NCBI GenBank assembly: GCA_049516875.1 | Contig: JBEKSS010000014.1 | Coordinates: 19,743-83,742 of the forward strand | Origin: Candidatus Bathyarchaeia archaeon | GTDB lineage: Archaea > Thermoproteota > Bathyarchaeia > Bathyarchaeales > Bathycorpusculaceae | Direction: 5' to 3' | Length of the DNA: 64,000 bases | In this document: one piece after another, positions 1 through 64,000 of the stretch | Layout: each line of letters begins with the position of its first letter | Numbering within the stretch: the stretch's first letter is position 1 | Position numbers and translations under genes: made by a program | The notes under the pieces: generated by a model | The model's database searches: none | The model's input: the letters and a program-made list of their open reading frames with translations, nothing else | Told to the model about the DNA's origin: nothing

Positions 1-96
1 AAAGCTTTAGAAGCAAAGTTCAGTGTGTATTCGCTGTAGCCGTTGCTTTTCACGTCTATTAACACGTTGATGATGTTTTCAGGATGCTTGTTCAAA
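1..96 (-). CDS. 5' part of a probable further tyrosine integrase (intC of a third element), running off the left window edge
   Basis: Immediately past the att copy at 120-143 the minus strand reads LNKHPENIINVLIDVKSNGYSEYTLNFASKA. This resembles the start of the 14156-15094 integrase (LAEFMIHCEKQAFADATIETKYKIL). Only about 30 codons are visible. Confidence 0.45.
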
Positions 97-213
97 AAAG
101 ACTGACGTGCTGCTAAGAGGGCTGGCGTGTTGGTCGTAACCCGTCATTAGCCTTAGTAATTTTTCATTTTGTTGTTTTTGTTCTTCTGGTTTTGTGTTGT
201 TTGGGTTTTCCAT
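79..213 (-). pseudogene. Integrase N-terminal fragment (intN) of element 2, cut by att
   Basis: ORF MENPNNTKPEEQKQQNEKLLRLMTGYDQHAS(PLSSTSVFFEQAS*) with GAGGT RBS. It crosses att in the same GYDQHAS frame as 6351-6626 and the integrase. Confidence 0.65.
120..143 (-). repeat. att direct repeat 3 (duplicate of rnpB 3' end)
   Basis: GGCTGGCGTGTTGGTCGTAACCCG, identical to 6386-6409 and 15073-15096. Confidence 0.95.
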
Positions 214-1026
214 TTTCTGTTACCTCTGTCATGTATATATCAACCCAACTTCCTAATTTATGGTTGACGAGGAGACAATATGCCTTTCTAGCATGATGCA
301 AGCATGAAGCGAAGCGCACTTGGTGGCTGACGCCAGATAACGAGCTTGCTATGGCTAGGACAGATAGCTTTCAAACCCTTCCCCCTTAAATTGCGAATGG
401 GGGAAAGGCTTATGTCTCCGAGGAGCGCGCGCTGTATTGTTGTCTTCTAGGTATAAGCTTCTAGATGGTTACCATAGCTCCTTTAGTGGCTTTAACGTTT
501 CTTGCCCTTGGCAGGAAGTTGCTGTCTCAACTGTTTCTTTTTCGCTTCTTTATCCCGTTCTATCTTTTTCTGTTGTGCGATTTGAGTATTCTTTTGTTTA
601 CGTTTCATTACACTCGGCATAAATCTCAGCTACAAATTAACGATAAATAAACAAGCTAAAAAATATTTCTTTCGCATTAATGGAGGAAGCCAATAATATC
701 CAAAACTGACGCGTCTTTCTTTCATTTCATTAAAGAAGCCAACTTTATGGTAAAAAGAGAAAAAGAGTTTTGCAAAGCTCTTTCTTGGGGCTTAAGAAGC
801 CTGTGTTTTGCTTTGCTTTTCCTAAGTCTAGAAGAGGCTCGGCTTACAGATTTTGGGTCTTGGGGCGCGCGCTAGGAGTTAAAGCGCGTTGCAGAGGGGT
901 TTTGGGGTTGAGAATTCTGGAACGCATGCTGGCTTTAGCGCGCGCTGTCGGTGCTGGTGTTCTAGGTTTTCAATCGAAGGTTCTTCCACAAATCATAAGA
1001 CTGAAAACAGTAGATATAACAAATGA

Positions 1027-1995
1027 TTGAAAATGAGCCGAAAACTTGTTTTGATGTTGACCTTGACACTTCTCATTGGCACGTTGGACTTGTCATTTGA
1101 AGTTCAAAGGGTTGAAGCATCTGGAACCATTTACATACGGGCTGACGGAAGTATAGACCCGCCAACAGCACCTATTTCAACAATTGACAATATCACATAC
1201 AGCTCAACGGGTAACATTAACGACAGCATCATTATCGAGCGGGATAACATTGTGGTTGATGGAGCACGCTACACCGTGACTGGAAACGGATATAGCGGGA
1301 ACGGAATAACGCTTACTGACAGGAACAACGTAACAGTGAGAAACATGACGATAAAAAACTTCTACATCGGCACCTATCTCTACTCTTCTTCTAACAATGT
1401 TTTGTCTGGCAACAGCGTCACAAACAACTCTTATGGCATTTTGCTCGTGTCTTCTTCTAACAATGTTTTGTCCGGCAACAACGTCACGGCAAACAACGGA
1501 AACGGCATCTATCTCCTCACACCTTCTTATCTCCTCACTTCTTCCGATAACAACACCTTGTCCGACAACAACATCGCAAACAACAACGCTGCCATAGAGC
1601 TCGACTCTTCTGATGACAACGTCTTGTCCGGCAACAACATCACAAACAGCGGGATAAGTGTCGAGCTCGTTTCTTCTTCAGGCAACAGTATCTACCACAA
1701 CAACTTCATCAACAACACCCAGCAGGCATTAACCAGCGAGGGCTATACCAACAGCTGGAATGAGAGCTATCCTTCTGGGGGCAACTGCTGGAGCGACTGC
1801 AACGGAACAGATGCAAACCATGATGGCATCGGTGATACCCCGTACATCATTGACGCAAACAACACAGACAACTATCCACTTATGGTTCCATATACAATTC
1901 CAGAGTTTCCAGCATTCCTCATTCTGCCGTTATTCTTCATAGCAACACTACTGGCGGTCATAGTGCAAAGAAGAAAACACCCTCGCGCGCGCTAG
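1027..1995 (+). CDS. Secreted NosD/CASH parallel beta-helix protein with PEF-CTERM-like sorting signal
   Basis: Signal peptide, repeated SSNNVLSGNNVT beta-helix units, GNCWSD...DGIGDTPY motif, C-terminal IPEFP + TM + RRK. Confidence 0.85.
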   Translation: MKMSRKLVLMLTLTLLIGTLDLSFEVQRVEASGTIYIRADGSIDPPTAPISTIDNITYSSTGNINDSIIIERDNIVVDGARYTVTGNGYSGNGITLTDRNNVTVRNMTIKNFYIGTYLYSSSNNVLSGNSVTNNSYGILLVSSSNNVLSGNNVTANNGNGIYLLTPSYLLTSSDNNTLSDNNIANNNAAIELDSSDDNVLSGNNITNSGISVELVSSSGNSIYHNNFINNTQQALTSEGYTNSWNESYPSGGNCWSDCNGTDANHDGIGDTPYIIDANNTDNYPLMVPYTIPEFPAFLILPLFFIATLLAVIVQRRKHPRAR

Positions 1996-2011
1996 CGTGC
2001 GCATGCCAAAA

Positions 2012-2668
2012 TCAATTTTTCTTGATTGACTTGATAACCTTGTTTGTCAGTTCTGTACACTGTTTCAACGCAGCTTTGTTCTTTAGGACTTCGCCCTTTT
2101 CATCACCTGCTCTGACGTTGACCGCTATGAAGGGAGGACGATCGTGTGAGACTAATGTCAACCCAAGAGATTCGATATACTCTACAACAGTACGCAGTGT
2201 TTCCTTCTTGAATCTGCCCGTGCCTGACAAGGCAAAAACGCAGAAAGGTTGTTGCTTCGGTAGAAGCTTATAGTTTGGTTCTGCGAAGGTGTGTTTGTAG
2301 CCTTTGTGTTTTCGCATATGAACAATTGTGTCCAGTCTTTCCAAGAAAGCTAAGAATTTTGAGGAAGCCAACAGATACTTGGGGAATATGAACATTAACG
2401 CGTCGGCTTTCTTCATCTCTGCGAGAATCTGGTTCAGATCATCTGTAAGGACACATTCTTCGTGCACACATTTTTCGCAGAGAACGCAAAACTCAATCTT
2501 CTTGCTTGCCAATTGGATTATTCGGGACTTGGAACTTGTAGACTCGAGGATAGACTTGGCTAATGCGTAACAGTTGCCATCGTTTCTGTGGGAGCCCACT
2601 ATCGCCAGAAGTTTTGTTTTCATAGACATAATTAAGCTGGTTTTCATTAAAGTCTTTATTGGTACCAA
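2012..2668 (-). CDS. Flavodoxin-family / iron-sulfur flavoprotein (NADPH-dependent FMN reductase fold); start probably at about 2623-2629
   Basis: GSHRNDGN FMN-binding loop, CxxCxxCxxxxC motif, DDLN..ADA. Confidence 0.8.
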   Translation of the reverse strand: MVPIKTLMKTSLIMSMKTKLLAIVGSHRNDGNCYALAKSILESTSSKSRIIQLASKKIEFCVLCEKCVHEECVLTDDLNQILAEMKKADALMFIFPKYLLASSKFLAFLERLDTIVHMRKHKGYKHTFAEPNYKLLPKQQPFCVFALSGTGRFKKETLRTVVEYIESLGLTLVSHDRPPFIAVNVRAGDEKGEVLKNKAALKQCTELTNKVIKSIKKN

Positions 2669-2709
2669 CTGACGCGCGCGCTAAGTAACAATACGCAGCT
2701 TTTGTTGGT

Positions 2710-2822
2710 CTTTTGTAACAAAATACTGTAACAAAACGCAAAAATCGGGGAAAAACTCCAGTTTCCAAAAAGTCAATAGAGAGTCCATGCATTTTGGCTT
2801 TTTTTCAGACTTTTGTGACAGG
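2710..2822 (+). repeat. Dispersed ~115-bp repeat, copy 1 (three TGTRACA units)
   Basis: CTTTTGTAACAAAATACTGTAACAAA identical to 61668-61693; similarity continues about 90 bp. Confidence 0.75.
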
Positions 2823-3049
2823 AAACAAAACTCCTAGAAATAAGCTTCTTTCTAGGAAATAGAATGAACTCTTCAACGTTTCCGACTTAACACCAATTAT
2901 AACCTTTCTGTGCAAAAGGCATTTTGACAAGTTCACCGCAAAACAGAGGAACTAGACAAGGATAGAAGGAAATGACGAACAAGGCGATCACGGCTTGGTT
3001 GTCTGAGGAGAAGAAACTGCAAATTGGATAGTGCGCACAAAGTGTAGGT

Positions 3050-3840
3050 TCAACTGCCTTTTTTCAGGAAATCTAGCATCTGCTTCATTTCTCTGTTCTT
3101 ATCGTTCTCTGTGGAATAGTCTCTGAAAAACTCGAATACAAGGTACTTCAGACTCTTGCAACGTTTCAATTGGTCTGTTATGAAGCCCAATTCTTGGACT
3201 GTTGGCTTATAGTGACCAAACCATTTTTTTCGCGGATCCTAGCGACAGAAAGATGGGCTGTGCATATTTCATCATTCAAACGAGAAACCCAATCAACAAG
3301 AGCTTCCATCTTCCCCTGATTTGACTCCAGAACGTGTCCTATGTCCATGCAGGAGAATAGGCTACTGTTATCCATAACCTTTGCATAGGTTCCCAAATTC
3401 GAGAATATGCCATTATTACAGTTTTCAACCGTTATCTTGCCAACTCTCTTGATTTCCTTCCCCATTTCTTTCAATGTTTTGGCTATGCGGGACGAAGTGA
3501 CGTTTTCTTCTTCAAAGCTCCCCAAATCCGTCTGTATGTGAATGTTGAAGTATTCTGACTTGATTCGCGATGCAAAGCTTGCTACCGATAAGATGGTATC
3601 ATGACTACCTTTTCGGACTCCTTCCCAAGGAGAGTACAAATAGATCGTCTCCCAAGGAGATTGAACACCTGCCTCTAGAGAGTATTCTTCAAGAGCCTCT
3701 AGTATTTTTCCTGTGTCTTCATCTAACCATGTGGGTGTGTCTATTATGATATCAACGAAATCAAAACTGAGGTTGCCAGCGATTGTTATGCCATTGACGA
3801 TTGAACCATGTCTAAAAATCACAGGAAACCCGAATTTCAT
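3050..3840 (-). pseudogene. Sugar-phosphate isomerase/epimerase (AP endonuclease 2 TIM barrel), frameshifted at an A7 run near 3224-3230
   Basis: NIH, TVEN, CMDIGH and AHLS motifs. After the A7 run another frame continues KWFGHYKP...YLVFEFF...KKGS* to 3050. Confidence 0.65.
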
Positions 3841-4095
3841 CTTGGGTCACGGATACAATAGCACGCGTGAATACTTTATAAAATAAACGCGCGCTCTTTT
3901 ACTTTCCAACCATGATTCAAAAGTGTGTCGTTAAATGGGAAAAGATAACATTAAACTTATTAACGATATCCTAAATGCATTGCATTTTAGCGTCTGATAC
4001 TCAATGAATTTAGTGAACGCACGTTTCTGTCAGCTGGTAGTCTAGTAGGTACGTTTTGATTTTGCCCTCAACTTGTGAATCGAAGGACTCGAAGG

Positions 4096-4833
4096 CTAGA
4101 GAAAAAAGCGTGCATTCAGTTCTGTTATTGGTAAAAATCTCTGGAATGCTTCTCTGATGTCACCGCTGTTTTCCAATTCGTATAGATATCCTAGTGCCCA
4201 GTAATCTTCTCCGTCGAAAGATTGATTCAACATTCCCCTAAGGTATTTTTCAATATGCGTTCCAAGGCACATCGAATTGCAGACGAAATGTAATCCCCAA
4301 TTTCTTTCGTTTTCACCGACCAGATAAGCGTCGATGTATTGCTTGATTGTACTCGCGAGTTCCCCATCATTTCTCCAGCTAAGCTGTTTCGTCCTGTCGT
4401 CACTAAGTAATTCTAGAGCAATTTCAGTTCCTTTAGAAGCGAAGTTAAGTATTTCATCAACAGAAGAGCTGTAATCTGAAAGTACCTTAGGTCTATCAAG
4501 CTCAAATTCATAGTCTCTTATCTCAAGCTTGTCCTGTTGGGGGTTGACGAGGAATCTTGAAGACAAGTCAGCCATTGCATCTCGGATTTCCGGTGGGATT
4601 TGTGTTTTCTGTTCCTCTGAAAGGTAAATGCTGCGACTTGTTGGTGGATTCATCGAAGGTATGCTGAGACAGGCGTAGAGCGAATCATCAGGAGTGCGGG
4701 GAGATTCGAAGTGGTAAGTCAGGACACAGCCGTTGATCAGCGAATTTCGCCACTTGAGGACTAATGATCTGAATAATTTGTGCAGCTTTATCTGCATGTC
4801 AACTTTGCATTTAAAATCAAAATGCACCCACAA
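4096..4833 (-). CDS. Hypothetical protein
   Basis: 245-aa ORF of normal composition, no motif recognised. Confidence 0.6.
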   Translation of the reverse strand: MWVHFDFKCKVDMQIKLHKLFRSLVLKWRNSLINGCVLTYHFESPRTPDDSLYACLSIPSMNPPTSRSIYLSEEQKTQIPPEIRDAMADLSSRFLVNPQQDKLEIRDYEFELDRPKVLSDYSSSVDEILNFASKGTEIALELLSDDRTKQLSWRNDGELASTIKQYIDAYLVGENERNWGLHFVCNSMCLGTHIEKYLRGMLNQSFDGEDYWALGYLYELENSGDIREAFQRFLPITELNARFFL

Positions 4834-5171
4834 GGCTCTTCCACATCGGTAGCTAGCTAGTTTCAGCTATAACTTTTCCGCAAAATCCTGTAAGGTTTCC
4901 TTGTGTGTCTCCTGTCGCCCCCGTGGCCCCGGGTCCGTGGCCCCCTTTTCTTTTTCCATTTTCCTTAGGAAAAATTAGAGGTGCCTCTTTCCCTTGCCCA
5001 CCCCTTTTGTGCGTGTGTGGGTGATATGGAGAGAGTAGGTAGGTGTGTGCTTGAGTGTGTGTTAGTAAGAGTCGTAGAGAGTAGTAGAGAGCGCGTGGCG
5101 TGGTGCGGCTTGAGGGGTAAAGTCTTATCCCAAACCCAATTCATAGTTGACTGGCAGGGTCTGAAGGAGAC

Positions 5172-5477
5172 GTGGGCGTTTCGACAGGAGCACATTGGAA
5201 ACGAAGGCTAATCTCTCTCGTCTGGATTCTTTTGCCATTTTTTTCGTATGGTTTGTATCTGACTTGGTTTGATGGGGGCGTTCTCGAGGGGATGGAAGCT
5301 GAATCTGTTGTTGTGTATGTTCCCCTTGCCTTTCTGCTTGCTTTTCTTGATTTGATTGTCAATAAGTGGCTGCTACTGATGCTGTATTACGTGTTGTCCT
5401 TTGTAGCGCTATTCGTCGGTTACTACATTTATGACAAACGCAGGCAAAGGGTGCGCACGCTACCGCAAAAAACCTGA
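5172..5477 (+). CDS. Small membrane protein
   Basis: GGAG RBS, about 3 hydrophobic segments. Confidence 0.5.
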   Translation: MGVSTGAHWKRRLISLVWILLPFFSYGLYLTWFDGGVLEGMEAESVVVYVPLAFLLAFLDLIVNKWLLLMLYYVLSFVALFVGYYIYDKRRQRVRTLPQKT

Positions 5478-5623
5478 ACATTATTGTTACCGTCTGCTTT
5501 GTTCGTCGTTCATCCATTTTGTGACTATTTCTTCTGCATTGGTTTGGTTTGGGGTAAAGTTTTATCCCAAACCCAAACCCAAAAACAGAAAAGTGTGTGT
5601 TACGAAGTTATGAGTGACGCGGA

Positions 5624-6310
5624 ATGAAACGAAAAGTCGTTCTTGTGCTTTGCATATTGCTTGTGATGGTGATTCTAGTATCGTCAATGGTTTACTACTT
5701 CTGGTACGTGCCTTATGTGCACGTTCCACAAGCGCTCGGGCGGCAGTATATGTCGGTGTCTTTCTGGCCAGAATTTATTGGAGATATCAAAAGCAGCCCG
5801 ACTCCCCTCCACCTAAACTATGAAGGGAATGCGATGAACGTAACTTATGTCTCAATAGAAATCAATGTGACCAATAGCTACTTCCAACCTGTATACATAA
5901 ACTTCAGCGGTTTTGACGTAGTCTGGCTCATATATAAAAGGACGGTAACTGACCCTTCAGATGTCCTGAGTAACAGAGACTCTCTCGTTTGGGGGGCTTA
6001 CTATTATTTGGTTTATGAAGCAATATCGAACCCACGTAGAGGTATCCACGACTTCGCGGGAGACGATCTAGAATTCTATTCAGCAAATAGAAACAACACA
6101 AATTTCCAGACAGACATACCGAGCGGTAGCAGATCACAGTACTATGGGTACGCGTTGTTCGATGATCACATGGGCGGCGAGTGGTATGGCCAATATTATT
6201 CAAATCCTGAGTCACTCGTATCTCCAGGAACGTATTTCATGTACTGCATAATCTACGACTTTTCATGCACTCTACAAAACATAACCATAACTTCAGCAGC
6301 CCTACACTAG
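5624..6310 (+). CDS. Membrane-anchored/exported hypothetical protein
   Basis: N-terminal basic + hydrophobic anchor, Ig-like C-terminus (PGTYFMY), several N-x-S/T sites. Confidence 0.7.
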   Translation: MKRKVVLVLCILLVMVILVSSMVYYFWYVPYVHVPQALGRQYMSVSFWPEFIGDIKSSPTPLHLNYEGNAMNVTYVSIEINVTNSYFQPVYINFSGFDVVWLIYKRTVTDPSDVLSNRDSLVWGAYYYLVYEAISNPRRGIHDFAGDDLEFYSANRNNTNFQTDIPSGSRSQYYGYALFDDHMGGEWYGQYYSNPESLVSPGTYFMYCIIYDFSCTLQNITITSAALH

Positions 6311-6350
6311 CAAAAACGATCCTGTATTGAGACTCAGCGCACGCGCTATC

Positions 6351-6626
6351 TTAGGGTTCGACTCTTGTGGTATTCGGGAAATTAAGGCTGGCGTGTTGGT
6401 CGTAACCCGTCTTTAGTACAAGTAATTCTGGTTTTGGTGTTGTCGATTGATCTTTAGCTTGTGGTTGGTCTTTGGTTTCGGGTTTGGTTTCTTCATTCAT
6501 ACTTTTTGCCCTTTCTAGGAGTTTGGGGATTTCTATTTCTGTCCTTAGTCTCCCGTGTTCTATTTCGTCACGTGTTCTTTTTTGGGTTTCGTTTGTTTGA
6601 TTTGTCATGTATATCCTCCAATTCAC
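6351..6626 (-). pseudogene. Integrase N-terminal fragment (intN) of element 1; probable start 6608
   Basis: GGAGGA RBS before MTNQ. Reads ...ELLVLKTGYDQHASL across att, in the same frame as the integrase C-part. Confidence 0.75.
6386..6409 (-). repeat. att direct repeat 2 (distal att of element 1)
   Basis: 24-bp identity (26 bp with the AA at 6384-6385) to the rnpB 3' end. Confidence 0.95.
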
Positions 6627-6833
6627 CGCGTGCGTCGGTTTTTCTTTTTAACGTTTGGTCTCGCATGTACATCAACCCACATTCCTAATCGTTTCATTGA
6701 CGAGGCGACAATATGCCTTTCCCGACTGAGCAACTTTTTAGGACTGCGGGGAGCGCGCGCTGTGCGGGCGACTTGTTGCTCTGTTGGATTTCCGCGCTAC
6801 TTTACTGAGCGTTAAAACGGCGGGTGTTTATAG

Positions 6834-6907
6834 CGTTCTGTTGTTTACTGTTGTTTGTTGTTTGTTCTGTTGTTGTTTGTTCTGTTGTTGTTTGTTCTGT
6901 TGTTGTT
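6834..6907 (+). repeat. T/G-rich tandem repeat, about 3 copies of TTTGTTCTGTTGTTG
   Basis: Directly visible 15-bp periodicity in the non-coding part of element 1. Confidence 0.7.
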
Positions 6908-7155
6908 AGCGTGTGTTAGTTAATTCGTTCCTGTTAGCGAGAGTATAGCGAGTTGTTTGTGGCGTTATTGTTGCTGTTCCTTTGGCGTTCGATTGGCGTT
7001 TTGCCTATTTTTGTAGCGCGCGCGACCTTGTTGGATATTTTGTATCAGTAAAAAGTTGCGAAGGAGGCGCACCCTGAGCGGAGCGAGGGGGAAAGGCTTA
7101 TGTCGCCGAGGATTTCGAAGCGCGCGCTATAATACTTTTGCGCGCGATTTCTTGC

Positions 7156-7746
7156 TCATTTGAGCAGTTGGGATATTTTTGACAGTTTTTCCTGAGTCTG
7201 GTTTACTGAATCCACGATTTGTCGGTATTGTTTTGGATACTTCTTTGCGATTGTTATGAACTGTTTTACCACTTGGGGGGTGAATCCTGTGCGCATTTGG
7301 TTGGCTAGGATGGAATCGATGTCGGTTTGTTCTATTTTTCCCTTGGTTAATGCTGCGAGATATAATACCTCGAACGCGTTTTCTCCGAGAATCGGTGTGG
7401 TTTCTATGAGAAATTGAAGGTTAATGTCTTTTGGATAAAATTCACGTGCTCTGATAAGAATTGTTTGGGGATCTGCTCCTCTGCTTATTGCGAGGAATAT
7501 GCCTAGTTCGGTAAGCCAGAAAGACGGGTATTTTGTGCCGTGATATTCTTTAGTTGTTACGCTTTTGATCAGTCCTTTCTTCTTCAGTGTGTCGAAAGCA
7601 ATCCATGTGGATTTGTACTGCCCGTTGATTTGCTTCATAGTTTCATTAATGGTTTGAGCGTTGTTCCTTGCCAGACTCAGAATTACACGCTCCTGCAAGG
7701 GAGGAAAGTCACGTGTCTTCCTATTTTGCTTAGACATATGTCTCAC
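7156..7746 (-). CDS. Winged-helix DNA-binding protein, divergent from the Rep operon
   Basis: AFDTLKKKGLIKS...FWLTELG wHTH signature. Confidence 0.7.
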   Translation of the reverse strand: MRHMSKQNRKTRDFPPLQERVILSLARNNAQTINETMKQINGQYKSTWIAFDTLKKKGLIKSVTTKEYHGTKYPSFWLTELGIFLAISRGADPQTILIRAREFYPKDINLQFLIETTPILGENAFEVLYLAALTKGKIEQTDIDSILANQMRTGFTPQVVKQFITIAKKYPKQYRQIVDSVNQTQEKLSKISQLLK

Positions 7747-7875
7747 TGAGCTTAGATATGTTATATCTCACCATATATAAAAGTTCTTGCCTAAAACTAC
7801 TCGGTGAGAAAAGTTGTTTGAAAATTCGAAACGGAAAACTGCGCACGCTGTGCTCCCTTTGGGAGTTGATTTTCT

Positions 7876-8076
7876 ATGGCTGAGGGTAAGCTGCTGAACT
7901 GTATCTTCTGGGATGGTGTCGCTTGTAAGCATCGTAAGTCTGAGACGGTGAACATGATGGTTCGATGTTGGAGCTGTCGCCAGTTCAAGCGGTTTGTGAG
8001 ACAAATGGATGATGCTGATGCGAAAATCATGGAGGAAAATGAGAAGAGGCGTTCGGAAGGTGACGGTCTTGGTTGA
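7876..8076 (+). CDS. Small Cys-rich (Zn-finger-like) protein upstream of Rep
   Basis: CIFW..C, CWSC motifs; overlaps Rep start. Confidence 0.6.
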   Translation: MAEGKLLNCIFWDGVACKHRKSETVNMMVRCWSCRQFKRFVRQMDDADAKIMEENEKRRSEGDGLG

Positions 8077-9094
8077 CGCTGCTGTCCTCCGATTGGTTCG
8101 CTATTTTCTGGTTCTCCTTAGGTTGAACCCTCAGTTGATGGAGAATGCCTATTGGTATCTGCCCGTTCTGGACGATGGCCACGATAATTATGCGCAGGTG
8201 GGTCATAGCCCTAGCGTTGTAACTCCTTACTGTTGCTATTTCAGGGGTTGGAAGGTCTGTCGTGAAAAGGACTTGCATAAGGGTGTGGTTGTGAACGGTG
8301 TTGATTTTACGGATAAATCGGCGGTTTCCCCTTCACATCTCTGGTGTAAGAATTGGCATTGCCCTAAGTGTTTTCTTCACGGTGCTTGTGTCGTTGGTGC
8401 CCGTAGGATTGAAGACCGCCTGACTGCCTTCGTTGAGCGTGGACTTGGTAAGGTCGAGCACGTAGTTTTTTCGGTTCCAAAGGCTTCTCAGGACTTACCA
8501 TTGGAAGTCTTGTTCAAGATGCTTCCGTCAGTGGCAAAGGACAGGGGCGTGTCTGGTGTCTCAATTTTTCATGGGCGGTACATAAATACTGAGCTTGGCG
8601 GCCTTGCATGGAGAGCACATTTCCACGTGTTGGGTTTTGTTGACGGTGGCTTTTACCGTTGCAGGACTTGTGAACATGAGCGCAGTGCATGTGCTAGCTG
8701 TGACGGTTTCAAGGGTTGTGAAGTTCGAGGCTTTGCCAAAGACGGGTGGATTGTCAAGGTTGCTGATGAACGTTTGAGCATCTTTGGTACGGCGTGGTAT
8801 CAGTTAAATCACCATACGGTAAAGCTCGGTTTTCGCAGGGTGCACTCTGTCAGATGGTTTGGTAAGTGTGGCAACAGGATGCTAAAATCCAAGTACCATA
8901 GGTCTGGTGCTGGTTGCTCCTGTCCCGTTTGTCGGGCTGCTGGTCACGAGTCGGTAATGGATAATGGCGGATACTGGGGTAAACGTTTGCCTGATGATGT
9001 CTCCGATCCGCGTTACAAGTCTGTTTACGCTGTGCCTGATTTGGATGAAGAGGGCTTGCCAAACTTTGCCGATGGAGGTGATAGACTTGGTTAA
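8009..9094 (+). CDS. rep: HUH rolling-circle replication initiator with Zn-binding motifs (IS91/SNJ1-RepA-like architecture); start probably GTG about 8060
   Basis: CKNWHCPKC Zn motif, motif I HVVFSVP, HUH motif AHFHVLGF, motif III TAWYQLNH, C-terminal CPVC. Confidence 0.8.
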   Translation: MMLMRKSWRKMRRGVRKVTVLVDAAVLRLVRYFLVLLRLNPQLMENAYWYLPVLDDGHDNYAQVGHSPSVVTPYCCYFRGWKVCREKDLHKGVVVNGVDFTDKSAVSPSHLWCKNWHCPKCFLHGACVVGARRIEDRLTAFVERGLGKVEHVVFSVPKASQDLPLEVLFKMLPSVAKDRGVSGVSIFHGRYINTELGGLAWRAHFHVLGFVDGGFYRCRTCEHERSACASCDGFKGCEVRGFAKDGWIVKVADERLSIFGTAWYQLNHHTVKLGFRRVHSVRWFGKCGNRMLKSKYHRSGAGCSCPVCRAAGHESVMDNGGYWGKRLPDDVSDPRYKSVYAVPDLDEEGLPNFADGGDRLG

Positions 9095-9245
9095 GGTCCA
9101 AATATGTCCTTTCGATGGCTTACCATGCGAGTTTGTGGATTCTTGCGATGATGCTATGGTCTTGCTCTTAGAGCGTGAAGGTCTCAAAGGCTTCGATACT
9201 GAGAATGGTGAACATTGTTCACGCGCTGTTATTCGGCTAAAATGA
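9087..9245 (+). CDS. Small Cys-rich protein coupled to the end of Rep
   Basis: GGAGGTGA RBS, TTG start, CPFDGLPCEFVDSC motif. Confidence 0.55.
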   Translation: MVKVQICPFDGLPCEFVDSCDDAMVLLLEREGLKGFDTENGEHCSRAVIRLK

Positions 9246-9287
9246 GTTTCGTACCAAGCGCGCGCTCTAATCTTCTCTTTTTTTCTC

Positions 9288-10082
9288 TTAGCGCGCCCAC
9301 AAGCGCCATTTTTTGGTTTCAGACAAAATAGTTTTGCCCAATTCAGTAAAGTAGTATTCTGGCTGACCGCCATACACTTTTTTCCTGAAGGGAATCGGCT
9401 TTGCACTTCTAATGACTCCGAGATTGATAAGGTCACGGGCGATTCTTCTCAAGTCGTTCTTCTCACAGCTTTCATGGTAGAGACCATACTCTCCTTTGCG
9501 GCTTGAATCGAATGCACATAAGTCAAAACCCCTATCAACATATCCTCGGACTACTTCCAAAAATGAGATCATATCAATGTCCAATGCGCCCAAAACATTT
9601 CTGACCATTAAGTCTCTCGTTAAGTCCACTTGTTTTTCGGCATTTATCACAAGCTTTCTTATTTTGTCTCTTGAATTTTTTGCATTCTGTGTGGAAAATT
9701 TGTTCCATCTGAGGTGCCTAATATCAAAAGAAATATTTTCTGACTTTTCATCCCTTACGATGATTACCTCCTGTGGCAGACGGATGGCATGAGCTATGCC
9801 CAGTTCGTACATAACATTTGGATTTGGTCGGTCTTTTTCATCATTCGAAATATCGAATAACAACAACTTTGCTCTGCCGACTCCTTCCAAAACATCAATA
9901 GGAATCGAGTCGCTAACAAGTCGCTCTTTTGTACGATATGGTTTCAGACCGCATGAAAGAATAGCAGGTTTAAAGATATCTTTCCATCGTTGTTCGAATT
10001 GAGAGGAGAAAGGCATTGCCACAAATACTTCCATTGTCCTATCGAATGACCTGAACAAGTCCATGTAAGTTTTTGGGTACAT
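9288..10082 (-). CDS. Nucleoside 2-deoxyribosyltransferase/TIR-like domain protein with possible C-terminal wHTH
   Basis: VFVAMPFS, D-I-S, NPNVMYELGIAHA, FDIRHLR motifs; YYFTELGK at the C-terminus. Confidence 0.75.
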   Translation of the reverse strand: MYPKTYMDLFRSFDRTMEVFVAMPFSSQFEQRWKDIFKPAILSCGLKPYRTKERLVSDSIPIDVLEGVGRAKLLLFDISNDEKDRPNPNVMYELGIAHAIRLPQEVIIVRDEKSENISFDIRHLRWNKFSTQNAKNSRDKIRKLVINAEKQVDLTRDLMVRNVLGALDIDMISFLEVVRGYVDRGFDLCAFDSSRKGEYGLYHESCEKNDLRRIARDLINLGVIRSAKPIPFRKKVYGGQPEYYFTELGKTILSETKKWRLWAR

Positions 10083-10165
10083 TCCTATTGCATCATTCCA
10101 ATTTCTTGTACCTTACGTGGAACTTTCCAAACAAATTGGTTTCACCAGACATTTGATTGAGTGCC

Positions 10166-10759
10166 TTATTGTTCTTGTTGGATTCTCAGCCAGTCTTTTA
10201 TCAGAAGCTTGAACCTTACTATCTCATCATTGTCCAGTTCGCAGCTATGGGCGATAATGTTTCTAATGTTATTGAATTGACAGAGTGTGTCTTGAACTGC
10301 CTTTCTGCTTCTGAGAATATCTGCAAAGTCATTCCAATTTGAGTTGAATATGTCGGTTAACTCACCGAAGTTTGTATAGGATAAGTTATCATCAGACCGA
10401 ATCGACATTGCAGTTTCTCTTTCCTTTGCTTGCAGTTTCTTGACGTTATCTTTTATAACCACTGGAACTTTTTTTTCCCACCAATCGGTGCCGTGTTTTT
10501 CTCTCAGAACGTCAGTGATGAGCTTACGTACACTGTTCTCCATGCTGAAATATAATACATAGAAATCTGCCATTTTGCGAGCTTTCTGAAGGATTTCGAG
10601 TTCAAATAGGTCGGTGTCTACTAGTTCGTCTTTCTTCATTTGTTGTGAATGCCCGATTTCGATACCTGACCTTTCCAATTTCGCGAGTTCACCTTCAAGC
10701 ATCAAGTTCTTCATTCCAAAAACTAGGATTTGTTTGTTTCTTTCATTCTCGTCTTTCAT
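10166..10759 (-). CDS. Swt1-like HEPN domain protein (putative RNase)
   Basis: ENSVR, DWW, YTNFGEL and RNIIAH (Rx4H) motifs. Confidence 0.8.
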   Translation of the reverse strand: MKDENERNKQILVFGMKNLMLEGELAKLERSGIEIGHSQQMKKDELVDTDLFELEILQKARKMADFYVLYFSMENSVRKLITDVLREKHGTDWWEKKVPVVIKDNVKKLQAKERETAMSIRSDDNLSYTNFGELTDIFNSNWNDFADILRSRKAVQDTLCQFNNIRNIIAHSCELDNDEIVRFKLLIKDWLRIQQEQ

Positions 10760-11370
10760 GTTAGGAGGTGCTCCTTCAGAGCTTTGAAGATAGCATTGAA
10801 CACTTCGACGTCGTTTGTTGCAGGAAGGTTGAGATTTATCGTATAGGATATTCCGAGTTTCTCAATCGGTTGCTGCTTCGACTTTAATTGAGGCTCTAAC
10901 GGTTCCTGTGAAACAGCTGACGTTGCTTCTGTTATTTCTGTTGTCTCAAAATCAGCTAAGCTGCACAGTGCTAAAAAAGTACTCACCACTTTAGGCGTAA
11001 CCTTATCGTCTGAGGGAGTGCCTAGAACTGTATTCAGTTTGGCGATTATTTCATCTCTTTTGAGCTTTTGTGCGTACTCATTAGCGGCAAATATCTCTTT
11101 GTAAGCCTTCTTCACTTGTTGAGCCATTACAATTTTGGATTTCATTGGGTCGCGGTACTCTCTGTAGGCAGGGGTTGGGCCATTAGCTTCATCAACAAAT
11201 CCGAGTCTCTTAAGAAGTGCGATAAAAGGTCTAAAACTTGATGACTTCAAACCGAGTTTTGTGTATATGAAATCGACTGTGATTTTGGGTGGCACCTGTG
11301 CTTCCGTTATTCTTTTGAAAAACTCTTCTATTCTACCGTAAGCGTCCACATAAGGAGGATAAGTGACCAA
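10756..11370 (-). CDS. DUF5343-like DNA-binding protein, translationally coupled to the HEPN gene
   Basis: PPY...VPPK...LKRLGFVD..GPT..Y and C-terminal YTINLNLPAT..VFNAIF pattern; ATGA overlap at 10756-10759. Confidence 0.65.
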   Translation of the reverse strand: MVTYPPYVDAYGRIEEFFKRITEAQVPPKITVDFIYTKLGLKSSSFRPFIALLKRLGFVDEANGPTPAYREYRDPMKSKIVMAQQVKKAYKEIFAANEYAQKLKRDEIIAKLNTVLGTPSDDKVTPKVVSTFLALCSLADFETTEITEATSAVSQEPLEPQLKSKQQPIEKLGISYTINLNLPATNDVEVFNAIFKALKEHLLT

Positions 11371-11755
11371 TTTTATTCTCCGTTATCTCGTTAGTGAACT
11401 AACACATAAGAGGTTTTTGGTCAGTATGTCTTTTGTTCAATTTTGTGGTCTGAAACCACGTTCATGTAGTACGCGACGTCGGTTCTTTGAGCACATCGTC
11501 TGGAACGTGCGCGCGCGCATTGATGTTGGGTCGATTCGTAAGTTTCATAGAAAATGAGCAATTAGAAGCGTGGATGATGGCGAAAATGGAAAGATTGATA
11601 AAGGGGCAGCGAGTATTTGTGAGGAGTTTGTTTCGTCAAGGGTGACGCTTGCATGGACGCTGTCTTCGCGGCCTAGGCCGTTATTGCACTGTGTTGGTAG
11701 CCTAGTCTATAGGTCTGTTTGGCGCCACCAATCTTGAAACCAGGAGGTTTCCATT

Positions 11756-12025
11756 TTGGGTTTGATTTCAACTTTGAGAGATGAGTTTGCGTTTCTTCGC
11801 GGCAACATTCTGGTCATGATGACCAGTTGGTTAGTGATGAACTTTGCTGGCGCTGTTCCCAACACTTACTATTCTCTCTTTGTCCTGGGGTTAGGCGGCA
11901 CGCCCTTCATCATAGGCTTAATGCAGTTCTTTTCATACCTGGCTTTAGCTTCGACGCAGTTTCCAGGGGGTTATTTGGCAGACAAGCGCTGGAGAAAGAA
12001 CCTCGTGGTGAAGCGCGGGCTTTAA
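11756..12025 (+). pseudogene. Truncated MFS transporter (N-terminal fragment)
   Basis: GGAGG RBS; ends just after MFS motif A (GGYLADKRWRK). Confidence 0.7.
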
Positions 12026-12037
12026 AGGGGAACACTG

Positions 12038-13321
12038 ATGAGCAAGAATAAGTCAAGAGATGAGCTGGACCCTAAACGAAGATCTCATTGGTTTTCAAGT
12101 ATTTCTTTGAAGGCGGGGTTCTCAGGCTTGTCCTCCCAAGTGTATATCCTAGTGTTTCTGGGCTTTCTGTTCTCACTTGGAAATAACATTGCTTTCCCCT
12201 ACCTTGCCATGTTCTTGGCAGGAAAAACTCAAAACGGGGGTTTAGGGTTTGCCTCGTCACTCGTGGGTTTGATGCTTATGACAGGAGGATTCACTTCCAC
12301 CTTTGCACTCCTGTTCACTGGAAGCTTGTGTGACAGATTTGGCAGAAAAATAATGATGATGTCCTCACTGATTCCACAGATTCTGCTGACCATCGGCTTT
12401 GCATACGTTCACGCATATCTCGAATTCCTGCTGCTGTATGCAACACTTGGAATTGTAATGGCCTTTTTCAACCCAGCTTACGGTGCCATGATCGCGGATC
12501 TCGTCCAGCCAGAAAGAAGGGAACAGGTCTACGGCCTAAATTACATGGTAGGCAACGTTGGTTTTATGGCTGGATTGCCCATCGGGGGTTTAATTGCAAG
12601 CATGAGTGGCTTCTCTGTGCTATACTTCTACGCTGCCATTTTTGTATCCGCAGGGGCAGCTGGCCTTGGTCTACTGATCAAGGAATCTAAGCCTCTTGAG
12701 GTCGCTAAGGAAAAGTTTTTTTCCGATGTTACCCCGATCTTTAGAGACAGAGTTTTCATACTGTTTTGTTTCATGGGAGCCTTGACAATTGTCGTTTACT
12801 CACAACTGTACAGTTTGCTATCCGTCTACACGGAGTACCTTGGCTTTGAGCCCTACGTCTTTGGCTTTCTCTCCTCAATAGCTGGTGCGATGGTGGTGAC
12901 CCTCCAAATCCCAATCAGATTGGGAACTGTGCGAATAGGTCCGACAAAAGCATTCATAATCGCTGAGACACTCTTTGGTGCGGGATTAATCTGTTTAATG
13001 TTTGCTGCGAACTTTTCCCAATTCTTAGTAGCCATTGCAATTCTGACCATTGGAGAAATAATCTTCTTCCCTGCAAGCTCAGCTTTTGTTGCTAATCTTG
13101 CTCCAGCAGATATGCGGGGAAGATACTTGGCTCTGATGGGACTATTCTTTGGAATAGGAGGTGCAACAACAGAACTGACGATCTTCAGTATTTATGGATT
13201 GTTGGCTAACAAAAGCTTGATCTGGGGGATTTGGGGAACGCTTGGATTCGCGATTCTCCCTGGCTATTTGATGTTATTCAAGATGGCTAAGAGACACAGA
13301 TCAATTCCGACGCGGCCCTGA
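12038..13321 (+). CDS. MFS transporter
   Basis: GSLCDRFGRK motif A, about 12 TM helices, APADMRGRY. Confidence 0.9.
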   Translation: MSKNKSRDELDPKRRSHWFSSISLKAGFSGLSSQVYILVFLGFLFSLGNNIAFPYLAMFLAGKTQNGGLGFASSLVGLMLMTGGFTSTFALLFTGSLCDRFGRKIMMMSSLIPQILLTIGFAYVHAYLEFLLLYATLGIVMAFFNPAYGAMIADLVQPERREQVYGLNYMVGNVGFMAGLPIGGLIASMSGFSVLYFYAAIFVSAGAAGLGLLIKESKPLEVAKEKFFSDVTPIFRDRVFILFCFMGALTIVVYSQLYSLLSVYTEYLGFEPYVFGFLSSIAGAMVVTLQIPIRLGTVRIGPTKAFIIAETLFGAGLICLMFAANFSQFLVAIAILTIGEIIFFPASSAFVANLAPADMRGRYLALMGLFFGIGGATTELTIFSIYGLLANKSLIWGIWGTLGFAILPGYLMLFKMAKRHRSIPTRP

Positions 13322-13456
13322 GTCAAGGCTAGTCATCTATGAAAGGTGCTGGAACCCTTAACCTATTATGTGGAAACTGCAATGCGCGCGCGTTAGAAAG
13401 CGTTATATGAAAATGAACTCGATTAAAAGTCGAGGATAGCGCGGGCGACATTTCGG

Positions 13457-14038
13457 GTGGAGGGGCACAATTTGAGACTTAACTATTTAGGTTTTATCGG
13501 AGGCATATTGGCTTTCATCAGCTTGGTGTTACCGTGGTGGGCTATGAGCATTTCGGGTTCAGCCATGGAAATTAACGTCTCTGACGAGGTTACTCTGTAC
13601 CTATACCAAACGAGAGTGACCATAATAGGTTTATCAGTATCCGCTTCAACGAATCTTCCTTGGTATTGTTCGATTGCCTTAGCATTTGTGGTGTTAGGCG
13701 GCTTGCTGGGCTTGGCAGGTAGTGTCATTGCTAATGGGAGAAGGATTGTACTTTCACTTGGCGCCATACTTGCCTCGTTTTCGGTTATCATATTCGCTGT
13801 AGGATTGCAAAACCAGATTTCAAATGGGTCTTTGGTTTCGGGTTTGCCAACAGGAGTAGGTTTGTTCTCCAGTGGTGCATACGGCTATGGAATGGATTAC
13901 TCGTCGTACCTGTCTTTCGGTTTTTGGCTGGCCTTGGTTGCCGCGATTATAATGTTTGTCGCACTAACGAGAGAGCGCATGCTAGAACCCGCTGAGACAA
14001 TAATACCACCTCAACCTTCTCCCCCTGCGCCGACGTAG
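13457..14038 (+). CDS. Four-TM membrane protein with Pro-rich tail
   Basis: LPWW motif, GFWLAL, hydrophobic segments. Confidence 0.75.
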   Translation: MEGHNLRLNYLGFIGGILAFISLVLPWWAMSISGSAMEINVSDEVTLYLYQTRVTIIGLSVSASTNLPWYCSIALAFVVLGGLLGLAGSVIANGRRIVLSLGAILASFSVIIFAVGLQNQISNGSLVSGLPTGVGLFSSGAYGYGMDYSSYLSFGFWLALVAAIIMFVALTRERMLEPAETIIPPQPSPPAPT

Positions 14039-14155
14039 AATCGCGCGCGCTGTTGTTGTTTTGAGTTTTTGCGAGTTGGAGCGCGAAGCGAAGCTGAGCG
14101 CGACATTGTGGTCAGGAATGACATTGAATAGAAAAAAAGGTGGGCTGTTTGTGTC

Positions 14156-15094
14156 TTATTTGCGTTTTCGGAACATCATTATATTTTGGGGCGTTGTCAG
14201 AATGTATGTCCATCCGTTGTCTATTAGTTCGCCTGCTTCTTTTTCGTCTTTGGCTATTGCATGGTGGTAGTTTTGGCTTTCTTCGTCAAATTGAACTATG
14301 TGAGTGTAAACCATTGTTGAGTTTATGTTTCGGTGTCCTAGTCTTGCTTGAACTTCGATTAGGCTTTTGGTTTCGTTATAGAGACGTGTGGCGTGGTAGT
14401 GTCGTAGAGTGTGGAAATGTATTTGTTTGAGTCGTGGGTTGTTTAGTTTTTCAGCGAGGCGTTTCTTTTGATAATTGAACATGGTCCGAGTGAAGCCTAA
14501 GCGGGTGTTGCTGAATATGTAATTGTTTCGTTTCGGTAATGTGTTGAGTCGTGCAAATAGCTTAGCTGAGATTTTTACTTCTCTCGGTTTGCATCCTTTT
14601 TCAGGGTTGTTGCATTTGAGTGTGTTTTTTTCTTCGTCTATGTCTGTCCATTTGCATTGCCATAGTTCGCCTATTCTGAAGCCTGTTTCTTTGAGTGTTT
14701 GGAGTGCAATGGAGACTTTTTTGCTCGTTCCGCTTATGAGTGCGTCTATCTCTTTTTCTGTTGGAACGAATGGGAGTGTTTCATTTTTGGGATAGAGTGG
14801 TGGTGTCCATTGGATACCTTTCATTTTGGCGTATTCGTTGTAGGTGAAAACTGCTAGATTCTTGTGTCCGTTGGACCATTTGCCGTTTCTTTTTATGTAG
14901 AGTTTTACGGCTTCGGGGTCTGCTAGGTTTACGTTCTCTTTTATCATGTGTCGTAGAATCTTGTATTTCGTTTCGATGGTTGCGTCTGCGAAGGCTTGTT
15001 TTTCGCAATGTATCATAAACTCTGCGAGGTCTGTGTTTGTGATGACGTCAGAGCAGGCGGGTTCCTTTGAAAGGCTGGCGTGTTGGTCGTAACC
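14156..15094 (-). CDS. int: Tyrosine integrase, catalytic C-part (intC); open frame extends upstream through att into rnpB
   Basis: Catalytic residues in TGFRIGE, EKG, HTLRH, LGH, TMVY. Frame is open from GYDQHASLSKEPACSDVITNTDLAEF to the ATG at 15016. Confidence 0.92.
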   Translation of the reverse strand, partial: GYDQHASLSKEPACSDVITNTDLAEFMIHCEKQAFADATIETKYKILRHMIKENVNLADPEAVKLYIKRNGKWSNGHKNLAVFTYNEYAKMKGIQWTPPLYPKNETLPFVPTEKEIDALISGTSKKVSIALQTLKETGFRIGELWQCKWTDIDEEKNTLKCNNPEKGCKPREVKISAKLFARLNTLPKRNNYIFSNTRLGFTRTMFNYQKKRLAEKLNNPRLKQIHFHTLRHYHATRLYNETKSLIEVQARLGHRNINSTMVYTHIVQFDEESQNYHHAIAKDEKEAGELIDNGWTYILTTPQNIMMFRKRK

Positions 15095-15391
15095 CGCCTT
15101 TTGTTTTTTGTGGCATTCGGCTAATCGGGCTACCCGCGCCTTCCGGTAGATTCTTCATCGGCGTCTGTTTGCCCTTTCCACTTGCAGGACGGCCGTTTCA
15201 CCGTTTCGCACCCTGCATTCTCGACAACTTAGCATGTGTCATCGGCATATGCCGGGCGGACGTTTCGTTTCTGCTCCGTAGCCAAGGTTCTCACCTTACG
15301 CCCTTGCAGGCGTTGCAATTCTACGCGTGGGCGGAGTTTCCTCAAGCCTTCCAATATGAGGCTCGAAAGCCACACACCAACTCGCCAGCCC
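15072..15391 (-). ncRNA. rnpB: Archaeal RNase P RNA
   Basis: P1 helix GGCTGGCGAGTTGGT / ACCAACACGCCAGCC; GAGGAAACTCCGCCC pairing with AACAAAAGGCGGGTTA (P4); internal GCAGAAAC and TGAAACGGCCGTCC conserved regions; about 320 nt. Confidence 0.92.
15073..15096 (-). repeat. att direct repeat 1 (within rnpB 3' end)
   Basis: CGGGTTACGACCAACACGCCAGCC on the minus strand. Confidence 0.95.
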
Positions 15392-15558
15392 AACAGTAAC
15401 TATCACATCAGTCTCCAATAAGAATTTTGGCACCTATGTACTTCCTGACTTATAGTCCGAGAAAATGGCATATTGAGTCAAGTTGGAGAAACGGGGGTCG
15501 CACGCGCAACCTATTTAAGAATCAAGGCGCACCACACCGATGATCTGGTGCACTAATC

Positions 15559-16944
15559 ATGAAAAGTATGACACGATTAGTCTTGGGCGTTGTTCTTCTC
15601 GCCGTCTTCATCTCAACGTCATGCATTCCGTTCGGCTCCGCCGCGACGACAGGATGGAGTCAGACATACGGAGGCTCTGGAGACGACGAAGCCTATTCAG
15701 TCGTCCAGACCAGCGACGGAGGCTACGCATTGGTAGGGTACACGAACTCTTCCGGCGCGGGCAGCTACGATTTCTGGTTAATCAAGACCAACTCTTCCGG
15801 AGGCATGCTGTGGAACCAAACCTACGGAGGACCAGGTGACGATGAAGCTTATTCAGTCGTCCAATGCAACGACACGGGATACGCAGTAGCCGGGTACACG
15901 AATTCTTACGGTATCGGTGAAACCAATGCTTGGCTGGTTAAAACTGACTCTTCTGGAAACATGCAGTGGAGCCAAACGTACGGGGGAAGAGCGGAAAACA
16001 TCGCATACTCTGTAATCCAAACAAGCGACGGAGGCTATGCGTTGGCAGGATACACAGATTCCTTCGGTGCGGGCAGCTTCGACTTCTGGCTTGTCAAGAC
16101 CAACTCTTCCGGAGGCATGCTGTGGAACCAAACGTACGGTGGGACAGGGGACGATGAGGCTTCCTCCGTAATCCAGACCAGCGACGGAGGCTATGCGTTG
16201 GCAGGATACACAGATTCCTTCGGTGCGGGCAGCTATGATTTCTGGCTGGTTAAAACCGACTCCTCGGGAAACATGGTGTGGAGTCAGACGTACGGAGGCT
16301 CAGGGGACGATGAAGCTGGCTGGGTGATTCAGACCAGTGACGGAGGCTACGCTCTAACCGGGCTCACAAACTCTACTGGAGCGGGCAGCTATGATTTCTG
16401 GCTGGTTAAAACCGACTCCTATGGAACGTATCTGTGGAGCCAAGCCTATGGAGGAGCATACGACGAAGTAGCAAACGCGTTAGTTCAGACCAGCGACGGA
16501 GGCTATGCCCTAGGAGGTTTGACAGGTTCCTACGGCGCCGGCGACATTGATTACTGGCTCGTCAAGACCACATCTTCCGGAAGCACGCAGTGGAGCCAAA
16601 CCTACGGAGGATCAGATGACGATGAAGCGTATTCCCTAGTCCAGACAAGCGACGGAGGCTACGCGTTAGCCGGATTCACAGCTTCCTACGGCGCCGGCAG
16701 CTATGACGCCCTTCTAGTCAAAACCGACTCCTCAGGAAACAGTGTGATGCCACAGTCGCCACCATTCTCCATCCCATATGCTGCCATAGTGATAGTGTTG
16801 ATTATAGTGGTCATAATAATAGTGGTAGTGGTCATAGCCCGCAGCAGGCGTTCCAGATCCGACACAAGCACCAGTCAACAGTACCCGCCCACAAGCCCTG
16901 AAATGAAACCGACACAAGAGACGCGCGGGGCGCAACCAAGCTGA
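15559..16944 (+). CDS. Secreted beta-propeller-like repeat protein with C-terminal TM anchor
   Basis: Seven ~51-aa repeats WSQTYGG..DDEAYSVIQTSDGGYALAG...DFWLVKTDSSG; signal peptide. Confidence 0.85.
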   Translation: MKSMTRLVLGVVLLAVFISTSCIPFGSAATTGWSQTYGGSGDDEAYSVVQTSDGGYALVGYTNSSGAGSYDFWLIKTNSSGGMLWNQTYGGPGDDEAYSVVQCNDTGYAVAGYTNSYGIGETNAWLVKTDSSGNMQWSQTYGGRAENIAYSVIQTSDGGYALAGYTDSFGAGSFDFWLVKTNSSGGMLWNQTYGGTGDDEASSVIQTSDGGYALAGYTDSFGAGSYDFWLVKTDSSGNMVWSQTYGGSGDDEAGWVIQTSDGGYALTGLTNSTGAGSYDFWLVKTDSYGTYLWSQAYGGAYDEVANALVQTSDGGYALGGLTGSYGAGDIDYWLVKTTSSGSTQWSQTYGGSDDDEAYSLVQTSDGGYALAGFTASYGAGSYDALLVKTDSSGNSVMPQSPPFSIPYAAIVIVLIIVVIIIVVVVIARSRRSRSDTSTSQQYPPTSPEMKPTQETRGAQPS

Positions 16945-17043
16945 CAACAGGTTCTCAAAAAGGTTAGAGTTGATTCAAACCTCGCCGTTGTGGAAGCCTT
17001 ATTTTCTGGCTAGCCCAACATAGGCCTGCAGGACTGTTCAAAC

Positions 17044-17631
17044 ATGTCCAAACGTGTCATCCTCGTGACTGGGACGCCGTCCGTCGGAAAAACCGTTACG
17101 GCACGTCTGCTCGCGTCCAAGCTCGACGCATTGTACGTCGACCTAACCGATCTCGCCCTGAGAAACAACCTGGTTCTGGGCAAGGACGAGAAAAGAGACA
17201 CTGTCATCATCGACGAAAGGAAGATGCGACGGCGAATCAGTCAGATTATCGAGAAAACGGGAAAGAACGAAATCGTGGTCGATGGACACTACGCCGTCAA
17301 CGTCGTTCCACAGAAACTCGTGACTCTCGTGTTCGTGCTGAGACGTGACCCTGTTGAACTCCGAAAATTCATGGAACAGCGCGGTTATCCGGAGCCGAAA
17401 CTCGTGGAGAACCTTGCCTCAGAAATACTCGACGTGTGCCTCGTAGACGCTTTAAACGCTGGATATGAAGGGAGAACCTGTGAACTGAATGTTACGGGCA
17501 AGAAAACAGAGGAAACCGTCAAGGCGATGCTGGAACTGATGGCCGATCCCAGCAAGTGCGGCGTGGGCGTCGTGGATTGGCTGGGCAAACTCGAAAACGA
17601 AGGCCTACTCGACGAGTACCTGAAAATCTAA
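17044..17631 (+). CDS. Adenylate kinase, AK6/Fap7 family
   Basis: VTGTPSVGKT Walker A, VDGH, RGY..KL.EN..EILD. Confidence 0.85.
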   Translation: MSKRVILVTGTPSVGKTVTARLLASKLDALYVDLTDLALRNNLVLGKDEKRDTVIIDERKMRRRISQIIEKTGKNEIVVDGHYAVNVVPQKLVTLVFVLRRDPVELRKFMEQRGYPEPKLVENLASEILDVCLVDALNAGYEGRTCELNVTGKKTEETVKAMLELMADPSKCGVGVVDWLGKLENEGLLDEYLKI

Positions 17632-17636
17632 CCGGT

Positions 17637-17999
17637 CTACCGTAGGCTTGAGGATATCTGCCTCTTCGTGAGCAGCGTGATTTTCCTTCGGTTTGCGTAG
17701 GATTTTGCGTGGTCGCTGAACTTTTCGCCCACTATAATGGGGCTCGACAGCCCCACATCCTCAGAAGCCTTGTCAATGTTTATTATGACGTTGACGCCTA
17801 TGGTCCTGTTCCAATCTCTAATCCAGACTCCCTGCTCAACACGTCCCTTCTGAACTATCAAATCAAACTTACTTGAAGTCCCGCTGAAACCCTCAAGCGT
17901 CGTAACGTTCTGCTGCATCTTGTAACCCTCCTTCTTAAAATAATGCACCGCCGCCTGAACCAGAGCTGATTTCGGTTTGGCTTCTTGCTCGTTGCTCAT
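17637..17999 (-). CDS. Small Mrr-like restriction-endonuclease-fold protein
   Basis: GFSG...FDLIV, DW.R.IG, FS..A..YA pattern. Confidence 0.65.
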   Translation of the reverse strand: MSNEQEAKPKSALVQAAVHYFKKEGYKMQQNVTTLEGFSGTSSKFDLIVQKGRVEQGVWIRDWNRTIGVNVIINIDKASEDVGLSSPIIVGEKFSDHAKSYANRRKITLLTKRQISSSLR

Positions 18000-18067
18000 G
18001 CGCTCTTTCCTCTTCGCACTAAGCGTTATCTAGTTGATTGTGGAAAAGGCTTTCGATTGGTGAAAAG

Positions 18068-18286
18068 ATGGCTCCGACCCTGATAATCGTGTGCAGCAGA
18101 TGCGGTGGGCTCCTCCTAGCTAAGGCTGACCAGAAAACAAGAAGTTGCCCGCACTGCGGCTTCACAATCCTCCTGCAGAAGGCACAGAAGCTCGGTTCGG
18201 CCAACACGGCAAACGAGGCGTCAGTGATGCTGCGCAAAATGAAAAGCGATGCCGCCGCAAGGGAAAGAGGACTGCAAACGTCTTAG
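18068..18286 (+). CDS. Zn-ribbon protein (DUF1922-like)
   Basis: CSRC...KTRSCPHCG. Confidence 0.7.
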   Translation: MAPTLIIVCSRCGGLLLAKADQKTRSCPHCGFTILLQKAQKLGSANTANEASVMLRKMKSDAAARERGLQTS

Positions 18287-18304
18287 CACAGGCTGCGCTT
18301 TACA

Positions 18305-19255
18305 TCACTTTATGTATTTGAGTAGCTGGCACGTCCTGCAAACCTTCTCTGTCGTGGGTTCTCCGCATTCGATGCACTCGTTCAACCCTTCCCTTTTCGC
18401 GGTTTCTTCGAGTGCCGGCCGGATTTTCTCTATCGACTTGAAAATGGTGAATTTTATTCCAGGATGCTTCTCTTCCATCATGTTAAGCATCGCACGCGCG
18501 TCGTTCCTCAAGGCCTCTGAAGCGTAGGGGCACCGGGTGCTCTGGAACCTTATTCCCTTAACGTACGCGTACAATGCAGTTTCCCTCTCGGGAATCTCGC
18601 AAAAAGGCTTTATTCTCCTCACAAGCTTGGGATGCACCTCATCCGTGACCGGCTTCTCCTTCGCTATGCGCAGGACGTCACCGTGGAGAATGTTCAAAAG
18701 AATCGTCTGCGTCTCGTCATCCAGCGTATGGGCTGTTGCAAGCTTGTTCGCACCGATTTTTCTAGCAGCCGTGTTCAACGCTTTTCTCCGCAAGACGCCG
18801 CAGTACGCGCACGGCGTAAGCTTCATATCATCCTTATCCTTCAAGCGTCTCACCATCCGGTCGAACGTAAGGCCAAAAAGCTGTTTGAAAGAAACCACGC
18901 AATGCTCAACATCAAGCTTCTCACAGTTCTCTGCCGCTATCTTCAACGCTTCATCCCGGTACCCTCTGATCCCCTCATCAACCGTCACCGCAACAAGCCG
19001 AGCCTTCGGATGCCTCAACTCTATCCTCGCTAAAACATGCAATAAGCCAACACTGTCTTTCCCTCCCGAAACGGCCACAGCTATCCTGTCATCAAACCTG
19101 AACATCCCATACTTCGCAATCGTCGCCCTCGCCTTCTCCTCAACAGAACCGACGAAACATCTCCTACAGAGACCCACCCCAGAGTAAGGCCTAAAGAAAA
19201 ACGCTTCCCTCCGACTACACACATTGCAAACGGCAGTGTTAACGCTCAACACCAT
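18305..19255 (-). CDS. ncsA: tRNA 2-thiolation protein (TtuA/NcsA/Ctu1 family)
   Basis: SGGKDS PP-loop, CAYCGVLRR, AHTLDD, CPY, terminal Zn fingers. Confidence 0.88.
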   Translation of the reverse strand: MVLSVNTAVCNVCSRREAFFFRPYSGVGLCRRCFVGSVEEKARATIAKYGMFRFDDRIAVAVSGGKDSVGLLHVLARIELRHPKARLVAVTVDEGIRGYRDEALKIAAENCEKLDVEHCVVSFKQLFGLTFDRMVRRLKDKDDMKLTPCAYCGVLRRKALNTAARKIGANKLATAHTLDDETQTILLNILHGDVLRIAKEKPVTDEVHPKLVRRIKPFCEIPERETALYAYVKGIRFQSTRCPYASEALRNDARAMLNMMEEKHPGIKFTIFKSIEKIRPALEETAKREGLNECIECGEPTTEKVCRTCQLLKYIK

Positions 19256-19374
19256 TCACTCTGCAAACATACCTTTCCAGAACTAATAATGCACACAACA
19301 AAACTAAAGTACATTTTGCCCATGGCCCACACAACATGACGTTTGGAGTCTAAGAAAATGCGGTTACGTCTAGT

Positions 19375-20163
19375 TCAAACAGAGTCTGGATAAATTAATT
19401 CTTTCTTATCCTTCTTTCTGAGGTTTGTCTTTTTTCTGCAAAGCAAGAGATAACTTGTTGTTGCCATGACAAGTAATGGTGGCATAAGGGACGTTGGGAA
19501 CTCTGGGACAACACTGCTCCAATGGACAGTTAGCTCAGGAGCATAGTCCGTTAAGTTAGATACGGGTGCTTCCTTAGAATCGAACGCAACGGGTTCACTA
19601 AAACCATAAGACGGCTCAAGAACTATTGTTACTGTTTTAGCGGTGCCATTCAAAGCGTCTCTGACAGCATCAACCACGCTCCAATTGTACCATTCATAAG
19701 AGGTTCCAACCGTTACCGAGTCCATTGATGTCATATTGTAGCTCGGCATATTGGAATATGTCAACGTCAGCTCCGTCCAAGAATCGTTAGAACATGAATG
19801 AGCATTAATATCGAATGATGTCATTATATCAGGTACCGCGATAATCTCACCATTCTCATACAAGTGAAGTGTAGCCTCGTCAACTACTGCCCCGTCTGGA
19901 ATAGAAGACAGGTTGAATTTCAGCCACACTATGCTTTCGGAGGTTTCATTATCAAGCACAAATAGATAATTCTGGAATAGAAGATCTTCTCGTCCTCCCA
20001 AGATATAGTCTGGCATGTCAGAATCAGCGTATGTATCATCTGTTGGCTTGAGTCCAACTTGTCCAGATTGAGCAAAGACTGTTCTGAACCTAAAAGAAGA
20101 CAACAGCAATACCAGGCCTAGAACAACTACAAGTTTTCTAAAATCAACTTCCTCTCGTCTCAT
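19375..20163 (-). CDS. Secreted DNRLRE-like domain protein with PEF-CTERM-like signal
   Basis: DDTY, LKFNLSSIP..A.L.LY, W.E..LTY.N.P, SKE, PEL; VPEFP + hydrophobic + basic tail. Confidence 0.75.
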   Translation of the reverse strand: MRREEVDFRKLVVVLGLVLLLSSFRFRTVFAQSGQVGLKPTDDTYADSDMPDYILGGREDLLFQNYLFVLDNETSESIVWLKFNLSSIPDGAVVDEATLHLYENGEIIAVPDIMTSFDINAHSCSNDSWTELTLTYSNMPSYNMTSMDSVTVGTSYEWYNWSVVDAVRDALNGTAKTVTIVLEPSYGFSEPVAFDSKEAPVSNLTDYAPELTVHWSSVVPEFPTSLMPPLLVMATTSYLLLCRKKTNLRKKDKKELIYPDSV

Positions 20164-20400
20164 TTTCCGAAGCCCCCCTCTTTTCTGTTCAGTCGTCCTT
20201 CAGATATAAAACTTTTAATAAGACGTAATAGAAGCCGATTTCATGCTTCAGCGCGCGCTAAAATCCCTTCAGCCCACAACCCAAACACTCCCAAAGCGCA
20301 CTTCACATAAGCAAGCTCCAAGTCAAAACGCGCACCGTTCAGCACCCGTTCATGGAAACCCACCTCACTTCACCGCAAGCTCTCAATTCCATGACAAGAT

Positions 20401-20545
20401 TTTGAGTCTCAAAGAAATCATGAATTGAGTACTCAAACAAAAGGACTCAAAACCTAACATCGCATCAACATGCCACAACAACGTTTTGACACTCAAAGAA
20501 ATCACGGGTTGAGTACTCAAACACAAGGGCTCAAAACTCAACATT
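20401..20545 (+). repeat. Two units of the TTGAGTACTCAA-core ~60-bp repeat family
   Basis: CTCAAAGAAATCA...TTGAGTACTCAAACA.AAGG.CTCAAAAC..AACAT at 20401 and 20485. Confidence 0.85.
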
Positions 20546-20693
20546 GAACCGCCAAACATGAACCTTCACACGCCTCCACCCAACATCTCATAGCAGTGTC
20601 TCGCAATCCATGCACCCCAAACCGTTTATCATCTGTTTTCCCAGCACTACTAAAATAAACCAAATGCATTACTCCTTTGAAAGAGGCTGAACA

Positions 20694-21404
20694 ATGGCGA
20701 AGAAACCCGTGAGACGCTCAGAGTACAGAGATACAGTCTACAACAGTGAACGCTGGGTTCTACTCGAAGAGTTAAGAAAGAAAGCCATGCAACTGATGAA
20801 CGTTCTGGGAAAAGCCAATCTTGAAACAGTCGTGCACGGCAGCATCGCAAGAGGAGACGTTACCAAGAAAAGCGACATAGACATTCTCGTACAATCTCAA
20901 GCATCGTCCTTCGCCGTCGAAGCAGCCTTGGAAAAAGCAAACATATTCGCATACAGACGTTTGGTCGTGCAGGCTACACCCTCTTACGCGATGAAGGCAC
21001 ACATCGAAATCGACGAGGCGACAAGCGTCTCGTTTCCGCTCATGAAACTGCGCAAGGTTGAACGAGAGTTCTACAAGTTCGGCGGAGAAGCCGACCTACA
21101 GACTTTAAACGAGGGCTTGCGCGTACCCGGCGTGGACAAACGTTTGATGCTCGTTGAACCCACCATAAAAGGCCACCGTGAAAGCGCCATTGTCGGACGT
21201 GAAGAACACGCTGCAAAACTGCTCGGAATATCCGTTGAAACCGTTCTAGACCGGGTGCACGCTCTGCTCAGAAGAGACACCGTTGGCAGAACCGGAGTCT
21301 TCATAAAGCACGAATTGTCCGAGAGAGAGACGTTTGAGATGGCTCTGAGGCGGCTTGCAGACAGGAACCCTGCTGTCCGCCGGCGACTAGAAAGCCTGTA
21401 TTAA
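20694..21404 (+). CDS. Archaeal nucleotidyltransferase-domain protein
   Basis: HGSIARGDV...SDIDI; GVDKRL, GRTGVF. Confidence 0.85.
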   Translation: MAKKPVRRSEYRDTVYNSERWVLLEELRKKAMQLMNVLGKANLETVVHGSIARGDVTKKSDIDILVQSQASSFAVEAALEKANIFAYRRLVVQATPSYAMKAHIEIDEATSVSFPLMKLRKVEREFYKFGGEADLQTLNEGLRVPGVDKRLMLVEPTIKGHRESAIVGREEHAAKLLGISVETVLDRVHALLRRDTVGRTGVFIKHELSERETFEMALRRLADRNPAVRRRLESLY

Positions 21405-21408
21405 GCCT

Positions 21409-21981
21409 CTATTCTGGGTAGAAAATGAGGTTTTGTTCTTCCAGTATCGCTTGAAGCTTGCCAACTGCCTCATAGACGTCCTGTTCTTTCTTCGCGCCCA
21501 CGCACACCAGCTTTCCCGCTGAGAATATGAGGAACACCACCTTCGGTTCGTCCATTCTGTAAACCGCTCCTGGAAACTGTTCAGGCTCGTACATCACCTT
21601 TTTGAGTTTGTAAACGACGTTCTCCAAGTCTATTTCACCGTTTAACTCCGCAGAAGCAACGACGTTCTGCACGGTGATGGCCGGCTTGTTAGCGATTGGT
21701 ATTCCGTGGCTTTTCAGCTCCTTCGTCACCTTGTTCACCGCCTGTATCGCTTCCTTCTCCGATTTCGCTCCTGTGCAAACCATCTTACCGGTTTCAAATA
21801 TCAACGTGGCTGTCTTGGGCTTCTTCAACCGGAAAACAAGTCCAGGGAACACCCTTGGACTGTACTCAGCGTGCGGAAACTTCTCAACAATCATTTTCAG
21901 GCTTATTCTTTGGTTGAGCGCTGCCGAAGCAACTATGTTCTGGATGTGTATGGACGGTTTTCTCTTGGCCATTCTATTCAT
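21409..21981 (-). CDS. tbp: TATA-box binding protein
   Basis: Two repeats NIVAS...Y.P..FPG...LIF..GK.VC.GAK. Confidence 0.97.
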   Translation of the reverse strand: MNRMAKRKPSIHIQNIVASAALNQRISLKMIVEKFPHAEYSPRVFPGLVFRLKKPKTATLIFETGKMVCTGAKSEKEAIQAVNKVTKELKSHGIPIANKPAITVQNVVASAELNGEIDLENVVYKLKKVMYEPEQFPGAVYRMDEPKVVFLIFSAGKLVCVGAKKEQDVYEAVGKLQAILEEQNLIFYPE

Positions 21982-22075
21982 CTCAAACCTGCACCATAGG
22001 ATATAGTAAGGCTTTATATAATACAGTTTTTATTTGAAACGATGTTTTTCTGCCTCTCGAAAGAGAACCAGATCA

Positions 22076-23185
22076 TCATCGACTTGAGTTTTGGTAGAGC
22101 GAGAAGCGAAGAAGTGCAGCCATGCCGCCGAGTCCGCTGAGCTGAGTTCCTGCCTCGTGTTCAGTGCTGACAACAGTTATCGTGCCGCCTTTCTGCTCAA
22201 CCGTTTCCATCATCTCTTCAATGAGCAGACGCTTCTCATCACTAGACTCGCGGAGCATCTTGTCCGTCAAAACAAGCCTTTCAACGGCGCCGAGCCCTGC
22301 CGTTCTCTTGACTTCTTCAAGCCCGTAGGCAACTGCTGCTTCGTTTTTTCCCAGCCTTTTCAAAACTTCTTCAACAACCCCCGTTTCCTCGGCGATCCGC
22401 AGCTGTTTCATGGTTTTCAGCAGCACACCTGAGCGGAGCGCCTCATGTAATCCAGCGATGCCCCCGTTGTTGACGCTTTTCACGTCTGCCACTGAGCCTG
22501 CAACGTCAGCTGCTTCGTTTTCCACGAATCTTGCGAAGTCGTTCTTGATGAAGCCTACGCCGATGATTGCTATCGGGCTACGTGCTGGTGTCCAGACTTG
22601 ACGCAGACTGTTCAGCGCCTTTCTGAAATACTCTTTCGTGGCTTCGCTTCTCTTGTCCGTCTCGAGCTTTCCAGGAAGTCTTATCCTCTCTTCGACCCTT
22701 TCCTCGATTCCATACTGAGCCGTCGTTGCGATCAAGTAGCCTTCATCGTCTATTGAGATTATTATGATGGACTTTTCAGACGTTCTGCTGGCTCTTTTCA
22801 GCCTTTCAACCTGATGTCTCGCCCAAGCTTTCTTCACGATGGTGATCGGCGTGTTCAAAGTGATGTTGAGCGTGTGATGCGCACCCGTGGGCACCGTTTC
22901 CGGCGCGTCGCAGATTGTGCCGTGCACCCTGAGCCTGCCCAAGAACTTGTCCCAACCGACATCTTCCACGTTGATTCCCAGAAAAACAGGAACTCTCTCC
23001 CCCCGTTTGGGTCTGCCGTATTTTTTATCGACCTTGAGTTCCCGGGTCGTGCTCGCGTAGACTTTGTCGTTTTTGTATATGACGTTGTACAGGTGCCAGA
23101 AGTCGTCAAGTGTCTCAGGGATTACCTTCGCAAAACCTTTCTTGAGGTTTATCTCCAAAATCTTCAAAATCCCTTGCCCTCGCAA
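22076..23185 (-). CDS. pelA: mRNA surveillance protein pelota
   Basis: PETLDDFWHL, RLRVHG, HHTL, AYG..EV, LGGMAALLRF. Confidence 0.95.
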   Translation of the reverse strand: MRGQGILKILEINLKKGFAKVIPETLDDFWHLYNVIYKNDKVYASTTRELKVDKKYGRPKRGERVPVFLGINVEDVGWDKFLGRLRVHGTICDAPETVPTGAHHTLNITLNTPITIVKKAWARHQVERLKRASRTSEKSIIIISIDDEGYLIATTAQYGIEERVEERIRLPGKLETDKRSEATKEYFRKALNSLRQVWTPARSPIAIIGVGFIKNDFARFVENEAADVAGSVADVKSVNNGGIAGLHEALRSGVLLKTMKQLRIAEETGVVEEVLKRLGKNEAAVAYGLEEVKRTAGLGAVERLVLTDKMLRESSDEKRLLIEEMMETVEQKGGTITVVSTEHEAGTQLSGLGGMAALLRFSLYQNSSR

Positions 23186-23380
23186 CTTGGCTGGTTAACA
23201 CTCAATACTCTTCTCCTCATATTAAAAATCATAGATTCATCAGGCGTGAATCAACCAACCTTCATGTCGAACAAATGCTGTTTTGAATGGGGGGGGTGCC
23301 CCCTCACAGTGTTTTGGTTTTCTACTAGATTGTCGAAAAGTCTATCAGTGTGTCTTGTGTAGCTTCTGCTTCTGACTTGC

Positions 23381-25519
23381 GTGCGGGTGCCGACGTTGGT
23401 GATTGTCGAGTTCAAGTACGATCTGGGCAAGGTTGAAAGGGGCTACAACAACAGGACCTTGTACATAGATCTCTCAAACATGCGCCTTGCAAGTAAACCG
23501 GTGAGCAAAGAAATGAGGGACACGTTCACTGGTGGCCGCGGCTTCAACCTCTGGCTGTTGTGGAACGCTCTGCCCAAGGATCGCGTTGTCAAGTGGGATG
23601 ACCCTGAGAACGAGGTGTGCATCGCCTGCGGCCCGCTGGGCGGAACTCCAGTCTATCCGGGCAGCGGAAAGAGCGTTGCAGTCGCAATCTCCCCGCTGAC
23701 CGACAGCGTGATTGACTCGAACGTCGGCGGCTATTTTGGTCCATACTTGAAATTCGCCGGTTGGGACGCGCTTGAGATTCAGGGAAAGGCCAAATCTGAA
23801 GTGGTCATCTTTATAGATGGCGATGAGGGCAGGGTTCGGGTTGAAGATGCGTCTTCGCTGCCTTCGGAAACTTATCCTATCACGGAGCTCTTGGTCAAGA
23901 AATATGCTCCTGAGAACGGTCAGAGCGTCTCTGTGGTGTCATCGGGGCCGGGGGCTGAGCACACTTTTTTTGGGTGTCTGAACGTTTCGTGGTACGATGC
24001 TGGAAGGAAGATTCACCGGTTCAAGCAGGCTGGAAGAGGCGGGATTGGCACGGTGTTGCGTGATAAGAGGGTGAAGGCTGTGGTGGTGAAGTATTCGGGC
24101 AGGGTTTCCGTGGAGACTAACGGTCCTGCTGACGCGGAGATGGTGAAGCGGGCGGGGTCGGCTCACAGCATGGAGATACGGAGGCTCGATGGGATGCAGA
24201 ATGAGATGGCGGTTGTGGGCACGACGAACCTGGTGACCACCATGAACGAGTTTGACCTGTTGCCCGTGGACAACTTCAGGTTCGGAAGCTCTCGAAGAGC
24301 GGGAGAGTTGGGCAAGGAGGTTTACAGGAAGAAGTTCAGCAAGGGGTTTGACGGTTGCTGGATGGGTTGTGCGATGGCGTGCGCTCACGGCGTCAAGGAC
24401 TTCGAACCGAGGACGGGGCCGTTTAGGGGGCGGAGAGTTTTCGTGAGCGGTCCGGAGTACGAGACCATCGCGGGGGTGGGCAGCAGTTGCGGAATCTTTG
24501 ACGCGGACTACGTTGTTGAAATGAACTTCTACTGTGATTTGTACGGGTTGGACACGATTTCGGTGGGAACGGCCACGGCGTTTGCGATGGAGTGCTACGA
24601 GATGGGATTAATCGACAGGGGAGTGACGGGCGGCTTGGAGCTGAGGTTTGGGAACAAGGAGGCAGCGTTGGAGCTTGTGCATCAGATGGCAAGGGGTGAA
24701 GGGTTCGGCATGGTGGTGGGTCGGGGTATAAGGCGGATGAAACGGGTTTTCGCGGAGAAGTATGGTGCTGACCCGAACGTGTTGCGGGACATTGGGATGG
24801 AGGCTAAGGGGTTGGAGTTTTCTGAGTATGTTACGAAGGAGTCGTTGGCGCAGCAGGGCGGTTATGGGCTTGCTTTGAAGGGGCCTCAGCACGATGAGGC
24901 ATGGTTGATATTCTTGGACATGGTGCACAATCTGATGCCGACGTTTGAGCAGAAGGCTGAGAACCTGCACTGGTTTCCGATGTTTCGCACGTGGTTTGGG
25001 CTTAACGGTTTGTGCAAGCTTCCGTGGAACGATGTGGTTCCGGAGGACAACAAGAACACGAAGGAGCCGGCTAAGGTGATGGCTCACGTGGAAAACTATG
25101 CGCGGTTCTTTTCAGCCGTCACGGGCGAGAAGGTCACGGTGGAAGACATGATTCTGATGAGTGAAAGGGTGTACAATTTCCAGCGAATCTTCAACCTGAG
25201 GATGGGTTTCGGTACGCGGGAGTACGATGCGCTGCCTTACCGTGCTGTTGGGCCTGTTACACGGGAGGAGTATGAAAGCCGCGCGGAACGCTACGACAAA
25301 CAGCTCAGGGAAAAAGTCGGCTACGACCCAGAGGGCAAGTCTACGGAAGAGAAGATGGCGGCGTTGCGGAAGTACCGTGAGGCAGAGTACGAGAAGCTGA
25401 AGGATGCGGTGTACGCGAGACGAGGATGGAACAAAAACGGAGTGCCCACCCTGGAGAAAGTGAAGGCGTTGGGGATAGATTTTCCAGACGTGGTGGAGCT
25501 TCTGAGGAAACACGAGTGA
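23381..25519 (+). CDS. aor: Tungsten-containing aldehyde:ferredoxin oxidoreductase family protein
   Basis: SPLT...SNVGG, AGRGGIG, CWMGCAMAC, GPEYET, DLYGLDTIS, Y..RGW...G.P. Confidence 0.93.
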   Translation: MRVPTLVIVEFKYDLGKVERGYNNRTLYIDLSNMRLASKPVSKEMRDTFTGGRGFNLWLLWNALPKDRVVKWDDPENEVCIACGPLGGTPVYPGSGKSVAVAISPLTDSVIDSNVGGYFGPYLKFAGWDALEIQGKAKSEVVIFIDGDEGRVRVEDASSLPSETYPITELLVKKYAPENGQSVSVVSSGPGAEHTFFGCLNVSWYDAGRKIHRFKQAGRGGIGTVLRDKRVKAVVVKYSGRVSVETNGPADAEMVKRAGSAHSMEIRRLDGMQNEMAVVGTTNLVTTMNEFDLLPVDNFRFGSSRRAGELGKEVYRKKFSKGFDGCWMGCAMACAHGVKDFEPRTGPFRGRRVFVSGPEYETIAGVGSSCGIFDADYVVEMNFYCDLYGLDTISVGTATAFAMECYEMGLIDRGVTGGLELRFGNKEAALELVHQMARGEGFGMVVGRGIRRMKRVFAEKYGADPNVLRDIGMEAKGLEFSEYVTKESLAQQGGYGLALKGPQHDEAWLIFLDMVHNLMPTFEQKAENLHWFPMFRTWFGLNGLCKLPWNDVVPEDNKNTKEPAKVMAHVENYARFFSAVTGEKVTVEDMILMSERVYNFQRIFNLRMGFGTREYDALPYRAVGPVTREEYESRAERYDKQLREKVGYDPEGKSTEEKMAALRKYREAEYEKLKDAVYARRGWNKNGVPTLEKVKALGIDFPDVVELLRKHE

Positions 25520-25569
25520 ACAAGGAACCTGCAGACTAGCGCGTATTGACTAAGAAAAGTCAGTGGCTC

Positions 25570-25826
25570 AATGTTGGTTGTCGAGGCCTTGTGTTTGAGT
25601 GCTCAATCCGTGATTTCTTTGAGTGTCAAAACATTGTTGAAGCATGTTGGTTTGAAGCTTTTTTTGCTCAATTCCGCGAGGCTTTTGAGTGTCAAAAGGG
25701 GAATTTTGATGGGTGTTCGTGCGGGTTGCATGTTGGGTTTCGAGCTTCTTCTTTTGAGTACTCAACCTGTGATTTATTCACAAAAAGAGTCAATTTCTAA
25801 ACTCGATTTAAAGCAAGCGCGCGCCA
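25570..25826 (-). repeat. Composite ~250-bp element of the TTGAGTACTCAA family ending at a GCGCGCGC motif
   Basis: Closely similar to 46828-47075, including GAGTCAATTTCTAAACTCGATTTAAA. Confidence 0.85.
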
Positions 25827-26151
25827 GAAACTTCGAGATTGTAGAATCAGCACCTCTTTTGGGACGAGGTAGATCCATTGAGTTTGATGTTCCTCTTGAA
25901 CATCTGTTCTTTGTTGAAACTATCAATCGCCTCGTAAGCCATCTTCAGAGTAATAATGTCCCGTTCCGTCGGAACGTATCAGTAATTTCCATTAGGATGA
26001 ACCCAGAAATTAGCGCCTTGAGTATGCCATTGAACTAGCAAGAGGCGCCGTCCATCAGGAGACAATCTTACCTCAAGCATTGTTGTTTCTTTTGATCGCC
26101 CACCTGGCAAATCCATAGCGGTCGATCAACTATAATCTCGCACCGGCTGTG

Positions 26152-26187
26152 AGTGGAGACGTCTCCCGCACAACCCCTCTTTTTCTA
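26152..26187 (+). repeat. Inverted repeat with palindromic GGAGACGTCTCC core
   Basis: AGTGGAGACGTCTCCCGC...; inverted copy at 27973-28006, direct degenerate copy at 28131-28157. Confidence 0.7.
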
Positions 26188-26275
26188 TGTCAAATCTGGT
26201 GCGCCTTGACGTTTGTGAAGAATGCCTCTGCCCTCGGGTTAGAATAGACAAGTGACAAATGAACGAAAAAGGGGG

Positions 26276-27943
26276 TTATTCGTGTTGGTTGAAGTAGGCG
26301 ACGGCTATTGCTATGTCCTTCATGTTGACGACGCCGTCGTCGTTGACGTCTGCGTTGGGCATCCAATTCGGCGAACTCGGCCTAGTGTTGAACAAGCTGA
26401 CCAGGTAGGCGACGTCTTTCATGTTGACGGTTCCGTCGTACACTCCTGGAGTCGTGCCGGAAACGTCGCCTGGAACGCTCACGTGGATTGTGATGTCGCA
26501 CGTGCATTTGTTGTTTTCAATGTTCACTTCGCCCGGAACAGGCCAAGCGCAAGCGTTCAGAGTGTAGTTGCCGAATGCAAAGCCCGTCGTGTCCCACGTG
26601 AGGGTGATGATCGTAGAGTTTCGGCTTGTGAGGGTTATCTGTGTTTCATTGATTGCGGCTGCGTTGGCGTAGACCGTGACGTTGAATGTTTCTTCGTAGA
26701 CTCCGTTTTGTAAGGTTGCGTTTATGCTGACACCGTACCGCTGCCCCACAACTGTCTTGGCCAGTGTGATATTGCTTATTGCTACGTCGGCAATGGTCAG
26801 AGGATAATTGTCTGTGCTGTTTGCGTCGATGATGTATGGAGCGTCGCCTATCCCGTCGCTGCCAGTATCGTTCTGGTAAGGACCGCTGTACGAGTCTTGA
26901 CCTGCGTAGTCGCTCCAGTAGTTTCCGCCAGCGGGGTAGCCGTCATCCCAGACATTGGTGAACCCACCGATGACTTGAACTGTGTTCCCCACGAAGTTGT
27001 CGTGATAGAAAATGTTGTTGCCAGAGTGTGAATAGACGGCCAAATTGTTGTCTGTGACGTTGTTCCCGACTATGCTGTTGTTGTTACAATTAAAACCGAA
27101 GTAGAATCCGTACTGGATGCATTCCGCTATGTTGTTCCCGACTATGCTGTTGTTATTACAACCTTCGCACCAGAACCCCCAGAAGTCGTGTATCATGTTG
27201 TTTCCGACTATGTTGTTGAAATCCGAACCGAGAAAAATGCCAGCCATGTTGTAACTGATGTTGTTCCCGACTACACTGGTGTTGGAACACCCGAGCGCGA
27301 CACCGTCCTGATTGCCTCCTATGTTGTTCCCGACTACGCTGTCATTGTAGCCGTGACCCCCAACTACGATGCCATCCATCATGTCAGCTGTGACGTTGTT
27401 TCCCACTACTATGCTGTTGCAGGAACTGTCAAGGATGATGCCATCCCACCAGTTGTTTTCTACGTTGTTTTCTTCAACAGTGCAGTAGTTTGCGCCGTTC
27501 AGTGTGATTCCTGCGTGCGGTTCAAGTATGTACCCGCTGCCGTTTCGTATTGTGAAGCCTTTCACATCAACATAATCCGCTTCAACATTAACAACGTCTG
27601 CGGACCAATTTCCTCCTCCGTCGATGGTTGTGTTCTGTGGGTTTTCTCCGACGAGCGACAGCGTTTTGTTCACCTTGACGTTCTCGTAGTACGTTCCTGC
27701 CCTCACGTACACCGTGTCTCCTGGGGCCGCGGCGTCTACGGCCGCTTGTATCGTCGGGTAATCGTCGGGAACCGTTATGGTCGTGGGTGACGACCTTGCG
27801 GGCTGAATCCTAAGGGCCAGAGTTAACATGTTAAACATAAGAAGTGCCACAATTACTCCAAAAAGTAGCCTCTTCGTTTCCACTCCCCATTCCACTCTTA
27901 CTGTATTATTTTCGTACTTATGAATCTTGCGTTGCAGACTCAT
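26276..27943 (-). CDS. Surface protein: pectin-lyase/NosD beta-helix, Ig/CARDB-like domain, dockerin-like C-terminus
   Basis: VPDDYPTIQAA, GNN repeats, GGNYWSDY, DGIGD.PY, DVNDDGVVNMKDI. Confidence 0.88.
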   Translation of the reverse strand: MSLQRKIHKYENNTVRVEWGVETKRLLFGVIVALLMFNMLTLALRIQPARSSPTTITVPDDYPTIQAAVDAAAPGDTVYVRAGTYYENVKVNKTLSLVGENPQNTTIDGGGNWSADVVNVEADYVDVKGFTIRNGSGYILEPHAGITLNGANYCTVEENNVENNWWDGIILDSSCNSIVVGNNVTADMMDGIVVGGHGYNDSVVGNNIGGNQDGVALGCSNTSVVGNNISYNMAGIFLGSDFNNIVGNNMIHDFWGFWCEGCNNNSIVGNNIAECIQYGFYFGFNCNNNSIVGNNVTDNNLAVYSHSGNNIFYHDNFVGNTVQVIGGFTNVWDDGYPAGGNYWSDYAGQDSYSGPYQNDTGSDGIGDAPYIIDANSTDNYPLTIADVAISNITLAKTVVGQRYGVSINATLQNGVYEETFNVTVYANAAAINETQITLTSRNSTIITLTWDTTGFAFGNYTLNACAWPVPGEVNIENNKCTCDITIHVSVPGDVSGTTPGVYDGTVNMKDVAYLVSLFNTRPSSPNWMPNADVNDDGVVNMKDIAIAVAYFNQHE

Positions 27944-27972
27944 AGAAAAAAGTTCTATTCAAAGAAGGCAGG

Positions 27973-28006
27973 TAGAAAAAAGGGAGTCGCGGGAGACGTC
28001 GCCACT
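27973..28006 (-). repeat. Inverted repeat partner of 26152-26187
   Basis: Reverse complement AGTGGCGACGTCTCCCGCGACTCCCTTTTTTCTA. Confidence 0.7.
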
Positions 28007-28099
28007 GGCCATAGGCGTGCACGTTGCGCATTTTTGGGAAAGTTATGAATTCAAGTCTTTGCAACCAAAAAACCCGAGAGCGCAAGTCACATCATGGAA

Positions 28100-28124
28100 G
28101 CAGGCCGGTTGGGATTCGAACCCC
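28100..28124 (-). other. tRNA 3'-end fragment (T-arm + acceptor strand), possible old att remnant
   Basis: Minus strand GGGGTTCGAATCCCAACCGGCCTGC; no 5' half found. Confidence 0.55.
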
Positions 28125-28290
28125 ACTCTGAGTGGCGATATCTCCCGATGTCCCCTCAAAAAGTTGGCTTTCTGCAGCTTCTGATATACCCAGTTAAAAA
28201 AAAAGTCAGCCACTCACATAAGCATTGTTCTACATTACATATAGCAGAATGTTCTATGTGGAAAGTCAATTCTGCTGTCTGTATGCTTCT

Positions 28291-28478
28291 TAGCGCGCAT
28301 GCGTGTTCCTAAAATGGTCAAAAATGGTTTTAATTCCGCTCTGCCCGTTTATCCTGTGTTCGAGGAGGACAAAATACCCAGAGAAATCAAGAACAGACAC
28401 GGAGCCCAAGGCCGTCCCTAGATCATGAAGGCGAATAAAAACCATTTTAGGCCAATTTCGGAACAAACATGCGCGCTA
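28291..28478. mobile_element. MITE with 38-bp terminal inverted repeats beginning TAGCGCGC
   Basis: Left TAGCGCGCATGCGTGTTCCTAAAATGGTCAAAAATGGT vs right (reverse complement) TAGCGCGCATGTTTGTTCCGAAATTGGCCTAAAATGGT, 32/38 identical. Confidence 0.8.
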
Positions 28479-28517
28479 AGTTCTGCGCTATTTTTTACAC
28501 ACCGTTAATAAATTTTT

Positions 28518-29021
28518 TCATACGAACAGGTCCAACAAGGCGTTAAGCAAATGTTTCGTAATGAAGTTTTCATTCACCAACTCACCATCTTCAGCGTTTA
28601 GGCCGTTACAGCAAGGAATAAGCTTAAGCGTGAAGGAGTTCGGACTGGCTCTTTCAAAGTCGAACGGGTATAATCTGCAGCGAGCTGGCCTAGAATCGTA
28701 GATCGGACACTCGTAAACTCCTCTCCTTGGGCTGGATTTTAGGAAAATACACGATCCATCGTTACTGTTTTTCAAGCTTCCAACCATCATAGGCAAGCCC
28801 CTGAACTTCGGATCCACTGTTGTCTCCAAAAAGTCTTCCAACCTGTGTCCTGCCCGCTTTGCACGCTCCATATCGCTCTTAGTGAATATTGGTCCCCCAA
28901 GCTTGCAGCAGAAGACTGCACATCGTCTACACCTGAAACGAAGATCATCATGATAAAAAGTCATCCTCACAATTCGTTTAGCCTTAGGATCAAAGATAAC
29001 CTCTGCAATGTTTTCGTCCAA
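28518..29021 (-). CDS. YkgJ-family cysteine-cluster protein
   Basis: CRRCAVFCC, CIFL, CPIY..RP..CRLYPF, C.GL. Confidence 0.88.
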   Translation of the reverse strand: MDENIAEVIFDPKAKRIVRMTFYHDDLRFRCRRCAVFCCKLGGPIFTKSDMERAKRAGHRLEDFLETTVDPKFRGLPMMVGSLKNSNDGSCIFLKSSPRRGVYECPIYDSRPARCRLYPFDFERASPNSFTLKLIPCCNGLNAEDGELVNENFITKHLLNALLDLFV

Positions 29022-30013
29022 GTTCTTGCCCTAGCCCAAACAGCTCACTTTTTGGGATCATTCTTTGTCTAAAGCTCTGCTGGCTTTCTGTCTATATAAC
29101 TATCGGTAGGTCATAATTGAGCACGTGCGGGGGAGCTTCACAAAACGGCCTTGCTCGCATCGTTGAGAGTTTGGCGAAGCCAAACGACCTGCATCTCTTA
29201 TTCACGATTGTTTCTGATGTTTTTTGTTCTTCAACAATAGAGGATTCTTGATTCACCAAAAGCGAGCGTTATCCTTTAATGGGCAGGTTTGCTGAGTTCA
29301 CGAGCATGAATCAAGGATGCCCTGGCGGGTTCATCCGTCAGCGTAGCGCGCGGGGCTTGATTACACACGGAGATAATTCAAATCTGTCTACTCCTTGTCT
29401 CAGAGCGTTTGATGGCAGTAAGGTAATCTGTGGGGTTTCTAGGTGGTACCTATATGGATTCGTGAAAGGAGATCATGCTAAGTGGGCGCGGAGTTAGAGC
29501 GCGCACTCAAGAGCGAGCTCTGGTCTTGTATGTTATCTTCACCATAGATTGCTTGTCAGGATGACGAACAAATATAACGGAACAAGCGCTGTTTTCGCAC
29601 CAGTACTTAGCCTTGTGCGTGCCCTTTTTCAATGGTTTCCCACATTCTGGACAATTGACCATCTTCAAATTCCCTCTTGGATAACTAGAGAAGATGGTGT
29701 AAAAATGTTATGAATCTCGGATAGTGACGACACCTCTGTTTCTGCTAATTGATCGATTTTGGCAAGCGGCGCGCGCTGGCATATTCATAATTCAGAACAA
29801 TGCAAGGGGAATGGGGAAAACTTGCGCAACAGGGAACGACCTGCAGGGATGACTAAGCATGGTGTCCCCGCGTCATTTTTCGTCGTCGTGACTTCACTTG
29901 ATAGCTAGTTACAAAACTGTACGCTGATTTCATTGAACTCGCGCGCAGGCAACAGCTTGTGCGTAAACAAAGAAAATGAGGGGATTTGTGTGTTTGTAAG
30001 TGATTTCCAGTTC

Positions 30014-30061
30014 TTACTTCTTTGGGGGCTTTTTCTTCTTTCCTTTTGCGGCTTTGGGCAC
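30014..30061 (-). CDS. Candidate 15-aa Lys-rich peptide (MPKAAKGKKKKPPKK)
   Basis: GTG start, GAGG upstream, TTTAAATA box upstream; similar to 36510-36590. Confidence 0.35.
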   Translation of the reverse strand: MPKAAKGKKKKPPKK

Positions 30062-30174
30062 TATTTTGGCCTCAAATTACAATTGTCGCGTTTTTTTATT
30101 TAAATCTTTGGTTGGCGCGCGCGATAATAATTATAAAGCAATTCCGATACTGAGAAGTTACGGAGAGGAGTTGA

Positions 30175-30627
30175 ATGGAGTTTTCACTTGAACAAAGGTT
30201 TCGTATGGTTGCTTCCGCCCTAAACGCAAATGTCGGGTCAATAGCCAAAGCAGTTGATAAGAAGTTTGGTGCTGGGGGTCGAGATGTGTTGAGACAAGTC
30301 CAGAGTGTAGAAGGTGTGGCAATGGGTGAGATGTTGAAACTTATGAGCCCAGGAGAGGACTTCAAGTCTGTTGGAACATTTTACGTCCAATTCTTGAAGA
30401 TGTTTGGTGTGAACATTGAGGTTAAGGTGAAGAAAGATGAGGTTGTAGTCGAGGTTCCGAAGTGTCCTTATGGCTTGGAAGGTACTAGCAGAGAACTCTG
30501 TGAAGCAATGATGGCTTTAGACGTAAGCGTGGTTAAGACCATGAGTCCTAATGTAACTTTGGAAATCGTTAAGAGGGTAGCTGTAGGAGACCCTCAGTGC
30601 GAATTGTCAATTACACCTAAAAAGTGA
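30175..30627 (+). CDS. V4R/ATC-hydrolase-like small-ligand-binding protein
   Basis: KCPY, LC, GDPQC motifs. Confidence 0.7.
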   Translation: MEFSLEQRFRMVASALNANVGSIAKAVDKKFGAGGRDVLRQVQSVEGVAMGEMLKLMSPGEDFKSVGTFYVQFLKMFGVNIEVKVKKDEVVVEVPKCPYGLEGTSRELCEAMMALDVSVVKTMSPNVTLEIVKRVAVGDPQCELSITPKK

Positions 30628-30734
30628 AGCACTTTTCAATCCGTGTTAAAAAATCTTTTGCTCCTCTAGCGCGCACTCAAGGTTGATGAAAAATCCGATG
30701 CAATATTCTGTGTAGACTATGCAAGCGCGCGCGC

Positions 30735-30785
30735 TCGACTCTTCCTCTGGTAACACTTTGTCTGGCAACAACGTCGCATACAACA
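30735..30785 (+). pseudogene. NosD beta-helix gene fragment starting at a (GC)5 motif
   Basis: LDSSSGNTLSGNNVAYN matches the repeat unit of 1027-1995. Confidence 0.55.
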
Positions 30786-30870
30786 TACCCGAATCTTATT
30801 GTCTAACACGGCATAGTGAAAGATTGAGGGTCTTCCAGCCAATTCATGGCCACTTCGTCGCGGACTTTGG

Positions 30871-31404
30871 TCAATTGAAGAATTCCACGGTGATTTTCTT
30901 TTCTTTTTCTGCTGGTTCTTCATCAGGGTGCCCGCAAATGACGGCTGCTGCAATCTTGCTCTCGCTCGACATGTGAAGTTCTTGCAATAGCTCTTTGTCT
31001 TCCTCGATAAATCTGGCCATTCCTATGAAGCATGTTCCTAGACCAATCGAGGTCGCATACAACATGATGTTTTGAGCTGCATGTGCCGCGTCTGAATAGA
31101 TCCAAACGTTTTCCTTTGGCCCAGTGACAATTATCAGAAGCGGCGCATCGTAAAACAGGTTCGACCCTTCTCTCATCTTGATGGATGGATATTTCTGTTT
31201 CACTATGGTAGTAATTCTCTCCGAGATTTTCCTAGTCAGATCTCTGTTCGTAACTACTTTGTATTTCAGTTCCTGAAGATTTCTGGCCGTCGGTGCATAT
31301 TTCGCAGCTTCCAATATTGAATCAATCACATTTTTGGAAACGAGCTTGTTCTTGTACGCACAAATGCTTCTTCTCTTCTTGATCACATCAAGAATTTGAT
31401 CCAT
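30871..31404 (-). CDS. Nitroreductase family protein
   Basis: RRSI..Y, APTARNLQ, DA..AAQNIML.A...GLGTC.IG. Confidence 0.92.
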   Translation of the reverse strand: MDQILDVIKKRRSICAYKNKLVSKNVIDSILEAAKYAPTARNLQELKYKVVTNRDLTRKISERITTIVKQKYPSIKMREGSNLFYDAPLLIIVTGPKENVWIYSDAAHAAQNIMLYATSIGLGTCFIGMARFIEEDKELLQELHMSSESKIAAAVICGHPDEEPAEKEKKITVEFFN

Positions 31405-31740
31405 TCAGTTCACTACCTGTGTCTTTTTCCAGTCCAGTTAAAAACCTATTCCCTCACAAGGTTGAATTTTGCCGCTGGTCCTAGTGTTTTTGGAACAATC
31501 AATACGATTCCTCCAATATCCCTAGGAGCTCGGTTCTGCTGGCTTGACGCGGATTTGAGGTTATCTCGATTGCCTGCGCGCGCGCTAAGGCGATAACCTA
31601 ATAGAGTTTATTCCGCACGGAACCTCGTAGAAGAAACTTTTTGTGTCGTCTTATCCCTTTGTTAGCGCGCGCGCTTCGCCTGTTTTAAATAGGGCTTTGC
31701 GCAAAGTCTTTTCCATTCACCATTTACATGCGTGAGAATA

Positions 31741-32790
31741 ATGTCAGAAGAAACAGAAAATATAGCCGTTGAAAGCCCAGAAAAAGAGGAGGAAGAACCG
31801 GAATTACCGAAGAAGGAGTACCGGTTCATGGAGGATCTTCCAGGTGTGGGTCCTGCCACAATGCAGAAACTGCGTGAGCTCGGTTTTCACACTGTCGAGT
31901 CTCTGGCTATGGCTACTGCCCGCGAGATGGAGCCTGCGGGTGTAAGCGAAAAAAAAGCATTTCAAATAATCGTGGCGGCGCGCTCCTCGATAGGTCTTTC
32001 CTTTGTGCGGGCCGATGAGCTTTTCAAGATGCGCCAGGCCGTTTTGCGTTTGACCAGCGGAGACAGAGGATTGGACAAACTGGTGGGTGGCGGGCTGGAA
32101 ACGCAGAGTATCACGGAGTTTTACGGAGAGTATGGTAGCGGCAAGAGCCAGATGTGTCACCAGCTGTGTGTGAACGTTCAACTGCCTCCTGAACGCGGGG
32201 GTCTCGACGGCGCCGCATTGTACCTTGACACGGAGAACACCTTCAGAACTGAACGGATTGTTCAGATGTCCAAGCACTTGGGTCTTGATCCTGCCCGGGT
32301 GGCCAAGAACATCATCTACGCTGAAGCGTACACTTCTGATCATCAAATGTTTCTCTTGGAAAACGCCGATGAAATGATCAAGGAGAACAATGTGAAGCTG
32401 ATCATCGTGGATTCTCTAACGGCCCATTTCAGGAGCGAATACATTGGGCGAGAAACGCTGGCGCCTAGACAGCAGAAGCTGAACAAGCACATGCACAAGC
32501 TAATCGCTCTGGCCAGAGCCTTCAACGCCGTGGCCGTCGTCACCAACCAGGTCATGGCTAAGCCCGACATGTTTTTCGGCGATGCCGTTCAGGCCATCGG
32601 CGGTAACATCGTTGGACACACAAGCCACACGCGGATTTATCTCAGGAAGGCTCCACATGGTCCGGCGCGAATTGCCAGGCTCGTTTCAAGTCCCTATCTG
32701 CCCGACGGGGAGGAAATATTCAAGGTAACTGAGAACGGCATAGAAGAGGTTTCTGAAGTAGAGAAAGCCGCCAGGTCTCGTAGCCGTTAG
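31741..32790 (+). CDS. radA: DNA repair and recombination protein RadA
   Basis: HhH LPGVGP, GEYGSGKSQ, YLDTENTFR, IVDSLT.HFR.EY.GR..L..RQQKL. Confidence 0.97.
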   Translation: MSEETENIAVESPEKEEEEPELPKKEYRFMEDLPGVGPATMQKLRELGFHTVESLAMATAREMEPAGVSEKKAFQIIVAARSSIGLSFVRADELFKMRQAVLRLTSGDRGLDKLVGGGLETQSITEFYGEYGSGKSQMCHQLCVNVQLPPERGGLDGAALYLDTENTFRTERIVQMSKHLGLDPARVAKNIIYAEAYTSDHQMFLLENADEMIKENNVKLIIVDSLTAHFRSEYIGRETLAPRQQKLNKHMHKLIALARAFNAVAVVTNQVMAKPDMFFGDAVQAIGGNIVGHTSHTRIYLRKAPHGPARIARLVSSPYLPDGEEIFKVTENGIEEVSEVEKAARSRSR

Positions 32791-33358
32791 CCACTTCCTG
32801 AACCTTAAGCCAGAAGGATTTGGGCCCTGCAAGATCATTCTTCTTTTTTCAGCTCCGCAATCTTCGATATTTTTGTCGAGTTGTTCTTCCAGTCTTTTCT
32901 TGAAGGCTTAGCTAAAAAGATGCTTTCGATTATACCTCATCTGCTTTTGACTGGTGAGTATTTGGAGACAGGTTTGAAGCCTAAGCGGCTTGGGGTGATT
33001 AGGCCCAGGGATATTTCGGTTCCCTTTGAGAAGGCGCGAAGGTCATGCCGGCAAGAACATGCGGTTTCTTTTTACGGATGCTGAGAACAAGCGATGGGAA
33101 CGCAGGGTTAAAGTGGAGCAGTTAATCGAGAAGGGCGTGAATGCAGACGCTTCGGAATACATGCAACTTTTGTATGCTTCAGCGGCAAGCCTGCTTGCTT
33201 TTTCAGGCCATACAACAAGATCGATCTACGAAGCCATTAGGGGACATAAATGCAGGAGCCTAACAGATTACTGAACGGAGTGAGGATTGGCACTTGATGT
33301 TGCAAAGTTTATTTTGCGGGAAACGTGAATCACAGTACTCAAGCGTGGTCCGCAAGCT

Positions 33359-35440
33359 TTGAAAATGTACTCATTGATCATCACCGAAAAACCTGATGCT
33401 GCTAACAGAATAGCCTCAGCACTAGACGTTGCAGGGAAAGCAAAGAAAATCGTGGACAACGGCGTTCCATACTACGTGGCGAAAAACGGCAAGGAAATAG
33501 TTGTGGTTCCAGCTTTAGGACACCTGTACACGGTAGCAAGCCAGGGAAAAGGCAATTGTTACCCAGTTTTTGACATAAAGTGGGTTCCACGATACTTGGC
33601 TGAACGAGGAACACGGCAAATCCGAACATGGCTTGAAACAATTTCAAAACTGGCGAAAGATGCAGACACCTTCATCGATGCATGCGACTACGATATAGAA
33701 GGAAGCGTAATTGGCTATTGCATACTGAAATACGCGTGCGGGAACAAGGAAAACATTTCAAAACGCATGAAATACTCCACTCTCACTAAAGAGGAACTTG
33801 AAAAATCGTACGCGGAACCATTGCCAAATTTAGATTTTGCCGTAATACAGGCAGGTCTGACGAGGCACGAAGTAGACTGGCTTTACGGCGTAAACCTTTC
33901 CAGAGCTTTGACGATAGCCGCCAAGAAATGGAGCGGCCAATACGCTGTTCTCAGCACTGGAAGGGTACAAGGGCCGACACTCAAACTTCTTGTAGCACGA
34001 GAAAAAAGCATCAGGTGTTTTGTCCCAGATCCATACTGGACCGTGAAAGCAACGATCAGGATAGGCAACTCGTTTTTTGAGATTGAACATGAAAAAAGAG
34101 TTTTTAGGGTTAAAGACGAAGCCGAGGCTGTAGTTAACTTGTGCAAAGGGAAGAGCGGCGCGGTGGAAAAGATTGAGACTGAAAAGTTCCAGCAGATGCC
34201 TCCGCTGCCCTTTGATCTGGGTTCCCTTCAAAGCGAAGCTTACAGTCTCTTTGGGTACACGCCGATGCGCACTTCAAGCGTAGCTCAGCGCCTATATCTA
34301 GACGCGTTAATCTCATATCCGAGAACCAGCAGCCAAAAACTACCATCGGCAATAGGATACGAAACGATCCTGAAGAATCTAGCCAAAACCGATGAATTCA
34401 AGAAACTAACTGCTGAACTTCTCGTTGAGCCAAAGCTGAGGCCAGTCGGGGGAAAGAAGGAAGACCCCGCCCACCCCGCCATTTATCCCACAGGAAATCT
34501 TCCAGAAAAGACTCTTGACTTCGCTGAGAGAAACATTTGGAACCTTGTCGTCAGAAGGTTCATGGCTGCTTTTGGCGGACCAGCCGTACGTCAAAGCGTA
34601 AAAGTTACTATCAAAATAGATGGAAGCCAGTTTCATTTGAGGGGCATGCAGACTTTGCAGGAAGGCTGGATCTGTTTCTACAAACCCTTCGTTCGGTCGG
34701 AGGATACGTTTTTGCCGGAGATGAAAGAAGGGCAAGGAGTGAGCGTTGAAAAAGTGATTTTGGAGGATAAGTTCACTAAGCCGCCACCTCGGTACAATCC
34801 CAGCAGTTTGCTAAGAAGGATGGAAGAAGAAGAAATCGGAACAAAAGCCACTAGGGCGGGAATAATACAAACTCTCTATGACAGGAAGTATATTCGTGAT
34901 GAAAAAATCGCGGTAACAGACCTCGGCTTTGAAGTGACGGACATCCTCAAGAAATACTGTCCATCCGTTGTATCCTTGGAGCTGACGAGAAAACTCGAAG
35001 AGAAGATGGATGAGATTCAACAGGGCAAAGAAACAAGAGAAAACGTCCTAACCGACACGATTGGACTTTTGAAGCCAATAACGGAGAAGTTGAAAGAGAA
35101 AGAAAGAACAATAGGAGAACAGCTAACCCAGGCGATCAAGAAAGCCAAACTGGAAGAACGAGCAGTCGGCGCATGCCCGACCTGCCAGAGCGGAAAACTT
35201 GTGATTTTGACTTCAAAAAGAACGGGCAAACGCTTTGTTGGTTGCACAAACTATTTTGAAGGCATCTGTAAAACAGCGTTTCCCCTTCCGCAAAGAGGCT
35301 ATGTGAAGCCGTCAGGCAAAGCGTGCAAAGGCTGCGGCTGGCCGACCATACTGGTGGGGATAAAAGGAAAGCGTCACTGGAACCTGTGTTTTAATCCTGA
35401 ATGCCCGCTTAAGGAGAAGAGGAAAAACGCTGCACTGTAA
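33359..35440 (+). CDS. topA: Type IA DNA topoisomerase with C-terminal Zn ribbons
   Basis: ITEKP, ACDYDIEG, STGRVQGPTL, ISYPRT, AHPAI.PT, GTKATR. Confidence 0.96.
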   Translation: MKMYSLIITEKPDAANRIASALDVAGKAKKIVDNGVPYYVAKNGKEIVVVPALGHLYTVASQGKGNCYPVFDIKWVPRYLAERGTRQIRTWLETISKLAKDADTFIDACDYDIEGSVIGYCILKYACGNKENISKRMKYSTLTKEELEKSYAEPLPNLDFAVIQAGLTRHEVDWLYGVNLSRALTIAAKKWSGQYAVLSTGRVQGPTLKLLVAREKSIRCFVPDPYWTVKATIRIGNSFFEIEHEKRVFRVKDEAEAVVNLCKGKSGAVEKIETEKFQQMPPLPFDLGSLQSEAYSLFGYTPMRTSSVAQRLYLDALISYPRTSSQKLPSAIGYETILKNLAKTDEFKKLTAELLVEPKLRPVGGKKEDPAHPAIYPTGNLPEKTLDFAERNIWNLVVRRFMAAFGGPAVRQSVKVTIKIDGSQFHLRGMQTLQEGWICFYKPFVRSEDTFLPEMKEGQGVSVEKVILEDKFTKPPPRYNPSSLLRRMEEEEIGTKATRAGIIQTLYDRKYIRDEKIAVTDLGFEVTDILKKYCPSVVSLELTRKLEEKMDEIQQGKETRENVLTDTIGLLKPITEKLKEKERTIGEQLTQAIKKAKLEERAVGACPTCQSGKLVILTSKRTGKRFVGCTNYFEGICKTAFPLPQRGYVKPSGKACKGCGWPTILVGIKGKRHWNLCFNPECPLKEKRKNAAL

Positions 35441-35726
35441 AAAGACTTTTGTTAGGACCGGCGCGTAATTTTCCGTCAACCTTCAGCGGAATGTTTTACG
35501 TTTTACATGGAATATCGGGTGAGCTGCCCGCATTTTTTCAGGGCCCTTCAAAAAGCCAAGCGGATAAACTCCCACAAAATTCACAGATTACCCGCCGGCT
35601 CCAGAGTTTATTGGAGACACTGAATCAAGTTTGCTTGAAGGAGAGGCCCTGATAGATGACAGAAAAGCTTAACTTTTCAGGTTGATACTCTTCGTTTTGA
35701 TCGGTTTACATACACGGTGATGTTCT

Positions 35727-35907
35727 TTGTCTGACGAGAAACTTGCAGATTTTCTTAAGACTGGAAAAGACTGGTCAAGGCTAAGGGCGAGTGTTCCAAG
35801 CGTCTACGTTGTGAAGCTTCCACCCTACAGGAGCTCTCCAGCCCGCCTGGTAGTCGAGCTCAACCCGGTGGACGAGACCGGAACCCCGAAGAAGAGCGCG
35901 CGCGCTA
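35727..35907 (+). pseudogene. Probable truncated hypothetical gene; appears to break at a (GC)5TA motif
   Basis: DWSR...VKLP...VELNPVD..G.PKK runs directly into GCGCGCGCGCTA. Confidence 0.5.
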
Positions 35908-36038
35908 ATTCGCCGATTGAGAGTTGGATTCAACGTGATTTGGGACATGTATGCTCGATTATTATTGAAACGTAATTCAGTTTATAAAGATAATAGCGCG
36001 CGCGGTCTAATATAGTTCAGATATGTGCTTGGAGGAAC

Positions 36039-36185
36039 ATGTGTTTGGGGAGTGTGCGCACAAAACAGATCAAACGAATGGCTAAGGAGCTTATCACACG
36101 TTTTCCTGATAGGTTTTCTAATGATCGCGTCATCTTATTAAGTGTTTCAACTTTTTGGAAGCCAAAAAGAAGCGAAGACAGATGA
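36039..36185 (+). pseudogene. rps17e: Ribosomal protein S17e N-terminal fragment (decayed copy)
   Basis: GGAGG RBS; LGSVRTKQIKRMAKELITRFPDRFSND, then loss of similarity. Confidence 0.7.
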
Positions 36186-36509
36186 TGAGTGGCTACACAG
36201 AGGGTTGGGCTCTTCAGCATCTTCGTGAAGCGAAAGTGGAGCTTGTGGCTCCAAGAAAAATGCCTTACATGGCGCTAAGTCCGGTTTTACATGCTGTGAG
36301 GAAAGCATGAAACGCCTTCTACCACAACCTAAGCAAGCCTACATTCTCGTTTTCTCACCATTACCCTTGACATAATCTCCCTCCGAGATACTGCCTTTTT
36401 GGCTGCAAGTAGGGAAGAATTCAAGCGCGCACGGAGAAAAAAATAGGGAAAGTTACGTGTATAACACCATTCTCCCAATCAATAATGACTCAACAATTTA
36501 GTAATAGAG

Positions 36510-36590
36510 TTACTTCTTTTCCTCTGGCTTTTTCTCTGCGGGTTTCTTTGCCTCTTTTTTCTCTTCCTTCTTCTTTCCCTTCAAGGGCAC
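36510..36590 (-). CDS. Candidate 26-aa Lys/Glu-rich peptide (MPLKGKKKEEKKEAKKPAEKKPEEKK)
   Basis: GAGGTGA RBS, GTG start, TTTTAAGA box upstream. Confidence 0.5.
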   Translation of the reverse strand: MPLKGKKKEEKKEAKKPAEKKPEEKK

Positions 36591-36814
36591 GTCAATCACC
36601 TCGTGCTTGTTGCTTTTATGCTTTCTTAAAAGGCCTTGGGTAGGAGAGCGCACGTGGATTTTTCAGGAATCTCTCCTCTCTTTTTCAGGTTTTTCGCCCG
36701 ATTTTGTGACTGCTCAAGTACAGCAACATATGCGTGGTTTAGGCAACAGATGGAAAATAGTCTTAAGAGCCGTCACGCGCGCCGTTCAAAACCTACCGCA
36801 AAGTTGCAGACACG

Positions 36815-37411
36815 TTAAAACTCATTTTCAAGTGGCAGAGCCGCTTCTTTCTTAGACTTTTCGAATGCTTTTTCTCTCCACTTGTTCTTCCAGCTTTTCC
36901 ATCCTGATTTTACGAGTTTCTCTCTTAGCTCAGGTCTTTCCCCAACCCATTCCAGAAGTGTCCAGAAACGTCTTTTGTCTTCCAGCCTTTCCGCTGGTAC
37001 TCCTACTTCAACACACCATCTTATGTAGCCTCTTTCAACCGTCTCTTGGAGTTCGCCTGTGATTTCTACTTCTTCCACGTCGAATCCTCGGTCTCGCAGG
37101 TGTCTGCGTATGCCGGACAGAACGTATCCTGAGCAGACCTTAAAATGGGTTTCCACATCGGGCCGCATAACCTCAACGATCTCATCAGCAATCTTCACTG
37201 CGTCATCCAAATACCTCTTATTCTCGAAGTTTGGCGGCTGGAAGGACGAGACAGGGATCCTGCGTTCCATGTACCGACGGTCTGGAGGCTTGAGGGCACC
37301 GATTACTACGCCCAAGATAAGGTCTCCCCATCCGGCGTCGTCTATCAAGATCTCTTTTCTTGACATAAACCGATTCAGCCCCATAACCCAACCGCCCAAG
37401 ACCCATAGCAA
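36815..37411 (-). CDS. Hypothetical protein with RNase HII-like N-terminal motif; start probably about 37366
   Basis: ILIDDAGWGDLILGVVIG resembles the GIDEAGRG..GP motif; VCSGY, ITGELQ, KSGWKSW. Confidence 0.6.
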   Translation of the reverse strand: MLWVLGGWVMGLNRFMSRKEILIDDAGWGDLILGVVIGALKPPDRRYMERRIPVSSFQPPNFENKRYLDDAVKIADEIVEVMRPDVETHFKVCSGYVLSGIRRHLRDRGFDVEEVEITGELQETVERGYIRWCVEVGVPAERLEDKRRFWTLLEWVGERPELREKLVKSGWKSWKNKWREKAFEKSKKEAALPLENEF

Positions 37412-37642
37412 ACTGACTATTACAAGCTGTTTGATGCAAATTATAGTGTTTTCTAATTCTTTTACCTTTTTACAAGTAGCAGCAACAATCGCCTAGACAA
37501 AGCGCGCGTGTATGAAGTGATAGAATGACGGCCGAGGACAAGTCGAAGAATTCTGAACTAGAAAAGGGGCCAACTGAAAAACAAGAAGAAACTTTTCGCC
37601 GTGCCAAGGAAGTTTATAAACAGGTAAGGAGGATCTCAACGA

Positions 37643-37846
37643 ATGAGTGCGGATGCTAAAGGTCCAAAGTTTGAGAAAAAGTGCAAAGAGATTCATCCAG
37701 ATGGGAAATGGACTTGCCCGAACTGCGGCACAAAGCATGAGCATCCGCACTGGGAAGACCATCATCAAAAACAGAAAGTCGACAAAAACTTCTGCAAAGA
37801 CTGGTGTAAAGAATCAGATGGTTCGTATGAGCTGACGCTTGACTAA
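37643..37846 (+). CDS. Small Zn-finger protein
   Basis: GGAGG RBS, WTCPNCG, C..WC. Confidence 0.55.
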   Translation: MSADAKGPKFEKKCKEIHPDGKWTCPNCGTKHEHPHWEDHHQKQKVDKNFCKDWCKESDGSYELTLD

Positions 37847-37971
37847 AGACATAAATGCGGGCTGTCTCCTTACAACCCTAATATCAAATCATTCCTCGGT
37901 TAAGACCCGATGATCCGTTAGGGGAGGGCAAAATTCACGGTTAGTAGTCTTTATCCGAAGGGTGAGCAATC

Positions 37972-38133
37972 ATGAGATCTGAGCAAGAAATAAAAGACAA
38001 GCTGAAAGAGTTTGAGGAGATCCTGAAGACAAATCCGCGATTCTACGGTTGCCTTGCATACGAATTCTATGCGCAGAAAGACGCTCTCGAGTGGGTTCTG
38101 GGACTAAAAGAGCTTTTGGTACCGACAACCTAG
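37972..38133 (+). CDS. Small virus-like hypothetical protein (53 aa)
   Basis: GGTGA RBS; MRSEQEIKDKL...ALEWVLG. Confidence 0.5.
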   Translation: MRSEQEIKDKLKEFEEILKTNPRFYGCLAYEFYAQKDALEWVLGLKELLVPTT

Positions 38134-38577
38134 TCCATTTTTTCTCTTAAGTGCCATTATGCAAAGGGTGCATCAAGTGAAGCCAAAGAAAAAGATCGTA
38201 GACGGAATATCTCCTATGAGAGTGCTTTCTCTGTTATATTGGCTATGCGAAGACTGTCATCAGAGGAAAGGAAGCGCGAGCCCTTCAATTAACCCTTCTT
38301 TTTCTAACGGGTGAAAATATGATGAGCGCACGCGCTATAGTGTAGCGGACGCTTATATGCCCTTTACAAAAGCCTTATGTTGCCAGTGTATAGAAGCTTC
38401 CCGCACATTCCCTATTTTTCTCTGATACATAAAATTGGCTTGAAGGAGATTTCTTAAAGGGATAAGCAAGCTTTAACAGCGATTTCCATTCTATAATAGC
38501 TGGAGCGAAGACATGAAGTGACGAGACTGTCGATTCATAGACTATTCTGCTATTTCCCTTGAGGAGGTAAAAGAGGA

Positions 38578-38805
38578 ATGAGATTAAGAGTTTTGCAAAT
38601 AAGCAGTTTAGTTCCGCCAGAATGGGGATTTACAAAGACCGAGGCAAAGAAACCAGCTGGATTCTGTACGCTTAAAGAAGCAACAGAATTCGCCATGCAA
38701 AATTTAGGTTTGAAACAGGGCGAATTTAAAGTGTTAAAGGGCAGAGGAGTCGATTTAGACGGCAATCCTAAAGGAAAATGGATTCTTAAAGTTAAGATGG
38801 AGTGA
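38578..38805 (+). CDS. Small hypothetical protein
   Basis: GAGGAGGT upstream, 75 aa. Confidence 0.5.
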   Translation: MRLRVLQISSLVPPEWGFTKTEAKKPAGFCTLKEATEFAMQNLGLKQGEFKVLKGRGVDLDGNPKGKWILKVKME

Positions 38806-39004
38806 TTTCAAATGGGCAGAATGGTAATCCACGATTTGGTACTTCCGATAGTTCTTAGGAAAAGAACAACATTAGGATAAAAGGGGGAAATTATAAAAAA
38901 TTTTAGTTAGATATCTTTGTATCGAATTCTTGTTAATACTGCTACAGCAGAAAAGCAAATGAACTTTAGAAAAATAATACTTGCACTTCAAAAGTCATTT
39001 TACT

Positions 39005-39268
39005 TCACTTCGCTTTCACTTTTTTTCCATAAACCACATAACTCTTACCTTTCTCTGTTAAACTAACCATTTTAGGTGCCTTACTATTGTCTATAATGAA
39101 AAGTCCTTGACTCTCCAGATCCTTTATGTCTCGCCACCATCCAGGCAATTCATATAGTGGAATAGGCTCATTTGTTTCAGCCAACATCTTAACTATGTCC
39201 CTTCTGTATTGCTCTCTTCCTTTGATACCTTTTATAGGCTTGATTTCCTTAACCATCAATCCTTCCAT
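39005..39268 (-). CDS. Small winged-helix protein
   Basis: DLESQGL....VSLTEKGK. Confidence 0.55.
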   Translation of the reverse strand: MEGLMVKEIKPIKGIKGREQYRRDIVKMLAETNEPIPLYELPGWWRDIKDLESQGLFIIDNSKAPKMVSLTEKGKSYVVYGKKVKAK

Positions 39269-39369
39269 CTATCTCGCCATGTTCTCTTCTGGTTCAAATA
39301 TTAATATCAATTTTAATTAAATATACCCACTCAAAAGTTCTGCGTCAACCTGTTTTTCGAATCGTGGGT

Positions 39370-39609
39370 TGGCATCTCGGTTGTTTCCCACCAGCCTCTT
39401 TCCTGCGATTTGTATCCCAACCTGACTTTCTCCGAGCCTGTCTTGCAGTCATGAGCTGAAGCCTCTCCTAACAGCCTGCTTCAACGCTTCTTGAAGGCAT
39501 ACATGACAGAGTTGACCGCCATACATGCGTTGAAGTCTCCTCCTACTGGCTGAAAGGTTCGTAGATTAGATGGCATCAACATAGGAACGCTAGGCAAGAC
39601 GCGACCACA
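39370..39609 (-). pseudogene. rpl34e: Decayed rpl34e 3' half (frameshifted) plus probable cytidylate kinase remnant
   Basis: CGRVLPSVP...LSASRRRLQRMYGGQLCHVCLQEALKQAVR; ATGA overlap into a fragment with LGY...RGWWE. Confidence 0.65.
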
Positions 39610-40097
39610 TTAGCGCACGCCCTGCGCGCTAAAAACAGTTGTAGCAGTCAAACCTAACTATGCAACACGGAGACCATCAGCGGCTTCACCAGAATATCCT
39701 CTGCTTTAATGTAAAAGCGTCCCGAAAATGTGAGAAAAAAGGGAGAGTAACCCATCGCTGTTAGCTCTCTATTTAGTTTTCTTTTTACTTCCTTTTTTCT
39801 TCTTTCCGGTCGGACTTTTAGACACGATTGCGACCTCAATCCTACAGCTATCAGCGATTCCTCTATATATAATTTCATATGCACTCAGTGTACTGACACA
39901 TTATCCAAAATCTGCCCAAATACGGTTATTAACAATAAATTAACAATTTTTTGAAGAGAAAATGTTGCTTGGAATTTTCCGGATGCGAGGAGTCAACGCA
40001 CAGTCAGATGGGAATCGAACTGGCCGGTCCGACCTGACAATGTCGTCCAACATTCAAGGGAATTGCTTAGCGTGCTTGCGGAGCGCGCGAGATCAAG

Positions 40098-40323
40098 CGG
40101 CGCGCTGGCCTGTCCCGAAATTGGTGTAAAATGGTTTTTATTCTTCTTTTACCTATTCGCGTCTAATACGGGCTTGTTTGACGTGCAAATCCTTGCCGTG
40201 TTGACGGATGGCAAATCACGGGAGCTCCGGCACATCCTACAGGAAGCATTGTTTTCCCATATCCAAACCCTAAAAAAGGAATAAATACCATTTTTAACCA
40301 TTTTAGGACAAGCCAGCGCGCTA
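40098..40323. mobile_element. MITE of the same TIR family as 28291-28478, carrying a wHTH gene remnant
   Basis: GCGCGCTGGCCTGTCCCGAAATTGG..AAAATGGT.TTTATTC vs reverse complement GCGCGCTGGCTTGTCCTAAAATGG..AAAATGGT.TTTATTC; internal FDVQILAVLTDGKSRE. Confidence 0.72.
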
Positions 40324-40333
40324 GCAAAGATGA

Positions 40334-41305
40334 TTAGTCCGCTAGTTTCAGCTGCCTTTTCAGGGTCTTGTAGCGGTTTCTCACCGTGACCTCAGTGACG
40401 CTTGCTGCTTCGGCTATGTCCTTCTGTGTCTTCTTCTCGTTGTTCTGCAAACAAGCGATATACAATGCTGCAGCAGCCAACCCCATAGGGTCTTTTCCGG
40501 CGGCAGCCCGTTTATTTCTGGCTTCTCGAAGAATCCGTATAGCAATTCCTTGGGTCTTGCCCGAAATTCCTGTTCTTTCAGCGATTTTTGAAACGTACGT
40601 GAGGGGGTCAGCGATGGGCATGTGCATGTCAAGTTCACGCAGCAAAAGGCGGTAGCAACGGGCAACGTCCTTTTTATCGACTAGGCTTGCCTCTGCGATT
40701 TCATGAAGTGCTCTTGGGGTTCCACTTCCACGGCAAGCCGCATAAGCCGCAGCAGCCGTTATGGCTGCGATAGACCTTCCGCGGACTAGGCTCTTATCTA
40801 AGGCTTTACGGTAAATGACCGCAGCCTTCTCTTTGATTGGGCGTGGAATGTAGACCTTGCCTGAGAGGCGGTCAAGCTCAGCCATTGCCTGGGCAAGGTT
40901 TCTGTCGATTGAAGAGTGCACTCTTGAGCGTATCTGCCATTTTCTTAGACGCCACATTTGCAGACGTGTCGAGAGTGGAAGTTTTCTTCCGAAGGCGTCA
41001 CGGTCAACTTGGCTTATGGCCGTTGACAAGCCTTTATCATGGACAGAATAAGACGTTGGCACTCCAACGCGGCTTCTTGACGCTTTCTCTTCCTGGGTGA
41101 AAGCGCGCCATTCCGGTCCTTTATCCATCATTTGCCCGTATAAGACGAGTCTGCAGTCGCCGCAAACAGTCTCACCAGTATCATAATCATGGATAAGGTT
41201 TACACCAGCGCATTCCGGACACTTATCTCGCAACGTTTGCTGAGACCGTGCCACTTTCTTTCTCTTTTCCATCTTTTCTGTCTCTATCATGTGGAGTAGG
41301 GTCAT
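40334..41305 (-). CDS. tfb: Transcription initiation factor IIB
   Basis: CPEC Zn ribbon, GPEWRAF, HDKGLST, cyclin repeats, TEVTVRNRYK. Confidence 0.97.
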   Translation of the reverse strand: MTLLHMIETEKMEKRKKVARSQQTLRDKCPECAGVNLIHDYDTGETVCGDCRLVLYGQMMDKGPEWRAFTQEEKASRSRVGVPTSYSVHDKGLSTAISQVDRDAFGRKLPLSTRLQMWRLRKWQIRSRVHSSIDRNLAQAMAELDRLSGKVYIPRPIKEKAAVIYRKALDKSLVRGRSIAAITAAAAYAACRGSGTPRALHEIAEASLVDKKDVARCYRLLLRELDMHMPIADPLTYVSKIAERTGISGKTQGIAIRILREARNKRAAAGKDPMGLAAAALYIACLQNNEKKTQKDIAEAASVTEVTVRNRYKTLKRQLKLAD

Positions 41306-41792
41306 AACAGATAACCTTCACAAAACGCAATTCGTCATATTACTGATCAGAATTTGAGCGATTTGATCGTTAGTCCGCGCGCGCTTGTACAATTGCAATG
41401 TGTGCTGAATAAACGTTTCGGCATGGTAATTTTTCAGTTAAGGTTTGATACCGTTAAGATAAATTGGACTAAAACCAATGAATACAAGAAGCTACAGTAA
41501 AGATATAACTGGGAAAACTAAAGAAACTGGTGGAGGGCAACTATGTCCAATCAAGCTTCATCTCGGGGGTTCAACTTTTTTAAAGGACTCTTAAGATTCT
41601 AGCTGATTCTTCCGAAGACATAAGGCTTTGACAGATATCGTATTTGTATTTAAGGTCCACTAGCCATGCAGGTTAAGGCGGCATTTCTTTTGGGCGCTGT
41701 GATATCGATCACTAGCGCGCGCTGTAAACTTGTGTTACGGAAAGTTTAAAACTTCTTGAATGACAAGGTATTAGTCGTAGGAGGAAAAGATT

Positions 41793-42413
41793 ATGGAAAC
41801 AGGCAAACTCTACGTTCTGCCGAAGCTGCCCTACGATTACGGAGACTTACAGCCGCACATGTCTAAAGAGCAGTTGACGATACACCACGACAAGCACCAT
41901 CAAGCATACGTCAACGGTGCAAACGCGATACTTCAAAAGCTTGATCAGGCCCGAAAAGAAGGAGCCGACCTGGACGTCAAATCCACCCTGAAGGAACTGT
42001 CCTTCAACATAGGCGGAAACCTTCTCCACTCACTGTTCTGGAACAACCTGGCACCACCGAAGAAAGCAGGCGGAAAACCAGGCGGAGCCCTGGGCGACGC
42101 CATGGACAAAGAGTTCGGAAGCTTCGACAGGTTCAAGAAAGAATTCACACAAGCAGCCGCCAGCGTTGAAGGCTCAGGATGGGCCGCCCTGACCGTCTGC
42201 AAACAGACCAAAAGACCCATAATAATGCAGATAGAAAAACACAACACCAACGTGTACCCAGGCTTCCAAATCCTCATGGTCCTAGACGTCTTCGAACACG
42301 CATACTACATAGACTACAAAAACGACAGAGCCAAATACATAGAAGCATTCTGGAACATCATCAACTGGAACAAACCGAACGAAAGACTCCAAGAATTCCA
42401 AAAACAAACCTAA
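41793..42413 (+). CDS. sod: Fe/Mn superoxide dismutase
   Basis: [32 protein letters not shown]. Confidence 0.96.
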
Positions 42414-42480
42414 AAAACCCCAAACAACCCACACAACCCACACTTTCTCTACACCAAAAAACAAGAAGCCAACATCGATT

Positions 42481-42541
42481 TTTTGAGGCTCAAAGAAATC
42501 ACGGATTGAGTACTCAAACACAAGGACTCAAAACCCAACAT
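42481..42541 (+). repeat. Single unit of the TTGAGTACTCAA repeat family
   Basis: CTCAAAGAAATCACGGATTGAGTACTCAAACACAAGGACTCAAAACCCAACAT. Confidence 0.85.
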
Positions 42542-42664
42542 ACCCAGCACCGCACAAAAGCATAGATAACTGAACCCAACATCGCCGCACAGCCTGTTCT
42601 CCAAAGACTAACACGGCAAAAGGCAGAGAAGAGAACGGATTGAGCCTTCGAACGCTTACACTTC

Positions 42665-43615
42665 TCACTTCACAATCAGAACTGCCTCATTCGCATAGTG
42701 AACAACATGGTCACTCACACTGCCCAACAGAAACCTTCTGACACTGCTGTGACCCTTGTTTCCCATCACTATAACATCGTAGGCCTCTTCATTAGACACA
42801 TCAACAATGACCTTGGCCGCATCGCCTGATTCCAGCGTCTGCTCCACTTTTGCGCCCTTGAAGAGATTTGCAGCGCTTGAAAGTATTCGGTCTCCAATCT
42901 CCTTGCTCAGCTCAGGCCTCATCCTGAACAAGCTTGATTCCTGCACATAAAGCAACGTCACCTTAGCATCAGTTTTCTCGGCGATTATCGCAGCATGTTC
43001 CGCCGCTTTCTGCGATGCTTTCGAACCGTCGACTGCAACCAGAATCTTCGAAATCCGCGTCTTTTCCGCCCCCACCAAGACCGGAATCTTTGCGTGACGC
43101 ACAACCTTCGCGGCTACACTTCCCAAGTGCGGCTTCTCCTCTTCCTCCCCCGCGCTTCGCCCCATAACTATCAAGTCATACTTCTCTTCCTCAGCCTCTT
43201 TAACTATGGCCCCAGCCGGATCAGCATGCTCAAAAAGCTTCCTATCCGCCGAAACGCCCCGCTCCTTGAAAAGGGCCACAGCCTCATCGAGAATCCCCTC
43301 GCCCTCTTCTCGATATGCACTAATGATCTCACCCACAATCTTACTAGGTCGAGAAGTCGAAGGCTGTCTAGGCATCTGCGTCGGAATCGTATAGTCTCCC
43401 CTCGTAATGCCAGCCGCAGGCATATCAGTGTCCCCCCCTCCCGGAAGGAAGTCTCGCATAGCAGGGTTCATCAGTTCATGCGCCACAACGTGAAAAGCCG
43501 TAACCTTCGAACCAAACTTTTTTGCTATCAAGGCCGTCAATTCCTCAGCGGCTAGGGAAGAAGTCGAATCGTCAACAGGAATCAGAATCTTCCCGAAGAA
43601 TTGCTTCTCTTGCAT
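42665..43615 (-). CDS. Tandem-domain universal stress protein
   Basis: Two USP domains (KIL..VD.S, DLIVMG, LGSV). Confidence 0.93.
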   Translation of the reverse strand: MQEKQFFGKILIPVDDSTSSLAAEELTALIAKKFGSKVTAFHVVAHELMNPAMRDFLPGGGDTDMPAAGITRGDYTIPTQMPRQPSTSRPSKIVGEIISAYREEGEGILDEAVALFKERGVSADRKLFEHADPAGAIVKEAEEEKYDLIVMGRSAGEEEEKPHLGSVAAKVVRHAKIPVLVGAEKTRISKILVAVDGSKASQKAAEHAAIIAEKTDAKVTLLYVQESSLFRMRPELSKEIGDRILSSAANLFKGAKVEQTLESGDAAKVIVDVSNEEAYDVIVMGNKGHSSVRRFLLGSVSDHVVHYANEAVLIVK

Positions 43616-43780
43616 GATTTCACCATTTCTGGTCTTACAGTAATTAACTTATTAAGCCTTTTTGAAACCGTCGCAGGTATTCTACGCTTCAAAAACCAAT
43701 ATCTCCAGCCTTTGAATCGAAACCAAATCATTATATTCCCCTTCGATAATACGCTAACCACAAAACGGCTCGTGAAAAGA

Positions 43781-44065
43781 ATGGAAAAAATCCGAGTTTC
43801 CGGCAAAAACAAGAAGCACAAAGTACTCATGTACGCGATAAGCACCTGCGCATGGTGCAAGATGACAAAAAAATTCCTGAAAGACAACGACATCGAATAC
43901 GAGTACGTCGACGTTGACCTCGCAGGCGACGAAGAGCACGAGAAAATCAGACAGGACATCACAACTCGAGGAGCTGAACCCAGCTATCCAACGATGATAG
44001 TCGACGACAAAACCGTCATCACAGGCTTCCGCAAGGACAAGATAAAAGAGGTACTCGAGATTTGA
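43781..44065 (+). CDS. Glutaredoxin-like protein
   Basis: CAWC active site, YPT, ITGF. Confidence 0.88.
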   Translation: MEKIRVSGKNKKHKVLMYAISTCAWCKMTKKFLKDNDIEYEYVDVDLAGDEEHEKIRQDITTRGAEPSYPTMIVDDKTVITGFRKDKIKEVLEI

Positions 44066-44619
44066 TCACGCTGGAAAGGGTTCGCCAAAGAGCCGAAAGC
44101 GACGCAAAAACCTTCGGCTACTACCTGCACCCTGACCCCCAGTTTCTCCAAGACCTCCTCGAAGGGCTAAAAAAGAACGAAGAACGATACGGCTATCCAT
44201 CATGCCCCTGCAGAATTGCCACAGGAAACCTCGAGCTTGACCGGGACATAATCTGTCCCTGCGACTACCGAGACCCAGACGTGGCGGAATACGGATGCTG
44301 CTACTGCGCGCTCTACGTGCGAAAAGATCTGTACGAAGGCAAGACGCCCATAAACCCGATCCCTGAACGCAGGCCTCGGGAAAAGCAAGCCAGAGCCTAC
44401 GGGACAGGCGGAGCAGTCACGGCTGAACCGGCAGTTCAAGAAGCTCGTGAAACGAAAGCAGCCGTTCCCGTGCAACCTGAGGTCAAGAAGAAACTCTGGT
44501 ACTGCAAACAATGCGGTTACGTTACTTTCCGCGAAGATCCACCGTACGTCTGTCCGATTTGCAAAGCAAAAAGAGAGATGTTCGCTGAACTGGAGATAAG
44601 CACAAGGGTGCAGGGATAA
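44062..44619 (+). CDS. Ferredoxin:thioredoxin reductase catalytic subunit fused to a rubredoxin-like domain
   Basis: CPCR, CPC, CYC; C-terminal CKQCGY...CPICKA. Confidence 0.9.
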   Translation: MITLERVRQRAESDAKTFGYYLHPDPQFLQDLLEGLKKNEERYGYPSCPCRIATGNLELDRDIICPCDYRDPDVAEYGCCYCALYVRKDLYEGKTPINPIPERRPREKQARAYGTGGAVTAEPAVQEARETKAAVPVQPEVKKKLWYCKQCGYVTFREDPPYVCPICKAKREMFAELEISTRVQG

Positions 44620-44641
44620 ACCAAGGTCAAAAGGCGAATGT

Positions 44642-44791
44642 TTACTTCGTGACCACTATTTCAATCTTCTTCCAGTCTTTCTTTATATCTCGCAAAGAAG
44701 TCACCGCTCCGGCAATTGTACCGCTCAGGATTTTCTCTACGAACTCGTTCAAGTCCATCTTTTCACCATCAACCAGCAATTTGGCATTCAA
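44642..44791 (-). CDS. Small hypothetical protein (49 aa)
   Basis: GGTGA RBS, TTG start; LLVDGEKMDLNEFVEKILSGTIAGAVTSLRDI. Confidence 0.6.
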   Translation of the reverse strand: MNAKLLVDGEKMDLNEFVEKILSGTIAGAVTSLRDIKKDWKKIEIVVTK

Positions 44792-44865
44792 ACACTATCA
44801 CCCCCAACGTAACAGGTCATCTGGAAAGTAAAAACTTTCTGTAAACTTTTTTAGCAAAAGGACTC

Positions 44866-45546
44866 ATGATGAACATGGTGACGGAAATGAAAAGCAACAC
44901 TGCAGAAACGGACGACAAAGCGAGAGCATCGATGATGATTGAGCTCTTAGAAAAGAAGTATCCGAAAGCAAAGATAGCCTTGAACTATCACAATCCGCTG
45001 GAGCTTCTGGTCGCCACTATTCTTTCGGCTCAATGCACCGACAAGAGAGTAAACATCGTTACTGAAACGTTGTTCAAGAAGTACAGAAGAGCAGAGGACT
45101 ACGCCGACGCGGATTTGACTGAGCTTGAGAAGGACGTAAAATCCACGGGATTCTACAGAAACAAAGCCAAGAACGTTAAGCAGACGGGCCGAATCCTTGT
45201 GGAGAAGTTTAGCTCTCAAGTCCCGAAGACGATGGAGGAGATGCTGGAACTGCCTGGCGTAGCCAGAAAGACCGCAAACGTCGTCCTGCAGAACGCTTAC
45301 GGCATCGTTGAAGGAGTGACCGTGGACACGCACGTGCGCAGAGTGTCTAGAAGACTTGGGTTAACACGGAACGAAGACCCGAACAAGATAGAACGGGACC
45401 TGATGGAAATCATCCCGAAGAACGAGTGGATGAGGATAACCGACCTGCTCATATCTCTGGGCAGAGACGCGTGCGTGGCAAGGAAGCCCAAGTGCGAAAT
45501 ATGTGTGCTGAACAGGATGTGTCCTTCAGCCTTCACTTTTGACTAG
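44866..45546 (+). CDS. nth: Endonuclease III
   Basis: LSAQCTD, LPGVARKTAN HhH, VDTHV, C-x6-C-x2-C-x5-C Fe-S motif. Confidence 0.95.
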   Translation: MMNMVTEMKSNTAETDDKARASMMIELLEKKYPKAKIALNYHNPLELLVATILSAQCTDKRVNIVTETLFKKYRRAEDYADADLTELEKDVKSTGFYRNKAKNVKQTGRILVEKFSSQVPKTMEEMLELPGVARKTANVVLQNAYGIVEGVTVDTHVRRVSRRLGLTRNEDPNKIERDLMEIIPKNEWMRITDLLISLGRDACVARKPKCEICVLNRMCPSAFTFD

Positions 45547-45654
45547 GACATCGAGTTCCCAATCGAACAACGACGGTTTCGACGCTCGATGCAAAATAAA
45601 CGATTTTGGAAAAATATAATTCCCAGTGCATCCACAATGCTGTAAGGGATCAGT

Positions 45655-46611
45655 TTGTCGCAGCAGAACGTCGACGGTCCGAAGATAGTTATCGTGGGCG
45701 CAGGTTTCGTTGGAACAGCCTTCGCCTATTCTCTTCTCATCCGTGGGTTGGCGTCCCAAATCGCCATCATTGACGTCAACAGAGAGAGGGCTGAGGGCGA
45801 GGTCATGGATTTGAACCATGGAATGCCGTTTGCTCAACCGGTCAAAATATGGGCCGGCGACTATGCGGACTGTCAGGACGCCGACATCGTGGTCATCGCC
45901 GTGGACAAGGGGCAGAAGATTGAACAGTCGCGGTTGGACTTGGCTCAGGGAAACTTTGAGGTGCTGAAGCAAATCGTGCCCAGCATTACGAAATACAACG
46001 ACGGCTGCATCTTGCTGGTGGTGACTAATCCTTTGGACGTGATGACTTACGCGGCGTTGAAGCTTTCCGGTTTTCCCAAGAACAGGGTTATTGGTTCAGG
46101 AACGATTCTGGACACGGCTAGGCTTCGGTACCTGTTGGGTGAACGGCTTCAGGTTGACTCCAGAAACGTCCATGCGTACATCATCGGGGAACATGGTGAC
46201 AGCGAAGTGCCGGTGTGGAGCCTCGCAAACGTGGCGGGCATCAGGCTGAAAGACTACTGCCCGCTCTGCAACGTGCCGTACAGTCCAAGCGAGCTTAACG
46301 ACCTGTTCCTGAAGGTGAGAAACGCGGGGTACGAGATCATAAAGCGTAAGGGCAGAACGTTCTATGCGGTCGCGTTGGGAATGACCAAGATTGTGGAGAG
46401 CATAATTCGAAACGAGAACGCCGTTTCAACCGTGTCATGCCTGCTCGAGGACTACTACGGCGTGAGCGACATTTGCTTGAGCGTCCCCGTCATTCTTGAC
46501 CGAAGCGGCGTAAAAGAGGTCATCAGGCTTCCGCTTGATGAAGGAGAGATTGAGAGTTTCCGGAAGTCAGCCGCCATCATACGAAGCGTCGTGAACTCCA
46601 TCGGTCTATGA
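45655..46611 (+). CDS. ldh: L-lactate dehydrogenase
   Basis: GAGFVG, Gln in the substrate-specificity loop (GQK...SRLDL), NPLD, GT.LDTAR, GEHGDS. Confidence 0.88.
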   Translation: MSQQNVDGPKIVIVGAGFVGTAFAYSLLIRGLASQIAIIDVNRERAEGEVMDLNHGMPFAQPVKIWAGDYADCQDADIVVIAVDKGQKIEQSRLDLAQGNFEVLKQIVPSITKYNDGCILLVVTNPLDVMTYAALKLSGFPKNRVIGSGTILDTARLRYLLGERLQVDSRNVHAYIIGEHGDSEVPVWSLANVAGIRLKDYCPLCNVPYSPSELNDLFLKVRNAGYEIIKRKGRTFYAVALGMTKIVESIIRNENAVSTVSCLLEDYYGVSDICLSVPVILDRSGVKEVIRLPLDEGEIESFRKSAAIIRSVVNSIGL

Positions 46612-46827
46612 ATTCCAAGGTTCCAGTCTTCATGTATAGCGCAGCAGGAGACGTCTGAAAACAGTTAACGCGCGCGACGACGTGACGCAAAAAGCGAGAT
46701 GCTCAGTCTTGGTTTTGCCTTGAACACGCAAGGAAGCGCTTGTTATCGGAAAAACCGTGGAATCAATAACGAGCTAAGACCCGCAGCGTCAACTGTGTTG
46801 TAACCTTTTGCTTGAATGTTGAGTTTC

Positions 46828-47075
46828 TCATGTTGGCGTCTGAGGCCTTGTGTTTGAGTACTCAATCCGTGATTTCTTTGAGTGTCAAAACATTGTTGAA
46901 GCATGTTGGTTCGGTGCTTTTTTTACTCAATTCTGCCTGGTTTTTGAGTGTCAGAAGTTTTGGGCATGCTGAGTTTCTCATGTTAGAGTCGGAGGCCTTG
47001 TGTTTGAGTGTTCAATCCGTGATTTAGTCACAAGAGGAGTCAATTTCTAAACTCGATTTAAATAAAGTGCGTGCT
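46828..47075 (-). repeat. Composite ~250-bp element of the TTGAGTACTCAA family
   Basis: Paralogous to 25570-25826. Confidence 0.85.
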
Positions 47076-47151
47076 TTAAATTTAGCGCCGACTATTGTGC
47101 GTATGCCTGTTCCTAAATTCGTTTGCGAGATAGTTTGTGCTTCTGCGTGCG

Positions 47152-47544
47152 CTAGAAATGAAGTGTTGTGTTGAACTTTTCAACTATTTCTGTCAGGCTG
47201 TCCGTTCTTGTGTCTGGACCCGCGAAGATGGGGCTGTCTTTCATCCCCTTGCCTTCAGCTATCTCTTGGTTGCGCTTGCGTTCCTCTTCAACCCAGACGT
47301 CGGGGTAATAGTAGAGATGGAAAGCATCTTTTTCCTCCTTGACTTCCCACCAACGCAGTTTGTCTCTTTCGATTCTGAACTTCACCATCGCCACCTGTTG
47401 CAGGTCCTTCTTTTTATAGCGTTGTCCGTTATCAGCTTTGCACAGAACTGCACAGTAGGACGCTTTCCGCGCTCGTGCATCCCAGAGAGCGATTATGTTG
47501 TTAGATTTTAACCTCCGACCTCTTCCCAGCATTTTTCCACCCAA
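47152..47544 (-). CDS. Hypothetical protein
   Basis: 130-aa ORF with upstream TTAAAG box. Confidence 0.5.
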   Translation of the reverse strand: MGGKMLGRGRRLKSNNIIALWDARARKASYCAVLCKADNGQRYKKKDLQQVAMVKFRIERDKLRWWEVKEEKDAFHLYYYPDVWVEEERKRNQEIAEGKGMKDSPIFAGPDTRTDSLTEIVEKFNTTLHF

Positions 47545-48282
47545 AAAGAATTAGCGGTAGCAAGCTTTAAGCTGTTTGATTCGCTGTTCCCACTTTAGCC
47601 CCATGCGCGCGCGCTCTGCATCGGAGGCATGACTATTCGATTTCTAAGAGTTAGCCCCTTTACTTCCAAGGGATCAAGAAGACCTGCCAATTCTTAACTC
47701 CTCTAGTCGATTTCAAGCTAGTTCACACCTACAAAGGCATACCGCGAAGAAAAAAGGATAGGTCCACGCGCTTATTGGAATTTGAAGCAGGTCCCCAAAG
47801 AAGCCCAAACTCCTCAGAGTATTAGTCCAAACGGGATTTGCTTGAACCTTAGGCCCCACGCTTGGTGGGAACACACAGCATGCGGGTTCTGTAAACTTCT
47901 CGTCGGGTTTGTCTCCGTGTAAACTTTCGTCGGATACCTTGTGCACATTTGAAAATAAATGTTAATACGGCTAAACTTTTGGTGGAAAAGATATTGAGTC
48001 TTAGAGGATTATACTGAGAACCATGACGATTACGCCAACAAACAACAATAATCCGCCAATTCTAATTCTATATGTGACAAATGGACTCTTCCTATTAACC
48101 AGCCCCGTTGCCCTAAATAGAATCAAGCCCATTACGAAAAGCACGAAACCAACAACTGGGAAGAAACCAGTTATCATAAATATTCAAAGCATAAAATCCT
48201 TAGACCCTTATTTAAGATTATTATTTCATTCGAGGGCGCTATGCGCAACTATTTTAAGTCGATAGAATCAGATACGCCGATT

Positions 48283-48843
48283 ATGGCCAAACCGATTCAG
48301 ATTCTGGGTTTCGCTGGAAGCTTGCGGAAGAACTCGTACAACAAAGCACTATTGCGAGCTGCCGCAGAATTAATGCCGAAAGATGCTGTGTTCGAAACCT
48401 TCGACCTTGAAGGAATCCCTCCGTTCAATCAGGACTTGGAGACTCAACCACCTGAGAAAGTCAAGGACTTCAAGGCCAAGGTCAAAGCGGCAGATGCAAT
48501 ACTGATCGCCACACCAGAATACAACTATTCCATCCCAGGCGTACTCAAGAATGCAATCGACTGGGCTTCAAGACCTTACCCGGACAACGCTTTCGACGAT
48601 AAACCTGTGGCTATGATGGGGGCTTCAACAGGGATGTTGGGAACAGCGAGGGCACAGTATCATCTGCGACAATGCTTCGTGTTCCTCAACATGCACACGG
48701 TCAACAAACCAGAGGTCATGGTGAACTATGCGCCAGAAAAGTTCGATGCGGACGGCAGGCTGAAGGACGAGAAGGCCAGAGAGCGGATTGCAGAGCTGAT
48801 TGAAAGCCTGATTGCTCTCACCACGAGAATGACGAAACAGTGA
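48283..48843 (+). CDS. NAD(P)H-dependent FMN reductase (ChrR/SsuE family)
   Basis: GSLRKNSYN, TPEYNYSIPGVLKNAIDW. Confidence 0.93.
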   Translation: MAKPIQILGFAGSLRKNSYNKALLRAAAELMPKDAVFETFDLEGIPPFNQDLETQPPEKVKDFKAKVKAADAILIATPEYNYSIPGVLKNAIDWASRPYPDNAFDDKPVAMMGASTGMLGTARAQYHLRQCFVFLNMHTVNKPEVMVNYAPEKFDADGRLKDEKARERIAELIESLIALTTRMTKQ

Positions 48844-48901
48844 TTCTAATAGACGTATCGAAACGAAGTGTATAAGTCTATATAACTGGAGGGCGCTTAG
48901 T

Positions 48902-49234
48902 ATGTATCAGCTAAACAGGCAGGGAAGGCAGATGACAAACACACAAACAGCGCGCGCTAAGAATGGCGCGGTCTGTGCTGATGTTCTTCACGAACCTCGA
49001 CTTGACACGGTATTGATGGTTGAAAAAGCAGTTTGGGAAGCTGAGGAGTATCCCACGCGAATGCAGCTCTGGAGAAAGCTGCCTAGAAGAGTGCAGTACC
49101 AGACCTTCAAGCGCATAATTAACTACTTGGAGGCTTCTGGAAAGATAGCGTTTGATGGCTCAAAAATAATCTACACTGGCGTGAACAATCCCAAGTTGGA
49201 AGCCCTGATGCGGTCAAGCGTCAAGGTCCGTTAG
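48902..49234 (+). CDS. Small wHTH protein (antitoxin-like)
   Basis: PRLDTVLMVE...LPR.VQYQT...YLEASGKI. Confidence 0.55.
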   Translation: MYQLNRQGRQMTNTQTARAKNGAVCADVLHEPRLDTVLMVEKAVWEAEEYPTRMQLWRKLPRRVQYQTFKRIINYLEASGKIAFDGSKIIYTGVNNPKLEALMRSSVKVR

Positions 49235-49504
49235 TCAAGTAGTTTTGTACCCAAAGATCCTGTCATACTCAGAGTGCGGCATTACGTCAAACACAACAGG
49301 GCATCGGTTCACGATAGTGTAGCATGAACGATATCCTTCAGGATGATCATAGCGGTAGAGGTTGTTCACTCCATACTTTTCAATGTAACGTTTAGGAATC
49401 TGGCTTTTCCTTATCTGTTCACCAGCAAATTTGTTTTCCTTGAGGACTTCTTTCATGTCGCTCATCCACTTCGCACGTTTATCCTTTGCGTTGAGCTGCC
49501 TCAA
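49235..49504 (-). CDS. RelE-like toxin-fold protein
   Basis: G..I....IP.......NL..Y.....YR..YTI...H.EY..IFGY. Confidence 0.55.
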   Translation of the reverse strand: MRQLNAKDKRAKWMSDMKEVLKENKFAGEQIRKSQIPKRYIEKYGVNNLYRYDHPEGYRSCYTIVNRCPVVFDVMPHSEYDRIFGYKTT

Positions 49505-49988
49505 GAAATCCTCAAGCTCTTTCGAGAAATAGACAGCTTGGGAAGGTTCCCGCTTATTGGCTGAGAACTAAGGCACCCTTGTATATTTAACCTTCAGTCA
49601 AACAACTACGCATTCAATAAATCCATGGACTTCAACATTATGCCCCGTTTCATGACATTAGAGACACTCGTTACAAATGAAGCGTACGAGTGGAAGCAGT
49701 ATCATAGGCGTCGTAGTTCATTAGCCAGCTTTTTTGCTTACATGCTCATATATCCTTTCCATCTCCTCTTCAACCAGTCTCTCTTGTTCAGTCTCAATCT
49801 TTGGAGAAATGTCTGGGACGAAAGGGTAATAATCACGCTTGACATCCGCTCACGGAATAGCGCGCGTTTTTTCACTAATTATCAGCAAGCGTGTGTGCGT
49901 TAGAGTTTCGCGCGCGCTGTGACTGCAGAACCGCAACAACATATCGTTAATATACTCGACGTAACTTTTCAGATGTGGACGTGAATCT

Positions 49989-50630
49989 TTGTCTGGACCG
50001 ATTGACATAGTGCGTTCTATTCATAATGCGTTTCGTCGAGATATTTTCCAGATTGATGATTCAGTCTTCAAAATAGCGCGTGCTGGTGAGGATCCAACGC
50101 CCATTTTCGACCGACTCCATACCGTGGCCGAGATTTTGGACTACCATGCGAAGGGTGAGGAGGCGGCGGTTTTCCCCGCTGTTGACAACGCGACCCCTCT
50201 TGTGGCGAAGGCTTACTTCATGGATCACCGTGAGCTTGACACCATGGTTAGTGGGCTGGAAGCAATGCGAAGAACACCTGATCCTCTAACAACAGCGAGG
50301 GCGACAGCAGTCCTAGCTTCGCATTTAAGAATTCATCTGGACAAGGAAGACGCTCATCTGTACGCGATTCTCAGAGAGCGAACAACAGAGAGCGAGCAGG
50401 CCTCCATTGTTGGACTCATGTCAAAAAAAGTGCCGCCTGACAGATTTCCAACTCTAGTTCAATGGCTGTTCCCCTTACTTGACTTTGAAGACCGAGTTGT
50501 AATTACAAAGGGGTGGATGACTCTGATGCCGCCACAGGTTTTTGCTGGTCTCAAACCGCTAATAAAAAAGACCGTTGCTGAAAACTGGGTCGAGCTGGCT
50601 CGGCGAATTCCAGAGCTCGACGACAAGTAA
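49989..50630 (+). CDS. Hemerythrin-like (HHE) domain protein
   Basis: H.AFRRD, YHAKGEE...FP, DH, HLDKED..LY. Confidence 0.85.
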   Translation: MSGPIDIVRSIHNAFRRDIFQIDDSVFKIARAGEDPTPIFDRLHTVAEILDYHAKGEEAAVFPAVDNATPLVAKAYFMDHRELDTMVSGLEAMRRTPDPLTTARATAVLASHLRIHLDKEDAHLYAILRERTTESEQASIVGLMSKKVPPDRFPTLVQWLFPLLDFEDRVVITKGWMTLMPPQVFAGLKPLIKKTVAENWVELARRIPELDDK

Positions 50631-50822
50631 ACCTGCACGACTTTCCAAAACGTTTGGGTTTGGGCGCGCGCGTTTACAAACAGTTTTCGAAATGGGTTTT
50701 CCAACGCGCTTGCCAAAGGCGAAAAATTCTAGAAACAAATTAAATACAAGAAACACAGAAGACAGAACTGACGCGGCAACATGCACCACAGAAACGTGGC
50801 ATCAATTAGATGTGGGAACTGA

Positions 50823-52016
50823 ATGAAAAAAATTCTCTTTGTGAGCGGTTCGATCGGTTTAGGACATGTAGGCAGAGATTTGGAAGTTGCTGGAGCGCTC
50901 AGGAAGATTCGGCCTGACCTTGAAATATCTTGGATGGCTGAGCCCCCAGCTACGGACGTGCTCGAAAAAGCTGGGGAAAAGCTTCTTCCAGAAGCAGGTT
51001 TGTTATCATCGGCCAACGCGGAGTTGGAAGGATTAGCCAGAGAATACGAGGCAAACTTGGTACAGTGGGTCATGAACATGCGAAAGGGTTGGTCTCGGAA
51101 TGCCGAAGTCTATGCTAGGATTTCTGAAGCATACAGTTTTGACCTGGTGATAGGGGACGAACCATATGATATTATGATTGCAATGCAAAAGAACCCAGGC
51201 TTGAAGAAGTGCCCGTTTGTAGTTATTTATGACTTCTTGGGGCTTGACGCAACAACTCGGAATCCGGTTGATCATCTTGCCGCTTACATGACGAATAGGC
51301 TCTGGGTCAAGTTTTTGGTAGGTGAGCCGTCTCTCGCGGATCGAAGCATCTTTGTCGGTGAAATCGAAGACGTTCCAGACAAGAGGTTTGGTTTCATGCT
51401 ACCCAACCGTCGCAGACTCGCCGAGAAACTGATTAACTTTGCGGGCTATGTGCTTCCAGAGGATATTGAAGACTTCAGAAACAAGGCTAAGGCGCGCAAA
51501 CTCTTGGGTTACGGAAATGAACCGTTGATTTTATGTTCTATCGGTGGGACATCAGCGGGGAAAAACCTGCTGGATCTGTGCGTTAAAGCATACCCGATAG
51601 TCAAGAACAAAATTCCTAGCCTTCAAATGGTCTTGGTTTGCGGGCCGCGTGTAGCGCCAGACTCGATTCAAACTCCCGCAGGGGTGAAGACTGTCGGGTA
51701 CTTGCCCAGTCTGTATAGACACTTGGGCGCTGCAGACCTTAGCATTGTCACTGGAGGCGGAACAATAACGCTTGAATTGACTGCCCTTCAAAGACCGTTC
51801 TTGTATTTTCCGCTTGAGCACCATTTTGAACAGGAAGTTGACGTGGCGAATAGATGCCAAAGACACAGGGCAGGCATCAGAATGACTTGCTCCAAAACCA
51901 CGCCCGAATCATTATCAGAAGCTATCGTCTCAAACATTGGAACGCAGGTCGATTACGCATCGATACCCACTAATGGCGCACAAGAAGCAGCCAAAACAAT
52001 CCTGTCAATTCTCTAG
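50823..52016 (+). CDS. GT-B glycosyltransferase (family 28-like)
   Basis: IGLGHVGRD, SIGGT, GPR, GG.T.LEL, HFEQ. Confidence 0.85.
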   Translation: MKKILFVSGSIGLGHVGRDLEVAGALRKIRPDLEISWMAEPPATDVLEKAGEKLLPEAGLLSSANAELEGLAREYEANLVQWVMNMRKGWSRNAEVYARISEAYSFDLVIGDEPYDIMIAMQKNPGLKKCPFVVIYDFLGLDATTRNPVDHLAAYMTNRLWVKFLVGEPSLADRSIFVGEIEDVPDKRFGFMLPNRRRLAEKLINFAGYVLPEDIEDFRNKAKARKLLGYGNEPLILCSIGGTSAGKNLLDLCVKAYPIVKNKIPSLQMVLVCGPRVAPDSIQTPAGVKTVGYLPSLYRHLGAADLSIVTGGGTITLELTALQRPFLYFPLEHHFEQEVDVANRCQRHRAGIRMTCSKTTPESLSEAIVSNIGTQVDYASIPTNGAQEAAKTILSIL

Positions 52017-52146
52017 GGCTCCTGTTTCCATGTTTTTCGCTCTGGAAAAAGGCTTGCCCACTTTTTAGGCATAATTTCTGCGGATTATTTTTTTCGCGGG
52101 ATTGCTCAAGAACTGTCTCCTTAACATCTTAAAGCGTAATATTTGG

Positions 52147-52248
52147 GTGGGCATTCGGCAGCTTGGACTACTGCACCGTTGAAAACGTCAAGGCCGTATT
52201 GCAGGTTTAGCGAGGACGAATGGGACAGTGAACTCGCCGAATGCCCGC
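52147..52248. ncRNA. Candidate structured RNA upstream of the ChrB-like genes
   Basis: Closing stem GGGCATTCGGC/GCCGAATGCCC (11 bp perfect), internal CTGCA/TGCAG stem. Confidence 0.3.
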
Positions 52249-52306
52249 GCTGAAAAGGACACATCTTATTAGTCCAGTATTCTTAGATGTCGGTAGATGA
52301 AAAACA

Positions 52307-52810
52307 ATGAAATGGGTGACAAGACAATACGTGCATGTTGACAGAACAGCATGTCCATGGTTGATTAAGAGATTCGTTGACCCCAAGGCTGAATTTGTCT
52401 TCGTTCCCGTAGAGAAGATTGAGGAAATTGTGAAGAAGGAGAAAACAATACCCTATGATGCCCCCAATGTTGAGTTGGGTCATCACGGTGAAAAATGCAG
52501 TTTTGACGCCATAGTTGAAAAATACAAAATAAAAGACCCAGCGGTTCTGGAACTTGCTGAAATCGTCCGAGCGGCTGACACGGATAAAATGGAAACTGTT
52601 CCCGAAGCAGCGGGGCTGGAAGCAATCATGACGGGAATTGGCATAGTGGCTAAGGACGACCATGAAGCTATAGAAAAAGCCAGACCAGTCTACGATGCCC
52701 TCTACACCAACTGCAAATTGAAGCTTATCCGTGACAAGCACAAAGACGAAATCGAAAAATTGGACAGAAAACAGCGAAGGGAATTCCTAAAGAAGAAATT
52801 AACAGAGTAA
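52307..52810 (+). CDS. Chromate-resistance ChrB C-terminal domain protein
   Basis: MKWVTR..VHVDR.ACPWLI.RF.D..AEF.F; HHGEKCSFD; EAAGL. Confidence 0.88.
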   Translation: MKWVTRQYVHVDRTACPWLIKRFVDPKAEFVFVPVEKIEEIVKKEKTIPYDAPNVELGHHGEKCSFDAIVEKYKIKDPAVLELAEIVRAADTDKMETVPEAAGLEAIMTGIGIVAKDDHEAIEKARPVYDALYTNCKLKLIRDKHKDEIEKLDRKQRREFLKKKLTE

Positions 52811-52833
52811 ATCTAGTATTCTTTGATAAGAAG

Positions 52834-53265
52834 GTGATTCGGATGCTTTGGGTTACTCGGCATAATCCTCACGTTGACCGTTGCGCTTCGGCTTGGCTAA
52901 TCAAAAGGTTCATTGACAAGAAAGCTAGATTCGCATTTATTTCTAAAGATGATCCCATACCAAAAGGAGCAATAGCCTTTATACTACCGAAAGCAGAGAT
53001 TAGACCAGTTGAAAAGGAAAAAACAACATATGATGTTTTGGTGGAGAAATACAACATACGAGACACGATTGCTCTAAAGATAGGCAAGTTTATTCATGAT
53101 TTTGAAACTGATGCAGAAGAGAACCCAGAGAAAGTGAAGTTTAAAGAAACCTTAGGTCTGTGTTACGTGCTTAAAGGTATGGAAAAAACGTCAAAGACAG
53201 ACAACGAGACAGTGGAAAAAGGTCTGGTTGTTTTGGATGCTCTTTGTGCATCCTTGACAGACTAG
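52834..53265 (+). CDS. Second, divergent ChrB-domain protein
   Basis: WVTR..PHVDRCASAWLIKRFID. Confidence 0.8.
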   Translation: MIRMLWVTRHNPHVDRCASAWLIKRFIDKKARFAFISKDDPIPKGAIAFILPKAEIRPVEKEKTTYDVLVEKYNIRDTIALKIGKFIHDFETDAEENPEKVKFKETLGLCYVLKGMEKTSKTDNETVEKGLVVLDALCASLTD

Positions 53266-53462
53266 TGCGCTTTAGTTTGGACACTATTTGTGGAAGTTGT
53301 TGCTCTTGCTTGCAACATCTTTAACATTTGGCTTTCTTTGCCTGTTACCTGCATGGAAAGGATTAATTCTAACACGCGCTGCATTTTTTTTCTCATGGTA
53401 CATGAGATTTGTTTTCACGGCAGATTTACCGCCCTCAGGATTCCGCAAGACTGAGTCGTTGA

Positions 53463-56400
53463 TTATCTTTCTCCTTTGAGCCAGCCCTTGATTCCGAGTT
53501 CCTTGACCGTTATGTTTGTTCGTTTGGGCTCATGGGTTTTCTCCATGCCGCTCGCATCGATGTATAGTATTCTTGGTTCTATGTGAAGAGTGCCTTGGAC
53601 CTTTGGTGTCAGAACGAGCTTTACTATTTCTGTCTCTTGTGGGCCAAGCCGCTTTTCCTTCATGTTGAGACAATTATCTTCCATGCGGTACAATTCAGGT
53701 TTCTTTACCATTGCGAAGCCTTCTGGGATGACTTCTGTGATTTTGGTCAGCAAAACGGCGCCTTTCTTGCGCGTGTTTGTAACTTCTATTTCCAGCTCAA
53801 GATTCTCACCTATCTTCAATTCGTGCGGTGTAGCTATGACGTTGCATTGAACCTCAGCGTAACCATGACTTTCTGGGCCGACTGTTTCTTTGCGTATCTC
53901 AATCAGAGGAGGAGGTAAAGCCTCGACCAATTTCATTGTTCTCTCAATTTCTTTTTTGGCCCCCATCTTCTGGAATATCTCTAGTGCTTCGTTGAGAAGC
54001 TTGCGAGCTTTCTCTCTGTCACCTTCTTGATTTCTCTCCAAATACATTTTAGCATACTCACAGAACACCATTTTGGCAAGCCAATAGACGTTCCATCGCT
54101 TTGCATCTAGAGTTTCGAACTCCCTAAGGCTCTTCTCAAAAAGCTCAATAGATTCAGCCCATTTCTTCTCGGCGTGTAACAGCATTGCCCCAAGACCATC
54201 TGCAACGGCGACCAGAAACTTGTTCCCTTTTTCAAGAGCATATTCTTGCATGCCGTCAATCAGATCTCTTGCTTTCTCGATTTCACCGATCTCCAGATAC
54301 ACGGGGACGACAAACCTGGAGACGCCTATTTGATGGCTTTTTGCCCCATGTCTTTCAGCGACCTGGTACATTTTTTCAAGGAATTCCTTTGCCTTGGCGT
54401 ATTCCCCTTTGTCAAAATGGAACCAGCCGAGATATCCGAAAGCGCTCATGATTGCCTGATAATCGTCCAATTTCTGGGAAACGCTTAGAGCCTCATTATA
54501 GTATTGCTCGCCTTTGCTCCATTCTCCCAGTAGCATATGGGCGAATCCGAGAAGGTCCAAAGAAAAAGGAAGGTGAGTAATATAACCGGCCTTTTTGTCC
54601 AGCGCAACAGATTCTTCCAGCATTGGCACCGCCTTGTTGACATCTCCCATGTCAACGTAATTTCCAGCAAGATTGGTGCCAATCCAAGACATCCATGAAG
54701 GATCGCCCACCTTCTTTGCAAGTTCAAATCCTTTCTCCAAATATTCCAATTTTTTCTCATGCTCTTCTGCGGGTAGAAAGCCAGTGTCATTGTAAACCCA
54801 GAGAGCGGTATCTGTATAGCCGTTGTCAAGAGCTATCTTTAAAGCCTTGTCCATACACTCTGCAGCTTTCCTCCTTTCTCCAAGCATTCCAAGGATTTCG
54901 CCTAAACTTGCGTACGAACGTGCAATAACATCGAACGCGTTCAGTTGCGTGGCAAGCTCAACAGCCTTCTCAGCCCAAGAGCGGGCCTCAGTTAAGTTGC
55001 CGCTGGCGCCCATGCAGATCATGGCTGCAATGTCTTCGTAAAGCCTGGCCAATTCAACGCCCGCGGTCCCTGCCTCCAAGATTTTCAAAGCGTTACCATG
55101 ATGTTCCCTTGCCTTTTCTCTGTTGCCCAGATTGCTCCAGAGAACGTTTGCCATTTTACGGTGCAATGCAGCCGCGGTCTCTCTTTCGCCCAGTTGCTTC
55201 CACAAACGCAAGGCTTCGTCCCAGTGCTTTATTCCTTTATCATATTCCCCGACGAGTTTCTCGATGTCGCCCACCTTCTCAAGGAGACAGGCCCTTTTCC
55301 GCGGTTCGCCTTTCGTTTCTTCCAACAGTTTGAGGGCACACTGGAAGTATGAGATCGCCTCGTCGTTGGCATAGATTTTTGCGGCTTTTTCTCCTGCCTC
55401 TAAGAAATAGTTTAGAGCTTTCTCCTCCTCTCCTCCTTCAAGAAAATGGTACGCGAGTTCTCCAAGATGTTGGTCGACGTTTTTCGCGAAGGCCTTTTCC
55501 AAGGCACATCCGACGGTGTTGTGAAGTTTCTTATGTCTGAGCAAGCTGACTTCCTCGTGCACAACGTCTCTTATGATGATGTCTGAAAAAGAATACACAT
55601 CTTCGCCGCGAATCAACTTCTCCTTGATTAGTCCGGTTTTGAGTATTCTTTCCAAAAGTTCAAGAAGTCTGTTTTCTTCAATTCCAGTGACTCCGCGTAT
55701 GGCCTCAAAAGTGAAATCGCTCCCAATAAAGGAAGCCAGAGTCAAAATGTTCTGACACTCGTCATCTAAGCGATTTATTCTTGCCTTTATGACGTTCTTA
55801 ACAGTCTCAGGAAACTCAATCCTTGAAACTTCTTTAATCTTCCATTTGTTCTCCTCTCGAAAGATTACCTCTTCTTCTTTGAGTGAGTTTATCACTTCCT
55901 CTGCGAAGAACGGGTTGCCTCTCGTTTTCTCGTAGACCATCCTGCAAAATTCCGTCGGAACATCTTCTTGCTCCAGTATCTGCTTAATCATTTCAGAAAT
56001 ATCGTTTAGAGACATTCGTTTCAAAGAAACAGACTGGGGTATGCGTTCCCTGTTCAACTCCGTCAAGACAGGTGTCAACGGATGCTTAGCATCAATGTCG
56101 GTGCTGCGGTAAGCCCCAAGAAGGAGCAGAGGCGTCTTTTGGACGCCGCGTGCCATATAGTGCAAAAGCAGAAGTGAAGATGGATCAGTCCACTGCAAGT
56201 CATCAAGAACCACTAACAAGGGAACTTCTCTGGAAATGTTGGTGATGAACTGGGAAACTGCTTCAAAGAGCCTGTTTTGTTCCTGCTCGGGGCTTATCGG
56301 AAAGGACTGAGGGATTGTCCTGAGCTTCTGGCCAAGCTCTGGAACCAGCTTGGCAACTTCAGCCGGATAGAAGCCAACGACCCTGTACAACTGTTCCGGG

Positions 56401-56720
56401 CTGCTGTTTTCCAAATAGTCTCTGATGACTTCGCTCCACAGAACGTATGGTGGAACGCCGTCCATTCTGAACAGGGCTGGGCATCTGCCATACAGAACTT
56501 GCATTCCACGTAGGTGTGCGTAGGCTCTAAGCTCTCTTGCCAACCGCGTCTTGCCGATTCCTGCCTCTCCATAGAGAAGAACGAGGCCGCCCTCACCTTG
56601 AATCGTCCTGTCGACAGCTTCTTTCAGAAGCTTCATTTCTTCAACCCTGTCGATAAGCGGAATCTCTTTTGCAGCGATAGGACGGGGACTCGGAATGCGG
56701 CCGCGTTCAAGTGACGTCAA
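53463..56720 (-). CDS. STAND-like AAA ATPase with TPR array and C-terminal Ig-like domain
   Basis: GEAGIGKT, LVVLDDLQW, GNPFF, multiple TPR-like repeats. Confidence 0.88.
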   Translation of the reverse strand: MTSLERGRIPSPRPIAAKEIPLIDRVEEMKLLKEAVDRTIQGEGGLVLLYGEAGIGKTRLARELRAYAHLRGMQVLYGRCPALFRMDGVPPYVLWSEVIRDYLENSSPEQLYRVVGFYPAEVAKLVPELGQKLRTIPQSFPISPEQEQNRLFEAVSQFITNISREVPLLVVLDDLQWTDPSSLLLLHYMARGVQKTPLLLLGAYRSTDIDAKHPLTPVLTELNRERIPQSVSLKRMSLNDISEMIKQILEQEDVPTEFCRMVYEKTRGNPFFAEEVINSLKEEEVIFREENKWKIKEVSRIEFPETVKNVIKARINRLDDECQNILTLASFIGSDFTFEAIRGVTGIEENRLLELLERILKTGLIKEKLIRGEDVYSFSDIIIRDVVHEEVSLLRHKKLHNTVGCALEKAFAKNVDQHLGELAYHFLEGGEEEKALNYFLEAGEKAAKIYANDEAISYFQCALKLLEETKGEPRKRACLLEKVGDIEKLVGEYDKGIKHWDEALRLWKQLGERETAAALHRKMANVLWSNLGNREKAREHHGNALKILEAGTAGVELARLYEDIAAMICMGASGNLTEARSWAEKAVELATQLNAFDVIARSYASLGEILGMLGERRKAAECMDKALKIALDNGYTDTALWVYNDTGFLPAEEHEKKLEYLEKGFELAKKVGDPSWMSWIGTNLAGNYVDMGDVNKAVPMLEESVALDKKAGYITHLPFSLDLLGFAHMLLGEWSKGEQYYNEALSVSQKLDDYQAIMSAFGYLGWFHFDKGEYAKAKEFLEKMYQVAERHGAKSHQIGVSRFVVPVYLEIGEIEKARDLIDGMQEYALEKGNKFLVAVADGLGAMLLHAEKKWAESIELFEKSLREFETLDAKRWNVYWLAKMVFCEYAKMYLERNQEGDREKARKLLNEALEIFQKMGAKKEIERTMKLVEALPPPLIEIRKETVGPESHGYAEVQCNVIATPHELKIGENLELEIEVTNTRKKGAVLLTKITEVIPEGFAMVKKPELYRMEDNCLNMKEKRLGPQETEIVKLVLTPKVQGTLHIEPRILYIDASGMEKTHEPKRTNITVKELGIKGWLKGER

Positions 56721-57054
56721 GGAAACCTCTCCACATTAACCTATCAATATGACATTATTAGATTCTGCGTTCTTATCGCTTGTGGAAGAACGTCTGATTC
56801 AATCATTGGCTCAACTGCTCAAATGAACAGGTCTTGTATGTACCACGAGCCAAAGTCCGCACACACGTTTCTTAAGCAATGTTGCAAAGTTGGAGCTCAC
56901 GCGCTTTTAGACCATTTTAACAACATGCATGCGCACGTCAGGTTGCCATATGTGCGGTACACATTTTTGGAAAGTTTCTGTAAGTATTCTTTTGACGAGC
57001 TGTAATTTTATATGAATTTCTGGCGAGTAGCTCGCTAATGTGAGCGCTGATGCA

Positions 57055-57987
57055 TTAGACTGCATATGGGTCATGGCCATTTCTCATTCTCGCAATTGAC
57101 TTTGAAGAATAGATTTTAAGCAAAATGTAGGCAGTTAAAAATACTACCAAGATTCCTGCCGCCAAGTAGGGAAGATTGCTTGTGAATGTAGTATATGAAC
57201 TCGGGTTGAGGTAGGCTCCAAGCCCAACCCCAAACGCGATTAAGAAATTCGAGAGAAAGAATGATAGCTTCCACAGCATCGGCGGTGCCCGAGAAGCTTT
57301 TTTCGCCTCTATGTGCCTCTTTATTTCACCTACGCCCAAAACTAGAGAAATGCCCAAAACGCCGATTAACAAAGGACCAATAAAGTTGAAGCTAAATTGG
57401 GGGTGGTAAAAATCGGTGAAAGTCCTAACCCCAAACACAGACAGGAGAGCCAAAAACAGGATGAGTGCAGTTGAACCAACAAAAATTCCTATATCCAAGA
57501 TACCGCCGGAATAGAAGGGACCGTATATCCTTCGCCAGGGCCTTAGAGTAAAATCTTTCATATCCGCAGCGGTTTTTCTGGTGAGCTCGACTGGGTCGTT
57601 TTGATACATATATACCTTAGTTTTGATGTCGGGTGCGATTTTTTTACCTTCGTGATCATACCTAGCTTTCTTCACCAGCCTTGAGAAAGGATAAAGCCAC
57701 TCCACCCCGCGATCTTTTGCTGTGTTGATACCATCAAGAAGAGTATGACAGAAGGCACCTATTGCAAGGTAAGGACTAATCAGAAAAAGGATCCCAATGA
57801 AAACGAAGTTGTGGTATAGCGCCCGATGGAGCTGATGGCCGCGGAAGTAATCTTTGCTGAAAAAGCCATACTCCCTATCCATATCAGGGAGGACTGACCC
57901 GATGGCAACAAGCAAAATGATGTCCCACCTCCCAAAGAAAAGAGCTCCGATCAGCGCACCAAACATTATATGCGTAGGAAGATTCAT
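57055..57987 (-). CDS. Membrane-bound metal-dependent hydrolase (YdjM-like)
   Basis: TH, LPDMD, HR..YH, H.LLD, GV.WLYP. Confidence 0.8.
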   Translation of the reverse strand: MNLPTHIMFGALIGALFFGRWDIILLVAIGSVLPDMDREYGFFSKDYFRGHQLHRALYHNFVFIGILFLISPYLAIGAFCHTLLDGINTAKDRGVEWLYPFSRLVKKARYDHEGKKIAPDIKTKVYMYQNDPVELTRKTAADMKDFTLRPWRRIYGPFYSGGILDIGIFVGSTALILFLALLSVFGVRTFTDFYHPQFSFNFIGPLLIGVLGISLVLGVGEIKRHIEAKKASRAPPMLWKLSFFLSNFLIAFGVGLGAYLNPSSYTTFTSNLPYLAAGILVVFLTAYILLKIYSSKSIARMRNGHDPYAV

Positions 57988-58237
57988 GTGAATTTACCTA
58001 CCCGCGATTCGTCAAGGACCTCAATTTGAGAAAGTCCAAGATTTTGCTGAACCTTAGCCATTCGAATCTAAGCAATTGTACGCTGCAACTCTATATATTA
58101 TTTTTGCGCGCGCGCCGACGTGGGGAAACACGCAGCTCGGATTACGCTGCATGTAAAGTGCGCTGGCCGGCGAATAGTTGTCACACACTTCGGACAAGGC
58201 CCAAGTGGAAGGGCTCTTGCCGTGGCCGCTGAAGCGA

Positions 58238-58645
58238 TTATTTGGGAGCTTTAGGAGCGTCGGGAGCGTTGGCGTATCCGGTTGAAAAAGGTGCTTGGAA
58301 TCTGCCCACGTTCTCTCTGATGATGCCATATCCCTTTTCTGCAAGGGGGGTTGGTAACTTGCCCAGCTCTAGTGGCTTTGCATCGCGTTTGAGCGTAAGT
58401 TTGATTGTTGATCTCATTATTCCCTTGTCCAACGTTACACCCGCGATGTCCGAGTAACTGTAATCGGTGTAGTCTCTCTTCAATCTGAGCGCGTGGGGGT
58501 GTCGCAGAATTACCCGTTGGTCCGTAATGATTAAGGAGTCGATGTTGATCTGAGGATGGTAGATTTTCTCCTTAATATATAGCTCAACCTTTTCGTTTGG
58601 GCCAAGTATGTTCTTTATATCATCAGGCGTAGCCATTACCATCAC
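58238..58645 (-). CDS. Bacterial-type PH domain protein
   Basis: LGPNEKV, ITDQRVI, YSDI..V.L.KG. Confidence 0.75.
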   Translation of the reverse strand: MMVMATPDDIKNILGPNEKVELYIKEKIYHPQINIDSLIITDQRVILRHPHALRLKRDYTDYSYSDIAGVTLDKGIMRSTIKLTLKRDAKPLELGKLPTPLAEKGYGIIRENVGRFQAPFSTGYANAPDAPKAPK

Positions 58646-58885
58646 AACCTAGATGATTTTTCCTAGCATTACTTCTATTGCCAGCTTCGTATAAATAGCT
58701 ATTTGACTTGGAGACTGCATCGACATCTGTGCGCAGACAATTCCCTGGCGCGTGTTATGATTGATACCATGTTAACAAAAATATGCTGGAAAACTGTAAT
58801 TTAGCATCCAAGTCGTCAGTTATCATGAAGATCAGCGAAGCCGCAGAGATGTTATTCAAGATCTGCAAGATTGCATGCTATCTAG

Positions 58886-59584
58886 ATGGCAAAATTTTTA
58901 TCCCAAGCTCAGATTTTGTGTCCTATGAACCAATCCCGTTTAAGAAACCCTTATGGCTCACCAGCAATCTACTTGATCTTAACACTGCTAATAGGCATAT
59001 TCGTTGTCCTTTTGCCGCTGAATGAAACAGAATGCAATCTTGTATTAAATCTGCAGAATTTCGCTCAAAAGACTGTAGGGCTGCAAGCCTTCCAAGTTTT
59101 GACATATTTGGGTGACTTTTACTTGTGGATCATTTTTACCCCAATCTACTTGCTTTATGCATACTCTAAGTCGAGAAAGCACCTTGACTCCGCTATTGAG
59201 CTTGCGGTTTTCTTGGTTATAACGACGGCGCTTACCTATTCCATAAAAATGGTTTTCGCCCGTCCGAGACCAAACTGTCCAGGTATCAGCGTGTATGATG
59301 AGGATATCATTTCCTCGTTTTCATATCCGTCTGGCCACGTCTCCAGAGCCACAGGCGCATTCGTAATTCTGTCCAAAGGAAGCAAAACCAGAGAATCATT
59401 AGCCGTAATAGCTATATCATTAGTTTCTTTGAGCAGAATCATTCTCGGGGCACACTATTTGACAGATGTTATTGGCGGAATATTTCTATCACTTGCAGCT
59501 CAAAAACTTGCAAACCTCAGCTTGCCTTTTCTCGTCCGCGCTAAGCACGTGTTCAATTCTCGGCCCCAGCTCACAACATCCTGA
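58886..59584 (+). CDS. PAP2-family phosphatase
   Basis: K....RPRP, SYPSGH, SR..LGAHYLTDV..G. Confidence 0.92.
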   Translation: MAKFLSQAQILCPMNQSRLRNPYGSPAIYLILTLLIGIFVVLLPLNETECNLVLNLQNFAQKTVGLQAFQVLTYLGDFYLWIIFTPIYLLYAYSKSRKHLDSAIELAVFLVITTALTYSIKMVFARPRPNCPGISVYDEDIISSFSYPSGHVSRATGAFVILSKGSKTRESLAVIAISLVSLSRIILGAHYLTDVIGGIFLSLAAQKLANLSLPFLVRAKHVFNSRPQLTTS

Positions 59585-59713
59585 AGCAAAGTTCTTATCA
59601 TTTAAATGCGTATTGGACACGTGAGCCGAAGGTACGAGATTTGTTGAGTAGGCTATTTATGGCAATATTGCTGCGCGCTAGAGAAAGGTAAGCAGTTCAC
59701 TCGCGCGCGCTGT

Positions 59714-60961
59714 TTGATTGTAGCTTTATATTCAATCGTGAAGAACAGCTTCAGCAAGAGTGGACCCTTTACGTACAAAACCCTGGAAGTCCTAGGCCCA
59801 GAGCACGAGTTTTCAATTGTGAATGACGAGCTTGAGGCATTGCCCATCGTAGACAAAATCATAAAGGATTTCCATGGCCGAGTTGTCAACTTCGTCGAAC
59901 AGCCAAGCTTTACCTTTGGCAAAGAGCTTCAGTTGCACGTCATGGAATTCAAGCCCAACGCTCCTTTCAAGACACCGGTGGAGTTTGAGGAAACAATGCA
60001 GGAAGCCATCTTGACGATTCAGGATTTCCTGCAACGTAAATTTCACGCACATCTTCTCGGAACGGGCATGCACCCACTACTAGAACTCGACGAAACTGGA
60101 ATTTGGCCCCACCGCCACAGACAAATCTACGAGGCTTACAGCAAAATCTTCAACCTCAGACGGCACGGATGGCTCAACATTCAGAGCTTCCACCTCAACC
60201 TCCCATACTCAAACGAAGAAAGCGGAATCCTGCTTCACAACACACTTGCAAACATATGCCCATACTTGTCCGCAATCAGCGCTTCTTCACCAATCTACGA
60301 AGGCAGGCTCGGAGACGGAGTCGACAACAGACTGTACTTCTACATGCAAAACCAAAAAGAAATCCCATCAGTAACCGGCGACGTGATTCCAGAATACACA
60401 TCCTCATTCAGCCAGTACAAAACGAACATCATAGGCAAGTACTCAGACGATCTATCCAAGGCAGGCGCAGACAAGCTTGTCCTGAACAAAGAATGGGTGA
60501 ACAGCCGAGGAGTGATTTTCAGGTTCGACAGAAGAGCCATCGAAATTCGAATAATGGACGAACAAGAATGCATCAAATCAGACGTCGCATTGAGCTGTTT
60601 CATCAGAGCGGTATTGAGGGGACTAATGAATCAGGACCCAGAGTTTCTCCCTCACACAGTCCTAGTACAGGATCTCAACGCAATCATGATGAATGGACTC
60701 AGCGCCAGCGTTCATCACCCACACGGAGAGACTGCACGTCGAGTCTGCGAATATTATTACAGCATCGCTCTGGGGAACGCCACAGCAGACGAAAAAAAAT
60801 ATCTCCCTATAATCCAGAGAAGAATAGAATGTGGAAACCTCTCTGAAATCCTGCGGGAAAGAGTGGAGAAAAAAAGCCAGAGAACGGATTTGAGAGAAGT
60901 CATCATCGACACCTACTCGAAACTTGCAGAGAGCCTTGCTAGAAATCAGCCCTACTTCTAG
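59714..60961 (+). CDS. Glutamate-cysteine ligase family 2 (GCS2) protein
   Basis: G.EHEF, KELQ.H..E, GMHP, QSFHLN, SASSP, AIEIR..D.Q. Confidence 0.85.
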   Translation: MIVALYSIVKNSFSKSGPFTYKTLEVLGPEHEFSIVNDELEALPIVDKIIKDFHGRVVNFVEQPSFTFGKELQLHVMEFKPNAPFKTPVEFEETMQEAILTIQDFLQRKFHAHLLGTGMHPLLELDETGIWPHRHRQIYEAYSKIFNLRRHGWLNIQSFHLNLPYSNEESGILLHNTLANICPYLSAISASSPIYEGRLGDGVDNRLYFYMQNQKEIPSVTGDVIPEYTSSFSQYKTNIIGKYSDDLSKAGADKLVLNKEWVNSRGVIFRFDRRAIEIRIMDEQECIKSDVALSCFIRAVLRGLMNQDPEFLPHTVLVQDLNAIMMNGLSASVHHPHGETARRVCEYYYSIALGNATADEKKYLPIIQRRIECGNLSEILRERVEKKSQRTDLREVIIDTYSKLAESLARNQPYF

Positions 60962-61055
60962 CGTTGAATGATACGTGGAAAAAGTCTCAGTGCTCCTTGA
61001 AAAATTCAAATGTTTCAGACTTAATATAGCCTAAATCTGAAGATACGGTGAAAAA

Positions 61056-61529
61056 ATGACGAAAGATTTGACCCTAGACCCGCAACCAGTCCTGGGCGCA
61101 CTGCATTATGCACTGATGTGTTTAGAGAAAGGAGACACAGCCGGTGCAAAACACGGTATCCATGAGGCCTTGTTCCGGATGGGCTTCACGGATGATAACC
61201 TTAGGATGACACCAAAGGAAAGAAAGGAACTTGAGAGACAGAAAGCAAGGCTGTACGCTGGGCTTGCAAAGGATGTTGAAACCGTCGCCAGACGTCAAAA
61301 GCATTATGCAGCAATAGCGTTCAGTGAACGAAAGATCAGCGATGTCGATGCTCAAAAGGCCAAAAGTCACGGGTCCATGGCCAGGGAATTGGATGACGAA
61401 TCAGAATCTGACATATGCCGGGAATTCAGAGCGTACAGAACCAGCATATCGAATCTTTTCGAAGAGCGCGCGAAAAAATACAGAGAACTCGAAGAAATGC
61501 ACCTGAAAAAGGCAAAAATCATGCAATAG
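61056..61529 (+). CDS. Hypothetical helical protein
   Basis: GGTGA RBS, 157-aa ORF. Confidence 0.6.
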   Translation: MTKDLTLDPQPVLGALHYALMCLEKGDTAGAKHGIHEALFRMGFTDDNLRMTPKERKELERQKARLYAGLAKDVETVARRQKHYAAIAFSERKISDVDAQKAKSHGSMARELDDESESDICREFRAYRTSISNLFEERAKKYRELEEMHLKKAKIMQ

Positions 61530-61667
61530 TCAACATTGCATGGCAAAGATGACACCTTACAGCAAACTTCAACAAAAAGACCAGATACGAGTGCAACCTT
61601 TCCAGCGCGAGTCCCTATCGAGGATAATACAGCGCTTGCTAACAGTTAAGGAACGGTTTTTGATGGA

Positions 61668-61781
61668 CTTTTGTAACAAAATACTGTAACAAACCGTCGC
61701 AAATCGGGAAAGACTCCAATTCTCAAGAAGTCAATAAACGTAACATCGTTTTTGGCTCTTTTTCAAAAGTTTGTAACAGAG
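61668..61781 (+). repeat. Dispersed ~115-bp repeat, copy 2
   Basis: Paralogue of 2710-2822. Confidence 0.75.
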
Positions 61782-61876
61782 AACAGTTCTCGAAGAATTG
61801 AGCTTCTTTAGCGCGCGCTTGATTCCAGCCGCAGAAATGCGAAGTTTCATAAAAGGTTTCAGCATAAGCATAGTAT

Positions 61877-62389
61877 ATGAAGGAATTGCGCACGCGTGCG
61901 CAGCGTGCTAACCTGACCAAGGTGCTTTTCGCGCTGATAAAGAATTCAAAGCGGAGCGACAGGGAGCTGGCTAGAGCTCTGCAGCTCTCTCAGCCAACCG
62001 TGACCCGACTTCGGAAAATTCTGGAGAAAGAAGCGATTGAACAATATACTGCGATCCCGAACTTGTCCTACTTGGGTTTTGATTTGATATCATTCACGTT
62101 CTCCACTACAAAGGAGCTTGTTAACCCTCTCGAGGACAAAGGAAAGAAATGGACAGCGGAACAGCCAAGCGTCATGTTCGCCAGCACTGGACAGGGAATG
62201 GACGCAGACGCGGTCATGGTTTCAGTGCACAAGGACTACGCGGACTTCGCCAAGTTTTACCAGAACTTCAGAAGAGACTGGGGTGGTTCCCTTCAGAACT
62301 TCAGGACTTTTCTGGTTAGCGTGAAGGGAAGCGTACTGCTAAAGGCGTTGTCACCAAACTGCTTAGTCGAATCATATGCCAAGGAATAA
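61877..62389 (+). CDS. Lrp/AsnC-family regulator
   Basis: NSKRSDRELA..L..SQPTVTR....LE; Y.AIP....LGF. Confidence 0.85.
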   Translation: MKELRTRAQRANLTKVLFALIKNSKRSDRELARALQLSQPTVTRLRKILEKEAIEQYTAIPNLSYLGFDLISFTFSTTKELVNPLEDKGKKWTAEQPSVMFASTGQGMDADAVMVSVHKDYADFAKFYQNFRRDWGGSLQNFRTFLVSVKGSVLLKALSPNCLVESYAKE

Positions 62390-62522
62390 GCCTGGCTAAA
62401 CACTCACGTTAGCGGTTAACTTCGACCATTAACCATAGAATCCGGTTTTGATTTCTTCAACAAGTCAGCACAGCAAACCTTGATCAAGGTGGATGAGATT
62501 AGCGCGCGTTCTGTGACTTATG

Positions 62523-62924
62523 CTAGCTTATGAGTTCAGCCAACGTGCCGAATGCTTCGAGGAAGCTCTTTCCTTTAGGAGTGGTTCTGTAGGTGGCTGT
62601 CCTTTTGAGAATTTGTACGTCCAGTAGCCCAAATCTAGTGAGCACGTCCATGTACTTGTGCAGCTGAAGACTGCTTAGCCCGACTCTCCGCATGATTTCC
62701 GTTTTCCTGGTTCCTCCAATCGCACAAGTCAGCATGTCCGAGAATATGCCTAACCGATCCCTGTTGCCCTTCGTCTGCGAAAACGAACCTTTCTGCATCA
62801 TGAAAAAGCTTGCAGTGATATTATGTATAAATCCGTTAGGTACGAGCGCTAATGACTCACCTATCGTTTGAAACGTGGAAGAACAAAGTCTGCCCAGTTT
62901 TGACACCCATTCACGTAAAGACAT
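62523..62924 (-). CDS. Winged-helix regulator (start likely about 62801)
   Basis: RDRL.I..D.L...KTEIM....L......Y...L...GLL; Y.TT.KG..FL. Confidence 0.8.
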   Translation of the reverse strand: MSLREWVSKLGRLCSSTFQTIGESLALVPNGFIHNITASFFMMQKGSFSQTKGNRDRLGIFSDMLTCAIGGTRKTEIMRRVGLSSLQLHKYMDVLTRFGLLDVQILKRTATYRTTPKGKSFLEAFGTLAELIS

Positions 62925-62978
62925 GTATTGGGCAGTTTTTTGCGCGCGCTAATACGGTTTGACCGTCATACTCTTCCG

Positions 62979-63488
62979 TTAGAAGTGATTCATGATAAAA
63001 TTCCTAACGGTTCTATGATTAGCCATGAGTTCGACGATCTTTTTTGTAGCTTTGGTTATTTGCACATCAAACAGTCTTGTTATGACCAACGTCAACACAA
63101 ACACAAATATGCCGAATTCAAACATCCCAACAGCGTCTATTGAGCCAACGTACCATATGAAAAGGAATGTAACTGCCGCACCTATCTCTCCCATGAGGAA
63201 GGATCTTATTATGAAATAAAGTCTCTGCACCCACGTAGAAAACAACAGAACCTTGATCACTGCTCTTCTCTCGATGTCACTTTCAGCTCCACTGCGTTGC
63301 TTTGTAACACTTCCTATCTGTTGCAGTACCCTTTTTGCGTAATGAACATCTGATAAACGCAACATCATTTTTGCATAATGAGCATCTGACAAATCCTTGG
63401 AACTTGCGCTTTCAAGCTCTAACAAAATCCTTTGTGCTATTTCGTCTATTTCAGCATCTACTCTTTTATCAGCATCTTTAGTTACCAT
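62979..63488 (-). CDS. Membrane protein
   Basis: Two C-terminal TM segments; overlaps the upstream gene end. Confidence 0.65.
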   Translation of the reverse strand: MVTKDADKRVDAEIDEIAQRILLELESASSKDLSDAHYAKMMLRLSDVHYAKRVLQQIGSVTKQRSGAESDIERRAVIKVLLFSTWVQRLYFIIRSFLMGEIGAAVTFLFIWYVGSIDAVGMFEFGIFVFVLTLVITRLFDVQITKATKKIVELMANHRTVRNFIMNHF

Positions 63489-63765
63489 TATCCCACCCGA
63501 ATATTCTAAGTATTTTGGTTACCAAGTCGTTTAATATGATTTTTGCCTGCTCTGCAGTTAAAACGAGTCTTATGTCTATTCTGTAATGAAACTTGCCAGT
63601 CCTTACGGTTCTTGTACGGTAATCATCAATTGATCCTTCGGTTTTCAATGCCCTCAATGCTCTCTCTAGAAAGTGTGAGACAAAAACAGGAACGAACCGT
63701 TCAAGGATAGGGAACACTCTAATGAAAATTGGGAATAAATGTATAAAAATAGGAAGAAACCTCAC
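63478..63765 (-). CDS. Hypothetical protein
   Basis: 95-aa ORF overlapping the start of 62979-63488. Confidence 0.5.
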   Translation of the reverse strand: MRFLPIFIHLFPIFIRVFPILERFVPVFVSHFLERALRALKTEGSIDDYRTRTVRTGKFHYRIDIRLVLTAEQAKIILNDLVTKILRIFGWDNGN

Positions 63766-63902
63766 AAGAATTGGGAGGAATCGTTCAAGGTTTGGTTTTC
63801 CAAAAGTTCAGAACCTTGTCTATAGGTATATTTTTCACGCCTACGGAATGGACAACAAAAAAGACAAAGAGAAAACCAGCACTAAGAATGAAGACTGAAA
63901 GT

Positions 63903-64000
63903 ATGAAAAATGAAGACTGCAAATTTAAAGTATTGTTTGTATGTACTGGTAATGCATATCGTAGTCCAATATGTGAAGCACTTCTCAAAAAACTTAGACC
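63903..64000 (+). CDS. Low-molecular-weight phosphatase/arsenate reductase family, partial at window edge
   Basis: KVLFVCTGNAYRSPICEALL P-loop. Confidence 0.75.
   Translation, partial: MKNEDCKFKVLFVCTGNAYRSPICEALLKKLR

Follow-up and report, generated by a model that had tools for sequence, protein, structure and literature searches.

The 3' end of the gene for RNase P RNA (rnpB) of a peat archaeon of the class Bathyarchaeia carries a row of small mobile elements, and the open reading frame of the tyrosine integrase encoded beside it is probably split by integration, in an SSV-like manner. We analysed a window of 64,000 nucleotides (the whole stretch of DNA considered here, to which all coordinates refer unless another contig or locus is named) and related loci from metagenomes, genomes, and viral contigs.

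Tandem elements at the rnpB 3' end

The rnpB gene matches the Rfam model RF00373 over model positions 1-288 and is not truncated (196.6 bits versus a gathering score of 84); a whole-genome nhmmer search found one copy. A 23-mer, GGGTTACGACCAACACGCCAGCC, occurs in the window in three exact minus-strand copies (15073-15095, 6386-6408, and 120-142; 0 copies expected by chance, 100 shuffles), and the contig has a fourth copy beyond the window. Between copies 1 and 2 the identity extends to 26 nt. Since the Rfam match spans 15078-15385 on the minus strand, the repeat corresponds to the rnpB 3' end, that is, the end of CR-V/P4 and the 3' strand of P1. It bounds at least four tandem elements, laid out with their target as follows:

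15078..15385, minus strand: archaeal RNase P RNA gene (rnpB; Rfam RF00373), the host target
15073..15095, minus strand: att copy 1, attL of element 1 (E1); made up of the final 18 nt of the Rfam match to rnpB and 5 nt more
15056..15063, minus strand: AACCCGCC, which repeats GGCGGGTT (the left edge of att) exactly in inverted orientation, 9 nt past att on the element side
6409..15072, no strand: E1, 8.7 kb between att1 and att2 (defined by the att copies)
12038-13321, plus strand: E1 cargo, MFS transporter (Pfam)
10756-11370, minus strand: E1 cargo, DUF5343 (Pfam)
10166-10759, minus strand: E1 cargo, Swt1-like HEPN (Pfam)
8009-9094, plus strand: E1 cargo, candidate rolling-circle Rep (HxH motif; ESM Atlas feature score 0.96 to Rep_1 clusters)
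6386..6408, minus strand: att copy 2, attR of E1 and left end of element 2 (E2); exact 23-mer
143..6385, no strand: E2, 6.2 kb, with NosD-like, FMN reductase, and TIM-barrel fragment cargo (Pfam)
120..142, minus strand: att copy 3, attR of E2 and attL of element 3 (E3); exact 23-mer
1..119, minus strand: start of intC3, a second integrase type, which runs off the window (18950-19837 of locus L001) and crosses att3 in frame 3

E3 extends over 15 kb up to att copy 4 (contig C14, 4869-4891). A second rnpB copy ahead of att4 was considered and rejected, there being no Rfam match in L001. E2 has no integrase body beside att2, where a stop codon follows 11 codons past att. The candidate Rep of E1 has no Pfam, PHROG, or NCBIfam match and is treated as a lead only. 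No tRNA gene lies within the window; the target is rnpB, unlike that of SSV-type integrases as described in print.

Read directly, att copy 1 and the preceding GGC form an 8-6-8 imperfect inverted repeat (GGCGGGTT / ACGACC / AACACGCC). An AACCCRCY-like motif is found at most 24 nt past att at 48 of 70 unique sites with a long ORF next to them versus 0 of 13 other sites. In principle the repeats could be no attachment sites but an assembly artefact or the outcome of segmental duplication of the rnpB 3' end. We find this hardly credible. Nothing speaks for it beyond the general risk that comes with metagenome-assembled genomes, whereas the arrangement of rnpB, att, integrase, and second att recurs in many independent assemblies, the integrase lies at the expected end of each element, and att2 is bridged by contigs of four public runs (X1, X2, X4, and X6). 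Among contigs of four runs there is no circle junction and no empty-site joint, a search in which contigs cannot show absence. Two joints touch att (143 to 15068 in X4, 14173 to 15073 in X1); they cannot be interpreted because each rests on 21-22 letters, fewer than the length of the repeat. The row at rnpB as a set of integrated elements is supported.

Family and fold of the integrase

The integrase gene next to rnpB occupies the following interval:

14156..15094, minus strand: intC1, the integrase body of 312 codons and a stop, counted from the Gly codon in att (PF00589, open frame)

intC1 matches PF00589 Phage_integrase at 6.1e-24 (85.1 bits, cutoff 27.1), and the E3-type integrase, intC3, which is 32% identical to intC1, matches the same family at 2.6e-17. 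Residues R114, H202, R205, H228, and Y237 of intC1 are invariant in 25 sequences. We take these columns to be the catalytic R, HxxR, H, and Y of tyrosine recombinases, the catalytic Lys being left out. An AlphaFold2 model built on a 65-sequence alignment (pLDDT 85.8) has two domains, core-binding and catalytic. The best matches in both sequence and fold are XerA 5hxy (2.6e-11; Foldseek 7.4e-12) and 4a8e, and the top Foldseek matches of the model are XerA, IntI4, XerH, Tn1549 Int, and lambda Int. The PDB includes solved structures of SSV1 Int; the SSV1 integrase is absent from the 10 PDB sequence matches (E <= 0.01) and from the Foldseek matches listed. Judged by sequence comparison and the predicted model, the enzyme is a Xer-like tyrosine recombinase outside the SSV1 family. 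It has the two-domain fold of XerA and classical unsplit integrases; unlike XerA, which serves chromosome dimer resolution at dif, intC1 sits at element ends beside att repeats.

The integrase frame stays open between 15154 and 14156 and across att1 reads ...AGYDQHASL..., with the Gly codon at 15094. Its first in-frame ATG, at 15016, would give a 286-aa ORF. In the AlphaFold2 model helix 1 comprises residues 21-32, and Met27, encoded by this ATG, therefore lies mid-helix; direct reading finds no Shine-Dalgarno-like sequence ahead of it. Residues 1-18, the att-coded part included, are modelled as disordered (pLDDT < 50).

Reading frame through the attachment site

The features at the right ends of E1 and E2 are these:

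6351..6608, minus strand: intN1, ATG at 6608, GGAGG at 6615-6619, 67 codons, then att in the frame of intC1, with a stop 11 codons past att
79..213, minus strand: intN2, whose ATG at 213 precedes att3 by 24 codons and which enters att3 in frame 1; the ORF reads KLLRLMTGYDQHAS
151..161, minus strand: DNA motif of the right end, AATTACTAAGG, with its start 19 nt ahead of att3

The minus-strand ORF 6626/6608-6351 reads ...TGYDQHASL... with its Gly codon at 6407, and the GGAGG lies 6 nt upstream of ATG 6608. Joined on paper, the 67 intN1 codons before the Gly and the 312 from the Gly to the integrase stop make 379 aa. The original prediction had given ~380 aa for this fusion, and its positions and readings of att, ORF 6626/6608-6351, ORF 213-79, and the integrase frame all hold. 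In E3 the integrase crosses att in frame 3, and the far end has a frame-3 ATG 6 codons before att.

We found an integrase directly 3' of rnpB on the same strand at 60 of 80 metagenome loci (80 of 394 candidates) and at 11 of 33 genome loci (rnpB was detected in 13). The relatives, which are common in Bathyarchaeia, come from peat, wetland, and sediment metagenomes; viral contigs yielded one distant locus (30% identity). Sixty unique copies with an integrase frame open for at least 270 codons from att were taken as intact, a set whose openness is partly by construction. The frame through att is frame 1 in 25 of them, frame 2 in 12, and frame 3 in 23, and varies even among close relatives. From the end of att to one column past Met 15016, no ATG, GTG, or TTG is present in 17/60 copies and no ATG in 26/60. 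Helix 1 upstream of the Met 15016 column is conserved (G-x-L-x-x-F/Y). From the att end to the column after Met 15016, the other two frames are open in only 57 of 120 cases.

An ATG-led far-end ORF in the frame of the integrase was found in 12 of 20 non-duplicate two-att elements (seven in frame 1, three in frame 2, two in frame 3), versus an expectation of 1/3 (binomial test, P-value = 0.013, the elements not being independent). Agreement reaches 9/10 where the right-end motif stands at -19 and 1/5 where it stands at -20. The far-end ATG ORF is in another frame in 7/20 elements (L056, L060, L068, L072, L096, L097, and L005), 3 of these 7 having a broken integrase, and the two-ended element L002 has no such ORF. 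At six junctions of different elements the integrase frame is open for 1-8 codons upstream, and none of the six is in frame; L079 lacks an ATG, and the junction contig L106 is out of frame. Fused ORFs that are contiguous and have no rnpB upstream are found at L083 (ATG 23 codons before att) and L048, and in the database proteins P0032, P0034, and P0006. Neither L048 nor L083 shows a circle by terminal overlap, and the 492 nt upstream of att in L083 match no other locus. A search with residues 1-50 of the L083 fused ORF, weak with its 2 candidates, gave no protein match; a weak search for intN1 in database proteins longer than 149 aa also found none.

The intN ORFs are conserved in neither sequence nor length (6 to 67 codons) and match no Pfam family, and many of their ATGs are preceded by GGAG/GAGG at 6-11 nt. 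What is kept ahead of att is DNA. The motif AATTACTAAGG, in E1 the variant AATTACTTGTA at an equal distance ahead of att2, is read as KLLRL or EITK, depending on the element; of 27 unique att sites that lack rnpB upstream, 16 have it at -19/-20. ORF 213-79 does enter att, as first described for a second intN, but the pre-att pattern that it shares with intN1 is this DNA motif and not a peptide. KLLRL was accordingly rejected as a protein motif, identical DNA reading EITK elsewhere. Five related right ends could be aligned and have one clear indel, of 15 nt, a multiple of three; these are too few to count.

The att-encoded GYDQHAS could be supposed to matter as a peptide. We reject this idea: relatives use all three frames, and the att-coded segment models as disordered. 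Variation of the att frame among relatives was one of two outcomes that the original prediction had set against itself, and it is what we observe; the other, homologues that start natively near 15016, did not appear. The predicted SSV-type split itself is probably right as to layout, with the open frame, 17/60 copies lacking a start, and the 12/20 frame matches, but not as to descent, since we found no sequence kinship to SSV1.

Besides the mismatched frames and the unconserved intN ORFs given above, observations against a split gene include that the nearest relatives are unsplit and that E1 has its own in-frame ATG at 15016. In a rival explanation the integrase ORF is whole and translation would begin downstream of att, in E1 at Met 15016 and in relatives at an ATG or TTG just past att or at helix 1. 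Integration would then at most part the gene from a far-side promoter; transcription could begin in att, with the AATTACTAAGG box 19-20 nt ahead of it as a TATA-like element, and the far-end ORFs would represent untranslated leaders or frames left open by chance in A-rich DNA. Such an arrangement accommodates the free variation of the frame, the retention of the right-end motif as DNA at a fixed distance while it is read in different frames, the 8/20 elements without a frame match, the lack of intN conservation, and the complete ORFs held within the elements of sister clades. Many relatives have an ATG or TTG right past att or at helix 1, and 43/60 unique copies have some ATG, GTG, or TTG before or at the Met column. 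However, most of these starts fall within helix 1, and 17/60 copies have no canonical start ahead of this conserved helix. Frame agreement exceeds 1/3 both overall and in the -19 class, and the intN ATGs, unlike ATG 15016, are preceded by Shine-Dalgarno-like sites. We regard a start downstream of att as a serious but unlikely explanation.

Much less likely still is that the integrated copy is a working gene, expressed from an rnpB read-through transcript with an ATG inside the RNase P sequence and a chimeric N-terminus (frame 2, MPQKTKGGL...; frame 1, MKNLPEARV...). Gene callers do yield such proteins in public data (about 20 among 120 listed), and at some loci frames 1 and 2 extend without a stop back to an rnpB ATG. 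Yet this is inconsistent across loci: frame 1 of E1 is open for only 20 codons upstream with no ATG, frame 3 usually for 9 codons with no ATG, and frame 2 in L056, L076, and L094 meets a stop after 3 codons.

We consider the split gene probable and propose the following course of events. In a free circle, attP would lie within the 5' part of the tyrosine-integrase gene, with a promoter, a Shine-Dalgarno sequence, and an ATG on one side of it. Translation would run from a short, variable, unstructured leader through 8 att codons and ~12 linker codons and on to the core-binding domain, which it would enter at helix 1. With att free of stops in all three frames, each of them would serve, and the att-coded amino acids would be passengers. 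The attB site would be the last 23 nt of rnpB, with the 8-6-8 imperfect inverted repeat, and recombination would restore rnpB exactly. Integration would split the gene, leaving a start-less intC head-to-tail behind rnpB and a short intN at the far end, so that the integrated copy would no longer make the full-length enzyme (a 'suicidal' integrase). The rebuilt attB would be open to the next element, giving rise to arrays and decaying copies.

Relation to known integrases

In Sulfolobales viruses and plasmids, and in the Thermococcales plasmids pTN3 and pT26-2, SSV-type ('suicidal') integrases such as that of SSV1 are described as having attP inside the integrase ORF, and integration is described as yielding intN and intC at the two element ends, with att translated as protein (PMC8371274, PMC7253208). 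As in those systems, frame 1 of E1 and frame 3 of E3 are stop-free on both sides of att. In contrast, the Bathyarchaeia elements target the RNase P RNA gene and not a tRNA gene, and their hosts live in peat, wetland, and sediment and are not hyperthermophiles. Their intN is tiny, unconserved, and predicted to be disordered, and the att frame differs between close relatives. Frame mismatches and mosaics in the Bathyarchaeia elements resemble the enzymes that PMC7253208 describes as put together from N- and C-terminal pseudogenes that differ in origin.

Another parallel in print is NitEve-E3 of Nitrososphaera evergladensis, a cryptic integrated element with a split integrase (PMC6563490). It too is found in a non-hyperthermophilic archaeon and is small and free of viral genes, but its integrase is described as SSV1-like (PMC6563490). 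The term 'RNase P' does not occur in the main text of that paper, its site table apart. In the literature searched, we found no report of an archaeal element at rnpB; the tables of PMC6563490 or PMC13573593 might list one. A bacterial precedent for the target exists, since a putative PICI has been described as integrated in rnpB of Clostridium novyi sensu lato, where it splits the RNase P RNA gene (PMC8473940). Unlike the Bathyarchaeia elements, it is bacterial and phage-satellite-like, and the account given there mentions no split integrase (PMC8473940).

Sister clades of the split type consist of Bathyarchaeia integrases with a zinc ribbon, 53-59% identical to intC1. They differ from it in their length of 375-440 aa and their N-terminal CxxC...CxxC domain, and from the split clade in that the gene converges on rnpB or a tRNA gene; att lies 20-96 nt past the stop codon, and the gene is therefore unsplit. 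The wider zinc-ribbon family is found at tRNA 3' ends. One zinc-ribbon clade uses the same rnpB 3' end and groups with the split clade (support 0.999).

Taken together, we consider it an even chance that these are widespread plasmid-like elements of Bathyarchaeia for which the RNase P ribozyme gene is a universal docking site. One lineage of classical zinc-ribbon, tRNA-targeting integrases would have switched to rnpB and then independently evolved the 'suicidal' split, with loss of the zinc ribbon, a start codon and promoter placed across attP, and the att segment turned into a frame-free disordered linker; a second integrase type (intC3) would share both the docking site and the layout. The split-integrase architecture would then have a second origin, one that can be traced and that lies outside hyperthermophiles and outside tRNA genes.

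The elements would account for rnpB-adjacent islands and contig breaks in Bathyarchaeia genomes, and they expose a recurrent annotation artefact, public integrase proteins whose N-termini are translated RNase P RNA. A highly conserved 23-bp attB in an essential gene could serve genetic tools in a class without a genetic system. Split integrases, described for hyperthermophiles and tRNA genes and for one thaumarchaeal element (PMC8371274, PMC6563490), are an unexplained oddity of archaeal mobile elements. The same layout would now be present in an unrelated Xer-like lineage, in a class that ranks with the most abundant sediment archaea, and at an essential ribozyme gene. Here the unsplit sister clades make the transition to the split layout traceable, and the elements offer a case for testing whether the N-terminal piece matters at all.

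Integrated elements at the 3' end of the gene for RNase P RNA

The archaeal RNase P RNA gene (rnpB) is the sole RNA gene found with Rfam in the window, where we found no tRNA genes, and it is single-copy in the genome (2.43 Mb in 20 contigs, the window being C14:19743-83742). A 23-mer, GGGTTACGACCAACACGCCAGCC, is present three times, versus an expectation of 0 from 100 shuffles. As the Rfam alignment shows the repeat spanning the last part of the conserved CR-V/P4 strand and the P1 3' strand, it is the ribozyme 3' end. Its copies (att1 to att3, with att4 outside the window at C14 4869) delimit three elements, E1 to E3.

Features of the array
15078-15385, minus strand: rnpB (Rfam 196.6 bits against a gathering score of 84, full model covered)
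15073-15095, 6386-6408 and 120-142, minus strand: exact att copies
Order along the rnpB strand: rnpB-att1, E1 (8.7 kb), att2, E2 (6.2 kb), att3, E3 (15 kb), att4
L001 (locus on contig C14) 3849-4806, just outside the window past att4: start of a fourth element, with a frameshifted E3-type integrase in att frame 1

The last of these integrases is cut off from att by a stop, is frameshifted internally, and is recovered as two tblastn pieces 46–49% identical to the E3 integrase. Its position past att4 indicates a fourth, decayed element there; no further att copy was found beyond it on contig C14. Four metagenome runs on peat or wetland, each from a different study, also have the array in their contigs; two of the runs are possible sources of the genome. 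We give almost no credence to an artefact. In contigs of three of these runs window positions 288-402 are swapped for a 30-nt stretch. Near 5565 (about 5550-5580) contig depth, when summed, is about ten times that nearby, and all four runs have a 1-base insertion variant, so this is probably a short repeat common to other DNA.

E1 carries genes for a Swt1-like HEPN protein, a DUF5343 protein and an MFS transporter, and E3 genes for a family-1 glycoside hydrolase, a GNAT acetyltransferase, a Pab87-like peptidase and an ABC transporter. We found no viral hallmarks, such as a capsid, in the elements. Two E1 regions are listed separately.

8009-9094, plus strand: Cys-rich protein of 361 aa with an HxH motif, near Rep_1 rolling-circle replication clusters in the ESM Atlas (feature score 0.96)
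9288-11370, minus strand: cassette of DUF5343, Swt1-like HEPN and a third gene (phrog_3634, 4e-13)

The 361-aa protein, which has no significant match in Pfam, PHROGs or NCBIfam, may be the E1 replicase, a candidate offered as a lead only. The cassette looks like a putative defence or toxin-antitoxin module.

Reading frames through att and the probable division of the integrase gene

Integration at an att inside the integrase gene would cut it into intC, the body read from att onward, and intN, a short ATG-led ORF entering att at the far end of the element. The coordinates of the original prediction were all correct on recheck.

14156-15016, minus strand: E1 integrase ORF, 286 aa, tyrosine recombinase (PF00589, 6.1e-24)
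ATG 6608: intN1, with GGAGG 6 nt upstream; 67 codons, then att2, and a stop 11 codons later
L001 18950-19837: E3 integrase, 32% identical to that of E1, crossing att3 in frame 3

The E1 integrase frame is open upstream as far as 15154 and does read AGYDQHASL across att (Gly codon at 15094); the far-end ORF shares this frame through att2 (Gly at 6407), as does a second intN-like ORF (ATG 213) through att3. E1 circularised on paper gives a 379-aa product by summed codon counts. No integrase body lies past att2 in E2. A TGA just before att3 closes frame 3, as expected where two different elements meet; at E3's own far end, att4, an ATG lies six codons before att in frame 3.

The three frames through att read GY.QHAS (f1), GL.PTRQ (f2) and VT.NTPA (f3). 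Among 60 unique copies, chosen for an integrase frame open from att for at least 270 codons, 25 use f1, 12 f2 and 23 f3; in 57 of 120 cases the remaining two frames are open over that span as well. Six broken copies (L005, L009, L011, L022, L097, L101) likewise read on from att into helix 1 before they break. Between the att end and the column just past the E1 Met, 17 of the 60 copies have no ATG, GTG or TTG and 26 no ATG. Conserved G-x-L-x-x-F/Y residues precede this Met and align with internal residues of longer zinc-ribbon relatives. When the E1 protein is modelled by AlphaFold2 from the att Gly (65-sequence alignment, pLDDT 85.8), helix 1 spans residues 21–32, so Met27 (ATG 15016) falls in mid-helix; residues 1–18, the att-coded octapeptide and a linker, have pLDDT <50. 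Given the conserved residues and the mid-helix Met, the native N-terminus should lie upstream of att, which itself holds no start codon in any frame.

That rnpB itself supplies the start codon seems to us very unlikely. Gene-called N-termini of about 20 of the 120 best homologues (P0001, P0007, P0014, P0022, P0027 and P0054 among them) are translated RNase P RNA, in three different frames; this annotation artefact conceals rnpB in the contigs concerned. P0032, P0034 and P0006 have element-type leaders fused through att instead.

We compared the two ends of 20 non-duplicate elements with both att sites on one locus. A far-end ATG-led ORF is in the integrase's frame in 12 (the window's own E1 and E3, L003, L038, L039, L051, L062, L076, L091, L094, L113, L011), with all three frames represented (expected 1/3; binomial P = 0.013, which overstates the evidence because the elements are related, the E1, L003, L038 and L039 integrases being 93–95% identical). 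The ORF is in another frame in seven (L056, L060, L068, L072 (= L009), L096, L097, L005), three of them with broken integrases, and L002 has no far-end ATG ORF. The cleanest case is L094, whose intC lacks any start codon ahead of helix 1 and at whose far end att is entered by a frame-2 ATG ORF with a GAGGAG site. At six junctions of different elements the integrase frame is open merely 1–8 codons upstream. Among junction contigs without rnpB, L083 and L048 have an unbroken ATG-led ORF through att, L106 has no continuous one and L079 no ATG. Mismatches are concentrated in one right-end class, whose members have parts in common with L062 and a mosaic look, reminiscent of Thermococcales suicidal integrases, for which N- and C-terminal pseudogenes differing in origin have been described (PMC7253208). 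An unsplit ORF, perhaps with a split-off promoter, is to us the less likely reading, though one of some weight. We consider it probable that the integrase gene is split and works like that of SSV.

DNA conservation around att

Of 27 unique att sites without rnpB upstream, 16 have the motif AATTACTAAGG, its start 19 or 20 nt before att; it is translated KLLRL in some elements and EITK in others. The pre-att pattern reported for both intN ORFs proved to come from this DNA motif. About 9 nt past att on the integrase side, AACCCGCC is an exact inverted copy of GGCGGGTT at the att left edge; motifs of this type occur at 48 of 70 unique integrase-side sites versus 0 of 13 others, regardless of reading frame. 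The att itself appears to be an imperfect inverted repeat of 8-6-8 layout, as is usual for the core sites of tyrosine recombinases. Since conservation is at the DNA level and independent of frame, the att-coded amino acids are passengers. The predicted dual use of the att bases survives only in a weak sense: whichever frame is used has to remain free of stops.

Two further motifs were observed. Within 15055-15104 a perfect 9-bp inverted repeat is made up of AGGCGGGTT, in the rnpB 3' region, and AACCCGCCT, on the element side. It is missing from host-side flanks beyond far-end att sites; if transcribed by read-through, it could fold back on the P4 3' strand or serve as a hairpin at the 3' end. 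A conserved stretch of some 24 nt (GAAAGGCATATTGTC.CCTCGTC; minus strand, 264-287 and 6694-6717, also at the right ends of L038, L039 and L106) lies 60–110 nt upstream of the intN ATG in E1, E2 and these three related elements, and may be a promoter or regulator site of the split gene.

Relatives and placement of the integrase

A search of 5.8 billion proteins gave 416 matches, the closest named Bathyarchaeota or Bathyarchaeia integrases by their sources. We fetched 33 loci from reference genomes (32 titled Bathyarchaeia or Bathyarchaeota) and 80 of 394 candidate metagenome loci, and located rnpB and att by nhmmer and fuzzy att search. In the genome loci rnpB was detected in 13; it lies directly upstream on the same strand in 11 and is convergent in one (L019), with none found in 20; L034, counted apart, has an integrase remnant only. 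The metagenome counts are 60, five convergent and 15 with none found. The element family is common in this archaeal class. A second, E3-like integrase type, 32% identical to that of E1, occurs at the same rnpB att (window 1-119, L001 18950-19837, L039 7859, L076 13547, L082 76, L113 464); it too is open through att, its members using all three frames.

Membership of the SSV1 sequence family was not borne out: the best solved relatives are archaeal XerA (5hxy, 2.6e-11) and 4a8e, and the SSV1 integrase is absent from the sequence matches to solved structures, Foldseek agreeing on both. The observation behind the proposed SSV-type split integrase is confirmed, for an enzyme outside that family. 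A sister group (53–59% identical, 375–440 aa, N-terminal CxxC...CxxC domain) converges on rnpB with att 20–83 nt past the stop codon, so its gene is not split. In six of the spacers separating its stop codon from att (L100, L104, L107, L109, L111, L112) we observed one to several extra GGCTGGTGT-like copies of the att right half-site, three in L112, which may be additional integrase-binding sites. Remoter members (about 45% identical) occur in 80 of the 401 genomes sampled from the class; a tRNA gene is on 14 of 29 fetched loci, and in all 14 the integrase converges on it, its C-terminal end 21–96 nt from the tRNA 3' end.

A midpoint-rooted FastTree phylogeny (96 sequences, 305 columns) pairs the split E1-type clade (56 sequences, support 0.85) with the rnpB-convergent clade (nine sequences, 0.86) as its sister. 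Together they have 0.999 support, with the tRNA-adjacent group outside and the E3 type on a long separate branch. As the rooting is not secure, we only infer an order of events, in which the target would have changed from tRNA to rnpB before the gene became split and lost its zinc ribbon.

Suicidal integrases, whose att lies inside their own gene, are described as exclusively archaeal, with Sulfolobales and Thermococcales elements named; archaeal att sites are mostly in tRNA genes and some in intergenic or protein-coding DNA (PMC8371274). 'RNase P' is absent from the text of that review of archaeal tyrosine recombinases. One thaumarchaeal element has a split SSV1-like integrase (PMC6563490), and a Clostridium novyi element splits rnpB (PMC8473940). 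A Bathyarchaeia virus paper mentions integrases, with no rnpB site in those passages (PMC10848311), and our literature search, which did not extend to supplementary tables, found no report of an archaeal element at rnpB. The class of mechanism is known; we take as new the target class for archaea and the host group, the integrase lineage also being different and the N-terminal piece unusually small.
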